A stretch of DNA of 64,000 nt from Calditrichota bacterium (lineage in GTDB: Bacteria; Electryoneota; B3-LCP): positions 2,928-66,927 of the forward strand of contig JAGVQJ010000163.1 in NCBI GenBank assembly GCA_020051775.1, in the 5' to 3' direction. Below, one piece after another: positions 1-64,000 of this stretch. The notes beneath the pieces are model-generated. The model made no database searches and was not told the DNA's origin. It worked only from the letters and a program-made list of their open reading frames with translations. Made by a program: the position numbers and the translations under genes. Position 1 is the first letter of the stretch, and every line of letters starts with the position of its first letter.

Positions 1-2048
1 GCTTCTTTCTGGATAAAGGTGACTTTTGGGTGGTACTCTCTGCTGACCTGAAAGCCGACACTTTGAGACTGACAGAGTGTAATGTCGGACGTGGTGCTAT
101 CAGCATGTTGAAAGCCGACGGCAACGCTGATTTAACAACTTCAGAGCTTGATTTTCATCTCGTTTCCAATCTTTTGGACGTCTCCAACGTTTTACAGGTT
201 TTCGACGACAACCCTGCCAAAATCTCCGGTCCCCTAAAGCTCGATGCTCATATTTCAGGCACCTTTCAAAACCCAGAATTAGAATTGCATGCCGGCATGA
301 GTTATGGCAGGGTATTTCGCATTCCCTTTGACAGCCTGTCCGCTTCCTTGCGTTTCGATCCCTTACAAGAAAAGGCGTTGATTCTCAGTGAATTCCGCCT
401 TCAACAGAAACCTGACTTGACACTGGAGGCCCAAGGCATTTTACCCTTTAACGCCCATCCCTTAGATCTGCATGTGCATCTAAATGGAAATATTTTAAAG
501 ATATTGCACCAACTTGAGCCGGATATTCTGGCCTCTCGCGGAAGCGGTGATTTGGAGCTTACCATCAGGCAAGAGAATGGCAAAATCATGGTCACTGAAG
601 GCAGCTTGGATATCACCGAGGGGTATCTGAAATTACCGGAGGTTGTAGAAGAAATACAATCTCTCCGAACGAGCATGAAATTTCATGAGGGTCAGTTGCA
701 CATTGATGATTTAAGCGGGGAAATTGAGGAGCAACCCTTCCACATCAGAAATAGTTTTACTGAGCAAGCTTTGGCCAATTACCAGCGTTTGTATTTTCCC
801 GGCGCAAACATTGATTTGGGTGTATTGCTTATGGAGACGAACGGAAAAGGCATCCATGCTCATATTCCCGATTTAATGCCTAACGGAACCCAGGGCTACC
901 TAAATCTTAAAGGCAAGGACGGCGCAGAGGCTTTTACAGCCAGCGGCCCAATCGAAAGCCCGCTTTTTCATGGAACCATTCATGTGGCTGGCGCGGTATT
1001 CACTTTCCCCTTTCCGCCCGGGGACGGTAGTCAACCATCTGCATTTGTACGGCAAGTACTGGCGGTGCTGAATTCAGCACGATGGGACGTCACCCTGATT
1101 CCGGCCAGAGATAACCGATATGCGCATGAAATCAAACCGGTGGATGAGAATAACTTCATAGGGGGTGTTTCCGGCTTGATCGCATCTGTGAATATTGATA
1201 TTAACCTGGATGTTGCCGAAAGCAAGCTGACCGCTGTCGGCAGTTTGGATCAGGGGAACTTTGGGTTTATCGGGGGTTTGGTATCCACTCGAGGCACTAT
1301 TGAGTACCTGGATTTGAACTTTCGAGTCGAACGCTTCGAGACACAATTTGACCAGAGTGATATTCTGCCCTGGGTTCAGGGACGAGCTACCACCGTATAT
1401 GCCGATTCCATGGGTTTCAGTCACAATATATATTTGAAATTATATGTGGTTGATCCCACTTCCGGTCAACGACATGAACGTGGTCGTTGGGGTGATTTTG
1501 TGTTTATTCTTGAAGATGATATCGGGTCTTCACAGGAACAGATTCTGGCTGCGCTGGGTTATTCACCTGGAACGGTTAGTTCCAAAGTCGGTTCGTTGGG
1601 AGGAACTATTTTAAGCGGTGTGGTGCTGCGCAGCTTTATTCACCCAGTCGAAAGGCAGTTGGAACATTACCTCAAATTGGATATTGTGAGATTACAGCCG
1701 ACAATTACCCAACATTTGTTCGAATCTCAAATATTAGGCATAGATCCCGGTCCGGGGCCCGGTCCTCAGAGTCAGATCGTCTGGGGCGCTTACTTTTTAA
1801 GGCAATCCCAATTAACCATCGGCAAATATCTCAATGATGATACCTTTCTGTCCTATAACGGAACTTGGAAAACAGCCATCAATGCCGCCAATATCCGCGA
1901 ATTTGGTTTCTTACACCGCTGGAACCTGGATTATCGCATCCGGCCGGTATCGGGTAATTTGGTATTGACCTTGGGCTATGATTACGATAATCTGGAAAAG
2001 TACGCGGATCAACGCCTCTCCTTGCGGTATAGTTTCGTTTTCAGATAA
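1..2048 (+). CDS. TamB-like translocation/assembly module protein, C-terminal part (5' end lies upstream of the window)
   Basis: The reading frame is open back to nt 3, so the gene starts outside the window. It is a long beta-rich protein ending ...LSLRYSFVFR and sits directly upstream of bamA. The family call rests on resemblance and context only. Confidence 0.55.
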   Translation, partial: FFLDKGDFWVVLSADLKADTLRLTECNVGRGAISMLKADGNADLTTSELDFHLVSNLLDVSNVLQVFDDNPAKISGPLKLDAHISGTFQNPELELHAGMSYGRVFRIPFDSLSASLRFDPLQEKALILSEFRLQQKPDLTLEAQGILPFNAHPLDLHVHLNGNILKILHQLEPDILASRGSGDLELTIRQENGKIMVTEGSLDITEGYLKLPEVVEEIQSLRTSMKFHEGQLHIDDLSGEIEEQPFHIRNSFTEQALANYQRLYFPGANIDLGVLLMETNGKGIHAHIPDLMPNGTQGYLNLKGKDGAEAFTASGPIESPLFHGTIHVAGAVFTFPFPPGDGSQPSAFVRQVLAVLNSARWDVTLIPARDNRYAHEIKPVDENNFIGGVSGLIASVNIDINLDVAESKLTAVGSLDQGNFGFIGGLVSTRGTIEYLDLNFRVERFETQFDQSDILPWVQGRATTVYADSMGFSHNIYLKLYVVDPTSGQRHERGRWGDFVFILEDDIGSSQEQILAALGYSPGTVSSKVGSLGGTILSGVVLRSFIHPVERQLEHYLKLDIVRLQPTITQHLFESQILGIDPGPGPGPQSQIVWGAYFLRQSQLTIGKYLNDDTFLSYNGTWKTAINAANIREFGFLHRWNLDYRIRPVSGNLVLTLGYDYDNLEKYADQRLSLRYSFVFR

Positions 2049-2129
2049 GATGATTTCACTGTTTTTGTCTTTACTACTCGATGGAATTTTATTATTTTGA
2101 TAGTTTGATGGGAAAAACCGAATAACCTC

Positions 2130-4511
2130 ATGAAGCGAAGCGACATTATACTCATCGTGATCATCGCCCTGATCCCGCTTTCCCAGGCGTATTCACAAGG
2201 GAAAATACGCCTTTTGGGTTTGTCAGTGGAAGGCCATAAGACCGCTGATCAGGGTCTTATCCTGGCTAACTCCGGCATGGTGGTCGGCAGCGAAATTACT
2301 GGTGACGACATCCAGTTAGCCATCCGCCAGATTTGGAATTTGGGATTGTTCTCTGATGTCCGGATTATGCTCGACAAGGAATTGCCTGAAGGCGCCATAC
2401 TCAAAATCGTTGTAGAGGAATTCCCCCGTCTGGAAAAAATCGAGGTTTCCGGAAATAAAAAATTAAAAAAAGGCGATATTGAAAAATTGCTGGATTTTTT
2501 CCCCGGCCAAGTGCTGCGCCCGGACCAGACCAACGAAGCGCGCAACAAACTTATAGATAAATATGCCGAGGATGGATATCTACTCGCCAAAATAGAGATA
2601 AGCTCGGCTCAAGACGAAGCCACTAATCGGCAAATCCTCAAATTTTCTATTTTGGAAGGTCCTAAAGTTAAGATTGATAAAATCACATTTTATGGCAACG
2701 AAGCTCACGAAAAGAAACTTGGAACGGGAAAGAAAATCACCAATGCGCTTTTCGGCTGGTTGCCGCTGGGCAGTAACCTGACCGATCGAAAACTTCGCAA
2801 GCAAATGAAGGAGACCCATCAAAAAGGTCTCTTCCGTTCAGGCGAATTCAATCGTGAAAAATTCGATGAAGATCTACAAAACGTGGTTACCTATTACCGC
2901 AATCACGGGTTTCGAGACGCCACGGTTTTAGCAGATTCCCTACGCTATTCACAGGATCGGCGCAAGCTGGCCATTGACATTTATATGGATGAAGGCGTTC
3001 GCTACTATTTCGGTAATTTCAGCTTTACGGGAAACACGCTTTATGCCGAAAAGGAGTTGCAGAGGCAGTTGCTGGTCAAACCCGGGGAAATTTATCATGC
3101 TGAAAAACTTGAAGCCAGCGTCAGGGATCACCTGACTAACATGTATTATGACCGGGGTTATATTTACGCTAATGTATCACCTGTCGAGATCCCTGTAGGT
3201 CTGGACACCATTAACGTTCATTTTCGTATTTTCGAAGGCAATGCTTTTAAAGTCCGACTTATCAACATCGAGGGTAATACCAAAACCAAAGAGCACATCA
3301 TCCGACGCGAGTTTGTATTGAACCCCGGTGATACTTTTGATGTTTCCAAATTGCGGCGCTCAGCGCGAGAAGTGACAATCTTGAACTATTTCTCCAATAT
3401 CGTGCCGGACGTACAACCGGTTAACGATGATGAAGTTGATTTGTATTTCCGCGTGGAAGAGAAATCTACCGATCAAGTTCAAGTATCGGCCGGATACTCC
3501 CAGCGCGACGGCGTCATCGGGTCGCTGGGTTTTACCATGCCCAATCTTTTCGGCAACGGTCAATCGCTAAGTTTAGATTGGCAATTCGGACGGATTTATC
3601 GCACTTTTTCGCTCAGCATAACTGAACCCTGGTTTCTGAACTCGCCCACTCTATTGGGAGTGAGTTTTTTCCATACTCGTCGCGGTGGGACTTACTACGG
3701 ATTCGACGAGAAAATCATGGGCGGTTCACTGCGGGTTGGGCGGCGATTACGCTGGCCGGACGATTACTTCCGGATAGATTGGATTTATCGCTTGGAAAGA
3801 GCAGTTTATTCTAACTTTACGTCCAGTTTCGCAGCCAGTAATCCCCGTGGTCTGATTGAAGATGTGCCGCGCGTGTCGTCGGGGTTGACGACGATTCTTA
3901 CTCGAGACTCCCGCGATAATCCCGAATTCCCTACAACCGGATCTGTGAATAGGTATTCGGTCGAGGTTGCCGGCGGCCCATTTTTCGGAAACGATCAGTT
4001 TCACAAACACACGTTTAGTTCGGAATTTTACACGCCGGTGCTGGGCAAACTGGTGCTCTACTCGGACACGGAAATGGGTGTAATCGGGCAGTTGAATAAC
4101 TCGATTCAAGCGGTTCCCTATATCGAGCAGTTCTTCATGGGTGGTGCGGGACTTTCGCTGGGCATTCCACTTCGCGGCTACGATGAGCGTATGGTGGGAC
4201 CGCAAAGCGGCCAGTATGCCGAGGGTGGCAAAGTGATGTTCAAGCAATCATTGGAACTGCGACTACCGGTGGTGTATAATCCCACTATTTTCGTGTTGGG
4301 TTTCACAGAAGCCGGCAACGTCTGGCACAATTTGCAGGTCACGGACATGTTTGATCTGCGACGATCAGTAGGATTGGGTGTAAGACTCTATATGCCCATG
4401 ATTGGACTGATCGGACTGGATTATGGGTACGGATTGGATTATTATAATCCGACCACCGGGCAGCGCCACGGCGAGTGGGTTCCGCATTTCCAATTCGGGC
4501 GAGCTTTCTAA
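2130..4511 (+). CDS. bamA: Outer membrane protein assembly factor BamA (Omp85/D15)
   Basis: 793 aa with a signal peptide and repeated POTRA-like segments (e.g. KIxxIxFxGN). The C-terminal Omp85 barrel ends ...HFQFGRAF. skp and lpxD follow, which is the classical order. Confidence 0.9.
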   Translation: MKRSDIILIVIIALIPLSQAYSQGKIRLLGLSVEGHKTADQGLILANSGMVVGSEITGDDIQLAIRQIWNLGLFSDVRIMLDKELPEGAILKIVVEEFPRLEKIEVSGNKKLKKGDIEKLLDFFPGQVLRPDQTNEARNKLIDKYAEDGYLLAKIEISSAQDEATNRQILKFSILEGPKVKIDKITFYGNEAHEKKLGTGKKITNALFGWLPLGSNLTDRKLRKQMKETHQKGLFRSGEFNREKFDEDLQNVVTYYRNHGFRDATVLADSLRYSQDRRKLAIDIYMDEGVRYYFGNFSFTGNTLYAEKELQRQLLVKPGEIYHAEKLEASVRDHLTNMYYDRGYIYANVSPVEIPVGLDTINVHFRIFEGNAFKVRLINIEGNTKTKEHIIRREFVLNPGDTFDVSKLRRSAREVTILNYFSNIVPDVQPVNDDEVDLYFRVEEKSTDQVQVSAGYSQRDGVIGSLGFTMPNLFGNGQSLSLDWQFGRIYRTFSLSITEPWFLNSPTLLGVSFFHTRRGGTYYGFDEKIMGGSLRVGRRLRWPDDYFRIDWIYRLERAVYSNFTSSFAASNPRGLIEDVPRVSSGLTTILTRDSRDNPEFPTTGSVNRYSVEVAGGPFFGNDQFHKHTFSSEFYTPVLGKLVLYSDTEMGVIGQLNNSIQAVPYIEQFFMGGAGLSLGIPLRGYDERMVGPQSGQYAEGGKVMFKQSLELRLPVVYNPTIFVLGFTEAGNVWHNLQVTDMFDLRRSVGLGVRLYMPMIGLIGLDYGYGLDYYNPTTGQRHGEWVPHFQFGRAF

Positions 4512-4572
4512 CGAAATGTAATAAAGTCAATAATCAATAATCGCCGGACTCAAACCGGTAAAAGAGGTGACT

Positions 4573-5091
4573 ATGCGAATAAAATTGGCCAGCTTGGCAA
4601 TGTTGATGGCCATTCTGGGGGGATCGGCCACCGCCAAAGATTTCAAAATCGGCTACATCTATTCTCAGAAGATAATGGCTGAATTCCCCGAATCCATCGA
4701 AGCCCAGAAAACACTGGATGAAGAACAGAAGAAATGGATGGAAGAGGCCAGGAAAAAAGAGGAAGAAATCACTAAACTGGTAGATAAGCTGCAAAATCAG
4801 TCATTGATGCTGTCGGAACAGAAAAAGACTGAAATGCAACAACAGATTCAGACGAAGGACTCAGAATTGCAGCGTTTTCAACAGGAAGTTTGGGGTGAGC
4901 AAGGCAAAATCTACCAGCGCAGTAAGGAGTTAACCGGCCCGATCATTGACAAAGTCAATGTCGTCATCACCAAACTCGGTAAAGAAGGCGGGTACGACGT
5001 GATCTTTGACGCCAATATGGGTAATATCGTCTATGCCAAGCCGGATTTCGACATGACGCAATTTGTCTTGGACGATCTGAACAAGAAATAA
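4573..5091 (+). CDS. skp: OmpH/Skp-family periplasmic chaperone
   Basis: Signal peptide (MRIKLASLAMLMAILGGSATA) followed by a K/E/Q-rich coiled-coil region, located between bamA and lpxD. ATG 4573 follows AGAGG; the ORF track begins at GTG 4567. Confidence 0.8.
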   Translation: MRIKLASLAMLMAILGGSATAKDFKIGYIYSQKIMAEFPESIEAQKTLDEEQKKWMEEARKKEEEITKLVDKLQNQSLMLSEQKKTEMQQQIQTKDSELQRFQQEVWGEQGKIYQRSKELTGPIIDKVNVVITKLGKEGGYDVIFDANMGNIVYAKPDFDMTQFVLDDLNKK

Positions 5092-5158
5092 TCCTCTCTT
5101 ACTCTTGGTAGAATTGAAAGTGAGGATGATTGGTATTTTAGGACCGATGAGGAATACC

Positions 5159-6199
5159 ATGCTCTACAGGACATTGGATTTGGCGTATCTCCTGGAAGGG
5201 GAATTGGTGGGTGATCCGGAAGTCGTGATTACCGGCCTTGCCAAAATAGAGGAGGCTGAACCTGGAGAACTCACTTTTCTCGCCAATCCAAAGTACGAGA
5301 AATACTTGTCCGAGACTCGAGCTTCCGCAGTGCTGGTTTCCCGTGAGCAACTGGCTGAAGGTAAGTTGCTAATCAGGGTAGATGATCCTTACCGGTGTTT
5401 TGCCAAGTTGCTGTCCGTTTTCTACCCTCCGGAACCACTGGTTGAATTGGGTGTGCATCCTGCGGCGGTCCTAGGTAAGGATGTGACCATCGGCCAAGGC
5501 GTACGTATCGCCGCAGGAGTCGTTATCGGAGCGCACAGTGTTATCGGCGATGACATCGCACTCTATCCTCAGGTGTCTATTGGCGAGGATGTGACAATTG
5601 GCGCTGGAAGTATCATCCGGGCTGGAGTGTCCATACGCCATGGCGTTCGTATCGGTTGCCGGGTTATTATACAGGATAACGCCGTCATAGGATCGGACGG
5701 TTTCGGTTTTGCGCCGACTCAAGATGGCGGATACGAAAAGATACCACAAGTGGGGACAGTCATTATTGAAGACGACGTCGAGATTGGTGCGGGTTGCACG
5801 ATAGACCGCGCCACGCTGGGCGCTACACGTATAGAATCCGGCGCCAAGCTGGATAATCTAATTCAGATTGCGCACAATGTGGTAATTGGAGCTAATACGG
5901 TCATTGCCGCTCAGACCGGCATCTCCGGGTCTACAAAAATCGGGAAGAACTGCATGATTGCCGGGCAGGTGGGATTTGCCGGCCACCTGACCTTAGGCGA
6001 TAGATCGTTAGTAGGCGCGCAATCAGGTGTTTCCAAATCATGGCCTGACAACAGCAAGATATTCGGATATCCGGCAATACCTTTAGGCGAGGAACTTCGC
6101 CTCCAAGCTACCATGCGCAAATTACCTGAATTAGCCAAAACCTTGGATCGTCTAGTGAAGAAGGTTGAGGAATTGAGTGCGAAAAGAAATGCCCAATGA
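5159..6199 (+). CDS. lpxD: UDP-3-O-acylglucosamine N-acyltransferase
   Basis: The N-terminus MLYRTLDLAYLLEGELVGD matches LpxD, and long hexapeptide repeats (left-handed beta helix) follow. GAGGA precedes ATG 5159; the track ORF starts earlier at 5105. Confidence 0.9.
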   Translation: MLYRTLDLAYLLEGELVGDPEVVITGLAKIEEAEPGELTFLANPKYEKYLSETRASAVLVSREQLAEGKLLIRVDDPYRCFAKLLSVFYPPEPLVELGVHPAAVLGKDVTIGQGVRIAAGVVIGAHSVIGDDIALYPQVSIGEDVTIGAGSIIRAGVSIRHGVRIGCRVIIQDNAVIGSDGFGFAPTQDGGYEKIPQVGTVIIEDDVEIGAGCTIDRATLGATRIESGAKLDNLIQIAHNVVIGANTVIAAQTGISGSTKIGKNCMIAGQVGFAGHLTLGDRSLVGAQSGVSKSWPDNSKIFGYPAIPLGEELRLQATMRKLPELAKTLDRLVKKVEELSAKRNAQ

Positions 6200-7604
6200 T
6201 ACCTTAAAACGGCAACGTACTATCAAGGAACCGGTTTCTGTTTCAGGCATCGGCCTGCACACCGGCAACACTTGTTCGCTGACCTTCCAACCCGCCCCGG
6301 AAAATCACGGAATACAGTTCCGGCGAATGGACGTGCCAGATTCGCCTCCCATTCCGGCATTGATTGATAAGGTTGTGGACATTTCCCGAGGCACGACCAT
6401 TGGCATGAAAGGCGTCCTGGTTCACACCGTCGAGCACGTTATGGCGGCTTTGGCAGGGTATGGAATAGATAACGTCCGGATAGATCTAACAGCTAACGAA
6501 CCGCCGGTCATGGACGGATCCGCCCTGCCCTTCAGCCAGGCCTTGAATTCCGTAGGATTCGAGGAGCAGGCGCCGCCCAAGGAATATCTGGAGATTGACA
6601 GGACACTGACGTATCATGACGACAAAAAAGGGATAGATATAGTCGTAGTGCCGGCGCCGACGTTTCGCATCACTTACATGGTGGATTACCGCAACCCCGC
6701 CCTGGGCACCCAGTACACATCCATGTATGATCTGGAAGAGGAATTCATCCGTGAATTTGCTCCGGCGAGAACCTTCTGCTTTTTATCCGAAGTCGAGGAA
6801 CTCAAAGAGCAGGGGTTAATCAAAGGCGGTAACCTGGACAATGCAGTTGTGATCGTTGATCGTGAAGTTGAAAGCAAGGATTTCAACCGCTTAAAAGAGT
6901 ACTTTGGATTAAAGTCCGGGATGATCAAGGGCGCCAACGGCATATTGGATGGTCGCGAATTGCGATTTTATAATGAACCCGTTCGCCATAAAGCTTTGGA
7001 CCTCATCGGCGACTTGGCTTTATTGGGTTTTCCGATCAAGGGGCACGTTTTAGCTGCGCGAGCCGGACACGCTGCTCATATCGAACTGGTGAAGATGATC
7101 CGTAAAGAGTACGAGCGCAAGAGAATTATCCGTATCTATCAAGGCAAAGTTAACAAAGATATTATTTTTGATGCCGCCACCATTAGCCGAGTACTGCCCC
7201 ACAAGTACCCATTCTTGCTGGTTGATCGTATAGTGGACTTATCACCGGGTGAGAGAGTGGCTGGTCTCAAGTGCGTCTCTATCAATGAACCGTTCTTCCA
7301 AGGACATTTCCCCGGTTATCCCATCATGCCCGGTGTGCTGATCATTGAAGCGCTAGGTCAGGCGGGAGGCATTTTATTGCTGAATTCTGTAGATGAACCG
7401 GAGAAGAAACTGGTATTCTTCACTGGGATGGACGAAGTTCGTTTTCGCAAGCCGGTAGTGCCGGGTGATCAGCTTCTCTTGAAAGTGGAATTGGAATTCT
7501 TTCGGCGGGGACTCTGCCGTATGCGCGGCAAAGCCTATGTAGATGAGAACATCGTCGCCGAAGGCGTTATGACGGCCTTAGTGCGTAATCGGGAGGACAT
7601 GTGA
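6177..7604 (+). CDS. lpxC: Bifunctional UDP-3-O-acyl-GlcNAc deacetylase / 3-hydroxyacyl-ACP dehydratase (LpxC-FabZ fusion)
   Basis: The N-terminal half carries LpxC motifs (GIGLHTGN, HTVEHVMAAL, HKALDLIGDL). The C-terminal half is a FabZ hotdog domain (LPHKYPFLLVDRI, FFQGHFPGYPIMPGVL). Either GTG 6177 with GAGGA 5 nt upstream or ATG 6189 could be the start. Confidence 0.92.
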   Translation: MRKEMPNDTLKRQRTIKEPVSVSGIGLHTGNTCSLTFQPAPENHGIQFRRMDVPDSPPIPALIDKVVDISRGTTIGMKGVLVHTVEHVMAALAGYGIDNVRIDLTANEPPVMDGSALPFSQALNSVGFEEQAPPKEYLEIDRTLTYHDDKKGIDIVVVPAPTFRITYMVDYRNPALGTQYTSMYDLEEEFIREFAPARTFCFLSEVEELKEQGLIKGGNLDNAVVIVDREVESKDFNRLKEYFGLKSGMIKGANGILDGRELRFYNEPVRHKALDLIGDLALLGFPIKGHVLAARAGHAAHIELVKMIRKEYERKRIIRIYQGKVNKDIIFDAATISRVLPHKYPFLLVDRIVDLSPGERVAGLKCVSINEPFFQGHFPGYPIMPGVLIIEALGQAGGILLLNSVDEPEKKLVFFTGMDEVRFRKPVVPGDQLLLKVELEFFRRGLCRMRGKAYVDENIVAEGVMTALVRNREDM

Positions 7605-8368
7605 CCATTCATCCCACCGCCATCGTTCATCCGGGCGCTGAACTAGCCGAGGATGTCTCCATCGGCCCTTATGCCATCATCGAGGATGGCGTTTTGATCG
7701 GTTCCGGATGTAAAATTGGGCCATTTGCATTTCTCGCTACCGGCGCCAGATTGGGTAGCAGGGTACAACTGTTCAATGGAGCCGTCGTTGCTACCGTGCC
7801 GCAAGATCTCAAATTCCGTGGCGAGCCCAGCATAGTGGAGATCGGCGATAACACTATTCTTCGCGAATACGTCACGATCCATCGGGGTACAGAGGTGACC
7901 GGCAGAACCGTTGTCGGAGCCAATTGTTTCTTGATGGCTTACAGTCATGTGGCTCACGATTGCGTGGTCGGACCTAAAGTCATCATGGCCAATTCCGTCA
8001 ATCTGGCCGGGCACGTTCATATCGAGGAAAATGCGACCATCGGAGGAATTGTGCCCGTGCATCAGTTTGTGAGAATTGGGCGACATTCATTCATCGGGGG
8101 GGGGTTCAGGGTAACGAAGGATGTGCCGCCATATATTTTGGCGGCGGGAGAACCGATCAAATTTACCGGTCTGAACTTCGTGGGGCTGAAGCGGCGAGGT
8201 TTTTCGGTGGAGGCGTTAACCGCTCTAAAGCAAGCGTATACTTTGATTTACAACAACGATCTTAATGTATCTCAGGGAATCGCGCGTATCCGCGATGAGA
8301 TGCAGGTAACACCCGAAATCCAGAACGTCATAGATTTCATCGAGCACAGCGAGCGTGGCATCATATAA
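7601..8368 (+). CDS. lpxA: Acyl-ACP--UDP-N-acetylglucosamine O-acyltransferase
   Basis: Begins IHPTAIVHPGAELAEDVSIGPYA, has hexapeptide repeats and an LpxA-type C-terminal helical domain (GLNFVGLKRRGFS). Its GTG start overlaps the upstream stop. Confidence 0.92.
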   Translation: MTIHPTAIVHPGAELAEDVSIGPYAIIEDGVLIGSGCKIGPFAFLATGARLGSRVQLFNGAVVATVPQDLKFRGEPSIVEIGDNTILREYVTIHRGTEVTGRTVVGANCFLMAYSHVAHDCVVGPKVIMANSVNLAGHVHIEENATIGGIVPVHQFVRIGRHSFIGGGFRVTKDVPPYILAAGEPIKFTGLNFVGLKRRGFSVEALTALKQAYTLIYNNDLNVSQGIARIRDEMQVTPEIQNVIDFIEHSERGII

Positions 8369-9134
8369 AGGTCGGTTGCTCCTGGAAGGAGCGCGCAGCG
8401 GTTCTTTTAACATGGCTGCGGATGAATTCATGGCGTCTGAATCCGGCCGTAGGAATGAAATTATTTTGCGAATCTACTCTTGGGACAAACCGACGCTATC
8501 CCTGGGGTTTCATCAAAAAATTACTGCGGAACAATTACTTCGCTGTAGAGAGCACAACCTTCCCATTGTGCGCCGACCCACCGGCGGCCGTGCTGTGCTG
8601 CACGATCAGGAAATAACTTATGCCATAACCATTCCGAGCGAACACGACCTGCTGCGCGGGGGGCGCGATGCCGTGCTTAAGGATATCGGGAGTGCCTTCA
8701 CTGAAGCCGCGCAGAGTGTGGGATTAAAAGCTGAACTTGTCCGGGGAAGTACAAAGGTTGGCCTAATGGATGAGCTTAAGCGCGGAAGCCCGCTCTGTTT
8801 TGATAGCCTCTCCCGATGGGAAATACGTTTGGAGGGGAGAAAGTGGATCGGTTCGGCCCAAAGATTTCTTCCGCGAGCTTTTCTACAGCATGGGTCAATA
8901 TTAACGGGTCAAAGCAGCGTGGATCTGGCGAAGGTGTTGGGTCTTCCGCAGGCAGCCGGTGCCCTTTCAATTAGAGCTGTAGAGGTAATGGCCTTGCGGC
9001 AAGCGGTAGTAGAGCGCTTAGGTGAACGATTGTCCATCTCCTGGCAAGAAAGCACGTTTTGCGATGATGATTTTGAAGCTATAAACCGATTAATAAAAGA
9101 ACGCATGGACCCCACCCTTCCAGGTGAGCAATAG
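8355..9134 (+). CDS. Lipoate-protein ligase / octanoyltransferase family protein (BPL/LPL catalytic domain)
   Basis: Motifs NMAADEFM, RIYSWDKPTLSLGFHQ, RRPTGGRAVLHD and GRKWIGSAQR...LQHGSIL (catalytic Lys region). The start overlaps lpxA by 14 nt. Confidence 0.75.
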   Translation: MASYKGRLLLEGARSGSFNMAADEFMASESGRRNEIILRIYSWDKPTLSLGFHQKITAEQLLRCREHNLPIVRRPTGGRAVLHDQEITYAITIPSEHDLLRGGRDAVLKDIGSAFTEAAQSVGLKAELVRGSTKVGLMDELKRGSPLCFDSLSRWEIRLEGRKWIGSAQRFLPRAFLQHGSILTGQSSVDLAKVLGLPQAAGALSIRAVEVMALRQAVVERLGERLSISWQESTFCDDDFEAINRLIKERMDPTLPGEQ

Positions 9135-9196
9135 TATTTCTATTTCACCTCAGAATCGGTATGGTTTTTGAACTTAAACTTACCAGGGGAGAAATC

Positions 9197-9973
9197 ATGA
9201 AATGTCTAACCATCATTCTCGTGCTGGTCGTGCTGGTGATTTTGGTTCAAGCGGCGACAGCGGATGATATCTTTGAAACCATCAAGAATCAGTCGCTCGA
9301 TAGTTTACGAGCCGAGGCCAAACCGTTGGTGCAAGTGTTCGGCGCCGCTATGGGCGGGGGTTTATATTATTCAGCCTCGACTCATGGGCTTTTGGGATTT
9401 GATGTTGGCGTGAGAGGTATGGTAGTCATCGTGCCCGATGGCGAGAGCCAACTCCTGGATGATGCTGAAGTTAATTATATCCCTTTGCCGGTGATTCAGG
9501 CCAATGTGGGTTTGCCGTTGGGCTTGGGAGTGATTGCCCGTGGTGTGGCATACAAATTCCAGGGACAAACTGTTTCCGTTTTCGGGGCCGGAGTGAAATA
9601 CGATGCCAAAGAGATGATCCCCATCCCCATGTTTCCCCATGTGGGCGCCATGATCGCTTATCAACAGTTTAAAGGTGGCGACATCTTAACGGCGAACGTG
9701 TTTAGTGTTCACTTCATGGCCTCCCAGAGTTTCGTCATGATCGAACCATACATCGGTTACGGCTACGACCGCACAACCATGAATTTCAAATACACTTATA
9801 CGGTTGCTGGACCTACTGCTTATACGACCTACATTGATGAGAAATTCACGGAAGCGATTTCGCGCCTGACGGTGGGGTTGAAGTTTTCACCATTCCCTCT
9901 GCTGAATGTTTATGCCGATTACAGTTTAAGCACCTTCAATTCGGTCTCAGCGGGACTATCGGTTAGTTTCTAG
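9197..9973 (+). CDS. Outer-membrane beta-barrel protein of unknown function (possibly DUF6588-like)
   Basis: Signal peptide MKCLTIILVLVVLVILVQAATA after GGGGAG, alternating beta-strand pattern, C-terminal ...SAGLSVSF ending in Phe. Confidence 0.55.
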   Translation: MKCLTIILVLVVLVILVQAATADDIFETIKNQSLDSLRAEAKPLVQVFGAAMGGGLYYSASTHGLLGFDVGVRGMVVIVPDGESQLLDDAEVNYIPLPVIQANVGLPLGLGVIARGVAYKFQGQTVSVFGAGVKYDAKEMIPIPMFPHVGAMIAYQQFKGGDILTANVFSVHFMASQSFVMIEPYIGYGYDRTTMNFKYTYTVAGPTAYTTYIDEKFTEAISRLTVGLKFSPFPLLNVYADYSLSTFNSVSAGLSVSF

Positions 9974-9984
9974 GTAATGCCTAA

Positions 9985-11136
9985 ATGAAAAATATCGTCG
10001 TCCTGGGTTCTACTGGGTCTATCGGACGAAGCACTTTAGAAGTCATCAGGCGACTGGGGCAGGATTATCGGGTTTGGGGTTTGGCGGCTAAGTCCAGTTT
10101 CGAGGCACTGGCCGCACAAGCGCGTGAGTTCCAGCCCCGACGGCTGGCCATTCCAGATCTTGAGGGCCGGCCTCGGTTACTTAGTCATTTGAACGGCCTC
10201 GAGGTTGACTTATTGTGCGGTGACCAAGCATTGGTAACACTGGCACAGGAACCTCAAGTGGATGTGGTGGTCAACGCACTGGTGGGTGGTATCGGGTTAC
10301 AAGCTACATTATCGGCTTTGTCAGCGGGTAAGATAGTTGCTCTGGCCAACAAGGAGAGCATTGTTATGGCCGGGAAATTGGTTATGGAAACCGCCGCGAA
10401 GCATGGAGGGGTGTTGATCCCTGTGGATAGCGAACATTCCGCCTTGCACCAATGTCTACGCGGTGAAAATGCCCATCAGGTAAACCGGTTGATCCTGACC
10501 GCTTCAGGTGGACCGTTTTTACGACGCGATGTAGCCAGTTTCTCCAGCATTACGCCACAAGAAGCTTTGAAACATCCTAATTGGAGCATGGGGCCCAAAA
10601 TCACCATTGACAGCGCCACCATGATGAACAAAGGGCTGGAAGTCATTGAAGCGCATTATCTGTTCGGAATACCTGCGGAAAAAATAAAAGTGATCATTCA
10701 TCCCCAGTCCGTGATTCATTCCCTCGTAGAATTTATAGACGGGTCATTCAAAGCGCAACTCAGCCTGCCAGACATGCGCATCCCCATCCAATATGCGCTG
10801 ACTTACCCTGATCGTCTTCCGGGGGAGTATGTGGAGACGGATTTGGCGCAAATCGGTTCGCTGGAATTCGAGGCTCCCGACTTTCACCGTTTCCCTTGCC
10901 TGGTACTGGCCTATAAAGCCTTGCAGAGCGGTGATGGTTATCCAGCCGTTCTCAGCGCTGCTAACGAGACGGCGGTACAAGCATTTTTAGATGGGCGTTT
11001 GTCGTTCAACGAAATTTCTTCACTAATTGAACAGACAATGGACGCTTACAGTTCTCCAACCCTCTACGATTCAGACGCCATTTACGAAGCCGATTCCTGG
11101 GCCAGGCAGTGGTGCCATGATAGAATTCAAAACTAA
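9985..11136 (+). CDS. dxr: 1-deoxy-D-xylulose 5-phosphate reductoisomerase
   Basis: Motifs VLGSTGSIGRSTL, LANKESIV, PVDSEHSA, LTASGGPF and NKGLEVIEAH. Confidence 0.95.
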   Translation: MKNIVVLGSTGSIGRSTLEVIRRLGQDYRVWGLAAKSSFEALAAQAREFQPRRLAIPDLEGRPRLLSHLNGLEVDLLCGDQALVTLAQEPQVDVVVNALVGGIGLQATLSALSAGKIVALANKESIVMAGKLVMETAAKHGGVLIPVDSEHSALHQCLRGENAHQVNRLILTASGGPFLRRDVASFSSITPQEALKHPNWSMGPKITIDSATMMNKGLEVIEAHYLFGIPAEKIKVIIHPQSVIHSLVEFIDGSFKAQLSLPDMRIPIQYALTYPDRLPGEYVETDLAQIGSLEFEAPDFHRFPCLVLAYKALQSGDGYPAVLSAANETAVQAFLDGRLSFNEISSLIEQTMDAYSSPTLYDSDAIYEADSWARQWCHDRIQN

Positions 11137-11149
11137 GGATTAATCCGAT

Positions 11150-12220
11150 ATGCCATTGACCATTATTGCCTTTATCATAGTTTTAGGCATCATTATTTTC
11201 GTCCACGAGCTGGGTCATTTTCTGGCCGCCAAGCTGGTTGGAATTCGTGTCGAAACGTTTTCACTGGGATTTCCTCCCAAGATGGTATCTCGCAAGGTGG
11301 GTGAAACTGAATATGTCATCGGCTGGGTGCCGCTGGGTGGGTATGTAAAAATGGCCGGCATGGTGGATGAAAGCATGGAGGACAAACCTCTTACCGGCGC
11401 AGCCTGGGAATTCATGTCCAAAAGTTACCTGCAGAAAATATTTGTCATCACCGCCGGCGTGCTGATGAACTTCCTACTGGGTATTATTGTTTATTTTTTA
11501 TTGACGTGGCATATCGGGGTAGCGGACGTCAGCCAGCCGGTTGTCGGCAGCCTTCAGAAGGGATTTCCCGCCGAACAGATCGGTCTGCAAAAGGGCGACA
11601 GAATTGTGGCCATCGCCGGGGATTCTATCAAAACCTGGCAGGAACTCACCGATATTATCCACGCCTCCGGCGGTCTGGCGCTGGAAATCGAATGGCTGCG
11701 CGAAAATGAGAGCTTCTCGGCGCTGGTAATACCGCGCGATACGACACTTACACGGGGGGATTCTACTTACCATTTGGGGTTGATCGGTATCAATCCTCAG
11801 CCTGAATTCCGGCAGGTTGGATTCTTTGAATCGGTGGGCAGAGGCTTTCGCATCACGTGGTTTATCATCGAACAGAGTCTAAGCGCTTTTAAAATGCTGA
11901 TTTTCGGACAAGCCGGTTTGAACGATGTAGCCGGACCTATCGGCATCGCGCAACTTTCAGGGCAAACCATTCGCAACGGATGGGTAGATTTCATTTCACT
12001 CATTGCGCAAATTTCGGTCAGTATCGGCTTGTTGAATATCTTTCCCTTCCCGGTGCTGGACGGCGGCCACCTGGTATTCATTACCATCGAAGCCATCTTT
12101 CGCCGCACCATTCCGACGAAAGTAAAACTCAACATTCAGAAGGTTGGTTTGGCGTTGATTTTGGCCTTTTTCCTGCTGGTCAGCTATCATGATATCTTGC
12201 GGATAATCTTCGGAAAATGA
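11150..12220 (+). CDS. rseP: RIP metalloprotease RseP (site-2 protease, M50)
   Basis: HELGHF zinc motif in the first transmembrane helix, an internal PDZ-like segment, and a C-terminal LNIFPFPVLDGGH motif. It follows dxr, as in many bacteria. Confidence 0.9.
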   Translation: MPLTIIAFIIVLGIIIFVHELGHFLAAKLVGIRVETFSLGFPPKMVSRKVGETEYVIGWVPLGGYVKMAGMVDESMEDKPLTGAAWEFMSKSYLQKIFVITAGVLMNFLLGIIVYFLLTWHIGVADVSQPVVGSLQKGFPAEQIGLQKGDRIVAIAGDSIKTWQELTDIIHASGGLALEIEWLRENESFSALVIPRDTTLTRGDSTYHLGLIGINPQPEFRQVGFFESVGRGFRITWFIIEQSLSAFKMLIFGQAGLNDVAGPIGIAQLSGQTIRNGWVDFISLIAQISVSIGLLNIFPFPVLDGGHLVFITIEAIFRRTIPTKVKLNIQKVGLALILAFFLLVSYHDILRIIFGK

Positions 12221-13602
12221 AATCGCGGATTGTATTAATTGTATTCCTGTTGCTGGCATCCGTCGTCGTGCTGAGTTGCGCTAAGCGAATCAGTCCACCA
12301 CCACCAGTGCCCGTAGTATCCGACGGACAGGCTCCCGACCCGCAAGCCCTGGATCATTTCATCCACGGCGTGGTTTTGGATCAACAGGGCGAAATCACGC
12401 GCGCCATAGGCGAATACCGCCGCGCTTTGCTCTTTGACTCCACTGCGGCCAGCATTTATATTGCCATGGCTGAAGATTATTTCACCATGAAGCTCTACGA
12501 TGATGCTGTAATCCAATTACAGGAAGCGCTTCGGGTCGAACCGGAAAACGTAGAAGCAATGGAATTCCTGAGTGATCTGCTGCTGGAAACCGGCCAAGTG
12601 GATTCGGCTATCGCCATGGCGCGTCGGCTCATCCTCGCGCGCCCCGACGACATGCGTTACCGGCGCAATCTTGGTAATCTCTATATCCGACAGGACAGTT
12701 TAAATACTGCTCTTACCCAATACGAAGAAATTTTGCATCGCTATCCTGAGGATGGCGAAGCATTAAGCCAGGTCAGCGCTGTCTATATCGCCTTAAAAGA
12801 GTTCCAGAAAGCCTTGGATACCAGCAGCAAACTTTACACTCTCGATTCCACCGACGACCGGGTCGCTTTCACGTTAGCTTCGTTGTATGCCGAGTTGGAA
12901 ATGCCAACTGAAGCTGATTATTATTTCAATCGTTCTGTGGAACTGAATCCCGATGACCCCCGCTATTTTTCCAATTGGGCTTATTTGCAGATTAGCCACA
13001 AAGATTACGACCGGGCTATCACCATCCTGCAAAAAGGCACACATCAGCATCCCCGATCAGCAGACATCTGGGCGTTATTGGGTTCGGCTTACCAGCAGGC
13101 CGGTCAGGATTCTTCTGCCATTAAGGCCTTGGATCACTCCCTGGAGCTTGACGCCGCTAAGATAGGCCCTTATATTACCTTGGGATATATCTATGATAAT
13201 GCCGGTAAATTCGAAAAGGCGTTGGAAGTTTACAACCAGGCTTTGGCCATTGCCCCGGAAGATCCGCTGTTGTTGAACAACTTTGCCTATATGCTGGCGC
13301 AGAAGAAAATCCGCTTGGACGAAGCTTTGTCCAAGGCAAAAATAGCCGTCGAAAAAAATCCCGATAACCCATCGTTCTTAGACACCATAGGTTGGGTTTA
13401 TTATGGGTTAGGCGACTTGCAGCAAGCCCGGCGGTACATGGAAATGGCCCTTACTAAAGATGAAAAGAATCCCACTATTCTGGAGCATTTAGGGGATATC
13501 CTCAGTGCCATGGATAATAAAGACGAGGCACGTGTTCACTGGTTGAAGGCGCTGGAATTCGATCCCAATAACTTGCAGATTCGGGAGAAACTGGCGCAAT
13601 GA
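12217..13602 (+). CDS. Tetratricopeptide-repeat lipoprotein/secreted protein
   Basis: N-terminal signal with Cys (VVVLSCAK) and many 34-aa TPR-like repeats (A..Y...L...P.n). ATGA overlap with rseP. Confidence 0.75.
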   Translation: MKSRIVLIVFLLLASVVVLSCAKRISPPPPVPVVSDGQAPDPQALDHFIHGVVLDQQGEITRAIGEYRRALLFDSTAASIYIAMAEDYFTMKLYDDAVIQLQEALRVEPENVEAMEFLSDLLLETGQVDSAIAMARRLILARPDDMRYRRNLGNLYIRQDSLNTALTQYEEILHRYPEDGEALSQVSAVYIALKEFQKALDTSSKLYTLDSTDDRVAFTLASLYAELEMPTEADYYFNRSVELNPDDPRYFSNWAYLQISHKDYDRAITILQKGTHQHPRSADIWALLGSAYQQAGQDSSAIKALDHSLELDAAKIGPYITLGYIYDNAGKFEKALEVYNQALAIAPEDPLLLNNFAYMLAQKKIRLDEALSKAKIAVEKNPDNPSFLDTIGWVYYGLGDLQQARRYMEMALTKDEKNPTILEHLGDILSAMDNKDEARVHWLKALEFDPNNLQIREKLAQ

Positions 13603-14402
13603 GAGTCTTCCGAGCATTCTGGTTTCCCGGTCTGGTTGCGCTTTTCTTCTGGTTGTTCACGGGATGTTCAAACCGACCCAAATTCGAAATCTTGCCTCTG
13701 CCTGACCCCTTCACGCTGATGACCGAAGTCGTTCGCAACCAATCCGCGCTCAGAGATTACTCCGGTAGCGGATCCATTGCCGTATCCGGTCCTGATTTGC
13801 GCAAAACTGTACTCGGAATAAGAGTGTACTATTTAACGCCCGATCGTTTATCGTTGAATTTCAAAGGTCCCTTGGGCATTAGTGTGGGATCTTTAATCTT
13901 GGTCGGTGATCAATACCAATTGAAACTCGGGGCCGACCATAAAATTATCCACGGCCGTGTCAGTGAATTCGTATACCCCTTGGGAATGAATCTCCTGATT
14001 GGCGGAAAAGAATTGCGAGAAATCATGTTACCATTGATCGCCGCTGACACCATGCCTGATTCGATGGCAATCGCAAGAGACGATGACCGGAAGCAATTCA
14101 AAATTGAGTGGTCGAGTGGAGTTCTTGAGCATCACCTCTGGAAAGATCCTTATCGTCCGCTGTTCTTGCGGAAACTCAATATTTCATCTTCCGGTGACAC
14201 AGTATGGGACAAACAAATCGGCGATGTTAATTTGCGGGCAGGCGTTTATTTACCGAATGAATGGATGATAAAGGTGGGGCAGGGGGGCGCAGCTTATCAA
14301 GTGAAATTGGACATGATCCAAATAAAGGTCAATACCGGTCTGTCACCTGATCATTTCGATCTAGAGATAGACTCCTCGGAGGTCCACGGTGGAGCATATT
14401 AA
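13599..14402 (+). CDS. Lipoprotein, LolB/DUF4292-like (uncharacterised)
   Basis: Lipobox LFTGCS, about 260 aa and beta-rich, translationally coupled (ATGA) to the TPR gene. The family name is from memory of Bacteroidota synteny. Confidence 0.45.
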   Translation: MRVFRAFWFPGLVALFFWLFTGCSNRPKFEILPLPDPFTLMTEVVRNQSALRDYSGSGSIAVSGPDLRKTVLGIRVYYLTPDRLSLNFKGPLGISVGSLILVGDQYQLKLGADHKIIHGRVSEFVYPLGMNLLIGGKELREIMLPLIAADTMPDSMAIARDDDRKQFKIEWSSGVLEHHLWKDPYRPLFLRKLNISSSGDTVWDKQIGDVNLRAGVYLPNEWMIKVGQGGAAYQVKLDMIQIKVNTGLSPDHFDLEIDSSEVHGGAY

Positions 14403-15342
14403 AGTCTCCGTGGTCATTCCTCTACTCAACGAGGAGGAATCACTTTCGGAGTTGCACCAACGGATCAAGGAAAACCTGGAACCCATCGGAGAATACGAGA
14501 TAATCTTCGTGGACGATGGCAGCAGGGATAACTCCTTGAAAAACCTCCAAGCATTACACTCGCAGAATCCGCGTGTAAAAGTCATCTCCTTCCGCAAGAA
14601 CTACGGCAAATCCGCCGCTTTAAGTGTGGGCTTTTCTTATGCTCGGGGCGAGTACGTCATCACCATGGATGCTGACTTGCAAGATGATCCGGCAGAAATA
14701 CCCCATTTGATAGACAAGCTCGAGCAGGGTTACGACCTGGTTTCCGGCTGGAAAAAAGTGCGTCATGATCCCTTGGGGAAGACACTGCCATCGAAACTGT
14801 TCAACTATGTGACCGGCCTGATGTCAGGATTGCGCATCCATGATTTCAATTGTGGATTGAAGATTTACCGTCAGGAGGTCGTTAAGGAACTTCCGGTATA
14901 CGGTGAGATGCACCGCTTCCTGCCTGCATTGGCACATTTTGACGGCTATCGAGTGGCTGAAATCCCGGTGCAGCATCATGCCCGTCAATATGGCCGCACA
15001 AAATTCGGCGCCTCGCGTTTCATTAACGGGTTTCTGGATCTAGTTACCGTTCTATTCCTTGTCAGATATATCAAGAAACCACTACACTTGTTCGGTATTG
15101 CCGGTCTGCTGCTAATGTTTTTCGGGTTTGCGATTTTAGCTTGGTTGACTTGGGGTTGGTTTCAAGGCGTGTGGATCGGTAATCGTCCTATCTTTTTTCT
15201 GGGATTTTTGCTCTTGGTGTTCGGCGCGCAAGTCTTTTCGTTGGGATTGATCGCAGAAATGATGACGCGAGCCCAAGCCGACCGCCGGGAATACTCGTGC
15301 AAGATGCTTATAGGCTTCGAGGGGCATAACATTGACTTTTAA
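14389..15342 (+). CDS. Family 2 glycosyltransferase (polyprenyl-phosphate sugar transferase, ArnC/DPM1-like)
   Basis: VSVVIPLLNEEESL, VDDGSRDNS and DADLQDDP (DxD) motifs, with two C-terminal transmembrane helices. Confidence 0.85.
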   Translation: MEHIKVSVVIPLLNEEESLSELHQRIKENLEPIGEYEIIFVDDGSRDNSLKNLQALHSQNPRVKVISFRKNYGKSAALSVGFSYARGEYVITMDADLQDDPAEIPHLIDKLEQGYDLVSGWKKVRHDPLGKTLPSKLFNYVTGLMSGLRIHDFNCGLKIYRQEVVKELPVYGEMHRFLPALAHFDGYRVAEIPVQHHARQYGRTKFGASRFINGFLDLVTVLFLVRYIKKPLHLFGIAGLLLMFFGFAILAWLTWGWFQGVWIGNRPIFFLGFLLLVFGAQVFSLGLIAEMMTRAQADRREYSCKMLIGFEGHNIDF

Positions 15343-16474
15343 TTTGGTGGGTCCCTTTTATCCCTTGAGGGGCGGCATCGCTCAGTATCTCGGCGTTCTG
15401 GGACAGAAACTTTTAGCAAAAGGTCATCGCGTAAGAGTACTGGCCTTCCGTAAGCAGTTTCCTCGCTTTCTTTTTCCCGGCCAGACCCAATTGGAATCCA
15501 GTCAGGAATACATTCACCTGGACTCGGAAGCCGTCTTTGTCCCCTGGAATCCCTACAGTTGGTATCTTACTTTCAAAAAGGCCAAGGCCGGCAATGCCCA
15601 AGCTTTGATTTTCAAATACTGGATGCCTTTTTTCGCGCCGGGCTATGCTGCTGTTTGCGCCTTAGTCCATTGGTTTACCGATATTCGCATCATCTTTATC
15701 CTCGACAACGTCATTCCTCATGAGAAGCGCCCCGGGGACCGCCTCTTTACACGACTGGCATTCCGCTGGGTGGATGGATTCATTGCGCAATCTGATGTAG
15801 TTCGGCAGGATCTATTTACATGGTTTCCAGAAGCCAAAGAACGAGCCGTAGTGTGCGTGCCTCATCCTATTTATGATACCTATACCGGCGCAGAGATGAG
15901 TCGCGCCGAAGCGCGGGAAAAATTGGGCCGACCAAAAGCGGAGAAATTGTTATTGTTTTTCGGGCTGGTGCGGCATTATAAGGGATTGGATATTCTGCTT
16001 GAGGCGATGCCGGAAGTGATCCGGTCAATGGATGACGTGCACTTAATAGTGGCCGGCGAATTCTACGAACCCGAGCAGGAATTTCTCCAGAGAATCAAAC
16101 GCTTGGGCATAGCCGAACAGGTTACGTTGGTCAACAAATACATACCCAATGAAGAGGTCAGCCGGTATTTTCGCGCTGCGGATGTGTTAGTACTGCCATA
16201 TCGGTCCGCAACGCAGTCGGGCGTCATTCAAGTAGCGCATTTCTTTGAATTGCCCGTCATATCCACTCGTGTTGGCGGATTGCCTGAAGTAGTTCGTGAA
16301 GGGGAGACGGGATTTCTGGTCGAACCGGAGAATCCCCTCTTGCTGGCACAGGCTATTCGAAACTACTTCGAATATTCCAATCGCGAAGCTCTCCGATTGG
16401 GATTGGAGGCCGCCAAAGTCCAATACTCCTGGGACCCTATGATCAAAGTAATTGAAGAAATGGCAATTCCTTAA
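15332..16474 (+). CDS. Family 4 (GT-B) glycosyltransferase
   Basis: The C-terminal half has the GT1/GT4 pattern (LLFFGLVRHYKGLD..., LPYRSATQSGV, ETGFLVEP). Confidence 0.8.
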   Translation: MTFNLVGPFYPLRGGIAQYLGVLGQKLLAKGHRVRVLAFRKQFPRFLFPGQTQLESSQEYIHLDSEAVFVPWNPYSWYLTFKKAKAGNAQALIFKYWMPFFAPGYAAVCALVHWFTDIRIIFILDNVIPHEKRPGDRLFTRLAFRWVDGFIAQSDVVRQDLFTWFPEAKERAVVCVPHPIYDTYTGAEMSRAEAREKLGRPKAEKLLLFFGLVRHYKGLDILLEAMPEVIRSMDDVHLIVAGEFYEPEQEFLQRIKRLGIAEQVTLVNKYIPNEEVSRYFRAADVLVLPYRSATQSGVIQVAHFFELPVISTRVGGLPEVVREGETGFLVEPENPLLLAQAIRNYFEYSNREALRLGLEAAKVQYSWDPMIKVIEEMAIP

Positions 16475-16576
16475 TCAGACTACTGCAAGAGAGCTCCTGT
16501 TTTATGTCGAATGGCAAAGGACGGTTAAGCAATTTTTGGACGGTGGGACAAGATTTAATGAATCTTAACAAAAAGC

Positions 16577-16605
16577 TTGACTTCCGCATAAAAATTAAGT
16601 AAATT
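16577..16605 (+). promoter_or_regulatory. Sigma70-type promoter of the rplM-rpsI operon (TTGACT-17-TAAATT)
   Basis: TTGACT at 16577-16582, an exact 17-nt spacer, TAAATT at 16600-16605, about 30 nt upstream of rplM. Confidence 0.55.
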
Positions 16606-16635
16606 AATTGATCTAATAAATCTGGGAAGCTGAAA

Positions 16636-17070
16636 TTGCAAACTTATCACGTAAAACGCAAGGACGTTGAGCGAAACTGGTACATCGTAGATGCCGACGG
16701 CCTGATTTTAGGCCGGCTAGCCACTCGCATCGCCTCCGTTCTGCGCGGAAAACACAAAGCTGATTTTTCTCCGCATCTGGATAACGGCGATTTCATCGTC
16801 GTGGTGAATGCCGAGAAGATCAAAGTCACCGGCGACAAGGAAGAGCAGAAGTATTACTTCAGCCACAGCCCTTATCCGGGAGGTGACAAGTATATTACGG
16901 TAGCTCAAATGCGGGCTAAACACCCGGAGAAAATCCTGTATCACGCGGTTAAGGGAATGTTGCCGCGCGGCCCTCTGGGGCGGGATCAACTCCGTAAACT
17001 GAAGATCTACGCCGGACCGGAACACCCCCACCAAGCCCAAATCCCGGCGCCCTTTCCCTTGGAGAAATAA
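16636..17070 (+). CDS. rplM: 50S ribosomal protein L13
   Basis: [30 protein letters not shown] is a canonical L13 N-terminus. TTG start. Confidence 0.95.
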
Positions 17071-17082
17071 TTAGAGGTATTG

Positions 17083-17487
17083 ATGCCGACTGCTGATAAC
17101 GCACAAAAGTTTTACGCCACGGGCCGCCGCAAAACCTCCGTGGCGCGAGTATGGCTGAGTTTTGGAAGCGGCCAATTGAAGGTCAACGGTAAGGAATTCA
17201 TTGAGTACTTTGGCCGAGAAACTCTGAAAATGATGGTTGAGCAGCCCTTTGAGCAGCTTGAATCTCTCGGTAAATATGATGTCACTGCGCAAGTATGTGG
17301 CGGAGGGAAAAGCGGCCAGGCCGGCGCCATGCGCTTGGGTATAGCGCGTGCGCTGATTCAGATGGATCCGGAAAACAAACCGGCGATGAAGCGTAATCAT
17401 TTTCTCACTCGCGACCCGCGCGAGAAGGAACGCAAGAAGTACGGTCAGCCTGGCGCTCGTAAGCGCTTCCAGTACTCCAAGCGTTAA
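17083..17487 (+). CDS. rpsI: 30S ribosomal protein S9
   Basis: YATGRRKTSVARV... and the C-terminal RKKYGQPGARKRFQYSKR are canonical S9. AGAGG lies 5 nt upstream of ATG 17083. Confidence 0.95.
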   Translation: MPTADNAQKFYATGRRKTSVARVWLSFGSGQLKVNGKEFIEYFGRETLKMMVEQPFEQLESLGKYDVTAQVCGGGKSGQAGAMRLGIARALIQMDPENKPAMKRNHFLTRDPREKERKKYGQPGARKRFQYSKR

Positions 17488-17655
17488 AATCCCGTTCCTT
17501 TGGCCTCCCTGAATGAGAGAGGTACTTGGAATTGAACTAACAAATCTCACATCCCTGGATCGTCGTCCCGGGTGTCCGGCGTCGAGCTGCTGGATTGGAC
17601 CGCGAAGCGAAAGGGGTGGTTGACTAACCCAAAATCAAGAAATAAGAGGAAGATT

Positions 17656-18570
17656 ATGCCAGTTGTATCCATTCAGCAATTACTTTTAGCGGGAACCCAC
17701 TTCGGCCATTTGACGCGCCGCTGGAACCCGAAAATGAAAAAATACATTTTCGGCGCCAACCACAGCATCCACATCATTGACCTGAAAAAAACCCAAAGCT
17801 GCATTGACTTCGCTTGCGCCGCTGCGCAGAGTATCGTTAAAACCGGCGAAAAAGTGCTCTATATCGGCACAAAAAAGCAAGCTAAAGATATCATTCGTCA
17901 CGAAGCCAGCCGCGCCAAAATGCCCTTTGTCAACGAACGCTGGCTGGGTGGCATGTTGACCAATTTTGCTACTATCCGTAAAAGCATCAAAACGATGCAG
18001 ACTTATGAGAAAATGGCCACCGACGGCACCTTCGAGAAGATCTCGAAGAAAGAGCGTCTGACCATCGAAAAGGAAAAGACCAAGCTGGAAAAAGTGTTGG
18101 GTGGAATTCGTGATTTGAAGAAACTACCGGGCGCCGTCTTCATCGTGGACACGAAAAAAGAGCATATTGCGGTATCGGAAGCACGCAAATTGAACATTCC
18201 CATTATCGCCATCGTTGATACGAACGTAGATCCCGATCTGGTGGATTATCCGATACCCGCCAATGATGATGCGTTCAAATCCATCGGCCTGATTACTCGA
18301 GCCTTGACCGACGCCGTGGAAGAAGCCGCCGTGGTGGCAGCGGAACATCGCGCCGCAGAAGAGGTGGTAACTACGGGGCGTCCCCCACGAAAAGATGACA
18401 AAGACCAAGCGCACCGACGCCGGCAACGCCGCCGTCCTCCGCGCGGTGGTCGCCGTGAAGGTGGTGAAACTCCCCGACCGCAGGAAACAACCGGTCGTTC
18501 CGGACCACCGGTTCAAATCCCTGAAGATATCGCTGATGCCGGATCGGGTGAGACGCCCACTACCACTTGA
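17656..18570 (+). CDS. rpsB: 30S ribosomal protein S2 with an Arg/Pro-rich C-terminal extension
   Basis: LLLAGTHFGHLTRRWNPKMKKYIF and WLGGMLTNF motifs. ATG 17656 follows AAGAGGA; the track ORF begins upstream at 17572. Confidence 0.93.
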   Translation: MPVVSIQQLLLAGTHFGHLTRRWNPKMKKYIFGANHSIHIIDLKKTQSCIDFACAAAQSIVKTGEKVLYIGTKKQAKDIIRHEASRAKMPFVNERWLGGMLTNFATIRKSIKTMQTYEKMATDGTFEKISKKERLTIEKEKTKLEKVLGGIRDLKKLPGAVFIVDTKKEHIAVSEARKLNIPIIAIVDTNVDPDLVDYPIPANDDAFKSIGLITRALTDAVEEAAVVAAEHRAAEEVVTTGRPPRKDDKDQAHRRRQRRRPPRGGRREGGETPRPQETTGRSGPPVQIPEDIADAGSGETPTTT

Positions 18571-18612
18571 TGACGAAAAAGATGGTTATTGTTGGAGAAT
18601 TCTGGAGATATT

Positions 18613-19500
18613 ATGGAAATAACCTCCCAAAAGGTTAAGGAATTACGGGAAAAAACCGGCGCCGGTATGATGGATTGCAAGAATGCGCTCGTTGAAACCG
18701 GTGGTGACGAAGAGAAAGCTATAGAAATCCTGCGCCGAAAAGGTCTTTCACGAATTGAAAAGCGCGCCGGCCGAGAAGCAAAAGAAGGTCTGGTGCAAGC
18801 ATATATCAGCACGAGCGGGAAAAGGGGCGTCTTAGTCGAAGTTGACTGTGAAACCGATTTCGTGGCTAAGACCGATGATTTCCGACGATTAGTGACTCTG
18901 ATTGCACAAAAAACAACGGACGCGAATCCAGCGCCAAACTCAAACGACGAAATTTTGAGCTTGAAAGCTGAAGGGCAGACCATTCAGCAGATTTTCACCG
19001 ATACAGCCTCTCGCTTGGGTGAAAATCTGATATTCAGGCGCTTCTGCCGCCTGGAAATTCCCGCAAGTGCTCACGGCCTGATTGATTGGTATATCCATAC
19101 CGGTTCCAAATTGGGCGTAATTTTAATGCTGGAGACGGGTAACAGCGCTACGACAACCCAAGCTGATTTCCGCAGTCTGATGCGTGAAATCCTGCTTCAC
19201 ATCGCGCATTCTAATCCCATGGCCATCGGTCGCGGGGAGATTCCAGCAGAACTTATCGCAAAAGAGAAGGCGATTTACCAAGGGCAAATCGAAGCGGAAG
19301 GTAAGAAAAAACCGGCTGAAGTTGTCGAGAAGATTATCACCGGAAAATTGGAAAAATTCTACGCTGAAGTTGCCTTATTGGAACAAGCTTCGGTAAAGAC
19401 TCCCGAAAAGTCCATTGGGAGTCTCATCGCTGATACCGCTCAAAAAATCGGCGACACCATCATCCTTAAAAGTTTCTGCCGCTTTAAAATCGGGGAATGA
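18613..19500 (+). CDS. tsf: Translation elongation factor Ts
   Basis: [42 protein letters not shown] is the canonical EF-Ts UBA-like N-terminus. GGAGA precedes ATG 18613. Confidence 0.95.
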
Positions 19501-20213
19501 CTTTGGCATCGTTTCGACGTATTCTGCTAAAAGTTTCGGGTGAATCCCTGGCTGGATCTGAAGGGTTCGGTATCGAGCCGATTTCGGTTGAACGGATCGC
19601 CGGCGAGATCAAAGAAGTCCAGGACATGGCCGTGGAAATTGCCATAGTAATCGGTGGTGGCAACATTTTCCGAGGTTTGAAGGCAGCCGCTAAGGGGATG
19701 GATCGAACCACTGCAGATCAAATGGGCATGCTGGCCACGATCATCAATGCTTTAGCTTTGCAGAATGCGTTGGAGAAAATGGGAGCAGTAACCAGAGTGC
19801 AGTCGGCCATCGAGATCCAGCAGTTGGCGGAATCGTTCATTCGTCGCCGCGCCGTTCGGCACCTGGAAAAAGGCCGCATCGTCATCTTCGCGGCGGGAAC
19901 CGGAAATCCTTATTTCACTAGCGACACAGCAGCTTCATTACGCGCCGTTGAAGTCAATGCTGAGATCATCCTGAAGGGCACTCGCGTTGATGGCGTGTAC
20001 GATAGCGATCCGGAGATCAATCCGACAGCGGTTAAATACGATAAGCTGACTTATTTTGAAGTCATTGAACGCCAGCTTAAAGTGATGGACTCAACCTCTG
20101 TCACCTTGTGTATGGACAATGAGTTGCCCATCAGGGTCTTCAATATCATGGTCCCAGGCAATCTTAAGAAGATCGTCCTGGGCGAAAACGTAGGCACTCT
20201 GGTCGTGAGGTGA
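19497..20213 (+). CDS. pyrH: UMP kinase
   Basis: [24 protein letters not shown] and [13 protein letters not shown] motifs. ATGA overlap with tsf. Confidence 0.95.
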
Positions 20214-20216
20214 AAA

Positions 20217-20774
20217 ATGAATCACGCAATCCTGACAGACGCCGAAAATCGCATGAAGAAGACGGGCGAAACACTTCGCCAGGAGTTAGTGAAAATTCGC
20301 ACGGGGAAAGCCTCACCGGCGCTTTTAGACGGTATTAGGGTCGAATATTATGGCGCTCAAGTCCCCTTAAACCAAGTGGCCAGCGTCACCACACCTGAGC
20401 CCAGGTTAATCGTTATTCAACCTTGGGATAAAAGTGTGCTCTCCAAGATAGAGCGCGAGATCCTAAAAAGTGATTTAGGACTAAACCCAGCCAGCGACGG
20501 AACCTTCATTCGCCTGGCAATTCCGACGTTAACCGAAGAGCGCCGTAAAGAACTGGTAAAATTGGTGCGGAAATACACCGAAGATGCCCGCATAGCCGTT
20601 CGCAACATCCGACGCGATGCCAACGAGCACCTGAAAAAAGAGGAAAAAGAGGGAAAGCTGCCGGAGGATGAATCGAAAAAACTCACGGCTCGCAACCAGG
20701 AGCTGACGGATAAGTACATTAAAGTCATGGATGAGATTTTGGAAAAGAAAGAGAAAGAGATCATGGAAGTTTGA
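20217..20774 (+). CDS. frr: Ribosome recycling factor
   Basis: 185 aa with [18 protein letters not shown] and [14 protein letters not shown] motifs, in the rpsB-tsf-pyrH-frr order. Confidence 0.95.
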
Positions 20775-20839
20775 TTTCAGGATCATTCCCCAAACACCTG
20801 AAAATAGCTTTCATCTTATATAAACCCCTGGAGGTTAAA

Positions 20840-21028
20840 ATGCCACACCGGATCAATGAAGAATGCATCAATTGCGGAGCTTGCGAACCAGAATGTCCTG
20901 TAACCGCCATTTCTGAGGGCGAAAATATCTACGTTATAGACGAATCCGTCTGCGTGGATTGCAAAGGTCATTTCGATACGCCTCGATGCGTGGAATATTG
21001 CCCGGTTGACTGCATTGTCGTTGTCTGA
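20840..21028 (+). CDS. Small 2x[4Fe-4S] ferredoxin
   Basis: 62 aa with CINCGACEPECP and CVDC...C...CP cysteine clusters. GGAGG precedes ATG 20840; the track ORF has a spurious 23-aa N-terminal extension. Confidence 0.85.
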   Translation: MPHRINEECINCGACEPECPVTAISEGENIYVIDESVCVDCKGHFDTPRCVEYCPVDCIVVV

Positions 21029-21046
21029 TCACCACGATAAATGAAA

Positions 21047-21077
21047 AAGTCCGGCTTTTAGAGCCGGACTTTTTTTA
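21047..21077. terminator. Bidirectional rho-independent terminator between ferredoxin (+) and flagellin (-)
   Basis: Stem GTCCGGC (21049-21055) pairs with GCCGGAC (21063-21069). It is flanked by an A-run on the left and a T-run on the right, so it can work on both strands. Confidence 0.8.
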
Positions 21078-21094
21078 TGAACTGAAGGGATCTC

Positions 21095-21928
21095 CTATCC
21101 CATGATCCCGGCAATCGTCTGTGGGATCATATTGGCCTGAGCCAGCATGGATACTCCGGTCTGCATCAAAATCTGAGATTTTACGAACTTAGACATTTCG
21201 GCAGCGATGTCGGCGTCGCGAATCTGTGATTCGGAGGCGGTGGCGTTTTCACGAGCGATCTGCAACTGTTGTATTGTACCCTGCAGCCGTTCCACGAACG
21301 CGCCGATACGCGTGCGCTCGGTATCCTTGGATTGGATAGCCGTATCCAGGAAATTAATGGCATTCTGTGCTGAAGTCGTATCCAACACATCAATGGCATT
21401 AATTCCCAACGCTGATGTCGTCATGGAATTGAACGTGACAAAATAGTAATCTTCATTGGCGACGTTGTACGTACCGATGTGGAATTTGATTCCGGTGCCG
21501 GAATAGGTGCCGTCCAACAGGTTCAGACCGTTGTAGTTGGTCACTTCGGCAATACGGTTGATTTCTGAGACGAGCTGCTGAAATTCCGTATCCAAGGAAA
21601 CCCGGTCAGTGTTCGTGAGCGCGCCGTTGGAGGCTTCGATAGCCAGAGCTCTTAACCGCACCAGCTTTTCATCAATGACGCTCAACGCGCCTTCAGCGGT
21701 TTGCATCAGGTTGATGTCGTAGTTCGCATTTCTCTCGGCTTCATCCATGGAGGAGATCTGAGCCCGAAATCGTTCCGACACCGCCAAACCAGCTGGATCA
21801 TCCCAGGAATAATTGATGCGCATACCTGAGGATAGCCGCGTCACGGCCTGATCCATAGAGGTTTGAGTGTTCCAAAGGTTTCTCTGGGCCGTCAGTGAGA
21901 GAATGTTGTGATTGATTCTTGTTGCCAT
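21095..21928 (-). CDS. fliC: Flagellin (short type, D0/D1 only)
   Basis: N-terminus MATRINHNILSLTAQRNL...RLSSGMRIN...DDPAGLAV and C-terminus ...ILMQTGVSMLAQANMIPQ are canonical flagellin N and C domains. Confidence 0.93.
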   Translation of the reverse strand: MATRINHNILSLTAQRNLWNTQTSMDQAVTRLSSGMRINYSWDDPAGLAVSERFRAQISSMDEAERNANYDINLMQTAEGALSVIDEKLVRLRALAIEASNGALTNTDRVSLDTEFQQLVSEINRIAEVTNYNGLNLLDGTYSGTGIKFHIGTYNVANEDYYFVTFNSMTTSALGINAIDVLDTTSAQNAINFLDTAIQSKDTERTRIGAFVERLQGTIQQLQIARENATASESQIRDADIAAEMSKFVKSQILMQTGVSMLAQANMIPQTIAGIMG

Positions 21929-21974
21929 CTCGGTACACCCCCATTATTTTTGACGTATCTAAGTTATTTCTTTC

Positions 21975-22334
21975 TCAAGCGCTCGTCTTAGCCAGGAGCC
22001 GTTTCAGTAGATAATCGGACATAGTGTCTGCCAATTTCTCCAATTGGGAGTCGTTAGGAAGTGTAGAGGTCGTTTCCATGGCAGATTCCGATTCGAGCTT
22101 TTTACGGGCGCCTTCCAAGGTGAATCCTTCGTTGCGGACCAGGTGGTTGATCCGTTCGATGACTTCGATATCGGATCTGGTATAGCGACGTTGGTTTCCT
22201 TCGGTGCGCATCGGGTTTAAATAATCCTTAAACTCTTTTTCCCAGAAGCGAATGGTCGGCTTGGCTACACTGGTGATAGCGTTTACTTGCGCGATCGAAT
22301 AAAGGATCTCGTCCGACGCTTTGGTAAAATTCAT
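21975..22334 (-). CDS. MerR-family helix-turn-helix protein, co-oriented immediately upstream of flagellin
   Basis: YSIAQVNAITSVAKPTIRFWEKEF...NQRRYTRSDIEVIERI is a MerR-type winged HTH. ATG 22334 lies 9 nt after AAGGGGGG; the track starts at GTG 22343. Confidence 0.7.
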   Translation of the reverse strand: MNFTKASDEILYSIAQVNAITSVAKPTIRFWEKEFKDYLNPMRTEGNQRRYTRSDIEVIERINHLVRNEGFTLEGARKKLESESAMETTSTLPNDSQLEKLADTMSDYLLKRLLAKTSA

Positions 22335-22381
22335 ATCTGTCACCCCCCTTCAAGCATTGATCCGGTTTGGTTTCATCTATT

Positions 22382-22408
22382 GTATCGGCATGTTTCAGAT
22401 CTACTTTA
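22382..22408 (-). promoter_or_regulatory. Sigma28 (FliA)-type promoter: TAAAGTAG-N11-GCCGATAC
   Basis: The minus strand reads TAAAGTAGatctgaaacatGCCGATAC, against the enterobacterial consensus TAAAGTTT-N11-GCCGATAA. It lies about 40 nt upstream of the MerR-like gene start. Confidence 0.7.
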
Positions 22409-22528
22409 ATAATTTCATCATAATATTTTCCAGATTCCTAAACCAGCATGTCAAGGCGCGTTAACGATTCATCCTGATTGGCCAACTAAGAAGCATAAAA
22501 TTCTTTCCGCGCCTGATGAAAAAAACTG

Positions 22529-22557
22529 TTGCATTGGAAAAATAAATTTATTATATT
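22529..22557 (+). promoter_or_regulatory. Sigma70-type promoter of hldA (TTGCAT-17-TATATT)
   Basis: TTGCAT at 22529-22534, a 17-nt AT-rich spacer, TATATT at 22552-22557, 33 nt upstream of ATG 22590. Confidence 0.5.
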
Positions 22558-22589
22558 ATTAGTTCTATAGAAGAAATAATGCTGAGGTC

Positions 22590-23603
22590 ATGGTAAAAAT
22601 CGAACTATCCCGGGCGAAGGACCTCTTTGGGAATTTTAAAAACCAGCAGATTGCCGTAATCGGCGACTTGATGCTGGATCGTTATATGTGGGGATCGGTA
22701 CAGCGTATTTCCCCCGAGGCTCCGGTCCCGGTGGTGGAGGTCACTTCCGAAGATACTAAACTCGGCGGCGCTGCCAATGTTGCCAACAATATTCTAAGTT
22801 TGGGCGCTAAGGCCATACCCATCGGAGTAGTAGGCAGTGACGACTACGGATCGCAACTACGCCGCCTGTTTGCCGCTGCCGGTCTAGAAACAGGGGGTGT
22901 TATCGCCGATTCCGACCGCCCTACAACGATCAAAACCCGCATTATCGCCCATGATCAGCACGTCGTTCGCGCCGACGTGGAATCGAAGGACGATCTGTCT
23001 GAGGAAACCATCAGACGATTGTTGAATATCTTAAATGACATTCTGCCAAACGTGAATGGCGTCATACTGGAAGACTACAATAAAGGCGTCCTTGTCCCGC
23101 GAGTGATCGAAAAGGTCGTCGAAATTTGCCGTAAACATGAATGCTTCGTTGCCGTTGATCCGAAATTTAAGAATTTTTTTGCTTATCAGGCAGTAGATTT
23201 ATTTAAACCCAACACTAAAGAAACCGAACAAGCACTGGGTACTAAAATTGATTCCTATGCGGATTTAATTTCTGCTACGCAGAAGCTTTTTACCCGACTT
23301 CGGTGTAAGTCTATTCTCATGACCAGGGGTGAAAAAGGCATGGCGCTGTTCCCCTCAGCACAGGAAGAACCACTTTTAGTCCCAACGCGCGCCAAAAAAA
23401 TTCACGACGTTTCCGGGGCAGGCGATACAGTCATATCAACCTTGGTAGTAGCCAAGTTGGCCGGAGCTTCCCTAAGGGAAGCCGCTTCACTGGCCAATTT
23501 CGCCGCGGGCATCGTGTGCGGTGAAGTGGGAGTCGTTCCCATTGATCGAAACCGACTCTGGGACGAAGTAGCTACTGACTGCGAAATCGGGCCGGTCGAA
23601 TAG
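22590..23603 (+). CDS. hldA: D-glycero-beta-D-manno-heptose-7-phosphate kinase (RfaE domain I, PfkB family)
   Basis: VIGDLMLDRYMWG...RISPEAPVPVV and the C-terminal DVSGAGDTV motif are typical of the HldE kinase domain. Confidence 0.85.
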   Translation: MVKIELSRAKDLFGNFKNQQIAVIGDLMLDRYMWGSVQRISPEAPVPVVEVTSEDTKLGGAANVANNILSLGAKAIPIGVVGSDDYGSQLRRLFAAAGLETGGVIADSDRPTTIKTRIIAHDQHVVRADVESKDDLSEETIRRLLNILNDILPNVNGVILEDYNKGVLVPRVIEKVVEICRKHECFVAVDPKFKNFFAYQAVDLFKPNTKETEQALGTKIDSYADLISATQKLFTRLRCKSILMTRGEKGMALFPSAQEEPLLVPTRAKKIHDVSGAGDTVISTLVVAKLAGASLREAASLANFAAGIVCGEVGVVPIDRNRLWDEVATDCEIGPVE

Positions 23604-23657
23604 GAACTTTAGTCCAAGTATACCGTATCAATCCAGGAATTAATAATCGTTAGCCGG

Positions 23658-23731
23658 GGGCGATTAGCTCAGTTGGTTAGAGCGCTGGTCTCACATACCA
23701 GAGGTCACAAGTTCAAGTCTTGTATCGCCCA
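23658..23731 (+). tRNA. tRNA-Val (anticodon CAC), CCA not encoded
   Basis: Hand-folded cloverleaf. Acceptor GGGCGAT/ATCGCCC, D arm GCTC-AGTTGGTTA-GAGC, anticodon arm CTGGT-CTCACAT-ACCAG, T arm ACAAG-TTCAAGT-CTTGT, discriminator A. Confidence 0.9.
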
Positions 23732-23776
23732 CACAGCCACAGCGCCTCTAAACTTTTGCTAATCCGTAATTTCGTT

Positions 23777-24307
23777 ATGGACCAGCCTTGGACTGTTCAG
23801 ATCTTTATTTGGGAAGACCTAATCCAACAGCGTAGCGTTTGGAAAAATCAAGGTTTTTCCGTGGTTTTCACCAATGGCGTTTTTGATTTGTTGCATCGGG
23901 GGCATGTAGATTACCTTAGGGCGGCGCGGAATTTGGGCGATAGACTGGTTGTGGGGGTTAACACGGACGCTTCAGTGAAGCAATTTAAAGATCCTCGGCG
24001 TCCTATTGTAACGGAAGGCAACCGAGCATACTTATTATCATGTCTGCGGATGGTGGATGCCGTCACTCTTTTCGATCAGGATACTCCCCTGGAACTGATC
24101 AATCTGCTGCAACCGGATATTTTGGTAAAAGGTGCGGATTATTCCGAAGCTGAAATCGTTGGTGCGAAGGAAGTAAAAGCCGCCGGCGGCCGAGTCGAAA
24201 GAATTACGTTAACTGAAGGCATGTCCTCTTCGAGTTTAATAGATCAAGTTATTGAAAAATATCGCACGGATATTAATGCACCGACGCCGGGTTCTCTAAA
24301 ACCGTAA
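23777..24307 (+). CDS. hldC: D-glycero-beta-D-manno-heptose 1-phosphate adenylyltransferase (RfaE domain II, cytidylyltransferase fold)
   Basis: VVFTNGVFDLLHRGHVDYL (HxGH) and DILVKGADY motifs. The start is set at ATG 23777 because the track ORF start (23720) overlaps the tRNA. Confidence 0.85.
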   Translation: MDQPWTVQIFIWEDLIQQRSVWKNQGFSVVFTNGVFDLLHRGHVDYLRAARNLGDRLVVGVNTDASVKQFKDPRRPIVTEGNRAYLLSCLRMVDAVTLFDQDTPLELINLLQPDILVKGADYSEAEIVGAKEVKAAGGRVERITLTEGMSSSSLIDQVIEKYRTDINAPTPGSLKP

Positions 24308-24312
24308 AACGC

Positions 24313-25644
24313 ATGTTCGATCAACTCACGCAAAGTTTTGAGACCTTCTTTCGCAACTTGCGTGGTCATGGAAAGCTGACGGAAGACAATATTAAGGATT
24401 CCCTGCGGGAAGTTCGACGGATCCTTTTAGAATCCGACGTCAATTTCAAAGTTGTCAAAGATTTCATCAATAATGTTCAGGAAAAAGCCGCCGGACAGGA
24501 AGTATTAAGAAGCATCACTCCGGGGCAGCAGGTCATAAAGATCATTCACGACGAACTAGTGCGGCTGTTAGGTGAAGGATTTAGCCGTCTGGACCTTTCC
24601 GGGATGCCGCCGGTTCCGATCATGGTCGTGGGACTGCAAGGTTCTGGGAAAACCACACTGATCGCCAAACTGGGTCTGCACCTGCGTCGCAAGGGGAAAT
24701 TTCCTTTACTGGCAGCAGCAGATGTTTATCGTCCAGCGGCGATTGACCAGCTCCAGCAGTTAGGCCGACAGCTTGATTTACCCGTCTGGGCTCCCGGTGT
24801 GAAGGATCCTGTGGATATTTGCAGCGGCGCAATGAGTGAAGCGCGTCGCACTACGCGTGACGTAGTACTTCTGGATACAGCCGGGCGCCTGCATATAGAT
24901 GAGCCGATGATGCAGGAGTTGGAGCGCATTCGGGATACCCTCAAACCGCCGGAAATCCTATATATTGCCGATGGCATGGCCGGCCAGGATGCTGTCAGAG
25001 CGGCCAGCGAATTTCTCGAACGGCTCGATTTTACCGGCATTGTATTAACCAAACTGGACGGCGATGCCAAAGGCGGCGCGGCGCTTTCTATTCGTGCTGT
25101 AACTGGTAAACCGATCAGGTTCATTGGTACGGGCGAGAAACCCGACGCCTTGGAAGAGTTTCACCCCGATCGCATGGCTTCGCGCATTCTGGGGATGGGC
25201 GATATCGTCAGTCTGGTGGAAAAAGCCCAGGAATCGGTAGACCAGGAGACGGCAGAGAAATTTGCGCGTAAGGTCGCCAGAGCCGAGTTTGACCTGGATG
25301 ATTTTCTCGAACAGTTGCGGCAGCTCAAGAAGATGGGGCCGTTAGACGAGATCTTAGGCATGATTCCCGGATTGGGTAAACAGATGAAAGGCATGCAGGT
25401 GGATGAGCGCGACATGAAACGCACTGAAGCCATCATCTGTTCGATGACTCCGCAAGAGCGCCATAAACCAGGGATGATCAACGGTAGCCGCCGCCGTCGC
25501 ATCGCCATGGGATCGGGAACACGAGTGCAGGACGTTAATCAACTTTTAAACCAATACGAACAGATCAGAAACATGATGAAACGCATGGGAAAAATGAAGG
25601 GAAGGACTGGTGGCCAGTTTCCTTTCCCCATGCCTAAGTCATGA
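24313..25644 (+). CDS. ffh: Signal recognition particle protein Ffh
   Basis: MFDQLTQSFETFFRNLRG..., GLQGSGKTT, DTAGR and TKLDGDAKGG motifs, plus a Met-rich M domain. Confidence 0.95.
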   Translation: MFDQLTQSFETFFRNLRGHGKLTEDNIKDSLREVRRILLESDVNFKVVKDFINNVQEKAAGQEVLRSITPGQQVIKIIHDELVRLLGEGFSRLDLSGMPPVPIMVVGLQGSGKTTLIAKLGLHLRRKGKFPLLAAADVYRPAAIDQLQQLGRQLDLPVWAPGVKDPVDICSGAMSEARRTTRDVVLLDTAGRLHIDEPMMQELERIRDTLKPPEILYIADGMAGQDAVRAASEFLERLDFTGIVLTKLDGDAKGGAALSIRAVTGKPIRFIGTGEKPDALEEFHPDRMASRILGMGDIVSLVEKAQESVDQETAEKFARKVARAEFDLDDFLEQLRQLKKMGPLDEILGMIPGLGKQMKGMQVDERDMKRTEAIICSMTPQERHKPGMINGSRRRRIAMGSGTRVQDVNQLLNQYEQIRNMMKRMGKMKGRTGGQFPFPMPKS

Positions 25645-25673
25645 TAATCTCAAGATAACCAGGAGGCTTTTTC

Positions 25674-26162
25674 GTGGCAGTCAGACTTCGTCTAATGCGT
25701 TTAGGACGCAAAGGGCAACCATTCTATCGCATCGTAGCCGTTGATTCGCGCAAGAGGCGTGATGGAGCTTACATCGAAAAGATAGGGCATTACAATCCCA
25801 ACGCCCGCCCGGCTGAATTAACTATGGATGATGAAAAAGCGCTGAAATGGCTTCATAACGGCGCGGTTCCCTCCGATACAGTTCGTAGTTTGCTGTCCCG
25901 CCATGGCGTGATGCTGGCCTTTGACCTTGCGAGGCGAGGTCTCAGCGACGAAGAGATCACTTCCCGCGTGGCGGCGCATCGGCAGGCCTCGGAGAGCAAA
26001 TTAAAGGCGAAAGATGCGGTAACGAAACCCTCCACTGCTTCAAAACCCGCAGTGACGGTTGAAGTGCAACCTGAACCTGAGAAGGAAATTACCGTTGAAG
26101 CCCAGGCTCAGGCGCCAGAGTCAAGTACCCCGAATGAGAGCGAAAATACTCCAACTGAATAA
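25674..26162 (+). CDS. rpsP: 30S ribosomal protein S16 with an acidic/Pro-rich C-terminal extension
   Basis: MAVRLRLMRLGRKGQPFYRIVAVDSRKRRDG is canonical S16. AGGAGG precedes GTG 25674. Confidence 0.93.
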   Translation: MAVRLRLMRLGRKGQPFYRIVAVDSRKRRDGAYIEKIGHYNPNARPAELTMDDEKALKWLHNGAVPSDTVRSLLSRHGVMLAFDLARRGLSDEEITSRVAAHRQASESKLKAKDAVTKPSTASKPAVTVEVQPEPEKEITVEAQAQAPESSTPNESENTPTE

Positions 26163-26276
26163 GGCCAATCGTAGTATTTCTGCTGATAGGATCCTAAATC
26201 TTACCAGGCGCCGGAACTATTCCCCTGGGAAGATGTCTTTGGACTCGTTGTTATTTATGTGCCAAGCTGGAGATTC

Positions 26277-26522
26277 ATGATGAAAGAATTCGTTGAATTT
26301 ATTGCCAGACATTTAGTTGAAGATCCCGACCAGGTCAACGTAATCGAAGACGAAAACGAGAAGGGCTCGGTATTCAAACTCTCCGTTGGCGAACATGACC
26401 TGGGACGGGTAGTTGGTAAGGATGGCCGCACCGCCCGATCGCTCCGCACCCTGCTAACCGCGGTCAGCGCCCGCAAGGGAAAACGTGCCACCTTAGAAAT
26501 CATGAACGGGAGCAGGAAGTAA
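26277..26522 (+). CDS. KH-domain RNA-binding protein (YlqC/UPF0109)
   Basis: LVEDPDQVNV...GRVVGKDGRTARSLRTLL carries the KH GxxG motif. It sits in the conserved position between rpsP and rimM. Confidence 0.85.
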   Translation: MMKEFVEFIARHLVEDPDQVNVIEDENEKGSVFKLSVGEHDLGRVVGKDGRTARSLRTLLTAVSARKGKRATLEIMNGSRK

Positions 26523-26587
26523 AATCATCCAAGAACAAATCTGACGACAATTTCATCGAAGTTGCCAGAATCACCAAGCCCCAGGGT

Positions 26588-27046
26588 TTGAAGGGCGAAC
26601 TGAAAGTTCAAACTTTCTCTCGCAATCCTGGCGATTTAAAGCGCTACATTCATCTTTATCTTTTGGAAGCTGATGGCTCTGTTGTCAAGTTTCAGTTAGA
26701 ATGGGTGCGAGTGCACAACCGAATTGCCGTCGTCAAGCTGGCGGGGTTGAATGATCGCACTCAAGCTGAAGAATTAAAAGATCAATTACTTTGGGTACGT
26801 AAGGATCAAGTACCGGAACCTGTTCAGGGAGAGTATTTTATCAGTGATTTGCTGGGTATGCAGGTTTTTTCCGATTCGGGCGAAGTTATCGGGAAGTTGA
26901 TGGATGTATTGGAACTCCCCGCACATGACGTCTATCAAATCCAAAACGACAAACGCGAATATCTAATTCCGGCCGTCAAACAGTTTATTGTGGATGTTAA
27001 TCTTGAGCAACACATTATGATTGTGAGAATACCTGAAGGACTCTAA
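26588..27046 (+). CDS. rimM: 16S rRNA processing protein RimM (true start probably upstream of the called TTG)
   Basis: GLKGELKV, PRC-barrel C-terminus and rpsP-KH-rimM-trmD synteny. The conserved N-terminal stretch FIEVARITKPQ continues in frame upstream of 26588 with no ATG, GTG or TTG. Confidence 0.8.
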   Translation: MKGELKVQTFSRNPGDLKRYIHLYLLEADGSVVKFQLEWVRVHNRIAVVKLAGLNDRTQAEELKDQLLWVRKDQVPEPVQGEYFISDLLGMQVFSDSGEVIGKLMDVLELPAHDVYQIQNDKREYLIPAVKQFIVDVNLEQHIMIVRIPEGL

Positions 27047-27050
27047 TCAC

Positions 27051-27773
27051 TTGGATACGCCCGTGCAAGTGGATATCATCACAATCTTTCCAGGATTATT
27101 TGATTGCTTTATTAAAGATGCCATGGTCAAGCGGGCCATTATGAAGGGATCGCTTGAAGTTCGCGTTCACAATCTTAGGCATTGGACCACGGATCGCCAT
27201 CAAACGGTAGATGATTATCCCTTCGGAGGCGGTGCGGGAATGGTTCTGAAACCAGAACCAATATTCAAAGCGTTTCAAGATGTACTCGATGACCGTCAAC
27301 CTAAACCAATGGTCATCTATTTTACGCCTTCCGGCGAGCTTTTAAATCAGGATTTAGTGCAACAATTCACGCAGGAAGAGGAACTTGTCTTCCTCTGTGG
27401 ACGTTATAAAGGCGTTGATCAACGGGTCATTGATACTTTCGTAGATCGTCCAATATCCGTCGGCGACTATGTGCTCTCCGGGGGTGAATTGCCGGCAATG
27501 ATCCTGTTGGAAGCTATCACGCGGTTGATTCCGGGTGTCCTGAACGACATCGAATCAGCCTTGACGGATAGTTTTCAACATAGTCTGCTGGAAGGGCCCG
27601 TATATACGCGTCCGGAAGAATTCCAGGGGATGCAGACACCTGAGGTGCTGCTATCCGGCGACCACAAAAAAATTTCTGACTGGCGGATGGAAAAAGCTTT
27701 GGACGTCACCCGGCGTCGCAGACCCGATCTTTGGGAAAGATACTTAAAGAAAATAACGTTATCCGGATTATAA
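27051..27773 (+). CDS. trmD: tRNA (guanine37-N1)-methyltransferase
   Basis: VDIITIFPGLF, DDYPFGGGAGMV, GRYKGVDQRV and SVGDYVLSGGELPAM motifs. Confidence 0.95.
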   Translation: MDTPVQVDIITIFPGLFDCFIKDAMVKRAIMKGSLEVRVHNLRHWTTDRHQTVDDYPFGGGAGMVLKPEPIFKAFQDVLDDRQPKPMVIYFTPSGELLNQDLVQQFTQEEELVFLCGRYKGVDQRVIDTFVDRPISVGDYVLSGGELPAMILLEAITRLIPGVLNDIESALTDSFQHSLLEGPVYTRPEEFQGMQTPEVLLSGDHKKISDWRMEKALDVTRRRRPDLWERYLKKITLSGL

Positions 27774-27791
27774 ACGAACTTAAGGTTGACC

Positions 27792-28151
27792 ATGCGAAAT
27801 TTGCATTTAATCACCTCTGCGCAGCTTAGAACGGATATTCCCACGTTTAAAGCCGGAGATACCATCAAGGTTCATGTGCGCGTCATCGAAGGGGATAAAG
27901 AACGCGTTCAGATATTCCAGGGCACGGTTTTAGAACGCAGCGGCGCCGGAATTAATGAGATGTTTACGGTGCGCAAAGTATCCGCAGGTGTAGGGGTGGA
28001 ACGCATCTTTCCTCTGCATTCGCCGCGCATCGCCCGAATCGAACCGGTGCGTCAAGGCCGCGTGCGCCGGGCCAAACTGTACTACCTGAGCAATCTGCAA
28101 GGCAAGGCCGCCAGAATCAAGGAGAAAGTTACGACACCATCCGGAAAATAA
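27792..28151 (+). CDS. rplS: 50S ribosomal protein L19
   Basis: [31 protein letters not shown] is canonical L19. ATG 27792; the track begins at TTG 27786. Confidence 0.93.
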
Positions 28152-28159
28152 TTCGTTAA

Positions 28160-28325
28160 AATACATATCTTTCGATTTCGGGAAGGCGGTGAAAACCCGC
28201 TGCTGCCCCGCAACTGTATCCACCTCATGAGGTGGGAGCCAGACACTGAATCGAAATCATCAATGCCTTCGCGGGAGGGCGCCACGATAATACTCCTCGG
28301 TGCGCCGGGGAGTTTTATTTTAAAG
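28160..28325 (+). promoter_or_regulatory. Cobalamin riboswitch (compact aptamer plus intrinsic terminator expression platform)
   Basis: GGGAAGGCGGTGAAAACCCGCTGCTGCCCCGCAACTGTA matches the conserved cobalamin core. A B12-box-like AGCCAGACACTG follows. P1 pairs TTCGATT (about 28172) with AATCGAA (about 28250). Downstream hairpin ACTCCTCGG-TGCG-CCGGGGAGT (28292-28313) is followed by TTTTATTTT. Confidence 0.85.
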
Positions 28326-28353
28326 GGGCTGCTCTCTGGCAGGCCCTTTTATT

Positions 28354-28896
28354 ATGAAATACCGAAACATCACAAGAACCGCCCTTCTGATTGCCCTATG
28401 TGTGGTATTAGGTTATCTTTTTCTTCCCATCCCCAACCTCGAAATGATCACTGCGGGCATATTCGTCTCCGGTATTTGGATGGGAATACGCTCCGGTCTG
28501 TTGATCGGCTTTGTGGCGGAAGCGATTTTTTCGACTACCAACCCGATGGGTTTCCCGCCGCCGCCGCTGCTGATCGCCCAGGTCGCGGCCATGTCGCTGG
28601 TGGGATTATCCGGGGGATTGTTAAGAGGGTTGTTCGCACCCACCAACTCTGCCCAACAAAGGGAATGGCCGCTCCGCTTATTGCTGGCAATAACCGGGCT
28701 TGCCGTCACTTTGTTGTATGACTTCATGACGACCATCAGCTTCCCCCTTGCGGCAGGATTTTCATGGCAGCAAATCAGAATTGCGCTGGCTATGGGTATT
28801 CCATTCATGGCCATGCATTCGATCACCAACACGATTATATTTTCCCTGGCTGTTCCTATTATCATCAACCGGTTTCCTTCGTGGAGAAATCCGTGA
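28354..28896 (+). CDS. Small polytopic membrane protein, ECF S-component-like; putative corrinoid transporter
   Basis: 180 aa with about 6 predicted hydrophobic helices. It is the first gene after the cobalamin riboswitch. The functional call is contextual. Confidence 0.55.
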   Translation: MKYRNITRTALLIALCVVLGYLFLPIPNLEMITAGIFVSGIWMGIRSGLLIGFVAEAIFSTTNPMGFPPPPLLIAQVAAMSLVGLSGGLLRGLFAPTNSAQQREWPLRLLLAITGLAVTLLYDFMTTISFPLAAGFSWQQIRIALAMGIPFMAMHSITNTIIFSLAVPIIINRFPSWRNP

Positions 28897-30770
28897 AATC
28901 GTACTCATCCCCAACCCCGTTACTTCAATGTGCCGGGTTGATCATCGCGATGGCCTTTGGAACGATTACCGCTGCGGCTCAGATCGGCGGTTCAACTCCG
29001 CCTGTTACCGAAACACAAACGGACACCGTCCATCAGTTGTCAGACTCGCTGCGAAAAGCTCTACCAGACACGATTTGGGAAAACCCTGCACCGGTTACGC
29101 TTACTACTTTAGTCCTGAATCGCGATCAGCTCGCCGAAATTGACCATCAGGAATTCAGCGACTTTGTGCGCCTTATGCCCGGTTTCTATCCCTTGGATCG
29201 AGCCGGGCTGGCAACTCCCGCGCAAGGCTTGATGTTGGGACTTTCTGCCAAAACCCTCGATCTCAATTTTCGAGGGCGACGAATTGAGGATCACTTATTG
29301 GGCGCGCCGGATTTGAGTTGGATTCCACCAGAGGCTCTTTCACGATTGGATCTGACACCCCTGCCGCTGACTTCACCAGGCGCGCGAGTTGACGCATGGC
29401 TGAGTTCGTTGGAATCACTGCCTCCAGCCAGCCGTATATCCGTGCGAGACGGTTTTTATGGTCTGGGGACCGTTGATTTCGACTTAGCGCAAAAAATCAC
29501 TCCAGCGGTAATTCTGAATGCCGGCGGGCGTGTGACCACCTTTGAAGGCCGCTACGACAACAACGCCGGATATGGTCTAAATCTGCGAACCGAAGTTGGA
29601 TTCCGAATTTCCCCGGAACTCGGTGGTTGGGGAGGATTGATGCAGAATCGCTTGAATTCAGGTGTACCCTACGCGGCGGTGAACCACAATCGCGAGCGCT
29701 ACGATGCGGACTTCTCCTTGGCCTGGAAACAATGGTTGGGTAATGTGTACGGATACGATCAGCGGGAGACTTATAGCGGATCCGGGTCCGACCGGTGGCA
29801 AGAGTTGGGATTGATTCTGGGAACGACTCACCGATGGGGAACTGTGACCAGGGAATTTCATCTGCAGGCAGCACAAAGTCGGTGGCGGTTGAATGGATTG
29901 GATTGGGCCACCACTACCTCCGGAGGGGTTAATTCTAATCTAACTTGGACGGCCCCAAACCAGATGAATGCTGTTCTGCACCTGGGACTAGACGTTTCCG
30001 ATGATTTTTCTCCGGAACGGCATTTGGGATTAAGTCTGGAACAACCCCTATTTAACACTGTCGCAGTGTTTGCGGGAGCCACTCAACATCAAGAGAACCC
30101 AACACGCTTTGAGACGTCTGCCAATTTCCTTCCGGGGACGCATTTCCTACCCTTTGATTCCATCCTGTATCTGAATCCTACCATGATCGTTCAAGGCAAT
30201 CAAAGTCTGGTCAATGAGACCTACAACACTTTGTTTTCGGGTATACGGACAAAAAGTGAACATTTCAGCGGCTCTCTAGCAGCTTTCTGGCGACGTGTGG
30301 ACGATCCTATTGCCTGGCATGTAGAGGACAGCACGGTAGTCTCTTACAATGCTGAGAGGCGAGAGGACTACGGTTTAATGGGATGGACAGTATTTCGACC
30401 TGGGAAACGGTTGGAATTCGGAGTATCCGCATCCTGGCTTCCTCGCATAGATCAAGAAAAGCGCCTATTTCCAGAAAACATAGCTCATGCCTGGGCACAG
30501 TATAGTCAGCCGCTTATTCAGAATGATCTGCTGCTGCGTCTGCGGGTTTGGAGCGATTTCTGGGGACAGAGACAGGCGCCGACGGCTGGAAGCTGGACCA
30601 ATCTGCAGAACGATGCAATTTTGTCGGCTCGAATCAGCGCCTACATGCTGGGGGTACACTTTTTCTGGGAAGTGCGCAATGCCACCGGGAAAAGATATTA
30701 CCTGACACCCGATTTGGAGATGATGCATAAAGAAGAAGTCTGGGGAGTTGCGTGGAATTTCAGGAATTAA
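28893..30770 (+). CDS. TonB-dependent-receptor-like outer-membrane barrel with a degenerate plug
   Basis: GTG 28893 overlaps the upstream TGA (GTGA) and yields signal peptide MKSYSSPTPLLQCAGLIIAMAFGTITAAAQ. A plug-like segment (FSDFVRLMPGF...LNFRGRRIED...) is weakly conserved. A long beta-rich C-terminus follows. The track ORF start at 28764 is an overlap artefact. Confidence 0.55.
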   Translation: MKSYSSPTPLLQCAGLIIAMAFGTITAAAQIGGSTPPVTETQTDTVHQLSDSLRKALPDTIWENPAPVTLTTLVLNRDQLAEIDHQEFSDFVRLMPGFYPLDRAGLATPAQGLMLGLSAKTLDLNFRGRRIEDHLLGAPDLSWIPPEALSRLDLTPLPLTSPGARVDAWLSSLESLPPASRISVRDGFYGLGTVDFDLAQKITPAVILNAGGRVTTFEGRYDNNAGYGLNLRTEVGFRISPELGGWGGLMQNRLNSGVPYAAVNHNRERYDADFSLAWKQWLGNVYGYDQRETYSGSGSDRWQELGLILGTTHRWGTVTREFHLQAAQSRWRLNGLDWATTTSGGVNSNLTWTAPNQMNAVLHLGLDVSDDFSPERHLGLSLEQPLFNTVAVFAGATQHQENPTRFETSANFLPGTHFLPFDSILYLNPTMIVQGNQSLVNETYNTLFSGIRTKSEHFSGSLAAFWRRVDDPIAWHVEDSTVVSYNAERREDYGLMGWTVFRPGKRLEFGVSASWLPRIDQEKRLFPENIAHAWAQYSQPLIQNDLLLRLRVWSDFWGQRQAPTAGSWTNLQNDAILSARISAYMLGVHFFWEVRNATGKRYYLTPDLEMMHKEEVWGVAWNFRN

Positions 30771-32990
30771 ATGCAAGTTGAAAATCACAGATTAAAAATG
30801 CGACTGGCTATCTGGACAATCTCGATCCTGATGGTGGGAAGCCGTCTTTGGTCGCAAGAAACCACCGGTATTGAAGGCCGTGTCACCGATGCTCGAACCG
30901 GTCTCCCGGTATCTTCTGCCTTGGTGCAGATCATCCATACGGCCATAGAGACACAAACGGATGCTTCCGGCACATTTCGCTTTCTGTCTCTAACGCCCGG
31001 CAGTTACGATCTTAAATTTTCGACAATCGGGTACCGATCCCTGCAAATTTCCAGTGTCGTAACGGCAGTGGGAACTGTTTCCCGAATGGATGTACGGCTT
31101 CAACCTGATCCTTTAAATTTGCCGGAAATGACCGTCCGAGCGACCGCAGATCCAAGCGCCGGGGTACTTTCCGGAGCGAAAATAATCAGCCGAGCGGACA
31201 TCCAAGCGATCAAACCATTCGACCTGCCTGATCTGCTGGAAAAACAGGGTTTGGCCGGAGTTGTTTCCGATGGTACGCCCGGAGGCCGTCGTGCGGTAAC
31301 CATCCGGGGTAGCGCTTCCGACCAAGTTCTGGTTCTCATAGATGGGCAACCCATAAACGAGGCAGCAGATGGCATAGCGGATCTCTCGCGCATTTCGCTG
31401 GCGGAAATCTTGCAGGTTGAGTTCTATCCCCAGGCTCCAGCCATGTTAGGGTCGCAAGCGATTGGCGGAGTAATAAACATAATTACTTTAAGGCCGGGTT
31501 TCAACCAGACCAGACTGCAAGCCGGAGCCGGAGCATTCGGCAACCGACAGGGCAGCATCGCTTTGGGAAGGGTCTGGGGCACCTGGCCTCTTCTTGGCGT
31601 CTTTGAACACCGCGAATCGGAGGGTCGCTATCGTTATCGAGTCATGCCGGATGATGGCATTGACGTCTTCACTCGCAATGTCGAGCAGACCTTAGTCCGC
31701 ACCGGAGCGGATTTCCGCCGCGATTTCCTGTCTTTGAAAATGGATACTCCAGGGCTGGCGGAATTCGTCTATCGTCGCACTTTTTTGTACAGACATAACC
31801 CTGATTATCTTCCCTTGCCAGTCTATTCCCATGAAGCAGTCACCGCTGACGACCGACAGGAATTTACGTTAACCAGTAAATCCGGTGATCGTTGGTATCG
31901 GCCCACTACCGTAGCAAAATTTGAAGGGTACTCACAACAAACTTCGACAGACTACGGTCCTCAATACCCACTGTTGAATCAAGTCTCCAATTTGCGTGGT
32001 GAAGTGTACAGCGCCAAGGCGGATTGGACAATGCAAACGGATTGGCGTCAAATTGCGTTTGGAACCGGGATTCATTACGAACGCTTGTGGTCCGACAATC
32101 TGCAAGGCGGGTACGCCGGTCGCTTACACGAATTCGCATTCTTGCAAGTCCAGGGTGAACCCTTCGTCGAGAGAAAATTGCCGGCCAAGTTGGCGATTTT
32201 CACCGGCGTCCGAGCTGATCTTTATCAAAACCAACAGCCATTCATCCATCCCAAATTGGGTTTGGAAATCGGTGGGGGGGAGGCGGTCGCATGGTCATTG
32301 AGGGGTGAGTATGCAGGTGCGTATCATTTGCCCTCCTTCAATGCCCTGTTTTGGCAGGAAGATCTGCAGTCGCGTGGTAATCCCGAATTAGAGCCTGAAA
32401 GAAGCCTAAATCGCGAAATCGCCGCAAGAATCGGGTATCAAGGCCTGGAACTGGGGTTGGTTTGGTTCGACCGCCAGATCTGGGATATGATCTATTGGCG
32501 CATGGATTTTGAAAACAAATGGAAGCCATTGAATCTGCGCTCAGCGCAGGTTTATGGCACAGAAATCACTTTGCAGGGTCGGTTGGGAGAAGGGCTGGGC
32601 AGCCTGAACCTGAATGCCTCCCATCGTTGGATGCGTTCACAGAATCAATCCGGCGAACCTAATACCGATGGTATGATTCTCCCTTATCGCCCTTTGAACA
32701 CCACCACGCTTTCGTTGCAGGAAAACCTGTACTACTTCAGCACCGACTTAACGGCTCGCTGGATCAGTCGTCGTTTCACGACAGAAGCGAATACGCTCTC
32801 GCTTTCACCTTACACGGTATGGGATGCAGGATTAACAAAAATCATCAATCTCGCACCCAACAATTTCAACCTCACCTTGCGAGGCGAAGTGCGCAATCTT
32901 TTTGATCGCAGTTATCGGATCATTGACAATGCTCCTATGCCCCTGCGTGAATTCTGGATAACCGTAGCGATAGAAAATTCTACCCACTGA
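30771..32990 (+). CDS. TonB-dependent receptor (CarboxypepD_reg-like domain + plug + barrel), probable corrinoid receptor
   Basis: GIEGRVTDARTGLPVSSALV...GSYDLKFSTIGY marks the N-terminal regulatory-like domain. The canonical plug reads AVTIRGSASDQVLVLIDGQPIN...IGGVINIIT. The gene lies in the riboswitch-controlled operon. Confidence 0.8.
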   Translation: MQVENHRLKMRLAIWTISILMVGSRLWSQETTGIEGRVTDARTGLPVSSALVQIIHTAIETQTDASGTFRFLSLTPGSYDLKFSTIGYRSLQISSVVTAVGTVSRMDVRLQPDPLNLPEMTVRATADPSAGVLSGAKIISRADIQAIKPFDLPDLLEKQGLAGVVSDGTPGGRRAVTIRGSASDQVLVLIDGQPINEAADGIADLSRISLAEILQVEFYPQAPAMLGSQAIGGVINIITLRPGFNQTRLQAGAGAFGNRQGSIALGRVWGTWPLLGVFEHRESEGRYRYRVMPDDGIDVFTRNVEQTLVRTGADFRRDFLSLKMDTPGLAEFVYRRTFLYRHNPDYLPLPVYSHEAVTADDRQEFTLTSKSGDRWYRPTTVAKFEGYSQQTSTDYGPQYPLLNQVSNLRGEVYSAKADWTMQTDWRQIAFGTGIHYERLWSDNLQGGYAGRLHEFAFLQVQGEPFVERKLPAKLAIFTGVRADLYQNQQPFIHPKLGLEIGGGEAVAWSLRGEYAGAYHLPSFNALFWQEDLQSRGNPELEPERSLNREIAARIGYQGLELGLVWFDRQIWDMIYWRMDFENKWKPLNLRSAQVYGTEITLQGRLGEGLGSLNLNASHRWMRSQNQSGEPNTDGMILPYRPLNTTTLSLQENLYYFSTDLTARWISRRFTTEANTLSLSPYTVWDAGLTKIINLAPNNFNLTLRGEVRNLFDRSYRIIDNAPMPLREFWITVAIENSTH

Positions 32991-33002
32991 AAGGATCTCA
33001 CC

Positions 33003-34028
33003 ATGAAAGCACAATTAGTTCTCCTTACCTCCCTGACTCTCGGTTTGATGTTCAGCGCCTGCCAGGACAAAGATTCTGTCAACCAACCCATTACACCTTC
33101 TGACAATCCCTCTGCCTGGGTTGTCAACTCCCTTGGGGGTACATTATCAAGAGTTGATTTGGTTACCGATTCGGTTGTCACCAACGTCCTCACCTTAGGC
33201 CAGACACCCAATGACATCGTCATTTCCGGGACGACCGGTTATGTGGTTAACTCTGGAGATAACGACATCCAGATTATTGACTTACAGACCGCACAGACTA
33301 TCGGAACCATTGAACTTTATCTTGGATTGAACCCCTATTTTATAACTGTAGGCGGTGCGGGACAAGCCTTTGTAACTAATCTTTTAACAGGCAACGTCTC
33401 GATCCTGGATCTCGCCCTCAACCAGGAAATAGACACTTTGAACGTCGGAGTTGCGTTGGAGGGGATTTGTATTTATGGAGATACCCTTTACATCTCAGAC
33501 ATAAACGCCGTCAATTGGGTCTATGGCCAGGGATACGTTTATGCGTACTCTCTGCCGGGATTAGCACCTTTAGCCACCATCCCAGTCGGCACCAATCCAC
33601 AGGCCATCGTCGCCGGTCCGGATGGATTCCTTCATGTTGTATGCACCGGCGATTACGGCGCCATCAGCGGGCAGGTGCAGATCATTGATCCTGCTACCCT
33701 GACGGTGGTGGACAGCGTCACCGTAGGCGGGACTCCTGGATCGTTAGCCTTCGATTCGCAGGGGCGAGCGTTTCTGGGCGCCGGCGGTTGGGTCACGGAC
33801 GGATTCGTATTCTCGTATGACGGCATGACTCACCAGCTCTTACATGGAGCCTCCAATCCCATTCTGGTGCCAAAAGGCGCTTATGACGTCAATGCCATAA
33901 CCACCGGTAATATATTGGTTTGCTGTCATAGTGTTGACCAGGTAGTTGAAATGGATCACGACGGCAACATTTTGCAAACCTATCCGGTTGGGGATGGACC
34001 TGCGGTGTTGGCGATTTGGGAACCGTAG
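33003..34028 (+). CDS. Beta-propeller (YncE/YVTN-like) lipoprotein, possibly a BtuG-like surface B12-binding protein
   Basis: Lipobox-like MFSAC. Repeated ~40-aa blades (YVVNSGDNDIQIIDL, AFVTNLLTGNVSILDL, LYISD...). It is the last gene of the riboswitch operon, before the terminator. Confidence 0.6.
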   Translation: MKAQLVLLTSLTLGLMFSACQDKDSVNQPITPSDNPSAWVVNSLGGTLSRVDLVTDSVVTNVLTLGQTPNDIVISGTTGYVVNSGDNDIQIIDLQTAQTIGTIELYLGLNPYFITVGGAGQAFVTNLLTGNVSILDLALNQEIDTLNVGVALEGICIYGDTLYISDINAVNWVYGQGYVYAYSLPGLAPLATIPVGTNPQAIVAGPDGFLHVVCTGDYGAISGQVQIIDPATLTVVDSVTVGGTPGSLAFDSQGRAFLGAGGWVTDGFVFSYDGMTHQLLHGASNPILVPKGAYDVNAITTGNILVCCHSVDQVVEMDHDGNILQTYPVGDGPAVLAIWEP

Positions 34029-34061
34029 ACCGATAGGATAGTTTGCAGATCAGTCCAATTA

Positions 34062-34092
34062 GGCCCTCCAAATTAAAGGGGGGCTTTTTGTT
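34062..34092 (+). terminator. Rho-independent terminator ending the cobalamin operon
   Basis: Stem GCCCTCC (34063-34069) pairs with GGGGGGC (34078-34084) with one G-U pair, loop AAATTAAA, followed by TTTTTGTT. Confidence 0.65.
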
Positions 34093-34111
34093 ATAGATCC
34101 CCTGATTTCTC

Positions 34112-34141
34112 TTGCAATCCATGCGCTGAATTGTTTATATT
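34112..34141 (+). promoter_or_regulatory. Candidate sigma70-type promoter (TTGCAA-18-TATATT) for the TBDR/PorV-like operon
   Basis: TTGCAA at 34112-34117 and TATATT at 34136-34141, about 30 nt upstream of ATG 34174. Confidence 0.4.
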
Positions 34142-34173
34142 TTAGCGACTGAAAGGCAAGACACAGGAAACCC

Positions 34174-36753
34174 ATGAAGAAATTAGTCATTTCGCTCGCT
34201 TTGGCGCTACTTTCAGTAAGCGCTCTTCAGGCCGGCATCACCGGGAAAATAAGTGGAAAAATCGTAGACAGCCAAGATGGTTCACCGTTACCGGCCGTAA
34301 ACGTGATCCTGGATGGATCCTCCTTGGGTGCAGCCACCGATGCGGAAGGAGATTTCAGCCTTTTAAACCTGCCAGCCGGTACTTATACGCTTATCGTACG
34401 CATGATGGGTTATCAGGAAATGCGGTTTCAGGGTGTCCGAGTCAATGCTGATTTGACCACTTGGATAGATGTTAAACTGAATAAAACCGTACTCCAATCT
34501 GCAGAAGAGATCATCGTCCAAGTCAAACCGGATCTGTTGCGCTTCGATGTGACCAGCAAAATGTCGCTGGTGGAAGCTCGGGATCTGCAGGATCTGCCGG
34601 TCGTCAGCGTTCAGGAGCTGCTGAAGACTCAGGCCGGGTTCACTGAGGATGCTTCCGGTGAAATCCACGTTCGAGGCGGTCGCGGAAAGGAGATTCTCTA
34701 TATCGTGGATGGTATGCCGCTGAAAGATCCCATGACCGGTCAACCGGCAACTCTGATCAATCCGCAATCCGTCCAGGAGATGGAGGTTCTTTCCGGCACC
34801 TACAACGCCGAATACGGCGACGCCATGTCTGCGGTTGTAAACGTCATCACTCAAAATCCCACGGAAAAATTTAATGCGCGACTCGAATTCTTAAGCCCTT
34901 TCCTGAATTCCAGCCCCTATCGTTCTGCCGACTGGGGCGGCTCCGGCACCGATGTCATGCGCGATTCAAGCGGAACTTCCCTGTATAATGCGCCCACAGT
35001 TGAGAATCTGATTGATCCGAGCATCCCCGTACTGGGTATTGTTTCGGGATCTTTGACCGGCCCGATTCCACTGGATAAGAGGCTCGGATTTGCAATATCC
35101 AGTCGTTATCGCAAGGAAGATAGCTACTTGCCTTTCGGATATGACGTTGAGCATCAGGGACTGGGTAAGTTGCGGTTTCAGGCAACGCCCAGATTGAAGC
35201 TGACCGCCACCGGCGACCTCTCCCGCCGCCAGTATCAAGGTTACAGCCACGACTGGAGATATTTGCATGAGGGCTATCGCAGCCATGATCGGCAGTCGGG
35301 GTATTTCGGTGTACAGGCAAATCACACATTGCTGGATAATCTGTTCTATGCCGCTAATTTGTACTACTTACGACAGCACCAGAAAACCGGAGTCGGCAAC
35401 AAAACGCCCGACCAGTACATTCAGGGACAGCGTACGGGTGAGGCCTTTTATTTCGCCAACGATGATGATATTTATCAGTTGACTGATTCCTGGACTTATG
35501 GCGGCAAGGCGGACTTCAATTACCAGGGTTTTAAGGCGCATGCGTTCAAGTTTGGATTCGATTTAAAACAGCATCGCCTGGCGGACACGACTTATGTTCA
35601 GCCGTGGCCGGGAGGCGCGAATGATTCAACCAAATACAATCGCTGGGCCGACGAATATTCCGCCTATGTACAAGATAAAATCGAACTTCGGTATCTGGTC
35701 GTTAACTTAGGGTTGCGTCTGGATTATATCAACCCGCGCAGTCTCTTCTGGAGCGATCCTAAAGATCCCAACACCCCCATGACCGAAGTTGACCCGCATT
35801 ATCAGCTTTCACCGCGACTGGGATTGGCGCATCCGGTGACTGCGACGACCATGCTGCATTTCGCCTACGGACACTTTTTCCAGAAACCCAGTTTCCGAGA
35901 GGTGTATTATAACTCCCAATATTGGACCAATCCCGAAATGATGTTGGAAGTGGATTATCCACTGGTGGGGAATCCACGAGTCAAGCCGCAGAAAACGGTT
36001 GCTTATGAAGCTGGAGTCAAACAGGCGTTGGGACCCGATTTGGCTCTGGACGTCAACCTCTGGTATAAGGATGTAACGGATCTTCTGGCCACCACGGAAG
36101 TGCGGGCCTATCCCTACCACTTTGTAGTGTATGATAATGCGGATTACGCCTCAGTTCGCGGATTTGACTTAAGCCTGCACAAACGGTTCGAAGACAATTT
36201 TTCCGCCAGCTTGAATTACAGTTTCTCTGTGGCCACCGGAAACCGATCCGATCCCACTGCCGGGTACTGGGATGCTTACGCCCAAGAGAACCCGCCCAAC
36301 CGCGAAACTTTTCTGGATTTCGACCGCCGCCATGACGTGGCATTCGATCTAAACTACGAGTTCGGAGCCGGTGACGGCCCCAGAGTCGGAGAATATCCCA
36401 TTTTGGAGAGAACGGGCTTTAATCTCCTGTTGACAGCTTCGTCGGGAATGCCTTACACTCCCTACGTCGGCCCAACCGTAGATGTAGATGAGAATTCCGC
36501 ACGTATGGGTTGGACGGCCACCGTAGACATGGAATTGCGGCGTGCGCTGAAGATCACCCCACTATCTGCCACTTTGATTCTGCAAGTGAATAACCTGTTC
36601 GACGCGCAAAACCCGATGAGAGTATGGTCACGCACGGGAAAACCGTGGGATGACGGTTGGGAAGGTCTGTTCTCATCCTACGACATGCAGCGTGATCCCT
36701 CTAACGTCGGCCCGCCCCGGCTGATTCGCGCCGGCATTCGGTTGGAATATTAA
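34174..36753 (+). CDS. TonB-dependent receptor (CarboxypepD_reg-like + plug + large barrel)
   Basis: Signal peptide; GKISGKIVDSQDGSPLPAVNVIL...GTYTLIVRMMGY; plug IHVRGGRGKEILYIVDGMPLKDPMTG; C-terminal ...IRAGIRLEY. Confidence 0.85.
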   Translation: MKKLVISLALALLSVSALQAGITGKISGKIVDSQDGSPLPAVNVILDGSSLGAATDAEGDFSLLNLPAGTYTLIVRMMGYQEMRFQGVRVNADLTTWIDVKLNKTVLQSAEEIIVQVKPDLLRFDVTSKMSLVEARDLQDLPVVSVQELLKTQAGFTEDASGEIHVRGGRGKEILYIVDGMPLKDPMTGQPATLINPQSVQEMEVLSGTYNAEYGDAMSAVVNVITQNPTEKFNARLEFLSPFLNSSPYRSADWGGSGTDVMRDSSGTSLYNAPTVENLIDPSIPVLGIVSGSLTGPIPLDKRLGFAISSRYRKEDSYLPFGYDVEHQGLGKLRFQATPRLKLTATGDLSRRQYQGYSHDWRYLHEGYRSHDRQSGYFGVQANHTLLDNLFYAANLYYLRQHQKTGVGNKTPDQYIQGQRTGEAFYFANDDDIYQLTDSWTYGGKADFNYQGFKAHAFKFGFDLKQHRLADTTYVQPWPGGANDSTKYNRWADEYSAYVQDKIELRYLVVNLGLRLDYINPRSLFWSDPKDPNTPMTEVDPHYQLSPRLGLAHPVTATTMLHFAYGHFFQKPSFREVYYNSQYWTNPEMMLEVDYPLVGNPRVKPQKTVAYEAGVKQALGPDLALDVNLWYKDVTDLLATTEVRAYPYHFVVYDNADYASVRGFDLSLHKRFEDNFSASLNYSFSVATGNRSDPTAGYWDAYAQENPPNRETFLDFDRRHDVAFDLNYEFGAGDGPRVGEYPILERTGFNLLLTASSGMPYTPYVGPTVDVDENSARMGWTATVDMELRRALKITPLSATLILQVNNLFDAQNPMRVWSRTGKPWDDGWEGLFSSYDMQRDPSNVGPPRLIRAGIRLEY

Positions 36754-36773
36754 CGGACAAAGATAGAAATCCC

Positions 36774-39700
36774 ATGAAAAGAATCTTCTCCGCTGCTTCC
36801 CTGGCATTAACTTTAACACTGGCCGCTGCCGTACACGCACAGAGTCCGGACTGCAATTCCTGCCATTTAAGTCAGGGGAAAAATGCGTTACCGCCTGTAC
36901 GCCAAATCCAATCCGAAACCGATCGCGGCTACGGTGTCATGGACAAGGGTTCCCTGGGCAATATCTGCGGCAATTTCGGCATACTGTCCAATTACCACGT
37001 TTTCTTTCAATACGCCATGCACTGGCCCCGCTGGGCTGATGATTCGCATCAGTACTGCTTCGGATTCGCCCCAGTCGTCGCCGTGGCTGATAATGTGGTG
37101 GAATCCTACACCTCCATAGCCGGTAGGGACTGGGAAGCCAAAGACGGCGGTTACGGGACGCAATTTTCCGGGGATGTTCGCGCCGCGTCCGACGATACTC
37201 CCTTCCTGGCCTCCTCTGATATCATTGATACCTGGCCGATGATCGGCGGCGAACGCGCCTGGCCGGGACCTTTCCGTGGAATTCCCGGCAATCCCGATTC
37301 CGCCACCGTGCCGGGGCAATTCGCCAGCGACCGCGACGTTTGGGGTGTTTTTGATGACCATGACAACCAGATTCAACCGTTGGGTCTGGAATGCCGGCAG
37401 ATGACTTATTGTTACAATCGCTCGTATGCCGAGGATTTCATCTTCTTTGACTTGAAGTTTCACAATACAAGTACGACCACGTACGATTCCCTTTATATTG
37501 GCCATTATGGCGATTTCCGTGTGGACTACGACAATTTAGACTTGTTGAAACTGGTAGATACGGACGGTGACGGCAAGCGTGATTTCCTGATATACTGGGA
37601 TGCTGATGAGGAACCGGTTGAACCCTGGACGGTCATGGGGATGATTGGTGTGGCTATAATCAATACGCCGGATGATATCGGCGTCACCGATTTCCACTAC
37701 TTCAAACATGCTGACCGACCGACTACTGACCCCATGCAGTGGCCCATCATCAGTGGGCAGCCGGCTCTCGCACAAGCGCGTGGCATGGATCCAGCTTTAT
37801 TCTTTCACGGCGCTGATCCTCGCTTTGATGATCCGGAAAACGTGGTGTCGCATTTTCCTCCTAATCCACCCCAGGCCCCCTATGGCGGAGCGCCGTTGGA
37901 TTACTTTCTGACGACGCTGTTGCGTGACTTTGCGCCGGGGGATAGCGCTCGCTTGACTCTGGCTGTGGTTATGGGATTAGATTCTGCAGCATTATATGAC
38001 AACCTGGCCACCGCGCAATTAATGGCCTCCATGGGATTTCAAGGGTCTGGCCCTCCCGATCCTCCGATTGTGACTTTCAAAGCGAGCGATCATGAAGCCA
38101 CATTGTACTGGGATCCTAATCCATCTGAAAATTCGGTGGACGTCATCACCAACGAGCTGGATTTCGAGGGCTATAAAATATACCGCAGCGATGACCTTGG
38201 TTTGACTTGGGGGGTAGAGGTGCGGGATTACCTCGGTGTGCTGCAGGGATATGTTCCCTTGGCTATCTACGATAAAATTGACGGCATTCAAGGCGCTGAT
38301 CCAAGCGCGCCCTGGCAGAGCCTGGGGAGCGAATCAGGCTTACAGTACTCGTTTGAAGACAGCGGACTGGTCAACGGCGTGGAATACTGGTATGCGGTGT
38401 GCGCTTATGATCACGGCCTGCAAGGAACCGACCCGGAACCAAGCCTACAGAACGGTTTCGGACGCCCGGAAGTTTCAACCCATATTATCAGCGTGACCCC
38501 AGGAGTTAATCCGCAAACCTACAATCCCATTCCCGGAGGCATCTTTCTACCGCAAATGGGGATGACAATGTCTGGTTACGTGGCGCCGTCGGGACCGCTG
38601 ACATTAGGCACTGCTTTTGTCGAAGTCATAGGCGACCCTGATTCCTTAAGCGGGCACGGATACAGAATCGCCATTTCCGATTCTATGCCACATCCGGATT
38701 CGTCCTTTACGGTTCAAGGGACTGACACGATCTGGTCGTACTTCACCTCCTGGTGGGATTCAACCTGTTATAGTGTCATAGATACAACTCTAGGGGATAC
38801 GCTGATAGCCTTCCACCCCTTCTTTGTGGAAAATGCCGGGAACAGCCTGGCGGGAGAGCAACCGATTGTGGATGGGTTGCGTTTTACCGTAAAAGATGGA
38901 TCGCTCTGGTTTGGTTGGACGCTCTTCCATCAGGATTCCTGCACTTTTGATTGGTGGCGTGAGGCACGTCAGAATCCGATGGGGGAAGCTTGGATACAGG
39001 GTTCTGCATCATTCCGGCTAACGGTTGACTATGACAGTCTCAATGGCGGCTGCCACGCGCAGATTGAAGACCAATTCGGGGGTTATTATCCCGCCATCTG
39101 GGTGCCGTTCAGAGTGGAAATGATCTCGGATACTTCCAACCCCATTGACGTCGGCGATCTTACTTGGATCGTAGATTATGAGACCGGTGTCCTTGGTGGC
39201 ACCGTTCCCTTCCCCCCGAACATGTTCTTCAGCCCTGCGGGCTGGGATTTGGAACCCGGCGGCACGGGGTATAATCCGTTTGATTTCGGCAATGCCTATC
39301 CCGATGAAATCTCCTTCCGGTATTACGCTCCTACTGGCGATACGTCCATCGCCAACATCCGCACGCAAAATTTACCGGATTCACTGGGCGGCATTGCCCC
39401 TACTCAAGGCGACCAGTTCAGCTTGCTGAACGCCAGGTTGACATCCCAGCACCGCTTTGATTTCGGTACGGCTTGGCCGACGTACACACTGGATCCTACC
39501 GCTGTGAATTTAGCACAGATCAAGGTAGTGCCTAATCCTTACATCGTCTCAGCAGGGTGGGAAAGCGGCGCCGACGATCATCGTCTTCAATTTACGCACC
39601 TTCCGCCGGAATGCACCATCGAGATTTATACGGTTTCGGGCAACCTGGTCAGAAGACTACATCACCAATCGGATACAGAAGGGTATCTCTTCTGGGATTT

Positions 39701-39803
39701 GCGCAATGAATCCAAGCAGGACGTCGCCTTTGGGCTTTACGTGTTCTACGTGAAGACTCATCAGGGGCAAGAACATGCCGGCCGATTTGTGGTCATTCGG
39801 TAA
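36774..39803 (+). CDS. 1009-aa secreted protein of unknown function with one CxxCH, an FN3-like domain and a divergent T9SS-sorting-domain-like C-terminus
   Basis: Signal peptide ...AAAVHAQ, then SPDCNSCH. FN3-like EATLYWDPNP...GYKIYRSDD...GVEYWYAVCAYD. C-terminus IKVVPNPY...CTIEIYTVSGNLVRRL...WDLRNESKQDVAFGLYVFYV...GRFVVIR. Confidence 0.6.
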   Translation: MKRIFSAASLALTLTLAAAVHAQSPDCNSCHLSQGKNALPPVRQIQSETDRGYGVMDKGSLGNICGNFGILSNYHVFFQYAMHWPRWADDSHQYCFGFAPVVAVADNVVESYTSIAGRDWEAKDGGYGTQFSGDVRAASDDTPFLASSDIIDTWPMIGGERAWPGPFRGIPGNPDSATVPGQFASDRDVWGVFDDHDNQIQPLGLECRQMTYCYNRSYAEDFIFFDLKFHNTSTTTYDSLYIGHYGDFRVDYDNLDLLKLVDTDGDGKRDFLIYWDADEEPVEPWTVMGMIGVAIINTPDDIGVTDFHYFKHADRPTTDPMQWPIISGQPALAQARGMDPALFFHGADPRFDDPENVVSHFPPNPPQAPYGGAPLDYFLTTLLRDFAPGDSARLTLAVVMGLDSAALYDNLATAQLMASMGFQGSGPPDPPIVTFKASDHEATLYWDPNPSENSVDVITNELDFEGYKIYRSDDLGLTWGVEVRDYLGVLQGYVPLAIYDKIDGIQGADPSAPWQSLGSESGLQYSFEDSGLVNGVEYWYAVCAYDHGLQGTDPEPSLQNGFGRPEVSTHIISVTPGVNPQTYNPIPGGIFLPQMGMTMSGYVAPSGPLTLGTAFVEVIGDPDSLSGHGYRIAISDSMPHPDSSFTVQGTDTIWSYFTSWWDSTCYSVIDTTLGDTLIAFHPFFVENAGNSLAGEQPIVDGLRFTVKDGSLWFGWTLFHQDSCTFDWWREARQNPMGEAWIQGSASFRLTVDYDSLNGGCHAQIEDQFGGYYPAIWVPFRVEMISDTSNPIDVGDLTWIVDYETGVLGGTVPFPPNMFFSPAGWDLEPGGTGYNPFDFGNAYPDEISFRYYAPTGDTSIANIRTQNLPDSLGGIAPTQGDQFSLLNARLTSQHRFDFGTAWPTYTLDPTAVNLAQIKVVPNPYIVSAGWESGADDHRLQFTHLPPECTIEIYTVSGNLVRRLHHQSDTEGYLFWDLRNESKQDVAFGLYVFYVKTHQGQEHAGRFVVIR

Positions 39804-39815
39804 AAGGTAAAAGCT

Positions 39816-40859
39816 ATGATGGAAAACAAACCAAGAAAATACTACCTTGCCAGTTGTCTTGCATTGGCGGTGCTTTTATCATCAGCATTACCATGTGAGG
39901 CTTTCACCAAGAAAGGCACGACGGCCGCTGATTTCCTGAAGATCGGAGTCGGAGGACGACCGGTGGCCATGGCTGGATCGGTAGTAGCCTGCCCGACAAA
40001 CTTGGATGCGCTGTACTGGAATCCCGCTGGTTTGGCCGGAGCAGACAAAGTTCAATTGGGGGCGACACATGCACGCTGGATCGCTTCCATTAACTATGAT
40101 TTTTTAGGCTTGGTCGTTCCCGCCGGGCACAATCTGACCATAGGCGCATTTGCAGCGTCACTTTCCACTGAGGAGATGGAGCAAACTACCATATCTCAGC
40201 CTGAAGGAACTGGAATACTCTTTGACTATGGAGACATAACCGGAGGGGTTGCAGCGGGTTTACGGTTGACGGATCGCTTTCGCGTTGGGGCTGCCGTAAA
40301 AGTAGTTTACACGAAAGCCTTCAATGAATCCGCAACAGCAGTTGCTTTGGACGTAGGCACACACTTGGTGACGGCTTTTCACGGCTTGTCCATAGGCATG
40401 GCCTTGGCCAATTTCGGCACCAACATGAAATTGGATGGTCGCGACCTGATCGTGGAGGGCGATCCTGAACCAAACATGCCCGGTAATGAGAATCGCGAGG
40501 CACGCCTGGAAACTAACGAATATCCGCTACCAGTTACCTTTCGGATCGGGGTTGCCTTGGATCTGTTGGGTGTAAAGCCAGCGCTGATGATCTCGCCGCA
40601 CCATCGCATCACTACCGCCTTATCAGCCGACCATTTCGCCGAAAACGTGGAACAATTACATGGTGGTGCGGAATATGCTTTTCGAGAAATGTTTTTCCTG
40701 CGGGGCGGATACACCGTCAACGATGATTCCCGTTCCTGGGCTGCTGGAGCCGGTGTCGCCGTAGCCAGTGGAAATGTACGCGTCAGAGCCGATTTCGCCT
40801 ACGAAGATATGGGTGTGTTTGATATGGTGCCGCGTTTCAGTTTGGCGCTGGAGTTTTGA
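39816..40859 (+). CDS. PorV/PorQ-family outer-membrane barrel
   Basis: Signal peptide, then GTTAADFLKIGVGGRPVAMAGSVVA...LDALYWNPAGLAG, the hallmark N-terminal motif of the PorV/PorQ (UPF0164-like) family. Ends ...PRFSLALEF. Confidence 0.75.
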   Translation: MMENKPRKYYLASCLALAVLLSSALPCEAFTKKGTTAADFLKIGVGGRPVAMAGSVVACPTNLDALYWNPAGLAGADKVQLGATHARWIASINYDFLGLVVPAGHNLTIGAFAASLSTEEMEQTTISQPEGTGILFDYGDITGGVAAGLRLTDRFRVGAAVKVVYTKAFNESATAVALDVGTHLVTAFHGLSIGMALANFGTNMKLDGRDLIVEGDPEPNMPGNENREARLETNEYPLPVTFRIGVALDLLGVKPALMISPHHRITTALSADHFAENVEQLHGGAEYAFREMFFLRGGYTVNDDSRSWAAGAGVAVASGNVRVRADFAYEDMGVFDMVPRFSLALEF

Positions 40860-41617
40860 AGGAACACCCGGTGGCTGCTGTGCATGACTTGGATGCTCTA
40901 CTACGCACGGGAATAGAGCTATCCCACACCAAACGCTTTGCAGAAGCTGAGCCGATTTTCAGGCAGGTCTTGACGTTAGAACCGCGCCACACGGGAGCGG
41001 CTTATATGTTATCTTTGTGTCTATATTTTACCGGTCAATTCCATCAGGTTCTGCCGCTGTTTGGTCAATTAAGCGCTGCAAATTCTCCCCTTGATTCGAC
41101 TCAAAAGAGAAACATTTCCGAGTTATCCCGATACGCTGAATTTGAAACCCTTCGATTGAATTACTGGGAGAAAAAGGAAGAGAAGGAAGGACAGAAGGTA
41201 GAAATTGGTAAATCTAAAGGGATGAGTGCCCGCCTTCTAAGTAGAGCTGGTAAAGTGTTATTGCTTCCCGATTTTACCGATGTAGATGATGCGATTGGAG
41301 CAAACGTTGAGGCAGTGGACGGCAGGAAATATGAACTAATTCCATTCCATGAACTGGTGATGCTGGAATTCGGAATCGTGAAGCGTTGGATTTCTGCTCA
41401 ATTGGTCTATCGGGACGGAAGCCGTTTAACCATTCAGACACCGATGACCTATCGCGATTCCATGAGGCATGTGGCGCGGGGAGTGCGGGAAGGCTTGGAA
41501 ACTGTCATACAACCGCACGAATCCTCTCCTTCAAGGTTGCTGGCCGTGGGACAGAAACAGTTCCGATCAGGTTCGCTAAAAATACCTTTGTCAGAAATAC
41601 AGCGGATTGAATTTTAA
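40856..41617 (+). CDS. ImpE/TagJ-like protein (TPR-like N-terminus plus ImpE-like C-terminal domain), cytoplasmic
   Basis: No signal peptide. N-terminal TPR-like helices (FAEAEPIFRQVLTLEPRHTGAAYMLSLCLYFTGQF). C-terminal GRKYELIPFHELVMLEF...W..A.L...DG....IQTPMTYRDS...VGQKQF...LSEIQRIEF resembles the ImpE/TagJ pattern as I recall it. Overlaps the PorV-like gene by 4 nt. Confidence 0.5.
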   Translation: MKEHPVAAVHDLDALLRTGIELSHTKRFAEAEPIFRQVLTLEPRHTGAAYMLSLCLYFTGQFHQVLPLFGQLSAANSPLDSTQKRNISELSRYAEFETLRLNYWEKKEEKEGQKVEIGKSKGMSARLLSRAGKVLLLPDFTDVDDAIGANVEAVDGRKYELIPFHELVMLEFGIVKRWISAQLVYRDGSRLTIQTPMTYRDSMRHVARGVREGLETVIQPHESSPSRLLAVGQKQFRSGSLKIPLSEIQRIEF

Positions 41618-41637
41618 ACACTTAAAGACAAAATAAT

Positions 41638-41672
41638 AGCGATCCTCCAATAGGGTGGATCGCTTCTATTTT
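41638..41672. terminator. Bidirectional rho-independent terminator
   Basis: Stem AGCGATCC (41638-41645) pairs with GGATCGCT (41657-41664), followed by TCTATTTT. An A-rich stretch upstream serves the convergent minus-strand gene. Confidence 0.7.
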
Positions 41673-41686
41673 CAGAAGTCTATATT

Positions 41687-42097
41687 TTATCGAAATAGCG
41701 CTTTGATGGATCCCCACGTCTGCTGGATACCTGAGAAGAACAGTACCACTGATTGAACCGGACTCACGACAAAGGTATTATCGTCCATCTGACCCAGGAT
41801 GCGGTAGTAATAGGTTCGGTTGCTGCTCTTATAGATGTCGTGATCTTCAAAGTTATAAGAGGAATTGTTTCCCAATGGTTGCAGAGTTGTAAGCACAATA
41901 TAAGTGATGCCATCCAGGCTGCGTTCGATCCGAAAATTGGAGAGTCCGGTTTCCAGCCCGGATGTCCATGTGAGCAGGACGGAACTCTCCCCTTGAGCCT
42001 GAGCGGCAAAATCATTGATTAAATTCTGAGCCGGAGCTGCCGCAGAAAGGATTGCCAAAATCGCCAGACTCAGCAGAATCGCTTTGCTAAACGACAT
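41687..42097 (-). CDS. Small secreted Ig/FN3-like protein of unknown function
   Basis: Signal peptide MSFSKAILLSLAILAILSAAAPAQ. FN3-like pattern SSVLLTWTSG...FRIERSLDG...YYYRI. GAGGA ribosome-binding site. Confidence 0.55.
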   Translation of the reverse strand: MSFSKAILLSLAILAILSAAAPAQNLINDFAAQAQGESSVLLTWTSGLETGLSNFRIERSLDGITYIVLTTLQPLGNNSSYNFEDHDIYKSSNRTYYYRILGQMDDNTFVVSPVQSVVLFFSGIQQTWGSIKALFR

Positions 42098-42118
42098 ATT
42101 AATTTCCTCGTTTGACTA

Positions 42119-42147
42119 AAGTTAAAGCAAAATGTGGGGAATGTCAA
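42119..42147 (-). promoter_or_regulatory. Candidate sigma70-type promoter (TTGACA-17-TAACTT) for the small secreted protein gene
   Basis: The minus strand reads TTGACAttccccacattttgcttTAACTT, about 20 nt upstream of the GAGGA site and ATG at 42097. Confidence 0.4.
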
Positions 42148-42179
42148 GTAAAAAGCGTGAATATTTCGGTGCTGCATTA

Positions 42180-43043
42180 TTATGGCCCGCTTGTTTGCTG
42201 AAGATACTGCTGATAGGTGGCTACGTGCGTCTGGTCAAGTCCTGTTAAGATCTGAAGTTGATCCACTAAGCCCAGAGTGTACAACATGCGGGCCATATCC
42301 AAATGGTGAATTTCATAAAATCGCGCAGTCGCCGGGTTATCGAAACTTAAGTTTTTGAGTTTCAGAATGATAGCGCGCAAGTATTGGCCAGAAGTTTTAC
42401 GGTCATCCACCCGAAAACGGTAATGCGCCTGGGAGAAAAAATACTCCAATTCCCGATAGGGCTTTTGGGGGCTGGAAAGTAGTCTTTCGATGTAGGCAGT
42501 GCGCTCTTTCCAACCAGTATCGAAAAATTCGCTAAACTTCGATAATTGAGCAACCTGGAAAGCCTTCTGATAATAAGCATCGCCGCCTGATTTCTTTTTC
42601 TTGTCATATTCCTGACCCAGAAGGGCGTACATGTAAAAATCAACCAAGCTTGTGAGTGACTGGAACTGGTCAACGTGCGTCAATTGGGATCCTTGCTGAT
42701 AAGCGAAAAGCCACTTTTTATCCGAAGCTTGAAAATCATTCTGGCTGCCTACGGCTAGGCGAGCGTTATAACGATCTTCAAAACTGGTAGGTGCAGCTTG
42801 TTCAATAAATATGTCCATTTGGACGGGAATGGTGTAGCGACCGGCGTTGTCGGTCCAATCGTATTCGTTTAAGTAGCTGGTGAGCAGGTCCTTTAGGGGA
42901 GCGAGCTTGTCCTTGGATTCCTGCAGCAATTTATCCGTATTGACGGTCACCTGGGCAGTGATACGTTGCGCTTGGATTACAGGCGCACGGAACAGCAGTA
43001 AATCCCCTATGACAATCAGTGAAAAGATGAGTTGATTTTTCAC
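42180..43043 (-). CDS. DUF4835-family protein (PorD-like T9SS-associated protein)
   Basis: GTG 43043 gives signal peptide VKNQLIFSLIVIGDLLLFRAPVIQAQ. The body (TAQVTVNTDKL..., YLNEYDWTD, LVDFYMYALLGQEYD, GGDAYYQKA, GW.ERT) follows the DUF4835 pattern I recall from Bacteroidota. The track ORF's upstream 58 aa overlaps the divergent gene. Confidence 0.6.
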   Translation of the reverse strand: MKNQLIFSLIVIGDLLLFRAPVIQAQRITAQVTVNTDKLLQESKDKLAPLKDLLTSYLNEYDWTDNAGRYTIPVQMDIFIEQAAPTSFEDRYNARLAVGSQNDFQASDKKWLFAYQQGSQLTHVDQFQSLTSLVDFYMYALLGQEYDKKKKSGGDAYYQKAFQVAQLSKFSEFFDTGWKERTAYIERLLSSPQKPYRELEYFFSQAHYRFRVDDRKTSGQYLRAIILKLKNLSFDNPATARFYEIHHLDMARMLYTLGLVDQLQILTGLDQTHVATYQQYLQQTSGP

Positions 43044-43092
43044 ATCGTTCCTATGTAAATTGCACTGGTTTATAAACGGGAATGATCCTGCC

Positions 43093-43896
43093 ATGACAAA
43101 GTGTAATATCCTGTCAACCCTCTTGTTTAATTCACTTCTACTGGTTTGTGTTCCCGGATTCGCGCAGGCGGCTTTTGAAGCTCCCGAACCCCAACCCGTG
43201 TCGTTCGCTTTAGCCAACCTTAACTCGTTTCCTGATTATCTGACCGAATCAACTTCGGGGCGGTGGTGCTTGCATGTTGCCGCTTCCCGTCTTTATGGGA
43301 TGCCGGAAATCCAACCATTTGGTTTTTGGGCGGGCGGGAACGCTCTGGGTGGAGGCTTGCGACTTCGAGGTTACGGTTTAAATAGCGGTACTTATCAAGA
43401 AACCTCTCAAGGTTTGGAATATCGTCGTTTCGTGAATTCTGCCATCGAAGTTGGTCTGGAAGCTCAGACTAACCAAATAGCTATCGAAAAATACGGATCA
43501 GCATGGGCTGGACAGGTCAATGGCCGCTTGAGATGGACTGTCCCAAATCGTTTTACGGTCGCTTTCACTTGGATAAATGCTACCGGTTCAAGTATTGGCA
43601 CAGGAAACTATCCGTTGCCCGGTCGTCTCGTATTGGGTGGCCGAATTGATCCTCAGAAAAACCTGGCGCTTTTCCTGGAAGTGGAGAAAACCAGCAGATA
43701 TGACCTATCAACACGAATCGGTGCTGGATTTATGCTCCTGCGCGACATCACGTTGTTGGGTGGATTCCAAAGTGATCCCAATCTGGCCGCATTAGGAGTT
43801 TCAGCTTTAATTGGCAAAGTACGCGCTATTGCCTCTTACCAATATCATTCCGAATTAGGTTTCTCGCAATGCTACGGAATCGGCCTGATTTTTTAA
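43093..43896 (+). CDS. Outer-membrane beta-barrel protein, uncharacterised
   Basis: Signal peptide MTKCNILSTLLFNSLLLVCVPGFAQA, alternating beta pattern, C-terminal ...CYGIGLIF (terminal Phe). Confidence 0.5.
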   Translation: MTKCNILSTLLFNSLLLVCVPGFAQAAFEAPEPQPVSFALANLNSFPDYLTESTSGRWCLHVAASRLYGMPEIQPFGFWAGGNALGGGLRLRGYGLNSGTYQETSQGLEYRRFVNSAIEVGLEAQTNQIAIEKYGSAWAGQVNGRLRWTVPNRFTVAFTWINATGSSIGTGNYPLPGRLVLGGRIDPQKNLALFLEVEKTSRYDLSTRIGAGFMLLRDITLLGGFQSDPNLAALGVSALIGKVRAIASYQYHSELGFSQCYGIGLIF

Positions 43897-45554
43897 CTCT
43901 GATCGCTTGCCTCAGCTTGAGTCTATTCATTAATACGCGGACGGGATATGCTCAGGGCGATGAATTTGCTGCTCCCTGGCGATTGGAATCCTTCGATCCC
44001 GGCGAATTTGAAATCCCCGATTCAATCAGCATAGATGAATTCGACTCATCGGCCTGGACTTCATCCGTCATTCACGATTCGACCTCTTACAATTTACGTA
44101 TAACATTGAAATATCAACAGGCGATTTTAGGTAAAAATCAGAGTATCAGACCTTACCGATTTGGGCCTAAATTCTCTATGGCCGGTAGTGATCAAGTTTT
44201 TTTAGGGTTGGCACTGGAGAAGGATCCCGGTGAGGCGCATTTCTGGGATCATTCTGCCTTGACTGCGAGTCTTCCTTTACCTAATAATATCGGGAAAATT
44301 ATCCTCGGTGATTATCTGGTTGGCTACGGGTGCGGGTTAGTCATCCGAACAGCGCGCAATTGGGGGCTGGGTCGCGACATTCGATCTAACCTGCAATTCA
44401 GAGCTCAAGGCGTTAAACCATACAACGGCTGGGGAGAAGATTTGGCCTTACGGGGCGCAGCCATCGAATTGAGTCGTGATGATTCATATTTGTCTTTTTG
44501 GGGGTCCAGTCGAGAAAGAGGCGTTATACTCGATACCAATGACGTAATACAATCGTTCAGTTCATCATCTAACACCAGTAGCCGGGAGGAAGGTTGGGGC
44601 GCGCGATTTAATCATAGGTTTTTATCTCGCTATATGACCATCGGACTGGCATATAGCGCGACAAATTGGGACCGAAAACAGCACCTCAGTAGCACACCTT
44701 CAAATCGTAACGGAGTGGGAGGCTTGGATTTGTTCTGGTCGGACGACTCTCTGGCGGTTATGGCTGAAACCGCTTGGGATGATCATGGTGACCAGGCTAC
44801 GATGGCCAAATTGGATTGGCGCCTAAATCACTTCCGCATTCAGCAGGCCATTTATTCACTGGATCCGAATTACTCGGCTCCAATGGCTTCGAGTTTTGAT
44901 ATGGGACCAGGAGAGGTCGCCAATCGGCAGGGTAGTTACAGCGGTCTGGCTTATCGTATTCGCGGGACAGCCCTTTCAGGTTTCATGCACTTATATCGCT
45001 ATCCTTATCGTTCAGTTGGCCAGAGCTGGGGTGGGGAGGATGTGTGCCTGAGTGTGGAAGAAACTTCTGTCAGACGCGCACGTTTCGTGCTGGTTTCAAG
45101 ATGGCTGCAAGAACAAGAATCCGATACACTGATTCAGATCCAGCGCTGGCGCGGTTCTGGCTTGGCTGCCTTCAATCCCTCCGCAGATTGGAAATTAACA
45201 GCAGTAATTAATCTGTGTTCCAGTGAGATGTCTAACGAGCTGGGCCAGATGCTGCGTTTGGAAATGTCCCGAATCATCAGGATTGATTTGACTGCTGGGT
45301 TGACGTTTTCTCTGGGGGCGGGTATCTATCAGGCGCAGGATTATTCTGTGCGTTTATACTGGAATGAAGCTGAACCCAGCGCAAGTTATCGGGTACGACC
45401 GCTTTGGGGTAGAGGAGAAGCAGCACAAATTTGCATTAACGGGTGGAGAAACCATTGGGGCCAGGTTGATTTATCTTGGTGGTATGACCAGCCCGAACCA
45501 GAAAGTGCTCGGAAGTGCACTAAGGAGATATCCGTAACCTATCGCTACCCATAG
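43869..45554 (+). CDS. Large uncharacterised secreted/outer-membrane protein
   Basis: Signal peptide ...INTRTGYAQG. Contains LGDYLVGYGCGLVIRT, reminiscent of the barrel portion of Bacteroidota helix-hairpin-helix-domain outer-membrane proteins. Beta-rich, ends ...ISVTYRYP. Overlaps the upstream gene by 28 nt. Confidence 0.45.
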   Translation: MLRNRPDFLTLIACLSLSLFINTRTGYAQGDEFAAPWRLESFDPGEFEIPDSISIDEFDSSAWTSSVIHDSTSYNLRITLKYQQAILGKNQSIRPYRFGPKFSMAGSDQVFLGLALEKDPGEAHFWDHSALTASLPLPNNIGKIILGDYLVGYGCGLVIRTARNWGLGRDIRSNLQFRAQGVKPYNGWGEDLALRGAAIELSRDDSYLSFWGSSRERGVILDTNDVIQSFSSSSNTSSREEGWGARFNHRFLSRYMTIGLAYSATNWDRKQHLSSTPSNRNGVGGLDLFWSDDSLAVMAETAWDDHGDQATMAKLDWRLNHFRIQQAIYSLDPNYSAPMASSFDMGPGEVANRQGSYSGLAYRIRGTALSGFMHLYRYPYRSVGQSWGGEDVCLSVEETSVRRARFVLVSRWLQEQESDTLIQIQRWRGSGLAAFNPSADWKLTAVINLCSSEMSNELGQMLRLEMSRIIRIDLTAGLTFSLGAGIYQAQDYSVRLYWNEAEPSASYRVRPLWGRGEAAQICINGWRNHWGQVDLSWWYDQPEPESARKCTKEISVTYRYP

Positions 45555-45659
45555 CTGTCTCCGTATTATGTTGTCCCGATAAAATCGCACTTTTTGATTG
45601 ATTTTCGGCTAAGAATTATTTAAGTTCTACTATGCATTCCATATCTTCATGGGGTTGTT

Positions 45660-46046
45660 ATGTCCGCTGAACCTACCGGACCGGTAATCTTGCTGGCGGA
45701 TGATGATGACGTAGTCCGTAATATGGGCCGAGATATTCTCCACATTCTGGGGTATCAGGTGCTCCTGGCCGGGAACGGAGACGAGCTGATAAACGTATAC
45801 GCAGAAAATAAAGCCCGGGTTGATATTATCATCCTTGACTGGCACATGCCGGGATTGACAGGTTTGGAAATACTCGAAAAACTTTGGCTTGTAAATCCCG
45901 CAGTAAAAATAATTTTAGCCTCCGGTCTGGGGCAACCGCGCGAGATTGACGCCATCTCGAAATCAGGACATCAGATCTCTTTGCTACAAAAACCGTATTT
46001 GGTGAAGGATCTACAAAGCGAAATTTCTCGCCTGCTCAAAACATAG
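45660..46046 (+). CDS. Stand-alone response-regulator receiver (CheY-like)
   Basis: LLADDDD acidic pocket, phospho-acceptor context IIILDWHMPG, ILASG, and conserved Lys in LLQKPY. No output domain. Confidence 0.85.
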   Translation: MSAEPTGPVILLADDDDVVRNMGRDILHILGYQVLLAGNGDELINVYAENKARVDIIILDWHMPGLTGLEILEKLWLVNPAVKIILASGLGQPREIDAISKSGHQISLLQKPYLVKDLQSEISRLLKT

Positions 46047-46122
46047 GCCCTCTTTAACCTACGTATTTACCACTAACGCTTTGACCATTATAACTCGACT
46101 CACTCCTGGCCGAAACTCCCTC

Positions 46123-47013
46123 ATGATAATAAACTGGTTACGCTTGTGTGCGTTCGCCGCAGTCTGGTTCCTAATCACACCAGCTTGGAGTGCCGATCCC
46201 CATCCCGCTTTTCGAAAACTTGCCGGTCGCTTGATCTGCGATGGCTGGGATTCCACACGAATAACCTCGATCTTTCAGGACGAACGCCTGCAATTCCTGC
46301 CGAAATTGATTCCTCTAAATGCCATTGAACGCGAAATCCCTGACATCTATCAGCAATTTTTGTCCGGCGCCGCCATAAAAGATGGATTCCAATTCTTGAA
46401 AGCGAACGAGGATGAAATACAGTCAATCCTGCAGGGAAGCGGCATCTCGCCGCAAGTTGCTGTAGCTATCTTAAAAGTTGAATCCGATTTGGGTCGAAAA
46501 CCCGGAACTCATTCTATATTCTCGTCTTTAGCCACCATAACTCTGTTAGCCGATTCCTTGCAATGGCTGGCCGATTACGATACCAGCGGGGGCGCTAATC
46601 TGGAGGCTATGGAACGACGTGCAGTGCGGCGGTCGAAGTGGGCGTATAAGGAATTGGGATGCTTTCTACACGCGTGCGAGCGGGAAAATTGGGACCCTTT
46701 TGGAATCAAAGGCTCTTGGGCTGGAGCTTTCGGCTGGGCACAGTTCTTACCTTCCAGCCACTTGCTTTTCGCTCGCGATGGAGATGGAGACGGGATCATC
46801 AATCCCTATACTTTATCGGATGCCTTAGCCAGCATAACCTGCTTCCTGAAAGGTGCTGGTTGGCGAGACCGAGCAGTATCACAGCGCCGCGCTTTGATGC
46901 AATACAATCCCAGCACGGCTTATGTGGATTGTATCATGGAATATACTCAAAATCTCAGGCAGATGGAAAACCAGATCCCTATTGAGGCTGATGATGCGGG
47001 GTTCGGACGTTAA
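46123..47013 (+). CDS. Lytic murein transglycosylase (MltB/SLT_2 family)
   Basis: ILKVESDLG (catalytic Glu context), GSWAGAFGWAQFLPSS and DGDGDGIINPY are typical of MltB-like enzymes. The signal peptide begins at ATG 46123. Confidence 0.8.
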   Translation: MIINWLRLCAFAAVWFLITPAWSADPHPAFRKLAGRLICDGWDSTRITSIFQDERLQFLPKLIPLNAIEREIPDIYQQFLSGAAIKDGFQFLKANEDEIQSILQGSGISPQVAVAILKVESDLGRKPGTHSIFSSLATITLLADSLQWLADYDTSGGANLEAMERRAVRRSKWAYKELGCFLHACERENWDPFGIKGSWAGAFGWAQFLPSSHLLFARDGDGDGIINPYTLSDALASITCFLKGAGWRDRAVSQRRALMQYNPSTAYVDCIMEYTQNLRQMENQIPIEADDAGFGR

Positions 47014-47042
47014 ATTGATAACATTTTAGGGATTAGTCCTTC

Positions 47043-48590
47043 GTGCACTTGATTCGTCACATCGCTCCGCTTTTGTTGTTGGTGATGATAGTCAGCAACG
47101 CTACCGGCGCAGAAAGTCTCACCCTCAAATTCCCCCAGGGCCCTTTCCCGCAAGCCAAGCTCTCTCTGCTTAATCATAATTCCATGAGTTACGTAGATTT
47201 AACCGCATTCACACAGGCTCTGAATTTGCAGAATTACATTAATACCGAAAGACATAAACTACAAATTACGGTCGGTTCGACCCGCTTGAAATGGACCGCA
47301 GATAATCCCTTCGTAGTCGTTGGACAGAAAGTTGTACAACTTCCCGCGCGAACGCTATGCAGGGAGGATCGTTTTTGGGTCCCACTGGAAGCATTCGTGC
47401 AAATACTAAGACAGGTTTATCCGGCCAAAATCTATATTGATTTAAACACTGCCGTACTAACGATTTTACCCAGTAACTTTGAAGTGTTCGGCATCCAATA
47501 TGATCAGAAGGAGAACGGCACATTAGTAAGAATTCTGTGTACGCGAAAGATAGCGTTTTCTCCGCCTACCATGCGGGATAACACCCTAAGCCTCATTCTG
47601 CCCGAAGTTAAAGTTGACATTGAAGCCCTGACCAAGATCCTACCAATCGGAGTTGTTGACAGTTTATATGCGCAACAAAGCGCGGGAACCTGCCAATTGA
47701 CTTTCAAACTGGCTGCACCGGTGCTGCAGCAATCTTCATGGCAGGAAGATGACACTCACCAGATTGTCCTTTCGCTGGTTACGAAAATAATGGGAGCTTC
47801 GCCAGAAACGTTGAGTGAGAACACGGACGTGGACTTTGACGAGATCAATCTGGATTTAGCGCGGGAACAGGAAAAATGGAAAATTGATTGCGTGGTCATA
47901 GATCCGGGGCACGGTGGCAAAGACCCCGGTGCTATCGGTCCGACGGGCTTGCAGGAAAAAGAAGTTACTTTAGCTATTGCGCTCCGTCTAAAAGGGCTTT
48001 TAGAAAAAATTCCTGATCTTAAGGTAATCATGACACGCATGGATGATCGCTCAGTGGGATTGAACCAACGCACCCGACTGGCCAACCAGAAAGGAGGTAA
48101 ATTATTCATCTCGATCCATTGCAATTCACTATCTAAAGGTTCCGCCACTGGCTTCGAAACCTACTTCCTGAAGCCGGCCAGAAACGAGAGAGCCATGGCA
48201 GTGGCTTTACGAGAAAACGCTGTGATCAGGTACGAAGAGACGCACAACGAATACCAGGAGCTTAACAATGAAAATTTCATTCTACTAACTATGGCGCAGA
48301 GTGAATTTGCGCGTGAAAGCGAGTATCTGGCGGGTATCGTGCAGACCCGCATGCGTATGAGCACAGGTTTGAAGGACCGTGGTGTGGATCAAGCCGGATT
48401 TTTCGTCCTGGTCAATGCCTCCATGCCGGCGATTTTAGTGGAAACAGCTTTTCTCTCCACAAGGCGCGAGGAGAAATTGCTTCGTACCAAGAAATTTCGC
48501 CAGCAAGTCGCGCAAGCACTCTATGACAGCGTCTTGGAATTTCAACGAAAAACGCATTCCAAAGCTGAAGATGCATCTTTCAGTCGTTAA
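47043..48590 (+). CDS. N-acetylmuramoyl-L-alanine amidase (Amidase_3, AmiC-like) with a long N-terminal domain
   Basis: VVIDPGHGGKDPGAIG, SIHCNS and PAILVETAFLS motifs in the C-terminal half, with an N-terminal signal peptide. Confidence 0.88.
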   Translation: MHLIRHIAPLLLLVMIVSNATGAESLTLKFPQGPFPQAKLSLLNHNSMSYVDLTAFTQALNLQNYINTERHKLQITVGSTRLKWTADNPFVVVGQKVVQLPARTLCREDRFWVPLEAFVQILRQVYPAKIYIDLNTAVLTILPSNFEVFGIQYDQKENGTLVRILCTRKIAFSPPTMRDNTLSLILPEVKVDIEALTKILPIGVVDSLYAQQSAGTCQLTFKLAAPVLQQSSWQEDDTHQIVLSLVTKIMGASPETLSENTDVDFDEINLDLAREQEKWKIDCVVIDPGHGGKDPGAIGPTGLQEKEVTLAIALRLKGLLEKIPDLKVIMTRMDDRSVGLNQRTRLANQKGGKLFISIHCNSLSKGSATGFETYFLKPARNERAMAVALRENAVIRYEETHNEYQELNNENFILLTMAQSEFARESEYLAGIVQTRMRMSTGLKDRGVDQAGFFVLVNASMPAILVETAFLSTRREEKLLRTKKFRQQVAQALYDSVLEFQRKTHSKAEDASFSR

Positions 48591-48690
48591 TCCGAGGAAC
48601 TTTTAATATCGGCGATGGTTAGCTAATTGCATCCAATCGTGCGGAAAACAATCCGCATCAACATCTCCAATTAAGCGTTGCTCCTTCCCC

Positions 48691-49557
48691 GTGGTGACAC
48701 CCCAGATTGATCTAAATAATGAAGCCGCCTACCGACCTATAGGCATATTCGACTCGGGTATAGGCGGATTAACCGTTGCACGACAAGTCATGCGCCGCCT
48801 GCCGGGCGAATCCATCGTCTATTTCGGCGACACGGCCAGAGTGCCGTACGGCAGCAAATCGGATCGCACGGTACGGGAATTTGCCTGGGAAGATAGCCTG
48901 TTTCTGCTAGGGCACGGCATCAAATTGCTGGTTGTGGCTTGCAATACCGCTTCAGCGGTAGCACTGGACGAATTAACCCGCTATCTACGTGTACCCGTAT
49001 TGGGCGTCATCGAACCGGGCGCGCGCGCCGGCGTAGAAAGATCACGCAACGGACGGATCGGAGTCATCGGGACACAGGCCACAGTAGATTCACGGGCCTA
49101 TGAGAAAGCGATCCAGGGACTTAATCCCAAATTAGCCGTCTATTCCACCTCTTGTCCTTTATTCGTACCTTTGGTTGAAGAGGGTTGGATAGAAGGCGAA
49201 GTTCCAGAGCTTATCGCGAAACAATACTTAACGCCTCTTCTCGATGCTGGTATTGATTCCCTGATTTTGGGATGTACCCATTACCCGCTATTGAAACCTA
49301 TGCTGGCTAAAGTTCTTGGCCCTGATATTGATTTAATTGATTCAGCCGAAGAGATTGCCCGGCAAGTTCAAGTGTTGCTCAATGATTCAAACGAGCTCAA
49401 TCCATCACAGCATGGCGTCCGACACTTCTTTGTTAGCGATTTGCCTCGTAGGTTCGAAGAATTGGGCAAGAGATTTTTAGGTGAACCCGTCGCCGGCATT
49501 TCCATCGCCGAACCTTGGAAACATTTCCGTCCTGCTCCATTGAAAGACCAGCCCTGA
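48691..49557 (+). CDS. murI: Glutamate racemase
   Basis: IGIFDSGIGGLTV, VVACNTAS and ILGCTHYP motifs (both catalytic Cys present). Confidence 0.95.
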   Translation: MVTPQIDLNNEAAYRPIGIFDSGIGGLTVARQVMRRLPGESIVYFGDTARVPYGSKSDRTVREFAWEDSLFLLGHGIKLLVVACNTASAVALDELTRYLRVPVLGVIEPGARAGVERSRNGRIGVIGTQATVDSRAYEKAIQGLNPKLAVYSTSCPLFVPLVEEGWIEGEVPELIAKQYLTPLLDAGIDSLILGCTHYPLLKPMLAKVLGPDIDLIDSAEEIARQVQVLLNDSNELNPSQHGVRHFFVSDLPRRFEELGKRFLGEPVAGISIAEPWKHFRPAPLKDQP

Positions 49558-50840
49558 TGCCCCCACCATCTTGGGAAGATTTTTATTCGCTGCAACGATT
49601 CGGGATGACCCCGGATTTAAACAACATTTTACACTTTTGTGAGAGACTGGGGCATCCGGAATCATCCTTCCCCAGCATACATATTGGTGGTACCAACGGC
49701 AAGGGCAGCGTTACGGCGCTTGTTGATTCCATTTTACGCTGCTCCGGTTATCATGTCGGCATGTACACCTCACCCCATATTCGCCATTTCGAGGAACGGA
49801 TCCGAGTAGATGGAAAATTGATCGAGGAAACGGAGGTTTTTACCTTTTTACAGCGGCATTGGGATTTCATTCAGGAGAATCACTGCACGTTTTTTGAAGT
49901 CGCCACGGCTATGGCCTTTGACTATTTTCGTTCGCGCAACGTAAATGTCGCTGTGGTGGAAGTTGGACTGGGAGGGACTTATGACGCAACGCGCGTAGTT
50001 TCATCACTTCTTTCCATCATCACGCACATTGATTACGATCACATGGATCGGCTTGGTAATACGTTGGAAAAGATCGCCGCAGATAAAGCGGGTATTTTTC
50101 GATCGAAGCAACTGTCACTCACTGGCAACCAACGACCGGAAATTCTGGACGTACTAAAAGATAGGGCGAGGGAAATCGGCACGAATCTCCATGAGGCCGA
50201 ATCACTTATCTCCCTGGCTTCGCTGACCACCACGCCAAGGCATAATTCTGGAACAGCCACCCTGAAAAAAGTACCGCTGCCTCTAACAATTAATCGCTGG
50301 AAATGCCCTCTAACCGGCGAGCATCAAAAGCATAATATCAGATTAGCCCTGGCTGCCGGCCTTTTACTCATGGATTATTTCCCCGGTATTACACCAGAAA
50401 CATTATCATCAGGAATAAGCGCGGTCAACTGGCCCGGCCGATTGCAGCCAATTCGCCATCGTCCGTGGTTGGTTTTGGATGTTGGACACAATCCCGGCGC
50501 CATATCCGCCACACTGGAAAGCATTCATAAAATTTGGAAGCATTCGACTGTACACGTGATCTTTAGCGCGCTACGTGACAAAGACATCCCCTCCATGATT
50601 TCCTGTCTCAAATTCGAGACCGGGTTCGCCTCCGTAGTACCTTTGCCACCCCCCCGTGGATTGAGTAGGGAAGAGATCTCTGCGCTGGCACGTGAATCAG
50701 AATGGAACGCGCATTGTTTTGACAGCGTCGAACAAGCTCTTCTCAAGGCTTCATCCGTCGCGGGGCCACAGGATGTCATACTTGTCATCGGATCGCATTA
50801 TCTAGCAGCGGAAGTTCTAAAAATCCAAAATATATCTTGA
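49557..50840 (+). CDS. folC: Bifunctional folylpolyglutamate synthase / dihydrofolate synthase
   Basis: HIGGTNGKGS P-loop, YTSPHI and VVEVGLGGTYDATR motifs. ATG 49557 overlaps the murI stop; the track ORF starts at 49515. Confidence 0.9.
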   Translation: MPPPSWEDFYSLQRFGMTPDLNNILHFCERLGHPESSFPSIHIGGTNGKGSVTALVDSILRCSGYHVGMYTSPHIRHFEERIRVDGKLIEETEVFTFLQRHWDFIQENHCTFFEVATAMAFDYFRSRNVNVAVVEVGLGGTYDATRVVSSLLSIITHIDYDHMDRLGNTLEKIAADKAGIFRSKQLSLTGNQRPEILDVLKDRAREIGTNLHEAESLISLASLTTTPRHNSGTATLKKVPLPLTINRWKCPLTGEHQKHNIRLALAAGLLLMDYFPGITPETLSSGISAVNWPGRLQPIRHRPWLVLDVGHNPGAISATLESIHKIWKHSTVHVIFSALRDKDIPSMISCLKFETGFASVVPLPPPRGLSREEISALARESEWNAHCFDSVEQALLKASSVAGPQDVILVIGSHYLAAEVLKIQNIS

Positions 50841-50865
50841 CTTTGACGGGATGATTGTCTATATT
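50837..50865 (+). promoter_or_regulatory. Sigma70-type promoter of rho (TTGACT-17-TATATT)
   Basis: TTGACT at 50837-50842 (overlapping the folC stop codon), a 17-nt spacer, TATATT at 50860-50865. Confidence 0.55.
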
Positions 50866-51035
50866 CCAGATGTGCTGCTGCCTCGGCACGCTTCCTTATT
50901 AATCCCCAATGAAATAATCAACCACCCGGCGACATAGACCCTCGATACTAATTTTTACGGTCGAGCCGCACAAGGCCAGACCATCGTTCCAAACAATCCA
51001 GCAATCCACCTGAAATTAATTTACTCTAAAAAGAA

Positions 51036-52358
51036 GTGTCAAAGACAATGCAAGAGCCAATCGTCAATCAGAATGAAGCGCCGACCAAGCCACCCAGCGC
51101 TCGGATGGATCTCGTCGAACTCAAAGGGATGAAGATCGCTGAACTGAACAAGCTGGCTAAAGATCTGGATATTGAGGATTACTCCGGGATGCCGCGACAA
51201 GATCTGATTTTCAAGATTCTGGAGCGTCAAACCGAGAAAGATGGACTGATGTTCGCCCAGGGGGTTCTTGAAATCCTTCCAGACGGCTACGGATTCCTGC
51301 GATCTTCTACCGCTAATTACTTACCCGGACCGGATGACATCTACGTCTCGCCCTCGCAGATCAAACGCTTTGGTCTCCGTAAAGGTGTTAATGTTTCCGG
51401 TCAGATCCGCCCCCCTAAAGACAACGAGCGCTTTTTTGCACTCCTAAAGGTCGAGGCAGTAAACCACGAAAACCCAGAAGAAACGCGCGATAAAATTCTA
51501 TTTGATAATCTGACGCCTCTTTATCCTCAGGAGAAATTCAAATTAGAACTCGATCCCAAGGATTTCTCCACGCGCATCATGGATATTTTCACCCCGTTGG
51601 GAAAAGGGCAACGCGGTCTGATCGTAGCGCCACCACGGACTGGGAAGACAATTCTACTGCAGAAAATCGCCAACTCACTTGCCAAGAATCACCCCGAAGT
51701 CAAGCTGATTGTCCTGTTGATTGACGAACGGCCTGAAGAAGTTACCGACATGGAGCGCACTGTACAGGGGGAGGTAGTCAGCTCCACTTTCGATGAAAAG
51801 CCAGAACGTCACATTCAAGTTTCCACCATGGTTATTGAGAAGGCCAAGCGATTGGTGGAATACAAGCATGATGTGGTCATCCTGCTGGATAGCATAACCC
51901 GTTTAGCCAGAGCGCATAATGCCGTCAGCCCTCATTCGGGACGCATTCTATCCGGCGGTATGGATGCCACGGCCCTCTACGAACCCAAGCGCTTCTTCGG
52001 TGCTGCACGCAACATCGAGGAGGGCGGCAGTTTGACGATCATTGCCACTGCGCTAATTGAAACCGGCAGTCGTATGGATGACGTGATTTTCGAAGAATTC
52101 AAAGGCACCGGCAATATGGAATTGGTGCTGGATCGTAAGCTAGCCGATATTCGACTCTTCCCGGCTATGGACATCAACCGGTCCGGTACCCGAAAAGAAG
52201 AGCTGCTGCTTAAGGACGATGTGCTGAACAAAATCTGGATTCTGCGTAACCTGCTGGCGGACTCCAACTCCATCGAAACCATGCGGTTCATTCTCGAGAA
52301 AATGCGCAGCACAAAATCGAACGATGATTTTTTCAATATCATGAAAAACGGGGGATAA
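51036..52358 (+). CDS. rho: Transcription termination factor Rho
   Basis: [21 protein letters not shown] (Rho N-terminal helix bundle), GYGFLR, P-loop APPRTGKT and LIDERPEEV. The start may be GTG 51036, ATG 51048 or ATG 51105. Confidence 0.93.
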
Positions 52359-52385
52359 AAGATCGTTCATCCCTGTAAATACAAT

Positions 52386-52413
52386 GCGCCGGAGATACAC
52401 TCCGGCGCTTTTC
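52386..52413. terminator. Bidirectional rho-independent terminator between rho (+) and cdaA (-)
   Basis: Stem GCGCCGGA (52386-52393) pairs with TCCGGCGC (52401-52408), loop GATACAC, followed by TTTTC. Confidence 0.75.
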
Positions 52414-52432
52414 ATTTGCAACATTAGTATTG

Positions 52433-53308
52433 CTAATCTGTCGCTCCCCTGGAATTAAACACCCTTTGACTGTCCTCTGTTACGATGGCTTCACCCGTCC
52501 CTCCCATTTCCTGCTGGTTCAAAGATACCTTTTCGTGCTCATGATGCCGCAGCAGCAATTTCTGGAGAAGTTGTTTGAGCTCATCCGGTGTCAAGTCGCG
52601 TCCAAAGAAGCGGCCATCATGCACTAATGAGACCCTTCCGGTCTCTTCTGAAACCACGATAACTACCGAATCGGATTCCTCGCTTACTCCCAAGGCCGCG
52701 CGATGGCGAGTGCCCAGTGATTGATCCATGCTGGGGTTATCGGATAAGGGTAATATGCAGCGAGCGGCTTCTACAATCTCTCCTTTAATGACTACGGCAC
52801 CGTCGTGCAGTGGTGTGCGGGGGAAAAAGATGGAAACGATCAAGTCGGCGGTGACGTCGGCGCGAATCAGCACGCCCGTTTCGATGATCCCGCGAACCCC
52901 AGTTTCGCCTTGAATCACGATCAAGCCGCCGTATCGTTTCTGGGATAGAGTGGCCACTGCTTTGACAATTTCATCCAGTGTCGAAGTTTCCCGCTCCTTG
53001 ACCAGAGCGCGCAACAGCCGCGTCTGGCCCAGTTGAATCAGCAAGCGGCGAAGTTCCGGCTGAAAGATGATGACGAACGCAATAACCCATACGGTAGTGA
53101 TGGATTGGATCAGCCAGGACATCCCCTGCATTCCCAGTAATTGGACAAAAAAGGAAATCATAAAAATCAGGATCAAACCCGCAAACATCTGCGAGGCGCG
53201 AGTGCCTCGCATGATCTTGTAGAGTTGGTAGAATACAAAATAAACCGCCAGAATATCCAGCGCATCTACCAGTGTGAATCTCAGAAATCCAATCCGAAAT
53301 AGTTCCAT
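52433..53308 (-). CDS. cdaA: Diadenylate cyclase CdaA (membrane-anchored DisA_N/DAC domain)
   Basis: Three N-terminal transmembrane helices, then GGLIVI, TPLHDGAVVI and GTRHRAALG motifs. Confidence 0.9.
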   Translation of the reverse strand: MELFRIGFLRFTLVDALDILAVYFVFYQLYKIMRGTRASQMFAGLILIFMISFFVQLLGMQGMSWLIQSITTVWVIAFVIIFQPELRRLLIQLGQTRLLRALVKERETSTLDEIVKAVATLSQKRYGGLIVIQGETGVRGIIETGVLIRADVTADLIVSIFFPRTPLHDGAVVIKGEIVEAARCILPLSDNPSMDQSLGTRHRAALGVSEESDSVVIVVSEETGRVSLVHDGRFFGRDLTPDELKQLLQKLLLRHHEHEKVSLNQQEMGGTGEAIVTEDSQRVFNSRGATD

Positions 53309-53327
53309 AAGCAACTCTAAATTATGA

Positions 53328-53996
53328 TCATTTTGTTATTGGGAATGGGTAGAAATACTCAGGCTCCGAAGCTTTCAGGTCATCGCACTGAGCATCCAAA
53401 TAGCGCCTCTCGGCTAATCGCGCAGTACTTATCACGAGTGGCTCCAGCGATTCGGTCTCATCTATGACCAGACGGCGGCTGGCAAACGAACTTACCAAGG
53501 CGTCATAGTGGCGCTCAAAGCCCTCACCACATAGAAAAACTGAACCATGGATCACCTCGCTCAATTTAGCCACCTCGCAAACGGAATAATCGCTCTGCTG
53601 TTTCCAGCTCCTCTCTTCATACTCGTATAACACCCAATAAACCTCGCTGGCGCGCGCCGGCATTAGCGGCACCACTCTCTTCAATCGTGCCGGCACTCCA
53701 GCCGCTAATCCTTCCAAGGTAGGTACGGTAATCAGCGGCAATTGTTGTGACCAGCATAGGCCCTTGGCGACAGCCATCCCCACCCGCAGGCCGGTAAAGG
53801 ATCCCGGTCCCGAAGATACTGCCACAGCCTTCAGATTTGACAACTGAAAATGGTTGCGTTGCAGCAGATCACGAAGTCGGCTCAGGAGCACTTCATTGTG
53901 CCGCAAGTTATCCCGAGTTTCAGTATAATCCAGGAGTTTGCCGTTCCACAATGCGAGTCCACAGCGTTGTCCACTGGTATCTATGGCAAGAATCAT
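53328..53996 (-). CDS. tsaB: tRNA t6A37 biosynthesis protein TsaB
   Basis: MILAIDTSG...LAL and VSSGPGSFTGLRVG motifs. Confidence 0.88.
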   Translation of the reverse strand: MILAIDTSGQRCGLALWNGKLLDYTETRDNLRHNEVLLSRLRDLLQRNHFQLSNLKAVAVSSGPGSFTGLRVGMAVAKGLCWSQQLPLITVPTLEGLAAGVPARLKRVVPLMPARASEVYWVLYEYEERSWKQQSDYSVCEVAKLSEVIHGSVFLCGEGFERHYDALVSSFASRRLVIDETESLEPLVISTARLAERRYLDAQCDDLKASEPEYFYPFPITK

Positions 53997-54023
53997 TTAT
54001 CTTTAGGAGAAGAGTCAGTAAAA

Positions 54024-54497
54024 TTATTTAAGTAATTCTGCAAGAGTTGAAACATTTTCGGCGTTTCGACTCATTATTCTGATCACCCGGTGCGAATCGT
54101 CTAGGGTAGAGAAATTCAGGCTGAGGCGATAATCCCATTTATCGAAATAAGTGTTGATTATTTCAGCCCATTCCACAAGAATGATGCCGCTGCGGAGGCT
54201 GATCAATTCATCAAACCCTGTCGTGACTATCTCCTGGGGCTTCCGCATACGAAAACAGTCTATATGAAAAAGTGGCGGCGACGAAGGGTATGAATGCAAC
54301 AATGCGAACGTGGGGCTGGTGACGATTCCCTGGTATCCGATTCCTGCGCAAATCCCACGAACGAAAACCGTTTTGCCCGCGCCCAGTTCGCCGTAAAGAC
54401 CTACCGTATCGCCGGTACGCAAAATCGAGGAAAAGACGCCAGCGATCGTCATCGTTTGGGATACTCCGGCGGATTCTATCCTGATAAACTCGGGCAT
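54024..54497 (-). CDS. tsaE: tRNA t6A37 biosynthesis ATPase TsaE
   Basis: GELGAGKTVFVRG P-loop, SPTFALLHSY and HIDCFR motifs. Confidence 0.88.
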   Translation of the reverse strand: MPEFIRIESAGVSQTMTIAGVFSSILRTGDTVGLYGELGAGKTVFVRGICAGIGYQGIVTSPTFALLHSYPSSPPLFHIDCFRMRKPQEIVTTGFDELISLRSGIILVEWAEIINTYFDKWDYRLSLNFSTLDDSHRVIRIMSRNAENVSTLAELLK

Positions 54498-54514
54498 GAA
54501 GTTCTTATTAGCTA

Positions 54515-56068
54515 TTAGCGCGGTTCCATCACGGCTACAGGCAAGATCATTTCCTCCAGGGATATGCCGCCGTGCTGGAAGCTATTCTTGTAGAGATTGA
54601 TGTATTTATGGTAATTCGTCGGATAAACGAAGTAGTAATCTTCTTTGGCGATTATATAATTAACGTTTATCCCCCGTCGTGGCAATTTGATGGTTTCGGG
54701 ATCCCGAATATAGAAAGCATGTTTGTCTTCGCATTTCAGGTTACGTCCGTACTTGTAGCGCAAATTGGTGGAGGCCTCTTTATCGGAAACCACTTTAGCG
54801 CCGCGCTGACTGCGGATGGAGCCGTGATCCGAAGTCAGGATCACGGTAACATCCTGCGTAGCAAAAGCGCGCAAGATATTGAACAATGATGAATGTTCAA
54901 ACCAGGAGCGAGTCACCGAACGATAGGAGGCTTCATTGCGCACCATCTCCTTGATAACGTCGGAATTGGCGCGGGCGTGTGATAGGATGTCTACGAAGTT
55001 GAACACCATCGAGACCAAGGGTTGATTAAAATAGGTGGAGACCTTTCGTTCTACCGTGTCGGCCTCCTCTAAATCAAGAATCTTCACATATTTGGAATCG
55101 TTCTTCAATCCCACGCCCAATCTACTCAATTGCTGATCCAAAAGTTGGTGTTCAAAGCGGTTGGATGACGATTCGTCATCTTCGCCCCGCTTCCAGAGGT
55201 CTGGGAATTGTCGTTCCAGGTCAAGGGGGAAGAGACCGCTAAATATAGCGTTCCGAGCATAAGGCGTCGAAGTTGGTAGAATGGCAAAGTGGTAATTGTG
55301 CTTGATGTTAAAAAGTTCCGCCAATAACGGCTCGATGACCATATATTGATCCAGGCGAAGGCAATCCACCACCAGCAGGAGAACTTTCCGACCTTTTTTC
55401 AACAGATCGGCCACATGCCTTTTCACCACATCTACGGAGAGATCAGGCTTATCATGGCCGTCAACCCACCGCTTATAATTATCTTCGATGAATCTTCCAA
55501 ATTCCAAGTTGCACTGATTTTTCTGGTCCTGCAGGACTTCTGATAGGCCCAGATCGGGAAAGCGATCCAGTTCGATGTCATAGCCGCAGAGTTTGACATG
55601 GACGTCAATCCAATCCTGCCAAGTAGTTTGGGACGCAACCAAGGATGTAATCTGGTGGAATTGGGTCAGATAATCCTTGGCAATATGATCGCGGCTAATC
55701 TTGGTTGCCTCTGTCAGTTTTTTCAAGACCATCAGCACCTGACTTGGATTAACAGGTTTGGTCAGGAAATCATTCATATTGCGCCCGATGGCTTCCTCCA
55801 TCAGGTTTTCTTCTTCACTTTTAGTGATCATTACGGTGGCGATACCGGGACGTAAAGCTTTAATTTCAACCGAAATCGCCATGCCGTTACGCCCTGTCAT
55901 CTGTTCGTCTAAGAGCACCACGTCGAAATCTTTTTGCAGGATCTGCGCGAGGGCGTCTTCGCCGTTGGTGACGGCTGTGACTTCATAGCCGCGTTCTTCC
56001 AGGAACATGACATGTGGCTGCAATAAATCTATTTCATCATCCGCCCAAAGAATTTTCTTACGCTCCAT
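54515..56068 (-). CDS. porX: PorX-like response regulator (receiver + PglZ/alkaline-phosphatase-superfamily domain)
   Basis: N-terminal receiver (KILWADDEIDLL..., VVLLDEQMTG, FLTKP). The C-terminal ~380 aa has PglZ hallmarks (VVDCLRLD, ILTSDHGS). 517 aa, the size and architecture of PorX. Adjacent to tsaE. Confidence 0.8.
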   Translation of the reverse strand: MERKKILWADDEIDLLQPHVMFLEERGYEVTAVTNGEDALAQILQKDFDVVLLDEQMTGRNGMAISVEIKALRPGIATVMITKSEEENLMEEAIGRNMNDFLTKPVNPSQVLMVLKKLTEATKISRDHIAKDYLTQFHQITSLVASQTTWQDWIDVHVKLCGYDIELDRFPDLGLSEVLQDQKNQCNLEFGRFIEDNYKRWVDGHDKPDLSVDVVKRHVADLLKKGRKVLLLVVDCLRLDQYMVIEPLLAELFNIKHNYHFAILPTSTPYARNAIFSGLFPLDLERQFPDLWKRGEDDESSSNRFEHQLLDQQLSRLGVGLKNDSKYVKILDLEEADTVERKVSTYFNQPLVSMVFNFVDILSHARANSDVIKEMVRNEASYRSVTRSWFEHSSLFNILRAFATQDVTVILTSDHGSIRSQRGAKVVSDKEASTNLRYKYGRNLKCEDKHAFYIRDPETIKLPRRGINVNYIIAKEDYYFVYPTNYHKYINLYKNSFQHGGISLEEMILPVAVMEPR

Positions 56069-56094
56069 GGAAACTCCTTAAAACCAGTTATCCA

Positions 56095-56982
56095 TTATCT
56101 CTTTAATTCCACATGAACTTTCTCTGCAAGGTCATCACTCAAACCGCTTTCAATCGCCAGCTCCAGCGCCTTAAGACTTAACATTCTGTAAATTGCCAGG
56201 GTTCCAGGACTGAGGGCTTGTAGCGTTTTAAGGTGTTGTCGAATGGTTTCAACGTCGCCACGAGCAACCGGTCCGGTTAACGACTTTAGCTCGCCCAATT
56301 CCAAGCAATTTTCCAAGCTGGATCGCATGAGCGGCCCCAGCATGGGCCTTATCAGAGATTCCGGTACGCCGGCAGTCAGCATCAATTCGTGAGCCTCCCG
56401 CATTAACACGGGGATAAAATTAGCGGCAAACACTGCCGCGGCGTGATAGACGCTCTTGCCTTGACTTGGCAATCGTACCGGTAAGCCGCCTATAAGTTTG
56501 ACCAGATCCATCAATAGAGGAACCAGTCGGTCATCACCTTCTACAGCGAAGTACACGTCGTTCAAGGTGGGTGTTGGTCCCTTCGCGGGGAAAGTCTGCA
56601 AGGGGTGCAGCGATCCCACCGGCACATTCGCAGCAGCTAATCCCGTCAAGGCTTCCCCGGCCAGCGCCCCGGAGACATGCGCGACACCATCCAAATTCGT
56701 TAGCGGCAGCAATTTGATTATGATACGATCCACGACTACGAGCTGGTCGTCCGGAACAGCTACGATCAAGAGACGAGTGTCGTCTTGGATCAGGTTGAAA
56801 TCCGAACCCGCCCGGTCAATACCAAGGGACTGGGCGAGGTCACGCGCTACTCCTGCGTGGCGATCTACAATAACCGTCAGCCTCAGCCCCACATGCGATA
56901 TTGATTTTGCCAGGGTACGGCCTACAGCACCCGCACCGATGAGACCGATGCCAATCTTTAAAGGCTTGTCATTAAATATCAT
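56095..56982 (-). CDS. Rossmann-fold oxidoreductase-like protein with DUF2520-type C-terminus
   Basis: IGIGLIGAGAVGRTLA dinucleotide-binding motif and a helical C-terminal half. The family name is from memory. Confidence 0.6.
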   Translation of the reverse strand: MIFNDKPLKIGIGLIGAGAVGRTLAKSISHVGLRLTVIVDRHAGVARDLAQSLGIDRAGSDFNLIQDDTRLLIVAVPDDQLVVVDRIIIKLLPLTNLDGVAHVSGALAGEALTGLAAANVPVGSLHPLQTFPAKGPTPTLNDVYFAVEGDDRLVPLLMDLVKLIGGLPVRLPSQGKSVYHAAAVFAANFIPVLMREAHELMLTAGVPESLIRPMLGPLMRSSLENCLELGELKSLTGPVARGDVETIRQHLKTLQALSPGTLAIYRMLSLKALELAIESGLSDDLAEKVHVELKR

Positions 56983-57062
56983 ACGAGTTATTTTTACAAG
57001 AAACCGGTTCACTTTATTAAGCGAACCGGTTCTTTAGGGAATCTCAATCCTGATTAACCCGG

Positions 57063-59732
57063 TCACTTCATCAGAATCATTTTTCGGGTCAGACTCCTGC
57101 CACCGGCTTCCATTTTGGCCAGGTAAATTCCTGAGGCCAGGTTCGTTCCATCGAAGGTTACCTGATAAGTGCCTCCCTGTCGGTAACCATTTACCAGAGT
57201 CGCTACAGGTCGGCCGGCAGTATCATAGACCGTTAGAGTCACATCACCCGAAGTCGGCAAGGAGTAGTGCAGCACGGTGGAGGGATTAAAGGGATTAGGA
57301 TAGTTCTGCTTCAATTCGTAGATCGAAGGCGTCGGCGCCGTTGGATCGAAGGGACCAACCGGGGACCAGGTGCCAAACCAGTTCAGAATGTTGTTCAGTA
57401 CCACGCGCCGCAAGGTAGTCCCCGCCAAACCAGAAGCTGCCTCAAAATTGAATGCGAAGTAGACCAGTCCGCTGGGGCCGTCATTCCAACTGATTCCAGC
57501 GCCCTGACCTGTCGAATTGTAGGTATAGGCCAGGCTGGCGATCCCTAAGGGGGCAATGGCGTTAGGGGATTGATTATTGTTGGCGCCGGTGCCTCCCGCC
57601 AGGAACAGAGTGGTGCCTTCCGTGGCAGGATTGCCTACCACGCCCGTCAGTTGCATGGATCCGGCGGCATTTAAGGACTGGCAGCGCAGCACATCAGAAT
57701 AAAAAGGCGTGCCGGCAAACTGCTCGTCAATGTCCTCGCCTGTTAAAAACAGCTTTCCGCCATTATTCAAGTAGTATTGGATGACGTTCTGTTCTGTGGT
57801 GGTCAAAGGCGCGTCGCAATTTGAAGTGTGCCAGATCGCTTTCGGATAGAGCATCAATTCATCTACCGGGATCGCACCTCGGCTAAACACATCCCAGTTG
57901 TCGTGTATAATTTGCAGAGAATCCAGATCCAGGTTGTACCAGTTCTCGAAATTGGAGGCGCTGTCATCACTGACCACGACCACTTCTGGACGACCAACCA
58001 TCTGATTGAGTTGGATTTCCAGGGGGAAGAGAAGTGATTGTGAAATGATAGACACGTCAATCGTCGTGACATGCACGGGGCTTAATTGATCCACAGTAAA
58101 GCGAACGGGATTGGAGACGTTATTCTGGGTGACGCCGGGTTGAATGTTGCCGTAGGTGCTGCCACCTTGAACGATTGTGATGTCAGGATCAGTGCAGGCG
58201 ATGGTCAGACTAACCCCGACGGCGGGATTCAACGTGGAGCTGTTCTGCAAGGTTACGATCAGATCAACGGTCTCGCCCGGATCGGGACGGCCATTGCCGT
58301 TGCCACCTACCGTATCGTCATACACCGCCTGGATCATTCCCAAATTGGGGAACATATAAGCCAAAGCTGCACCGGCATCAATGCGCCCATGCCCTAAAAG
58401 TCCGGTGTAGCTGGGATTGATGTTGTCAATGTTGACGCAAGTGTTGTACAAGACAGTGAGTACTTCATTCTGCCGCAAACTGGTGTCTGCCGACCAGATC
58501 AACGCCACCAGGCCCGCGGTGATGGGGCAAGCCATCGAAGTGCCGCTCATGTTGCCATAGGTACCGATGTAGGTGCTATAGATGTTGTTCCCAGGAGCGC
58601 AGACGTCCACCCAAGTGCCATAATTAGAAAAGCCCGCCACTTGATCGCCGGAGGCTGTTGCCGCTACGGCCACGACGTTATCATAAGCAGAAGGGTAATG
58701 CATGGTTTGGGTACTCTGATTCCCGGCAGCCGCGACGACGATACTGCCCTGATCCCAGGCGTTGTTCACGATGCTCTGCTCATAGCCGCTGTAGTAATTG
58801 CTACCCCAGGATAGTGAGATCACATCAGCGTCGTTGTCGGCACAATAAATGATGCCTTGTGTTCCGTAGTAAATTAGATCGTTGACACCGGCTCGCGCGG
58901 TCATGATCTTGGCTTTGCTCCCCGGGCTACCAATGCCCAAACCGTTGTCCGTCCGGGCGGAAGCATCACCGGCGCAATGTGTCCCATGGGCTTCAGCTTG
59001 TGGATTTCCGGGATTATTGTAAGGTTGAACGTTGTTGTTTCCGCCGTCCATGAAATTCCAGCCCCAGAAATCATCAATGTATTGGTTTTGGTCGTCATCA
59101 ATGCCATTCCACTCCATCAGCGTGATAATCCCGTTGTGATCTAGGTCTTCTTCGTAATTAATCCACAGGTTTTCGCGGAGATCCTGGTGAGCGGTATCGG
59201 TGCCTGAATCCACGATGCCTACGACCACAGGGGTATCGCCGCGATTAAAATCGTAAGCTTGCGCCGCATGGATCGCGCTCATGGCCCACTGCTGGCTGAA
59301 ATAAGGATCATTGGGGACATAGTCCAACCGATGGATCTGGTACGGCTCTGCTGTGATGATGTGGGGATTGTCTCCGTAGGCCGCCGCAACCGCATGCAGA
59401 TCTATATCGGGTGGGAATTCTATCACGTAATAGCGCGAAATATCCCGGATATCGGGAGTAGCAGGCGGTTGAGCCCAGGGAATCAGCTTCGCGATGGAAT
59501 GTACGTTGAACTGCCGGGCCAGCGCATCCAGGCTTTCGTTGCCCAGACTGGCGATGCCCGCTGCGTCGGTGCTTGTGCTGATGGTGCCCAGATTATCATT
59601 GAATTCCACTACGATGCGCCCCATCCATTGCATTTGCGCATTCATAGGTGGCGGCAATTGCATGGTAGCCGCGGTCAGCAGCGCCGGCAGCGTAAGAGTC
59701 GCCAGTAGCAGGAAGAACCCGCGTTTAGTCAT
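57063..59732 (-). CDS. Secreted subtilisin-like S8 serine protease with a T9SS type-A C-terminal sorting domain
   Basis: Signal peptide MTKRGFFLLLATLTLPALLTAA. Catalytic triad contexts GIVDSGTD, HGTHCAG and GTSMACP. C-terminal NYPNPFNPSTVLHYSLP...LTVYDTAGR...GIYLAKMEAGG is canonical for the Por sorting domain (TIGR04183 type). Confidence 0.88.
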   Translation of the reverse strand: MTKRGFFLLLATLTLPALLTAATMQLPPPMNAQMQWMGRIVVEFNDNLGTISTSTDAAGIASLGNESLDALARQFNVHSIAKLIPWAQPPATPDIRDISRYYVIEFPPDIDLHAVAAAYGDNPHIITAEPYQIHRLDYVPNDPYFSQQWAMSAIHAAQAYDFNRGDTPVVVGIVDSGTDTAHQDLRENLWINYEEDLDHNGIITLMEWNGIDDDQNQYIDDFWGWNFMDGGNNNVQPYNNPGNPQAEAHGTHCAGDASARTDNGLGIGSPGSKAKIMTARAGVNDLIYYGTQGIIYCADNDADVISLSWGSNYYSGYEQSIVNNAWDQGSIVVAAAGNQSTQTMHYPSAYDNVVAVAATASGDQVAGFSNYGTWVDVCAPGNNIYSTYIGTYGNMSGTSMACPITAGLVALIWSADTSLRQNEVLTVLYNTCVNIDNINPSYTGLLGHGRIDAGAALAYMFPNLGMIQAVYDDTVGGNGNGRPDPGETVDLIVTLQNSSTLNPAVGVSLTIACTDPDITIVQGGSTYGNIQPGVTQNNVSNPVRFTVDQLSPVHVTTIDVSIISQSLLFPLEIQLNQMVGRPEVVVVSDDSASNFENWYNLDLDSLQIIHDNWDVFSRGAIPVDELMLYPKAIWHTSNCDAPLTTTEQNVIQYYLNNGGKLFLTGEDIDEQFAGTPFYSDVLRCQSLNAAGSMQLTGVVGNPATEGTTLFLAGGTGANNNQSPNAIAPLGIASLAYTYNSTGQGAGISWNDGPSGLVYFAFNFEAASGLAGTTLRRVVLNNILNWFGTWSPVGPFDPTAPTPSIYELKQNYPNPFNPSTVLHYSLPTSGDVTLTVYDTAGRPVATLVNGYRQGGTYQVTFDGTNLASGIYLAKMEAGGRSLTRKMILMK

Positions 59733-59890
59733 TTTCGTCCTCGTATGGTGTTTCCAAAGTGGTCCGAAGAGAATATAGGATTTCCTTCGGAGCGAAATGC
59801 AATTAGTTGCGTTTAATAAAATAAGCAATGATCCGGCCTAAATCAAGCGAAATTTTTTGCACTTTGCACCCAACTTACTCTGTTTAGGGG

Positions 59891-59919
59891 TTGACAATGT
59901 AGGTCGGGTGCACTAAATT
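59891..59919 (+). promoter_or_regulatory. Sigma70-type promoter of mltG (TTGACA-17-TAAATT)
   Basis: TTGACA at 59891-59896, a 17-nt spacer, TAAATT at 59914-59919, about 40 nt upstream of ATG 59961. Confidence 0.55.
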
Positions 59920-59960
59920 ATTACACCCCCACAATAATCGTCCAAAAAAGCGGAGGGTGA

Positions 59961-61022
59961 ATGACCCATCATAACAAACAGATTTTAACTATTATCCTTA
60001 TCTTTATTATCGCGCTTTGCGCCCTGGCCTGGAGAGCGTATGTGGCCATTTATGGGGTGAACTATGCTCCCACTCAGGAAGAATTCACGGAAGTCACGAT
60101 TACACCAGGCATGTCGGTGCAAGCCATTGCCGCACAATTAAAGGAGCGCGGCATTATCGAAAGCTCGCGTGATTTTATCATAAGCGCCCGGCTCTTATTG
60201 CTGGATCATAGCATCCAAGCCGGTGATTTTCCACTGCCTTATGGCAGATCCAATGCTGAATTGCTTAATCGTTTAATGCATTCTGGAACGAATGCCACTC
60301 TGGTTACCATTCCTGAAGGATTCACATCCTTTCAAATCGCTGGACTTTTAAAACGACAGATCGGGTTGGATTCAACCAAATTTATGCAAGCTGTGCATGA
60401 TACCGCCTTACTGGCACAGTATGGCATTAAAGCGCCCTCCTTCGAGGGTTATCTCTTTCCGGATAGTTACAACTTCTATCACAATATGAAGCCTTCCTGG
60501 GTGGTCCAGCGCATGGTGCGTCGTTTTTTCCAGATCTATGACTCGCAGCACATGGCCCGGGCCGCCCGCATGGGTTTTACCAGAAATCAAGTTATCACGC
60601 TCGCCTCCATCATCGAGGGGGAGATTAAAATTTCAGAAGAGGGCCCATTGATTTCGGCGGTCTATTTCAACCGCTTAAAAAGAAACATGCCGCTGCAAGC
60701 TGATCCCACCATCCAATACATTTTGGCCGATCGCAGGCGCCTTTTTCGCAGCGATCTGACCATTGAATCTCTATATAATACGTACCTACATCGTGGATTG
60801 CCACCAGGCCCGGTGTGTAATCCGGGTGAATTAGCCATTGAATCTGCTTTAGCTCCAGCGGCCGTGCCCTATATTTTCATGGTTTCACAAGGCGACGGCA
60901 GTCATGCTTTTAACACCACTCTGGCTGACCACTTGCGTTCCAAGGTAAAACTGGATAGTCTTAGGCAAGCCCTGGCTCGCAGCAGAATGGATCCCACCAC
61001 CACCCAGGCATTTAAACCTTAG
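59961..61022 (+). CDS. mltG: Endolytic murein transglycosylase MltG (YceG family)
   Basis: Single N-terminal transmembrane helix, FEGYLFPDSY, ASIIEGE and LQADPTIQY motifs. Confidence 0.9.
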   Translation: MTHHNKQILTIILIFIIALCALAWRAYVAIYGVNYAPTQEEFTEVTITPGMSVQAIAAQLKERGIIESSRDFIISARLLLLDHSIQAGDFPLPYGRSNAELLNRLMHSGTNATLVTIPEGFTSFQIAGLLKRQIGLDSTKFMQAVHDTALLAQYGIKAPSFEGYLFPDSYNFYHNMKPSWVVQRMVRRFFQIYDSQHMARAARMGFTRNQVITLASIIEGEIKISEEGPLISAVYFNRLKRNMPLQADPTIQYILADRRRLFRSDLTIESLYNTYLHRGLPPGPVCNPGELAIESALAPAAVPYIFMVSQGDGSHAFNTTLADHLRSKVKLDSLRQALARSRMDPTTTQAFKP

Positions 61023-61034
61023 AAGTAAAGACTA

Positions 61035-63260
61035 GTGAAATTAGATGGATTAAGCCCAGTCCAAAAGGATGCGGTTTTAGAATATGAAGGGCCTGTGCTG
61101 GTGCTGGCTGGCGCCGGGAGCGGTAAAACCCGTGTCATCACCTATCGCATTGCCTATCTGCTACAACAGCACTTGGCACGTCCCTGGGAGATTCTTGCAG
61201 TTACCTTTACCAATAAGGCGGCCAAAGAAATGCGTGAACGTGTTCACGCACTTTTGGGCGGGGATACCGGGGACCTCTATCTGGGCACATTTCATGCTTT
61301 CGGTGCTCGATTTATGCGCCAACATGCCGCGGCTTTCGGGCGAGATGCGCGCTTCAGCATTTACGATGATGATGATCAGAGTCGCCTGATACGATCACTT
61401 CTAAAGACTGGGTTCAATGAGCAACAGGTCAAGAGTTATTTCGGACCCTCCAAAGTATTTATCGGGAAGGTTAAAGGCGGGTTGCTCGATCCGCAAGAAG
61501 CGGCAACAACACTCAATGTAAATTTGAGCAAACCACTCTTAGAGCTTTATCATCATTACGAAAATGCCCTTCGTAGCAATAATGCGTTCGACTTCGATGA
61601 TTTAATCAGCCTGCCTTGCCGTTTGCTGCGTCAAGACGCTCCGACTTTGGAAAAATACCGTCGCAGATACCGCTATATGTTGATTGACGAGTTTCAGGAT
61701 ACGAATGTTTCCCAGGGTGAATTGGCGCGATTATTGACCGCACCAAGCGGCAACATCACCGCTGTAGGTGATGACGACCAATCCATCTACGGCTGGCGCG
61801 GCGCAGTGATCGGCAATATATTAGAATTTGAGCGCGATTACCGCAATGTACGAATTTTTCGTTTAGAGCAGAATTACCGATCCACACAGGCTATTCTGAA
61901 TACAGCTTACGAAGTTATCAAAAATAACGTCAGCCGCCACGCTAAAAAACTATGGACAAACCGTGCCGGCGGAGAGAAGCCGTGGGTACTGCCCTGCAAC
62001 GACGACCGCGAGGAAGCTCGCAAAGTCGTCGGTAAAATCCAGGAAATATTGAATTCGGGACAATATTCTCCCGGGCATATCGTCGTTTTATACCGAACCA
62101 ATGCTCAATCTCGAGCTTTGGAGGATGCACTAAGATTGAATGCCCTCCCGTATATAATTGTCGGTGGTCTTAGATTTTACGAGCGCAAAGAAATTAAAGA
62201 TGTTTTAGCCTATCTACGCCTTCTGGTCAATCCCAGTGACGTCCTGAGTCTACAGAGAATCATCAATCTGCCTCCCAGAGGTATCGGAGAAAAAACCTTA
62301 AGCCGATTAAGCGAGTTTGCCAACGAAGCCAGTATCCCGCTATTCCAAGCGCTGTTGCGAGCTGGCGAAATTTCCGACCTCCCCAAACGAATGACTGAGA
62401 GACTGACAGCCTTCGGGCGTTGGATCGAAGATTTGCGAACGGCAGCCAAACATGAATCACTCCACAAAGTGGGAGAGAGGTTGCTCCAAGGGTCAGGGCT
62501 GATGGAATATTACCAAAAGGAAGAGACTTCCGAGTTTGTGGATCGTCGCGAAAATATCAGTGAGCTCTTAAATGCACTGCGGGAATATAGCTTCGAAAGT
62601 CAGAAAAGCGGCATGCAGGATCTTGAAAACTTTTTGCAGGAAGTTGCGCTGGTAACGGACATTGATCGCTGGAACCAGCAATCTCAAGCAGTGACATTGA
62701 TGACTCTGCACGCGGTCAAAGGTCTGGAATTCCCCATAGTATTCATGACCGGTTTGGAGGATGGGTTGTTTCCATTACAAAACGCCACCAGCGATCCGAG
62801 AGAGCTGGAGGAAGAGCGCAGGTTATTCTACGTCGGTGCTACGCGAGCCAAAGATCTGTTGTATTTTACCTATGCCCGCCATCGTTTGCGCTGGGGTCAG
62901 GAATTATCCTGGCAGCGGCCTTCACGCTTTTTACAGGAAATCCCCCCTGAGATGCTGGAAAGAGAAGAGGAGGAACCGACATATCAAAATACTATTGATA
63001 ACGGCGAGCTATTCCATAAAACTAAGCAACGTAATTTCTATGCCAAGCCTGCCAAAAGAATCAATGCAGCGCCGGAATTATTCAAAACCAACCAAGGTGA
63101 GTATTCCTTGGGGTGCCGGGTGCTTCACGGCCAATTCGGCGAGGGGATAATAATCCGCAGCGAAGGCAGTGGCGAGGGCTTAAGGCTGCTGGTAAATTTT
63201 GAGGAATCCGGTCAAAAAATGTTGCTGGCCAAATACGCAAAACTTCAGAAAATCACTTGA
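61035..63260 (+). CDS. pcrA: ATP-dependent DNA helicase PcrA/UvrD (SF1)
   Basis: LAGAGSGKT (motif I), TFTNKAA, MLIDEFQDTN (II), VGDDDQSIYGWRGA (III), YRS, TLHAVKGLEF (V) and YVGATRA (VI). Confidence 0.93.
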   Translation: MKLDGLSPVQKDAVLEYEGPVLVLAGAGSGKTRVITYRIAYLLQQHLARPWEILAVTFTNKAAKEMRERVHALLGGDTGDLYLGTFHAFGARFMRQHAAAFGRDARFSIYDDDDQSRLIRSLLKTGFNEQQVKSYFGPSKVFIGKVKGGLLDPQEAATTLNVNLSKPLLELYHHYENALRSNNAFDFDDLISLPCRLLRQDAPTLEKYRRRYRYMLIDEFQDTNVSQGELARLLTAPSGNITAVGDDDQSIYGWRGAVIGNILEFERDYRNVRIFRLEQNYRSTQAILNTAYEVIKNNVSRHAKKLWTNRAGGEKPWVLPCNDDREEARKVVGKIQEILNSGQYSPGHIVVLYRTNAQSRALEDALRLNALPYIIVGGLRFYERKEIKDVLAYLRLLVNPSDVLSLQRIINLPPRGIGEKTLSRLSEFANEASIPLFQALLRAGEISDLPKRMTERLTAFGRWIEDLRTAAKHESLHKVGERLLQGSGLMEYYQKEETSEFVDRRENISELLNALREYSFESQKSGMQDLENFLQEVALVTDIDRWNQQSQAVTLMTLHAVKGLEFPIVFMTGLEDGLFPLQNATSDPRELEEERRLFYVGATRAKDLLYFTYARHRLRWGQELSWQRPSRFLQEIPPEMLEREEEEPTYQNTIDNGELFHKTKQRNFYAKPAKRINAAPELFKTNQGEYSLGCRVLHGQFGEGIIIRSEGSGEGLRLLVNFEESGQKMLLAKYAKLQKIT

Positions 63261-63267
63261 TTATGCC

Positions 63268-64000
63268 ATGGATCTGAAAGAGATAGTGCAGACCGCCCTT
63301 CAAGAGGACATCGGTTCTGGTGACTGGACAACGCGATTGTTGATCACACCTAAAACCTGCGGAAGTGGCAAAGTGGTGGCCAAATCGGATGGAATACTAT
63401 CCGGAATTGTTGTTTTTACTGAAGTTTTTCGCCAACTTGACGAATCAATAATTGTACACTCCGCATTTTCTGACGGACAGGCCGTGAGTTCCGGCGACGT
63501 TATCATGGATCTGGAAGGATCAATAGCTGCGCTTTTGGCCGGCGAACGCGTTGCTTTGAATTTCCTGCAGCGACTCTCAGGTATTGCCACGTTGACTCGA
63601 TCGTTCGTTGAAGCAGTGCGTGGTACCGGAACTACGATCCTGGACACGCGCAAAACGACTCCGGGTTTGCGTTTGCTGGAAAAAGCAGCGGTGCTGCACG
63701 GCGGCGGGAAAAACCATCGCCAAGGCCTGTATGATATGATCCTCATCAAGGATAATCACATATTCTCTTGCGGCGGAATCTCTGCGGCGTTGAAACGCGC
63801 TTTTACCGCGCGTAAAGAAATGCCATTGCCTCTACCGGTTGAAATCGAAGTAAAAGATTTAGAGGAGTTGGCGGAGGCCCTTCTATACGCTCATGATCTT
63901 GAACGCATTATGCTGGATAATTTCACCGTCTCAATGGTGCGGGAAGGCGTATTACGTACGGGTAAACGTGCACCCCTCGAAGTTTCTGGCGGGGTGACTC
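63268..64000 (+). CDS. nadC: Nicotinate-nucleotide (quinolinate) pyrophosphorylase, 5' part (3' end outside the window)
   Basis: My own translation from ATG 63268: MDLKEIVQTALQEDIGSGDWTT..., later ERVALNFLQRLSGIATLT and ILDTRKTTPGLRLLEKAAVLHGGGKNHRQGLYDMILIKDNH. It is absent from the ORF track because there is no stop inside the window. Confidence 0.88.
   Translation, partial: MDLKEIVQTALQEDIGSGDWTTRLLITPKTCGSGKVVAKSDGILSGIVVFTEVFRQLDESIIVHSAFSDGQAVSSGDVIMDLEGSIAALLAGERVALNFLQRLSGIATLTRSFVEAVRGTGTTILDTRKTTPGLRLLEKAAVLHGGGKNHRQGLYDMILIKDNHIFSCGGISAALKRAFTARKEMPLPLPVEIEVKDLEELAEALLYAHDLERIMLDNFTVSMVREGVLRTGKRAPLEVSGGVT

Follow-up and report, generated by a model that had tools for sequence, protein, structure and literature searches.

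How does a diderm bacterium that depends on vitamin B12 acquire it when the classical BtuFCD importer is missing? This question is raised by a riboswitch-headed cluster of four genes, g1 to g4, situated in the window (the whole 64-kb stretch of DNA that was analysed). The host is an uncultured bacterium of Zixibacteria/LCP-89 type whose genome is 94.7% complete and contains 24 B12-binding domains. No CobS was found in this 94.7%-complete genome, and the riboswitch of the g1-g4 operon is the only cobalamin riboswitch in it. BtuFCD genes are absent from the 64-kb window; at genome scale, the BtuF family Peripla_BP_2 (PF01497) gave no match and no credible BtuC was identified, the FecCD matches being weak (41 and 21 bits). 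Because of the 24 B12-binding domains, the lack of CobS, the single cobalamin riboswitch and the absence of BtuF and of any credible BtuC, uptake is needed, and the host depends on vitamin B12 without a classical BtuFCD importer. The first-pass annotation had described the locus as a riboswitch-controlled corrinoid uptake operon without BtuFCD, and both the riboswitch match and the genome-wide searches bear this out. Within the phylum, BtuF-type proteins are present in 13 of 79 genomes. Three downstream open reading frames of relatives (about 340, 250 and 265 aa), considered as btuCDF candidates, proved to be trpS, scpA and scpB.

The features of the operon and its upstream neighbour are as follows.

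27786-28151, + strand: rplS (ribosomal protein L19), the upstream neighbour (PF01245, 163.8 bits)
28157-28268, + strand: cobalamin riboswitch aptamer, compact (RF00174, 35.1 bits)
28292-28323, + strand: intrinsic terminator of the expression platform, with a 9-bp stem containing 6 GC pairs and then a T-run (terminator scan and sequence)
28354-28896, + strand: g1, predicted CbrT-like ECF-type S component of 180 aa (PF12822, 38.3 bits)
28893-30770, + strand: g2, divergent barrel of predicted TBDT fold with plug and signal peptide, 625 aa (AlphaFold/Foldseek)
30771-32990, + strand: g3, canonical BtuB-like TonB-dependent transporter (CarboxypepD_reg, Plug and barrel domains in Pfam)
33003-34028, + strand: g4, BtuG-like seven-bladed YVTN propeller lipoprotein (lipobox MFSAC, YVTN repeats)
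34061-34096, + strand: intrinsic terminator ending the operon, with a 9-bp stem containing 6 GC pairs and then a T-run (terminator scan)

All the elements initially proposed, a riboswitch and four co-directional genes extending up to a terminator, were therefore found. The terminators proper lie at 28292-28313 and 34061-34086, the intervals listed above extending 10 nt further. The aptamer passes the RF00174 gathering score of 31.5 bits, and its score is low because it is compact and devoid of the peripheral extension. From its position before a terminator, the riboswitch probably turns transcription off. The genes are tightly packed, with a 4-nt overlap between g1 and g2, 0 nt between g2 and g3, the latter starting on the base directly after the g2 stop, and 12 nt between g3 and g4; as a consequence of these distances there is no room for internal promoters.

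The last two genes of the operon resemble the BtuB-BtuG pairs. The product of g3, taken from the beginning as a canonical TonB-dependent receptor, does have the Plug and barrel domains (PF07715, 57.9 bits; PF00593, 77.4 bits), preceded by an N-terminal CarboxypepD_reg domain, and by inspection a TonB-box-like sequence (EMTVRAT, residues 119-125, ~31125-31145) lies between the latter and the plug. Its best NCBIfam families are those of BtuB (136 bits against a cut-off of 599.7 for TonB-B12, and 122 against 836; TIGR01779 / NF007926) and its best PDB match is Escherichia coli BtuB (3e-21), Bacteroides thetaiotaomicron BtuB3 and BtuB2 being also matched. On these comparisons g3 is BtuB-like but not a BtuB equivalog. 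In g4 the lipobox MFSAC is followed by an acidic stretch, and the AlphaFold model of the protein has a pLDDT of 91.7. The Foldseek search placed the archaeal S-layer YVTN protein 1L0Q at rank 1, all of ranks 2-17 were occupied by BtuG1/2/3 and BACUNI_02894 (E 2e-19 to 3e-16, TM-score 0.74-0.79), and the next unrelated protein appeared at 3e-14. The g4 profile matched BtuG1, BtuG3 and BtuG2 at 1e-19, 3e-14 and 1e-12, respectively, within an overall BtuG range of 1e-19 to 1e-11. Both searches uphold the comparison of this propeller lipoprotein with BtuG that had been made from the sequence. The orthologues of g4 in two families bear a T9SS sorting tail in place of the lipobox and, since one or the other signal is present, the propeller would be located at the cell surface.

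The inner-membrane step would fall to g1. This protein matched PF12822 with 38.3 bits (cut-off 30.7, residues 4-170 covered). As a single sequence it matched CbrT at E=0.0055, and when the family profile was compared with the PDB, CbrT (6fnp_A) was the sole significant match (E=7.4e-8), aligned over nearly the full length; both proteins have an IPNV motif in common. The g1 family conserves the motifs A/G-xxx-A (TM1), PN.E, NPxG and H..N. In the window the first of them is A10-xxx-A14; among 32 sequences the conservation of A14 reaches 90% or more, with A or G at position 10. An A-xxx-A motif in TM1 is what docks group II S components on EcfT. By its sequence, g1 is thus best regarded as an ECF S component remotely related to CbrT, and it would carry a corrinoid. 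The first-pass annotation had also seen an S component in this 180-aa protein, and this part stands; its likening to BtuM does not. BtuM was absent from the PDB matches of both the g1 sequence and the family profile at E<=10, and loop 3 of g1 (NPMG-FPPPP) has no Cys equivalent to the Cys80-type cobalt ligand of BtuM, the sole Cys of the protein being C16, in TM1, which is confined to the window's own family. With EcfT also encoded in the genome, the identification of g1 as a BtuM was rejected.

Nor is g1 evidently solitary, as its comparison with the solitary BtuM proteins had implied. The genome encodes an orphan EcfT, whose gene adjoins truA (PF02361, 133 bits), and a pair of orphan ATPases for which ECF_ATPase_1 and ECF_ATPase_2 are the best-scoring families (269 and 227 bits, short of the respective NCBIfam equivalog cut-offs, 315 and 330). 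Searches of the genome gave no second S component: BioY is lacking and PF12822 matches g1 only. The most likely situation is that g1 uses this EcfT together with the two ECF-type ATPases. However, g1 could instead be a facilitator acting in the manner of BtuM or of the solitary BioY, without an ECF module, uptake being driven by B12 becoming trapped in the cytoplasm. Among genomes that retain g1, 12-16 show a weak EcfT or none that could be detected, and one genus (9 genomes, 87-98% complete) keeps a riboswitch-linked g1 with no EcfT found or only a very weak one; in the host itself, the ATPase candidates are scattered and below the curated cut-offs. Against it, g1 has neither detectable BtuM similarity nor a conserved Cys in loop 3, its TM1 motif is conserved and the orphan EcfT would be left without a partner; in addition, BtuM homologues are almost confined to genomes without an ECF module (PMC6072759). 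We consider a solitary g1 unlikely, although it is the alternative that survives best. The proposal that BtuM and BtuG concepts are joined in one operon is retained for corrinoid uptake without BtuFCD and for the BtuG analogue, and finds no support for the solitary BtuM.

The second gene is the most divergent of the four. Its best start is the GTG at 28893, giving a protein of 625 aa with a signal peptide. This sequence had no match in Pfam, NCBIfam or PDB, and only 2 of 30 members of the g2 family match the Pfam Plug or barrel models. Nevertheless, the AlphaFold model (pLDDT 84.9, pTM 0.84) is a complete 22-strand barrel with a plug. With Foldseek, TBDT-type matches at E<=0.001 numbered at least 309 (lowest E-value 5e-26), the query-normalised TM-scores against TBDTs being 0.72-0.76. 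The best superposition was on E. coli BtuB (target-normalised TM-score 0.83-0.85, rmsd 3.2-3.6 A), and the g2 profile could be aligned over its full length to B. thetaiotaomicron BtuB1 only. The family conserves plug and C-terminal motifs. According to the model, g2 has the complete plug-in-barrel fold of TBDTs; the previous view of a second and divergent barrel is thus confirmed, but the adjective "degenerate" is not appropriate for a predicted complete fold found in 79 of 79 genomes. By protein-language-model features, the nearest clusters (0.98-0.99) are uncharacterised Plug + Porin_10 (PF14121) proteins.

The mode of action of g2 may be less conventional than its fold. In 8 of 16 g2 loci of the phylum the stretch between the signal peptide and the conserved plug Asp is just 18-28 residues long, too short to accommodate a TonB box. 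The window g2 has 61 unconserved, low-confidence residues before this Asp, without a clear TonB-box motif, and the more canonical fused relatives carry a possible one. As no TonB box is conserved and the inter-strand loops of the model are mostly very short, g2 may not be a conventional active transporter.

A constant trait of g2 is its coupling to g1. The GTG start of g2 overlaps the TGA stop of g1 by 4 nt (GTGA), an arrangement found in 12 of 14 unfused loci, window counted, and g1 lies directly upstream of g2 in all the 25 metagenome loci in which the region is present. Furthermore, in-frame fusion of both genes occurs in 4 genomes of the phylum; of 10 long database clusters tested, 9 had it, as did KSB1 and other MAGs. 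These fusions were found by exhaustive profile search, a word-based search for longer g1 forms having given none, and further loci were sought with an alignment of 4 fusion sequences, the 13-sequence alignment being too divergent. The fused forms outside the phylum have no riboswitch and lie beside unrelated neighbours (QueH, radical SAM, DUF1848). The fusions keep the g2 signal peptide as linker. An uncleaved fusion spanning both membranes was discarded: in the fusions examined most closely, only ~15-25 residues separate the hydrophobic segment of the linker from the plug. The retained hydrophobic segment and the small-x-small sites suggest instead that the fusion proteins are cleaved at the internal signal peptide. 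A comparable case is the cytochrome b/c1 precursor FbcH of Bradyrhizobium, a bacterial membrane polyprotein from which signal peptidase frees the second half by cutting at an internal signal sequence. The same processing would be needed for the g1-g2 fusions, although the protein family is unrelated.

This coupling admits a bolder reading, in which g1 and g2 would form an undescribed two-membrane uptake unit, produced either as one polyprotein or through translational coupling. The barrel would be freed at the internal signal peptide and, in the many lineages where it is devoid of a TonB box, gated or energised otherwise than by TonB. Such a g2 might be a passive plugged pore, its flux drawn by the high affinity of the S component, or might rely on that component or on the ECF machinery. 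We hold this to be somewhat less likely even than the solitary g1. If true, it would represent a new solution for vitamin import through the outer membrane, universal in one phylum and also present in other lineages of the FCB group. Among the papers searched, none describes an S component of the inner membrane that is fused or coupled to a TBDT-fold barrel of the outer membrane, and none deals with S-component/TBDT pairs or with B12 uptake in this phylum.

Comparison with the relatives showed that the operon is composite. Throughout the phylum the cassette follows the rimM-trmD-rplS block (in 19 of 20 related genome loci and most of the metagenome loci), g1 is present in 77 of 79 genomes, and g2 is present, as a single copy, in all 79. 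At 11 of 20 related genome loci (43.6-121 bits) and 8 of 16 metagenome loci the rplS-g1 spacer harbours a riboswitch (RF00174 or RF01482, 42-121 bits overall), with scores above that of the window. No riboswitch precedes g1(-g2) in 3 of 9 families nor in the other 8 metagenome loci; a permissive Rfam search of the long rplS-g1 spacers of families f2 and f6 detected none, and the spacer of family f4 gave a sub-threshold match (22.3 bits). In families where g3-g4 are located elsewhere, this pair carries its own cobalamin riboswitch (82-112 bits) and g2 remains beside g1. The operon of the window is the merger of two phylum-wide modules, g1-g2 beside rplS (module A) and riboswitch-g3-g4 (module B). 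An open frame of 1173 aa apparently joining g3 and g4 in one relative was resolved as two genes split by a TAG codon.

Because the riboswitch is missing in those three families and eight metagenome loci, the B12 specificity proposed for module A has three supports: the similarity to CbrT, its regulation together with module B where the two are merged, and the lack of an alternative importer. It could then be argued that module A imports some other scarce metabolite and came under the riboswitch by an accident of gene order, the inner-membrane carrier of B12 being encoded, unrecognised, elsewhere. In favour of this are the relatives of other phyla, also devoid of the riboswitch and with neighbours such as QueH, radical SAM, AIR-synthase-like and DUF364 proteins, and the difficulty of distinguishing S-component specificities from sequence. 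However, in every merged locus examined the riboswitch precedes g1 and never lies between g2 and g3. Moreover, among solved S components the g1 profile matches only the B12-specific CbrT, the profile and the model of g2 both lead to BtuB proteins, and the genome searches revealed no other importer of B12. These data make another substrate improbable.

Just as improbable is that g2, derived from a duplicated BtuB, no longer transports and is a structural outer-membrane partner (a platform for g3/g4 or an anchor of the T9SS propeller), since the lack of a conserved TonB box, the short loops and the extreme divergence from TBDT profiles that would fit such a role are opposed by a barrel that travels always with g1 and not with g3 or g4, has g1 as its only fusion partner, is never lost or duplicated in the 79 genomes and conserves its plug and C-terminal motifs.

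Our preferred reading, to which we give a probability of about 0.6, is that the operon is the corrinoid acquisition system of this organism, joining an outer-membrane capture of BtuB/BtuG type to a CbrT-like ECF import that replaces BtuFCD. The surface propeller g4 would capture the corrinoid and pass it to g3, which would move it into the periplasm in a TonB-dependent way. There g1 would bind it at the periplasmic face and carry it across the inner membrane, taking the place of BtuFCD and being energised most likely by the EcfT and the two ECF-type ATPases encoded elsewhere. The barrel g2 would be made in fixed proportion with g1, through the 4-nt overlap or, in relatives, the fusion, and would most likely be an additional corrinoid gate feeding g1. 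B12 itself would switch the whole operon off through the terminator-type riboswitch. In this case the diderms of an entire candidate phylum (79 species genomes) appear to depend on a CbrT-like S component along with BtuB/BtuG-type capture, and the g1-g2 pairing raises the testable question of how a TBDT can operate when it has no TonB box. The parts of the operon are small and expressible.

Roughly half of the bacteria that depend on B12 have no BtuFCD, and how most of these bring the vitamin across the inner membrane is not known (PMC6072759). The closest counterpart of g1 is the S component of ECF-CbrT of Lactobacillus delbrueckii (PDB 6FNP; PMC5997447), with a similar size (182 aa for CbrT and 180 aa for g1) and, as in this system, an EcfT and two candidate ECF-type ATPases are also encoded in the host genome. 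The differences are that the similarity is remote, that g1 is coupled or fused to a gene of TBDT fold, that the ECF module genes of the host are scattered and not in one operon, and that the host is diderm, so that an outer-membrane step is required. BtuM of Thiobacillus denitrificans (PMC6072759) is also a small protein of S-component type, found in a Gram-negative bacterium without BtuCDF and genomically linked to a BtuB-like receptor, but g1 has no detectable similarity to it and no equivalent of Cys80, and the host genome has an EcfT.

With respect to the outer membrane, E. coli BtuB-BtuFCD shares with this operon a cobalamin riboswitch governing a TonB-dependent receptor, and the g2 model superposes on BtuB; in contrast, the host has no BtuF, BtuC or BtuD and has two barrels, one of which (g2) is without a recognisable TonB box. 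The Plug + Porin_10 (PF14121) proteins of Gemmatimonadota, Balneolota, Rhodothermota and Bacteroidota (~630 aa) are similar to g2 in length and constitute only a lead, since g2 reaches neither Pfam Plug nor Porin_10 at E<=0.05. Finally, the order of riboswitch, TBDT and seven-bladed propeller lipoprotein is that of BtuB-BtuG of B. thetaiotaomicron (PDB 8BLW, 8P97, 8BMX; PMC10404256, PMC6143338) and, among characterised proteins, the g4 model is closest to BtuG1/2/3 and g3 to the BtuB proteins. The identity of g4 to BtuG is only 15-20%, the likeness coming from the overall fold and the profile; in addition, the host phylum lies outside Bacteroidota, no btuFCD follows downstream and the propeller of two of its families has a T9SS sorting tail and not a lipid anchor. 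Lipoprotein-capped TBDTs have been considered as seemingly exclusive to Bacteroidetes (PMC10404256), and the system described here would extend the BtuB/BtuG type beyond this supposed limit.

Directly 3' of rimM-trmD-rplS, the window carries a cobalamin riboswitch and four co-directional genes (g1 to g4) that end at a terminator, and all the elements of the operon described in the first-pass annotation were present:

28157-28268, + strand: cobalamin riboswitch (Rfam, 35.1 bits; gathering score 31.5)
28292-28313, + strand: plausible terminator platform (9-bp GC-rich hairpin, then a T-run)
28354-28896, + strand: g1, ECF S component, 180 aa
from GTG 28893 (most plausible start), + strand: g2, divergent barrel with the fold of TonB-dependent transporters (TBDT), 625 aa with a normal signal peptide
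from 30771, the base next to the g2 stop, + strand: g3, BtuB-like TBDT, 739 aa
from 33003, 12 nt past the g3 stop, + strand: g4, propeller lipoprotein, 341 aa
34061-34086: second terminator, end of the operon

The GTG start of g2 shares four bases with the TGA of g1; the database gene call begins 19 codons further 3' and thereby loses the signal peptide. A separate cassette lies directly downstream (34174-40859), consisting of a TBDT-like gene (859 aa), a gene for a secreted protein of 1009 aa and a third gene of 347 aa. As a terminator intervenes, this cassette is outside the B12 operon.

The first-pass annotation had also remarked on the absence of btuFCD, and this was borne out by a search of the whole assembly (4.07 Mb, 94.7% complete), which gave no Peripla_BP_2 (BtuF-type) protein and weak FecCD matches. 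The riboswitch of the window is the only cobalamin riboswitch in this genome, which has 24 B12-binding domains and in which CobS was not found. Judging from this gene content, the organism looks like a heavy B12 user unable to complete the cofactor itself. Six genes with B12-binding domains are located on contig C94 (about 17900-30900) and three more on contig C125; at 470-540 aa, most of their products have the size typical of B12-dependent radical SAM enzymes.

Comparison of the 79 species genomes of the phylum revealed g2 in all of them, essentially as a single copy, g1 in 77, g4 in 74 and a BtuF-type protein in just 13. The order rimM-trmD-rplS-g1-g2 is nearly universal. Five families, the window's included, have the order rplS, riboswitch, g1, g2, g3, (g4) and then trpS-scpA-scpB, and a sixth shows the same order with a sub-threshold riboswitch. 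Three other families have g1-g2, or g1 alone, after rplS without a riboswitch, and their g3-g4 genes lie at another locus, preceded by a strong cobalamin riboswitch of their own (82-112 bits). In 16 metagenome loci, with no exception, a riboswitch preceded g1 if g3 was downstream or the contig ended inside g2, and was missing before g1 if g3 was missing. Therefore, the operon of the window is a merger of two modules, g1-g2 (module A) and riboswitch-g3-g4 (module B).

The rplS-g1 spacers of two families are 230-430 nt long (L046:9564-9799 (-), L047:2853-3078 (+), L051:2739-3018 (+) and L052:2560-2990 (+)), and no riboswitch was identified in these four, a permissive Rfam search included. That of L052 contains a hairpin around 2788-2871, and these spacers may hold a leader that escaped recognition, or just a terminator. 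In another genome of the window's family (G017, L068:5599-6971), the propeller gene stands alone behind its own cobalamin riboswitch (110.6 bits), apart from the g1-g2-g3 operon.

Concerning module B, g3 is a TBDT of standard type whose N-terminal domain is CarboxypepD_reg (Pfam); a TonB-box-like motif, EMTVRAT, lies between this domain and the plug. Its best NCBIfam families are two BtuB models, with scores far under the cut-offs, and its closest solved relatives are Escherichia coli BtuB (3e-21) followed by BtuB3 and BtuB2 of Bacteroides thetaiotaomicron. The g4 protein has a lipobox and YVTN repeats. The top structural match of its model (pLDDT 91.7) is an archaeal S-layer propeller; ranks 2 to 17 are exclusively BtuG1, BtuG2, BtuG3 and a B. 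uniformis homologue (2e-19 to 3e-16), with a clear gap after them. The g4 family profile also matched BtuG1 (1e-19), BtuG3 (3e-14) and BtuG2 (1e-12), the identities of the BtuG PDB entries being confirmed from PMC10404256. The likeness to BtuG proposed from the first reading thus holds by both fold and profile. Four families, the window's among them, have g4 as a lipoprotein in which acidic residues come right behind the lipid-modified cysteine. Such an acidic stretch resembles the surface-export signal of Bacteroidota lipoproteins. In two other families the signal peptide of the orthologue is an ordinary one, and the protein is extended at the C-terminus by a segment that matches the T9SS type A sorting domain (26.4, 21.4 and 18.7 bits; cut-off 23). 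Two predicted surface routes for one orthologous protein would fit a BtuG-like capture role.

With regard to the inner membrane, g1 scores as an ECF S component in Pfam (PF12822, 38.3 bits, cut-off 30.7). Its sole sequence match among all solved structures is 6FNP chain A (E=0.0055), which belongs to ECF-CbrT, the ECF transporter for vitamin B12 from Lactobacillus delbrueckii (PMC5997447). A profile built from 32 g1 family members improved this match to E=7.4e-8 and recovered no further S component and no BtuM. The A/G-xxx-A motif is retained in the first helix of the family, and a conserved cysteine equivalent to the Cys80 ligand of BtuM is absent from it. An orphan EcfT (133 bits) adjoins truA in the window's genome, and two orphan ABC ATPases score best with ECF_ATPase_1 (269 bits) and ECF_ATPase_2 (227 bits), in each case under the equivalog cut-off. 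Since neither BioY nor any PF12822 protein besides g1 was found in the genome, g1 is the sole visible client of EcfT. This argues for a putative ECF-CbrT-like inner-membrane step and not for the solitary BtuM-like carrier initially suggested, which the profile result, the missing cysteine and the presence of EcfT all speak against; BtuM homologues occur almost exclusively where the ECF module is missing (PMC6072759). EcfT is weak or undetected in 12-16 phylum genomes that retain g1.

The best ECF_ATPase_1-like gene (contig C63:9326-10063, L007) lies directly 3' of a homocysteine S-methyltransferase/methylenetetrahydrofolate-reductase-like gene, that is, of methionine-cycle (B12-linked) metabolism. 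The genome also has a distinct CbiM plus CbiQ-CbiO system of cobalt or nickel type (contig C139, L006:7660-9072 and 9402-10037, minus strand), with CbiM followed by one gene in which CbiQ (T component) is fused to the CbiO ATPase. Because CobS was not found, the substrate here may be nickel, or else cobalt needed for other purposes. Across the phylum, BtuF-type proteins cluster where EcfT is weak or undetected (G041, G042 and G044 of family f4; G058, G061, G063, G065 and G066 of one f7 genus), lineages with a clear EcfT are mostly without BtuF, and both types retain g1. This pattern, in genomes that are related and not independent, hints at BtuFCD and the ECF module being alternatives to each other.

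The g2 sequence gave no match in Pfam, NCBIfam or PDB. Its AlphaFold model is confident (pLDDT 84.9, pTM 0.84, from a 30-sequence alignment) and consists of a plug within a barrel of roughly 22 strands. With Foldseek, this model matched TBDTs with E-values as low as 5e-26 and superposed most tightly on E. coli BtuB (target-normalised TM-score 0.83-0.85, rmsd 3.2-3.6 A). By sequence, the family profile matches TBDTs weakly, and its sole full-length alignment is with B. thetaiotaomicron BtuB1 (6.5e-9). Apart from three longer insertions, most loops of the model are very short. At 8 of 16 phylum loci just 18-28 residues separate the signal-peptide end from the invariant plug aspartate, leaving no space for a TonB box plus linker; in the window's family this distance is 39-65 residues, and the segment is unconserved and of low model confidence. 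Together with the short loops, these features predict that much of the g2 family does not work as a conventional receptor driven by TonB. Family f3 (L069, G027:C2:2491000-2504800 and other f3 genomes) has a g2-type barrel unlinked from g1, with lower scores (1e-55 to 1e-69) and longer open frames (700-800 aa); this barrel may represent a paralogue of more conventional type that is extended at the N-terminus.

Both genes of module A are closely coupled. The g2 start overlaps the g1 stop (ATGA, GTGA or TTGA) in 12 of 14 unfused loci, the window counted, and the gap is 4-7 nt in the remaining two. All 25 metagenome loci covering the region upstream of g2 contain g1, fused in two of them, and in four genomes of three families both genes form a single open reading frame. 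An exhaustive g2 profile search of 1.84 billion representative proteins gave 168 clusters with an E-value of 1e-30 or better. Among the top 150, at least 13 have a length of 756-875 aa, with the g2 match beginning near residue 170-270; an N-terminal ECF S-component domain was found in nine of ten long forms tested, and two long forms additionally match the Pfam TBDT models for both Plug and barrel. Beyond the phylum, one KSB1 MAG and one other MAG likewise carry fused genes. The in-frame S component/TBDT-fold fusions include:

L041:2950-5448, + strand
L042:7314-9623, - strand
L043:7329-9791, - strand
database proteins P0123, P0147, P0132 and P0063

Every fusion examined keeps the g2 signal peptide in the form of a hydrophobic segment, with a small-x-small site behind it. 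The C-termini of S components are cytoplasmic, so the extra segment would cross the membrane outward and the signal-peptidase site would face the periplasm. The linker to the plug, about 15-25 residues in the most closely examined fusions, is too short to span the periplasm, from which we infer cleavage; the fusions would be polyproteins cut at an internal signal peptide. Outside the phylum (L059:535-5451, L061:2120-6534), fused or paired S-component/TBDT genes adjoin unrelated genes, either beside QueH and a radical SAM gene, before DUF1848, or between AIR-synthase-like and DUF364/DUF4213 genes. No cobalamin riboswitch was found at these two loci and, as a consequence, the substrate may differ there.

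We give a probability of about 0.6 to the overall reading of a B12 uptake operon with capture by g4-g3 and an inner step by g1 and the ECF module. When B12 is scarce, the riboswitch would permit transcription; g4 would capture the corrinoid at the surface and hand it to g3 for TonB-driven import. In the periplasm g1 would bind it directly, BtuF not being needed, and with EcfT and the two ATPases would move it into the cell. Made one-to-one with g1, g2 would most likely be a second outer-membrane corrinoid entry; any specific role for it, passive, TonB-dependent in some lineages or only structural, is a far more doubtful assignment. B12 regulation missing in several lineages and unrelated neighbours outside the phylum count against the B12 reading of module A. 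In the literature searched, we found no account of the following features in combination: a B12 carrier of ECF type in a diderm, a pair of BtuBG type from outside Bacteroidota, and an S component that is coupled or fused to a TBDT-fold barrel poor in TonB boxes. The individual parts do have known relatives, namely CbrT, BtuB and BtuG.

Follow-up and report, generated by a model that had tools for sequence, protein, structure and literature searches.

A conserved trio of TonB-dependent receptor, T9SS-tailed protein and PorV-family barrel: a candidate cassette for surface capture and uptake

The SusC/SusD, RagA/RagB and BtuB/BtuG pairs of Bacteroidota each place a TonB-dependent receptor (TBDR) with a CarboxypepD_reg extension beside a dedicated surface-exposed partner, and SusC/SusD-type pairs have multiplied and diversified within genomes, where they are set among secreted hydrolases and regulators. 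In the T9SS (type IX secretion system) attachment complex, barrels of the PorV/PorQ family grip large surface proteins by an uncleaved C-terminal domain (CTD): the tail of PorZ is retained on PorQ and that of PorU on PorV, and protection of tails from cleavage has been suggested as a role for cognate PorV-like barrels (PMC10202324). Proteins of the PorP/SprF family are PorV-like barrels deployed for specific substrates (PMC10202324), and the gene of a cargo with a type-B CTD is followed directly by that of its own outer-membrane barrel, e.g., in SprB-SprF. The Slam or type XI clusters of Proteobacteria (TbpA-TbpB-Slam1, HrpA-HrpB-HrpC) encode together a TBDR, a co-receptor that is surface-bound or secreted, and the barrel dedicated to delivering it (PMC8406197, PMC5449769). 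In Myxococcus xanthus, the receptor Oar, which combines a barrel and a TonB-box plug with a CarboxypepD_reg extension, has the secreted protein PopC as its specific partner, and receptors of the Oar type have been linked to protein export (PMC6434023).

The locus described here shares parts with all of these systems. Within the window (the whole 64-kb stretch of DNA that was analysed), the ORF listing gives four genes on the + strand:

34174-36753, + strand: TonB-dependent transporter of Oar-type architecture, 859 aa (profile matches)
36774-39803, + strand: secreted multidomain protein, 1009 aa, the family-defining middle gene (profiles, conservation, AF2 model)
39816-40859, + strand: FadL-like outer-membrane barrel of the PorV/PorQ family, with signal peptide, 347 aa (profile matches)
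40856-41617, + strand: cytoplasmic protein with TPR and ImpE domains, 253 aa (PF07024)

The initial annotation had called these a TBDR, a T9SS-tailed protein, a PorV-like and an ImpE-like protein, and profile searches bear out all four assignments. We hold, with slightly better than even confidence, that three of the four genes work as a unit, an outer-membrane cassette in which the 1009-aa protein is held at the surface by the barrel and feeds the receptor as importer. Nutrient capture and import is the probable role of the trio. T9SS traits are present in the organism: the window also encodes a PorD-like protein (42180-43217) and, at 57063-59828, an S8 peptidase bearing a canonical Por_Secre_tail.

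Of the 47 loci with enough flank, 45 have TBDR, ~1000-aa protein and PorV/PorQ-family barrel in this order. A same-strand TBDR lies upstream of the middle-gene homologue in 55/57 loci and a PorV-like gene downstream in 60/63, the median spacings within the trio being roughly 37 and 1 nt; one locus (L002) carries two trios in tandem. Hosts include WOR-3, Ignavibacteriota, Calditrichota, KSB1, Marinimicrobia, Gemmatimonadota, Zixibacteria and others, and trios also occur on contigs of Ignavibacteria, Calditrichota, Marinimicrobia and Gemmatimonadota type. Across 52 trios, the pairwise divergences of the three proteins are correlated (r = 0.91, 0.84 and 0.89; Mantel p = 0.001), although shared ancestry alone would also give a correlation. 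The earlier proposal that a PorV paralogue holds a dedicated cargo beside a dedicated TBDR fits this conservation of order across many FCB phyla. Proteins with a Por_Secre_tail make up 28/56 of the upstream and 21/60 of the downstream neighbours of trio loci, and M16 peptidases (7), CBM20 (6), CBM48 (5), BNR proteins and LacI regulators occur as well; elsewhere the neighbours are mostly T9SS cargo, M16 peptidases and CBM20/CBM48 proteins among them, and the surroundings resemble nutrient-utilisation loci. The window copy has no hydrolase or regulator adjoining the trio and hence no substrate pointer. No description of such a module was found in open-access text, so that the cassette appears undescribed, in line with the first reading of the locus.

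The 1009-aa protein has no Pfam match, and Pfam/NCBIfam coverage of its family, which numbers no fewer than 2,103 clusters at 50% identity (E <= 1e-30), is essentially nil. Its AF2 model (mean pLDDT 82.2) arranges a β-supersandwich head, an FN3 domain, more β-domains and a C-terminal sorting domain in that order:

36909-38048, + strand: N-terminal head, aa 46-425 (structure model, Foldseek, conservation)
38061-39518, + strand: FN3 domain (about aa 430-575) and further β-sandwich domains (about aa 580-915) (conservation, structure model)
39522-39800, + strand: C-terminal domain, aa 917-1009, a predicted divergent T9SS sorting domain

The heads are swapped: the part formed by the FN3 domain (motif DFEGYKIYRS...NGVEYWY), the β-domains and the tail is common even to relatives with a different head, and many family representatives match only positions ~380-988 of the profile. 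The tail follows the pattern VVPNPY...LPxEC.I.IYT..G...G.Y...V...GRF.VIR. It falls below the Pfam threshold, and Pfam barely detects the tails of this family; T9SS dependence is therefore a matter of remote homology. Residues 913-1002 give weak curated matches, the best being to the CTDs of PorZ (E = 1.7e-4) and PorU (E = 3.7e-3). An HMM of 55 canonical T9SS tails from the same genomes matches 38/38 tails of the family, and hhalign relates the two sets with a probability of 95.7% (E = 8.7e-9). These profile comparisons identify the C-terminus as a divergent T9SS sorting domain homologous to canonical tails, which upholds the earlier reading of this region. A lone Cys947 in the tail is kept in 90% of 52 proteins; like the CxxCH motif described below, it falls outside what the model of the trio explains.

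The barrel scores 165 bits against NF033709 (cutoff 90). PorV, PorQ and PorV2 themselves were tried and rejected, as the equivalog cutoffs are missed (40 vs 250, 57 vs 220 and 62 vs 325 bits, respectively). All 52 partner barrels in the trios match PorV_fam, none at equivalog level, and they share a conserved start, FxKxGTTAAxFLKIGVGAR; on these scores the barrel represents a branch of its own, apart from PorV, PorQ and PorV2. Barrel and cargo thus resemble PorQ-PorZ and PorV-PorU in the family of the barrel and in the best curated matches of the tail, and the Foldseek list for the 1009-aa protein includes PorZ (5m11). However, the protein contains neither the β-propellers of PorZ nor the peptidase domain of PorU, and the pair is joined to a TBDR gene and present in several copies, which sets it apart from single-copy components of the secretion machinery. 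The trio shares with SprB-SprF the cargo gene directly followed by its own barrel gene, and CHU_C (type-B tail) is weakly matched by 6 of 38 family members. In contrast to that system, the barrel is of the PorV/PorQ and not the PorP/SprF family, the tail is nearer to type A by profile comparison, and a TonB-dependent transporter belongs to the unit. The Slam clusters have the same three kinds of parts, but from unrelated families: their barrel is DUF560 and their cargo TbpBBD, whereas the trio combines a FadL/PorV-like barrel with a T9SS-tailed cargo in FCB-group hosts, so the likeness is one of analogy.

The receptor consists of a CarboxypepD_reg N-terminal extension, a TonB-box-like EEIIVQV, a plug and a barrel (PF13715, 68 bits; PF07715, 50 bits; PF25183, 44.7 bits), the barrel being recognised by PF25183 and not by PF00593. 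Plug and TonB-box-like block are kept in all 52 trio receptors, and judged by its sequence the protein looks like a working TonB-dependent transporter. Membership in SusC/RagA was rejected (TIGR04056, 77 bits vs a cutoff of 368), which separates the trio from SusC/SusD-type pairs; further differences are that the partner is no lipoprotein and lacks the helical SusD fold, being a β-rich protein of ~1000 aa with a T9SS tail, and that a third gene, the PorV-family barrel, is obligatory. Under a cobalamin riboswitch, the window also encodes a second, BtuB-like receptor and, next, a lipoprotein β-propeller (cf. PMC10404256); identity between the two receptors is only 24%, in the N-terminal 237 aa.

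A point against import is the link of the Oar-type architecture to protein export (PMC6434023). The receptor might act on the 1009-aa protein as Oar does on PopC, helping to move or assemble it across the outer membrane, with the barrel receiving and anchoring it. Such a role would agree with the domain architecture, including the PF25183 barrel, and the strict one-to-one pairing of receptor and 1009-aa protein would suit a dedicated exporter. However, Oar exports a protease that has neither a T9SS tail nor a PorV-like partner, whereas the protein considered here, in an organism with T9SS traits, carries its own T9SS-type tail. A well-folded multidomain β-protein of 1000 residues is also an unlikely passenger for a plugged 22-strand barrel, and the secreted hydrolases, binding modules and LacI regulators around the trios form an uptake-locus pattern. 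We therefore regard export by the receptor as quite improbable.

Modelled separately, the head of the 1009-aa protein reaches a pLDDT of 93 and a pTM of 0.93. With a Foldseek probability of 1.0, TM scores of 0.35-0.47 and 7-12% identity, it resembles the N-terminal domains of GH94, GH116 and GH15-type enzymes as well as aldose 1-epimerase. Sugar binding by the head is weakly suggested by the model, given that TM scores lie below 0.5, identity is low, and in most of the matched enzymes the corresponding domain has no catalytic role. Near-invariant residues of the protein lie mostly in the head (D195, Y218, D221, D251, D253, D256, D276, T305, D306, H308 and H345) and, T305 aside, could form a catalytic or Ca2+ site. 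Since, in addition, all fold relatives of the head are carbohydrate-active enzymes and arrays of FN3 and β-sandwich domains are typical of adhesins, the protein might serve chiefly as an enzyme, an adhesin or a coat at the surface, linked to the receptor through product uptake or as a structural partner and forming no SusD-like capping or hand-over complex. This is unlikely: the matched domain is an accessory β-sandwich and a counterpart of the catalytic (α/α)6 domain is missing from the protein, while a gene order that stays fixed, with almost no spacing, across many phyla and the co-divergence of protein and receptor favour a stoichiometric partnership over a loose metabolic linkage.

The N-terminus comprises a predicted signal peptide (aa 1-22), Gln at +1 and a flexible stretch with a CNSCH motif (aa 27-31). 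In the subfamily of the window copy, this CxxCH could carry covalent haem c and the protein act as a surface haemoprotein with the receptor, in the handling of haem, iron or electrons. The motif lies four residues after the predicted cleavage site, its position is kept in 22/38 homologues at only ~37% identity and in 18/52 trios, and the receptor has sub-threshold matches to haem/transferrin receptor subfamilies (TIGR01786, 76 bits; TIGR01785, 72 bits). These matches are generic, however, as the BtuB-like neighbour scores equally on the same models. The motif is missing from most of the family and so cannot define the function of the cassette; the single copy per 1000 residues sits in a predicted disordered segment, and no cytochrome-c maturation genes were detected in the window. 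A role in handling haem, iron or electrons is accordingly quite improbable.

In the capture-and-import reading, which we prefer, the 1009-aa protein would be exported by Sec, with signal peptide removal leaving Gln at +1, and would cross the outer membrane via the T9SS by means of its divergent sorting domain. Instead of being cleaved and linked to lipopolysaccharide, the tail would stay on its own barrel, like that of PorZ on PorQ or PorU on PorV, and so fix the protein at the cell surface. The exchangeable head, here a β-supersandwich of carbohydrate-enzyme type, would capture a substrate, most likely a glycan or peptide in the window copy, and pass it to the adjacent receptor for import with TonB energy. 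The ImpE-like gene would ride the transcript of the trio with an unrelated function. If correct, the trio would be a lipoprotein-free counterpart of SusC/SusD, BtuB/BtuG and TbpA/TbpB/Slam in FCB-group phyla.

The fourth gene had been included in the unit by the initial annotation. Its product has the N-terminal TPR region and C-terminal ImpE domain of TagJ/ImpE (PF07024, 47.7 bits vs a cutoff of 25). TagJ binds the sheath of the type VI secretion system (T6SS). A single machine of TonB, T9SS and T6SS-type parts would be consistent with the presence of a real ImpE-family member at most 11 nt after the barrel gene with no terminator between them, and with a second locus (L004) carrying the same four genes in order. 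However, the ImpE-like gene is absent from all 80 distant trio loci, its product has no signal peptide, and no T6SS gene was detected in the 64 kb. Syntenic relatives (candidate division LCP-89-like) show all four states: L004, like the window, has both trio and ImpE, L003 has the trio without ImpE, L007 and L091 lack the trio but have ImpE, which there comes right behind the B12 operon, and L092 has neither. The ImpE gene occupies a fixed chromosomal spot by the PorD-like gene in LCP-89-like genomes, with or without the trio, its gains and losses being independent of the trio. Thus, the adjacency that a neighbourhood search was to check is conserved for genes 1-3 but not for gene 4. This distribution largely refutes a four-gene machine, which we consider highly improbable, and the meeting of a T6SS part with a T9SS/TonB machine is thus an accident of how genes are ordered in this lineage. 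The ImpE-like protein is best read as a cytoplasmic resident of its chromosomal spot, unrelated to the trio and not one of its components, although its gene probably shares the trio transcript here.

The four reading frames lie where first annotated, closely spaced between two terminator-like hairpins. Three features flank them:

34061-34096, + strand: upstream terminator-like hairpin and T-run (stem scan, folding)
34112-34141, + strand: sigma-70-like promoter match TTGCAA-18-TATATT (9/12, weak)
41638-41672, no strand assigned: downstream hairpin with A-run and U-run flanks (sequence, folding)

The annotated gaps of 20 nt (receptor to 1009-aa protein) and 12 nt (1009-aa protein to barrel) were read again from the sequence, but the 4-nt overlap of the last two genes (TTGA) hinges on TTG at 40856, the earliest possible start. 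Alignments with ImpE-like homologues begin only at residue 6, and GTG at 40871 has AAGGA 6 nt 5' of it; this GTG is the likely true start, and the junction is more likely an 11-nt gap. The tight packing holds with either start. The promoter-like site is no better than chance (15 such sites found vs 13.0 expected in shuffles). The upstream hairpin (scan: 34061-34086, 9-bp stem, 6 GC pairs, TTTTTGTT tail) folds with -16.6 kcal/mol (z = -2.4); it ends the cobalamin-riboswitch operon and is the left boundary of the unit. The downstream hairpin, not picked up by the simple terminator scan as its stem is interrupted, folds at 41638-41664 plus its U-rich tail with -19.8 kcal/mol (z = -5.05; 0/200 shuffles equally stable). 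With an A-run on its 5' side, a U-run on its 3' side and convergent genes on either side, it resembles a bidirectional terminator and delimits the unit on the right.

The four open reading frames read initially as one operon lie where they had been placed, all on the forward strand, and both hairpins that bound them are borne out by folding:

34061-34086: left hairpin, 9-bp stem with 6 GC pairs and a T-run, -16.6 kcal/mol
34174-36753, forward: TonB-dependent receptor
36774-39803, forward: 1009-aa middle protein
39816-40859, forward: PorV/PorQ-family barrel
40856-41617, forward: ImpE-like protein
41638-41664: right hairpin between convergent genes, -19.8 kcal/mol, z = -5.05, flanked by an A-run and a U-run

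The gaps of 20 nt and 12 nt that separate the first three genes are present in the sequence. The 4-nt overlap claimed for the last pair hinges on a TTG start at 40856. Because the alignment of homologues starts no earlier than residue 6 of the ImpE-like protein, and because AAGGA precedes a GTG at 40871 by 6 nt, a gap of 11 nt is more likely; the packing is tight in either case. A sigma-70 promoter match at 34112 was rejected, as its frequency is at chance level.

The fourth gene had been counted as a T6SS-type part of the unit, and this claim fails. The protein has an ImpE domain (PF07024, 47.7 bits against a cutoff of 25, residues 139-251, profile positions 6-121 of 122) and an N-terminal TPR region (TPR_19, 23.1 bits), and lacks a signal peptide. 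A PDB search returned generic TPR matches only and no TagJ structure, and neither the scanned genes of the window nor the syntenic loci L004, L007 and L091 contain a T6SS family. ImpE homologues are absent (tblastn) from the 80 loci of other phyla collected with the middle-protein profile. Two syntenic loci, L003 and L004, encode relatives of the middle protein at 65-69% identity in the chromosomal context of the window. In L004 the receptor, middle protein and barrel genes (the trio) are followed by ImpE, and in L003 directly by a convergent 135-aa gene, ImpE being absent. Further loci were reached via ImpE homologues and Ffh searches: L007 and L091 (named LCP-89 genome) have ImpE directly after the upstream cobalamin (B12) operon and no trio, and L092 has neither. 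All four presence/absence states thus occur in one conserved context, and only some lineage members have the trio in the interval from the B12 operon to the ImpE-like gene. These distribution data speak against a four-gene machine, which is largely excluded. The ImpE-like gene is a resident of this chromosomal position, and in the window it is most probably carried on the trio's transcript. The case is a caution: a T6SS-type fourth gene, though eye-catching, is a positional neighbour and no component.

The remaining three genes keep their arrangement in other genomes. Counts were made on the best 80 of at least 581 confirmed relatives in species-representative genomes, scoring only loci with enough flank. 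A same-strand receptor homologue lies immediately upstream of the middle gene in 55 of 57 loci, a same-strand barrel homologue immediately downstream in 60 of 63, and both partners are present in 45 of 47; the median spacings are ~37 nt and ~1 nt. The hosts are WOR-3, Ignavibacteriota, Melioribacteraceae, Calditrichota (including a Caldithrix abyssi MAG), KSB1, Neomarinimicrobiota/Fidelibacterota, Gemmatimonadota, Stahlbacteria, Zixibacteria and Cloacimonetes, and the trio is found likewise on metagenomic contigs. One Calditrichota contig (L002, 7118-21784) carries two tandem trios, and three MAGs have two loci each (L037/L069, L060/L088 and L067/L079). Among 52 complete trios, divergence is correlated between the receptor and the middle protein (r = 0.91), the middle protein and the barrel (0.84), and the receptor and the barrel (0.89; Mantel p = 0.001). 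Such co-divergence is expected if trios are inherited and duplicated as units, and shared ancestry alone contributes to it too. Three loci (L020, L069 and L085) are exceptions, with a relative of the middle protein and no detectable receptor or PorV-like neighbour within their flanks.

The receptor consists of a CarboxypepD_reg N-terminal extension, a plug domain (PF07715, 50 bits against a cutoff of 23.9, residues 125-218) and a barrel (PF25183, OMP_b-brl_4, 44.7 bits against 30), and residues 435-708 give sub-threshold matches to several TonB receptor subfamily models. Between extension and plug lies a putative TonB box, EEIIVQV (residues ~111-117), and the block (E)EVVVxAERPL is conserved across the 52 trio receptors examined. 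The protein is not of the SusC/RagA type (TIGR04056, 77 bits against a cutoff of 368, the aligned part being extension and plug, residues 25-209). With the BtuB-like receptor encoded 1.2 kb upstream it shares 24% identity, over the N-terminal 237 residues only. An assignment as haem receptor was rejected: the sub-threshold matches to haem and transferrin receptors are generic, since the neighbouring BtuB-like receptor scores equally strongly.

The barrel matches NF033709 over the full profile (165.4 bits against a cutoff of 90, residues 35-347, profile positions 1-326 of 326), and the PorV/PorQ family model matches all 52 trio barrels. Below the equivalog cutoffs are its scores for PorV (40 bits against 250), PorQ (57 against 220) and PorV2 (62 against 325). 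None of the 52 trio barrels is at PorV, PorQ or PorV2 level, the best E-values of ~1e-30 to 1e-33 being under the cutoffs. A PDB sequence search gave a marginal PorV match only (E = 0.063).

The middle protein has no Pfam match, and NCBIfam aligns only residues 913-1002, weakly, to the C-terminal domains of PorZ and PorU. When a profile of 38 members was searched against 1.84 billion representatives, the family came to 2,103 clusters (50% identity) at E <= 1e-30 and 6,319 at E <= 1e-10, and every source name seen was 'hypothetical protein'. A PDB sequence search with the family profile found nothing meaningful (top match an Fn3-like protein, E = 0.22). An AlphaFold2 model on the family alignment is confident (mean pLDDT 82.2) and divides the protein as follows:

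N-terminus: signal peptide
residues 23-45: disordered tail with a CxxCH motif
residues ~46-425: head
residues ~430-575: FN3 domain
residues ~580-915: more β-domains
residues 917-1009: C-terminal β-sandwich

Searched whole with Foldseek, the model gave only piecemeal FN3-array, PorZ and GH94 matches (TM <= 0.18), so the head was modelled and searched alone (pLDDT 93, pTM 0.93). The predicted head resembles the N-terminal β-supersandwich of GH94 phosphorylases, GH116 β-glucosidase, dextran dextrinase, cyclic-glucan synthase and aldose 1-epimerase (probability 1.0, TM 0.35-0.47, 7-12% identity); the catalytic (α/α)6 domain of the head-like enzymes is missing. Most of the near-invariant residues of the protein sit in the head, among them a conserved cluster of D195, D221, D251, D253, D256, D306 and H308. 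Many distant relatives match profile positions ~380-988 only and have a different N-terminal region, so the FN3 domain, β-domains and tail look like a constant stalk and anchor for an exchangeable head. Multiple copies and swapped N-terminal heads fit a diversifying ligand-binding family. For a rival reading, that the protein is a surface enzyme or adhesin with only a loose linkage to the receptor, speaks the enzyme-like head fold; the missing catalytic domain and the receptor gene kept next door speak against it.

The protein is unlike a SusD lipoprotein: it has no lipobox, its model is β-rich with few helices, and Pfam and NCBIfam scans found no SusD family. The putative Sec signal peptide, read by eye, is MKRIFSAASLALTLTLAAAVHA, followed by QS with Gln at +1. 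The CxxCH motif (CNSCH, residues 27-31, window 36852-36866) sits 2-5 residues past the predicted cleavage site between Ala and Gln. It occupies the same position in 22 of 38 homologues (~37% identity) and in 18 of 52 trios, and is absent from the more distant subfamilies. Candidate roles for it are haem c attachment and a metal or disulfide site, and a haem-related role is a rival reading for the subfamily with this motif.

Curated sorting-domain models (PF18962/TIGR04183 and PF13585/TIGR04131) give no match to the middle protein at E <= 0.1, and Pfam finds weak CHU_C matches in 6 and a weak Por_Secre_tail match in 1 of 38 family members. A local tail HMM was built from 55 canonical sorting domains of neighbours at the same loci, with the tail of the window's S8 peptidase as seed. 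It matches the tails of all 38 family members (20-26 bits), and hhalign relates the canonical to the family tail alignment with a probability of 95.7% (E = 8.7e-9, 62 columns). By these matches the tail is a divergent relative of the type-A sorting domain. AlphaFold2 folds residues 917-1007 as seven strands in a β-sandwich, and the tail has its own signature, VVPNPY and LPxEC. The Cys of the latter (Cys947, window 39612-39614) is conserved in 90% of the 52 trio middle proteins, and no further conserved cysteine occurs in any of the three proteins of these trios; such a lone conserved cysteine is unusual for a T9SS sorting domain.

That the organism has T9SS traits follows from two genes of the window. 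One is PorD-like (NF052317, 83.8 bits, below its cutoff of 170; DUF4835 above its own cutoff), and the other encodes an S8 subtilase of 921 aa (57063-59828, reverse strand) with a canonical Por_Secre_tail (PF18962, 35 bits). Judged by its tail, the subtilase is evidence of ordinary T9SS cargo in the organism. The core T9SS genes (sprA, gldKLMN) lie outside the 64 kb.

The best-supported reading is that the middle protein is a surface co-receptor, anchored by the barrel and feeding the receptor. It would be a T9SS substrate whose tail stays on its private PorV-family barrel, which would hold it on the surface beside the receptor; the head would capture a substrate for TonB-driven import through the receptor. 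There are precedents for a retained tail, that of PorZ on PorQ and that of PorU on PorV, and cognate PorV-like barrels have been proposed to shield tails from cleavage (PMC10202324). A rival reading reverses the direction of transport and has the receptor, as one of Oar type, export the middle protein (PMC6434023). With the middle protein as co-receptor, the cassette parallels SusCD, BtuBG and Slam/type XI clusters in logic, receptor, co-receptor and delivery barrel being encoded together in the last (PMC8406197, PMC5449769). In parts it parallels PorQ-PorZ and SprF-SprB. It belongs to none of these systems.

Trio neighbourhoods in other genomes are consistent with uptake, being of the kind typical of nutrient-utilisation loci; the copy in the window lacks neighbours of this sort. 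The commonest flanking family is Por_Secre_tail (28 of 56 upstream and 21 of 60 downstream neighbours). M16 peptidases follow (7 of 60), all of them in an Ignavibacteria-type clade in which the CxxCH motif is present too; other flanking families are CBM20 (6), CBM48 (5), InhA-like MAM (5), BNR proteins and LacI-type regulators. At a Gemmatimonadota locus the order is LacI, receptor, middle-protein relative, PorV-like barrel, two T9SS cargo proteins, GDE_C, SSF transporter and solute-binding protein. In the Ignavibacteria-type clade (L001, 14323-20343; L011, L012, L021, L029, L039 and L070), whose members count among the closest named relatives of the middle protein in the window, an M16 peptidase of ~860 aa comes after the trio, and L001 continues with an M1/M28/PDZ peptidase and a Tricorn-like protein. 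A peptide substrate is hinted at for this subfamily.

No description of a cassette of TonB-dependent receptor, T9SS cargo and PorV-like barrel was found in the open-access full-text literature; the Caldithrix abyssi genome paper discusses riboswitch-linked receptors only. P. gingivalis IhtA/IhtB was rejected as a precedent for receptor plus T9SS cargo, IhtB being called a lipoprotein in papers that leave T9SS dependence unstated. Every component type of the trio is already known, and what is new is their fixed combination and the very large unannotated middle family. The trio is widespread, strictly conserved and apparently unnamed.

For Bacteroidota and many pathogens, TonB-dependent transporters with surface co-receptors are the means of acquiring nutrients that are scarce or bulky. 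To our knowledge, the known co-receptors (SusD, BtuG, TbpB) are lipoproteins. If confirmed, the trio would amount to a widespread alternative, with a T9SS substrate as co-receptor and a private PorV-like barrel to pin it. A role would be gained for a family of at least 2,103 clusters at 50% identity, and the PorV/PorQ family and uncleaved T9SS tails would have jobs beyond the secretion machine. The carbon and peptide uptake potential of uncultured sediment, ocean and bioreactor lineages could be better read, and annotators would have a simple three-gene signature. A wider reading, conceivable if on the doubtful side, is that many FCB-group phyla without SusD-type lipoproteins (Ignavibacteriota, Calditrichota, KSB1, Marinimicrobia/Fidelibacterota, Gemmatimonadota, WOR-3, Zixibacteria and LCP-89) build outer-membrane complexes for nutrient uptake from type IX parts. 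The ~1000-aa proteins of the middle family, with their exchangeable heads, would then each belong to a stable complex of three proteins, permanently held by a PorV paralogue of their own on a transporter of their own. This, if true, would be a third independent answer to the 'receptor plus surface co-receptor' problem, besides SusCD and Slam-TbpAB, and would give the PorV family a second role as fixed anchor inside an import machine.

The window is housekeeping chromosome, with TamB, BamA, LpxD, LpxC-FabZ, Dxr, RpsB, Ffh, RimM and TrmD as well as cell-wall genes, Rho, CdaA and UvrD. As no relative above 40% identity was found in species-representative genomes, the lineage was placed with Ffh, which shares 75% identity with its counterpart in 'candidate division LCP-89 bacterium B3_LCP' (FCB-group phylum) and ~63% with Calditrichota proteins. 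Directly upstream of the trio lies a separate operon (28157-34096), in which the following were recognised:

28157-28268: cobalamin riboswitch at the head of the operon, 35.1 bits against a cutoff of 31.5
30771-32990: BtuB-like TonB receptor
33003-34028: YVTN β-propeller with the N-terminus LMFSAC/QDKDS

The N-terminus of the propeller looks like a (surface-)lipoprotein signal, and on this account receptor and propeller make a BtuB/BtuG-like pair (for the BtuB/BtuG arrangement, see PMC10404256). Two adjacent receptors of the same cell thus seem to be served by different kinds of co-receptor, the first by a lipoprotein and the second by a T9SS-type protein. The operon also encodes an ECF-type S component, named by synteny with L003, L007 and L091, and a protein of ~620-668 aa without family match. 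The reading frames past the riboswitch are ambiguous: frame 28227-28721 is unlike a membrane protein, and the overlapping frame 28354-28896 (180 aa) is more likely the S-component gene. The 668-aa frame from 28764 probably has its true start further downstream, as its orthologues have 596-622 aa. Convergent to the ImpE-like gene (41687-43217, reverse strand) are genes for a 136-aa secreted protein without family match and the DUF4835/PorD-like protein, a pair kept in all syntenic relatives with or without ImpE or trio. A tRNA gene lies at 23658-23731 (73.5 bits), and a 277-aa frame (21095-21928, reverse strand) occupies the place held in L091 and L092 by a flagellin gene beside a MerR regulator.
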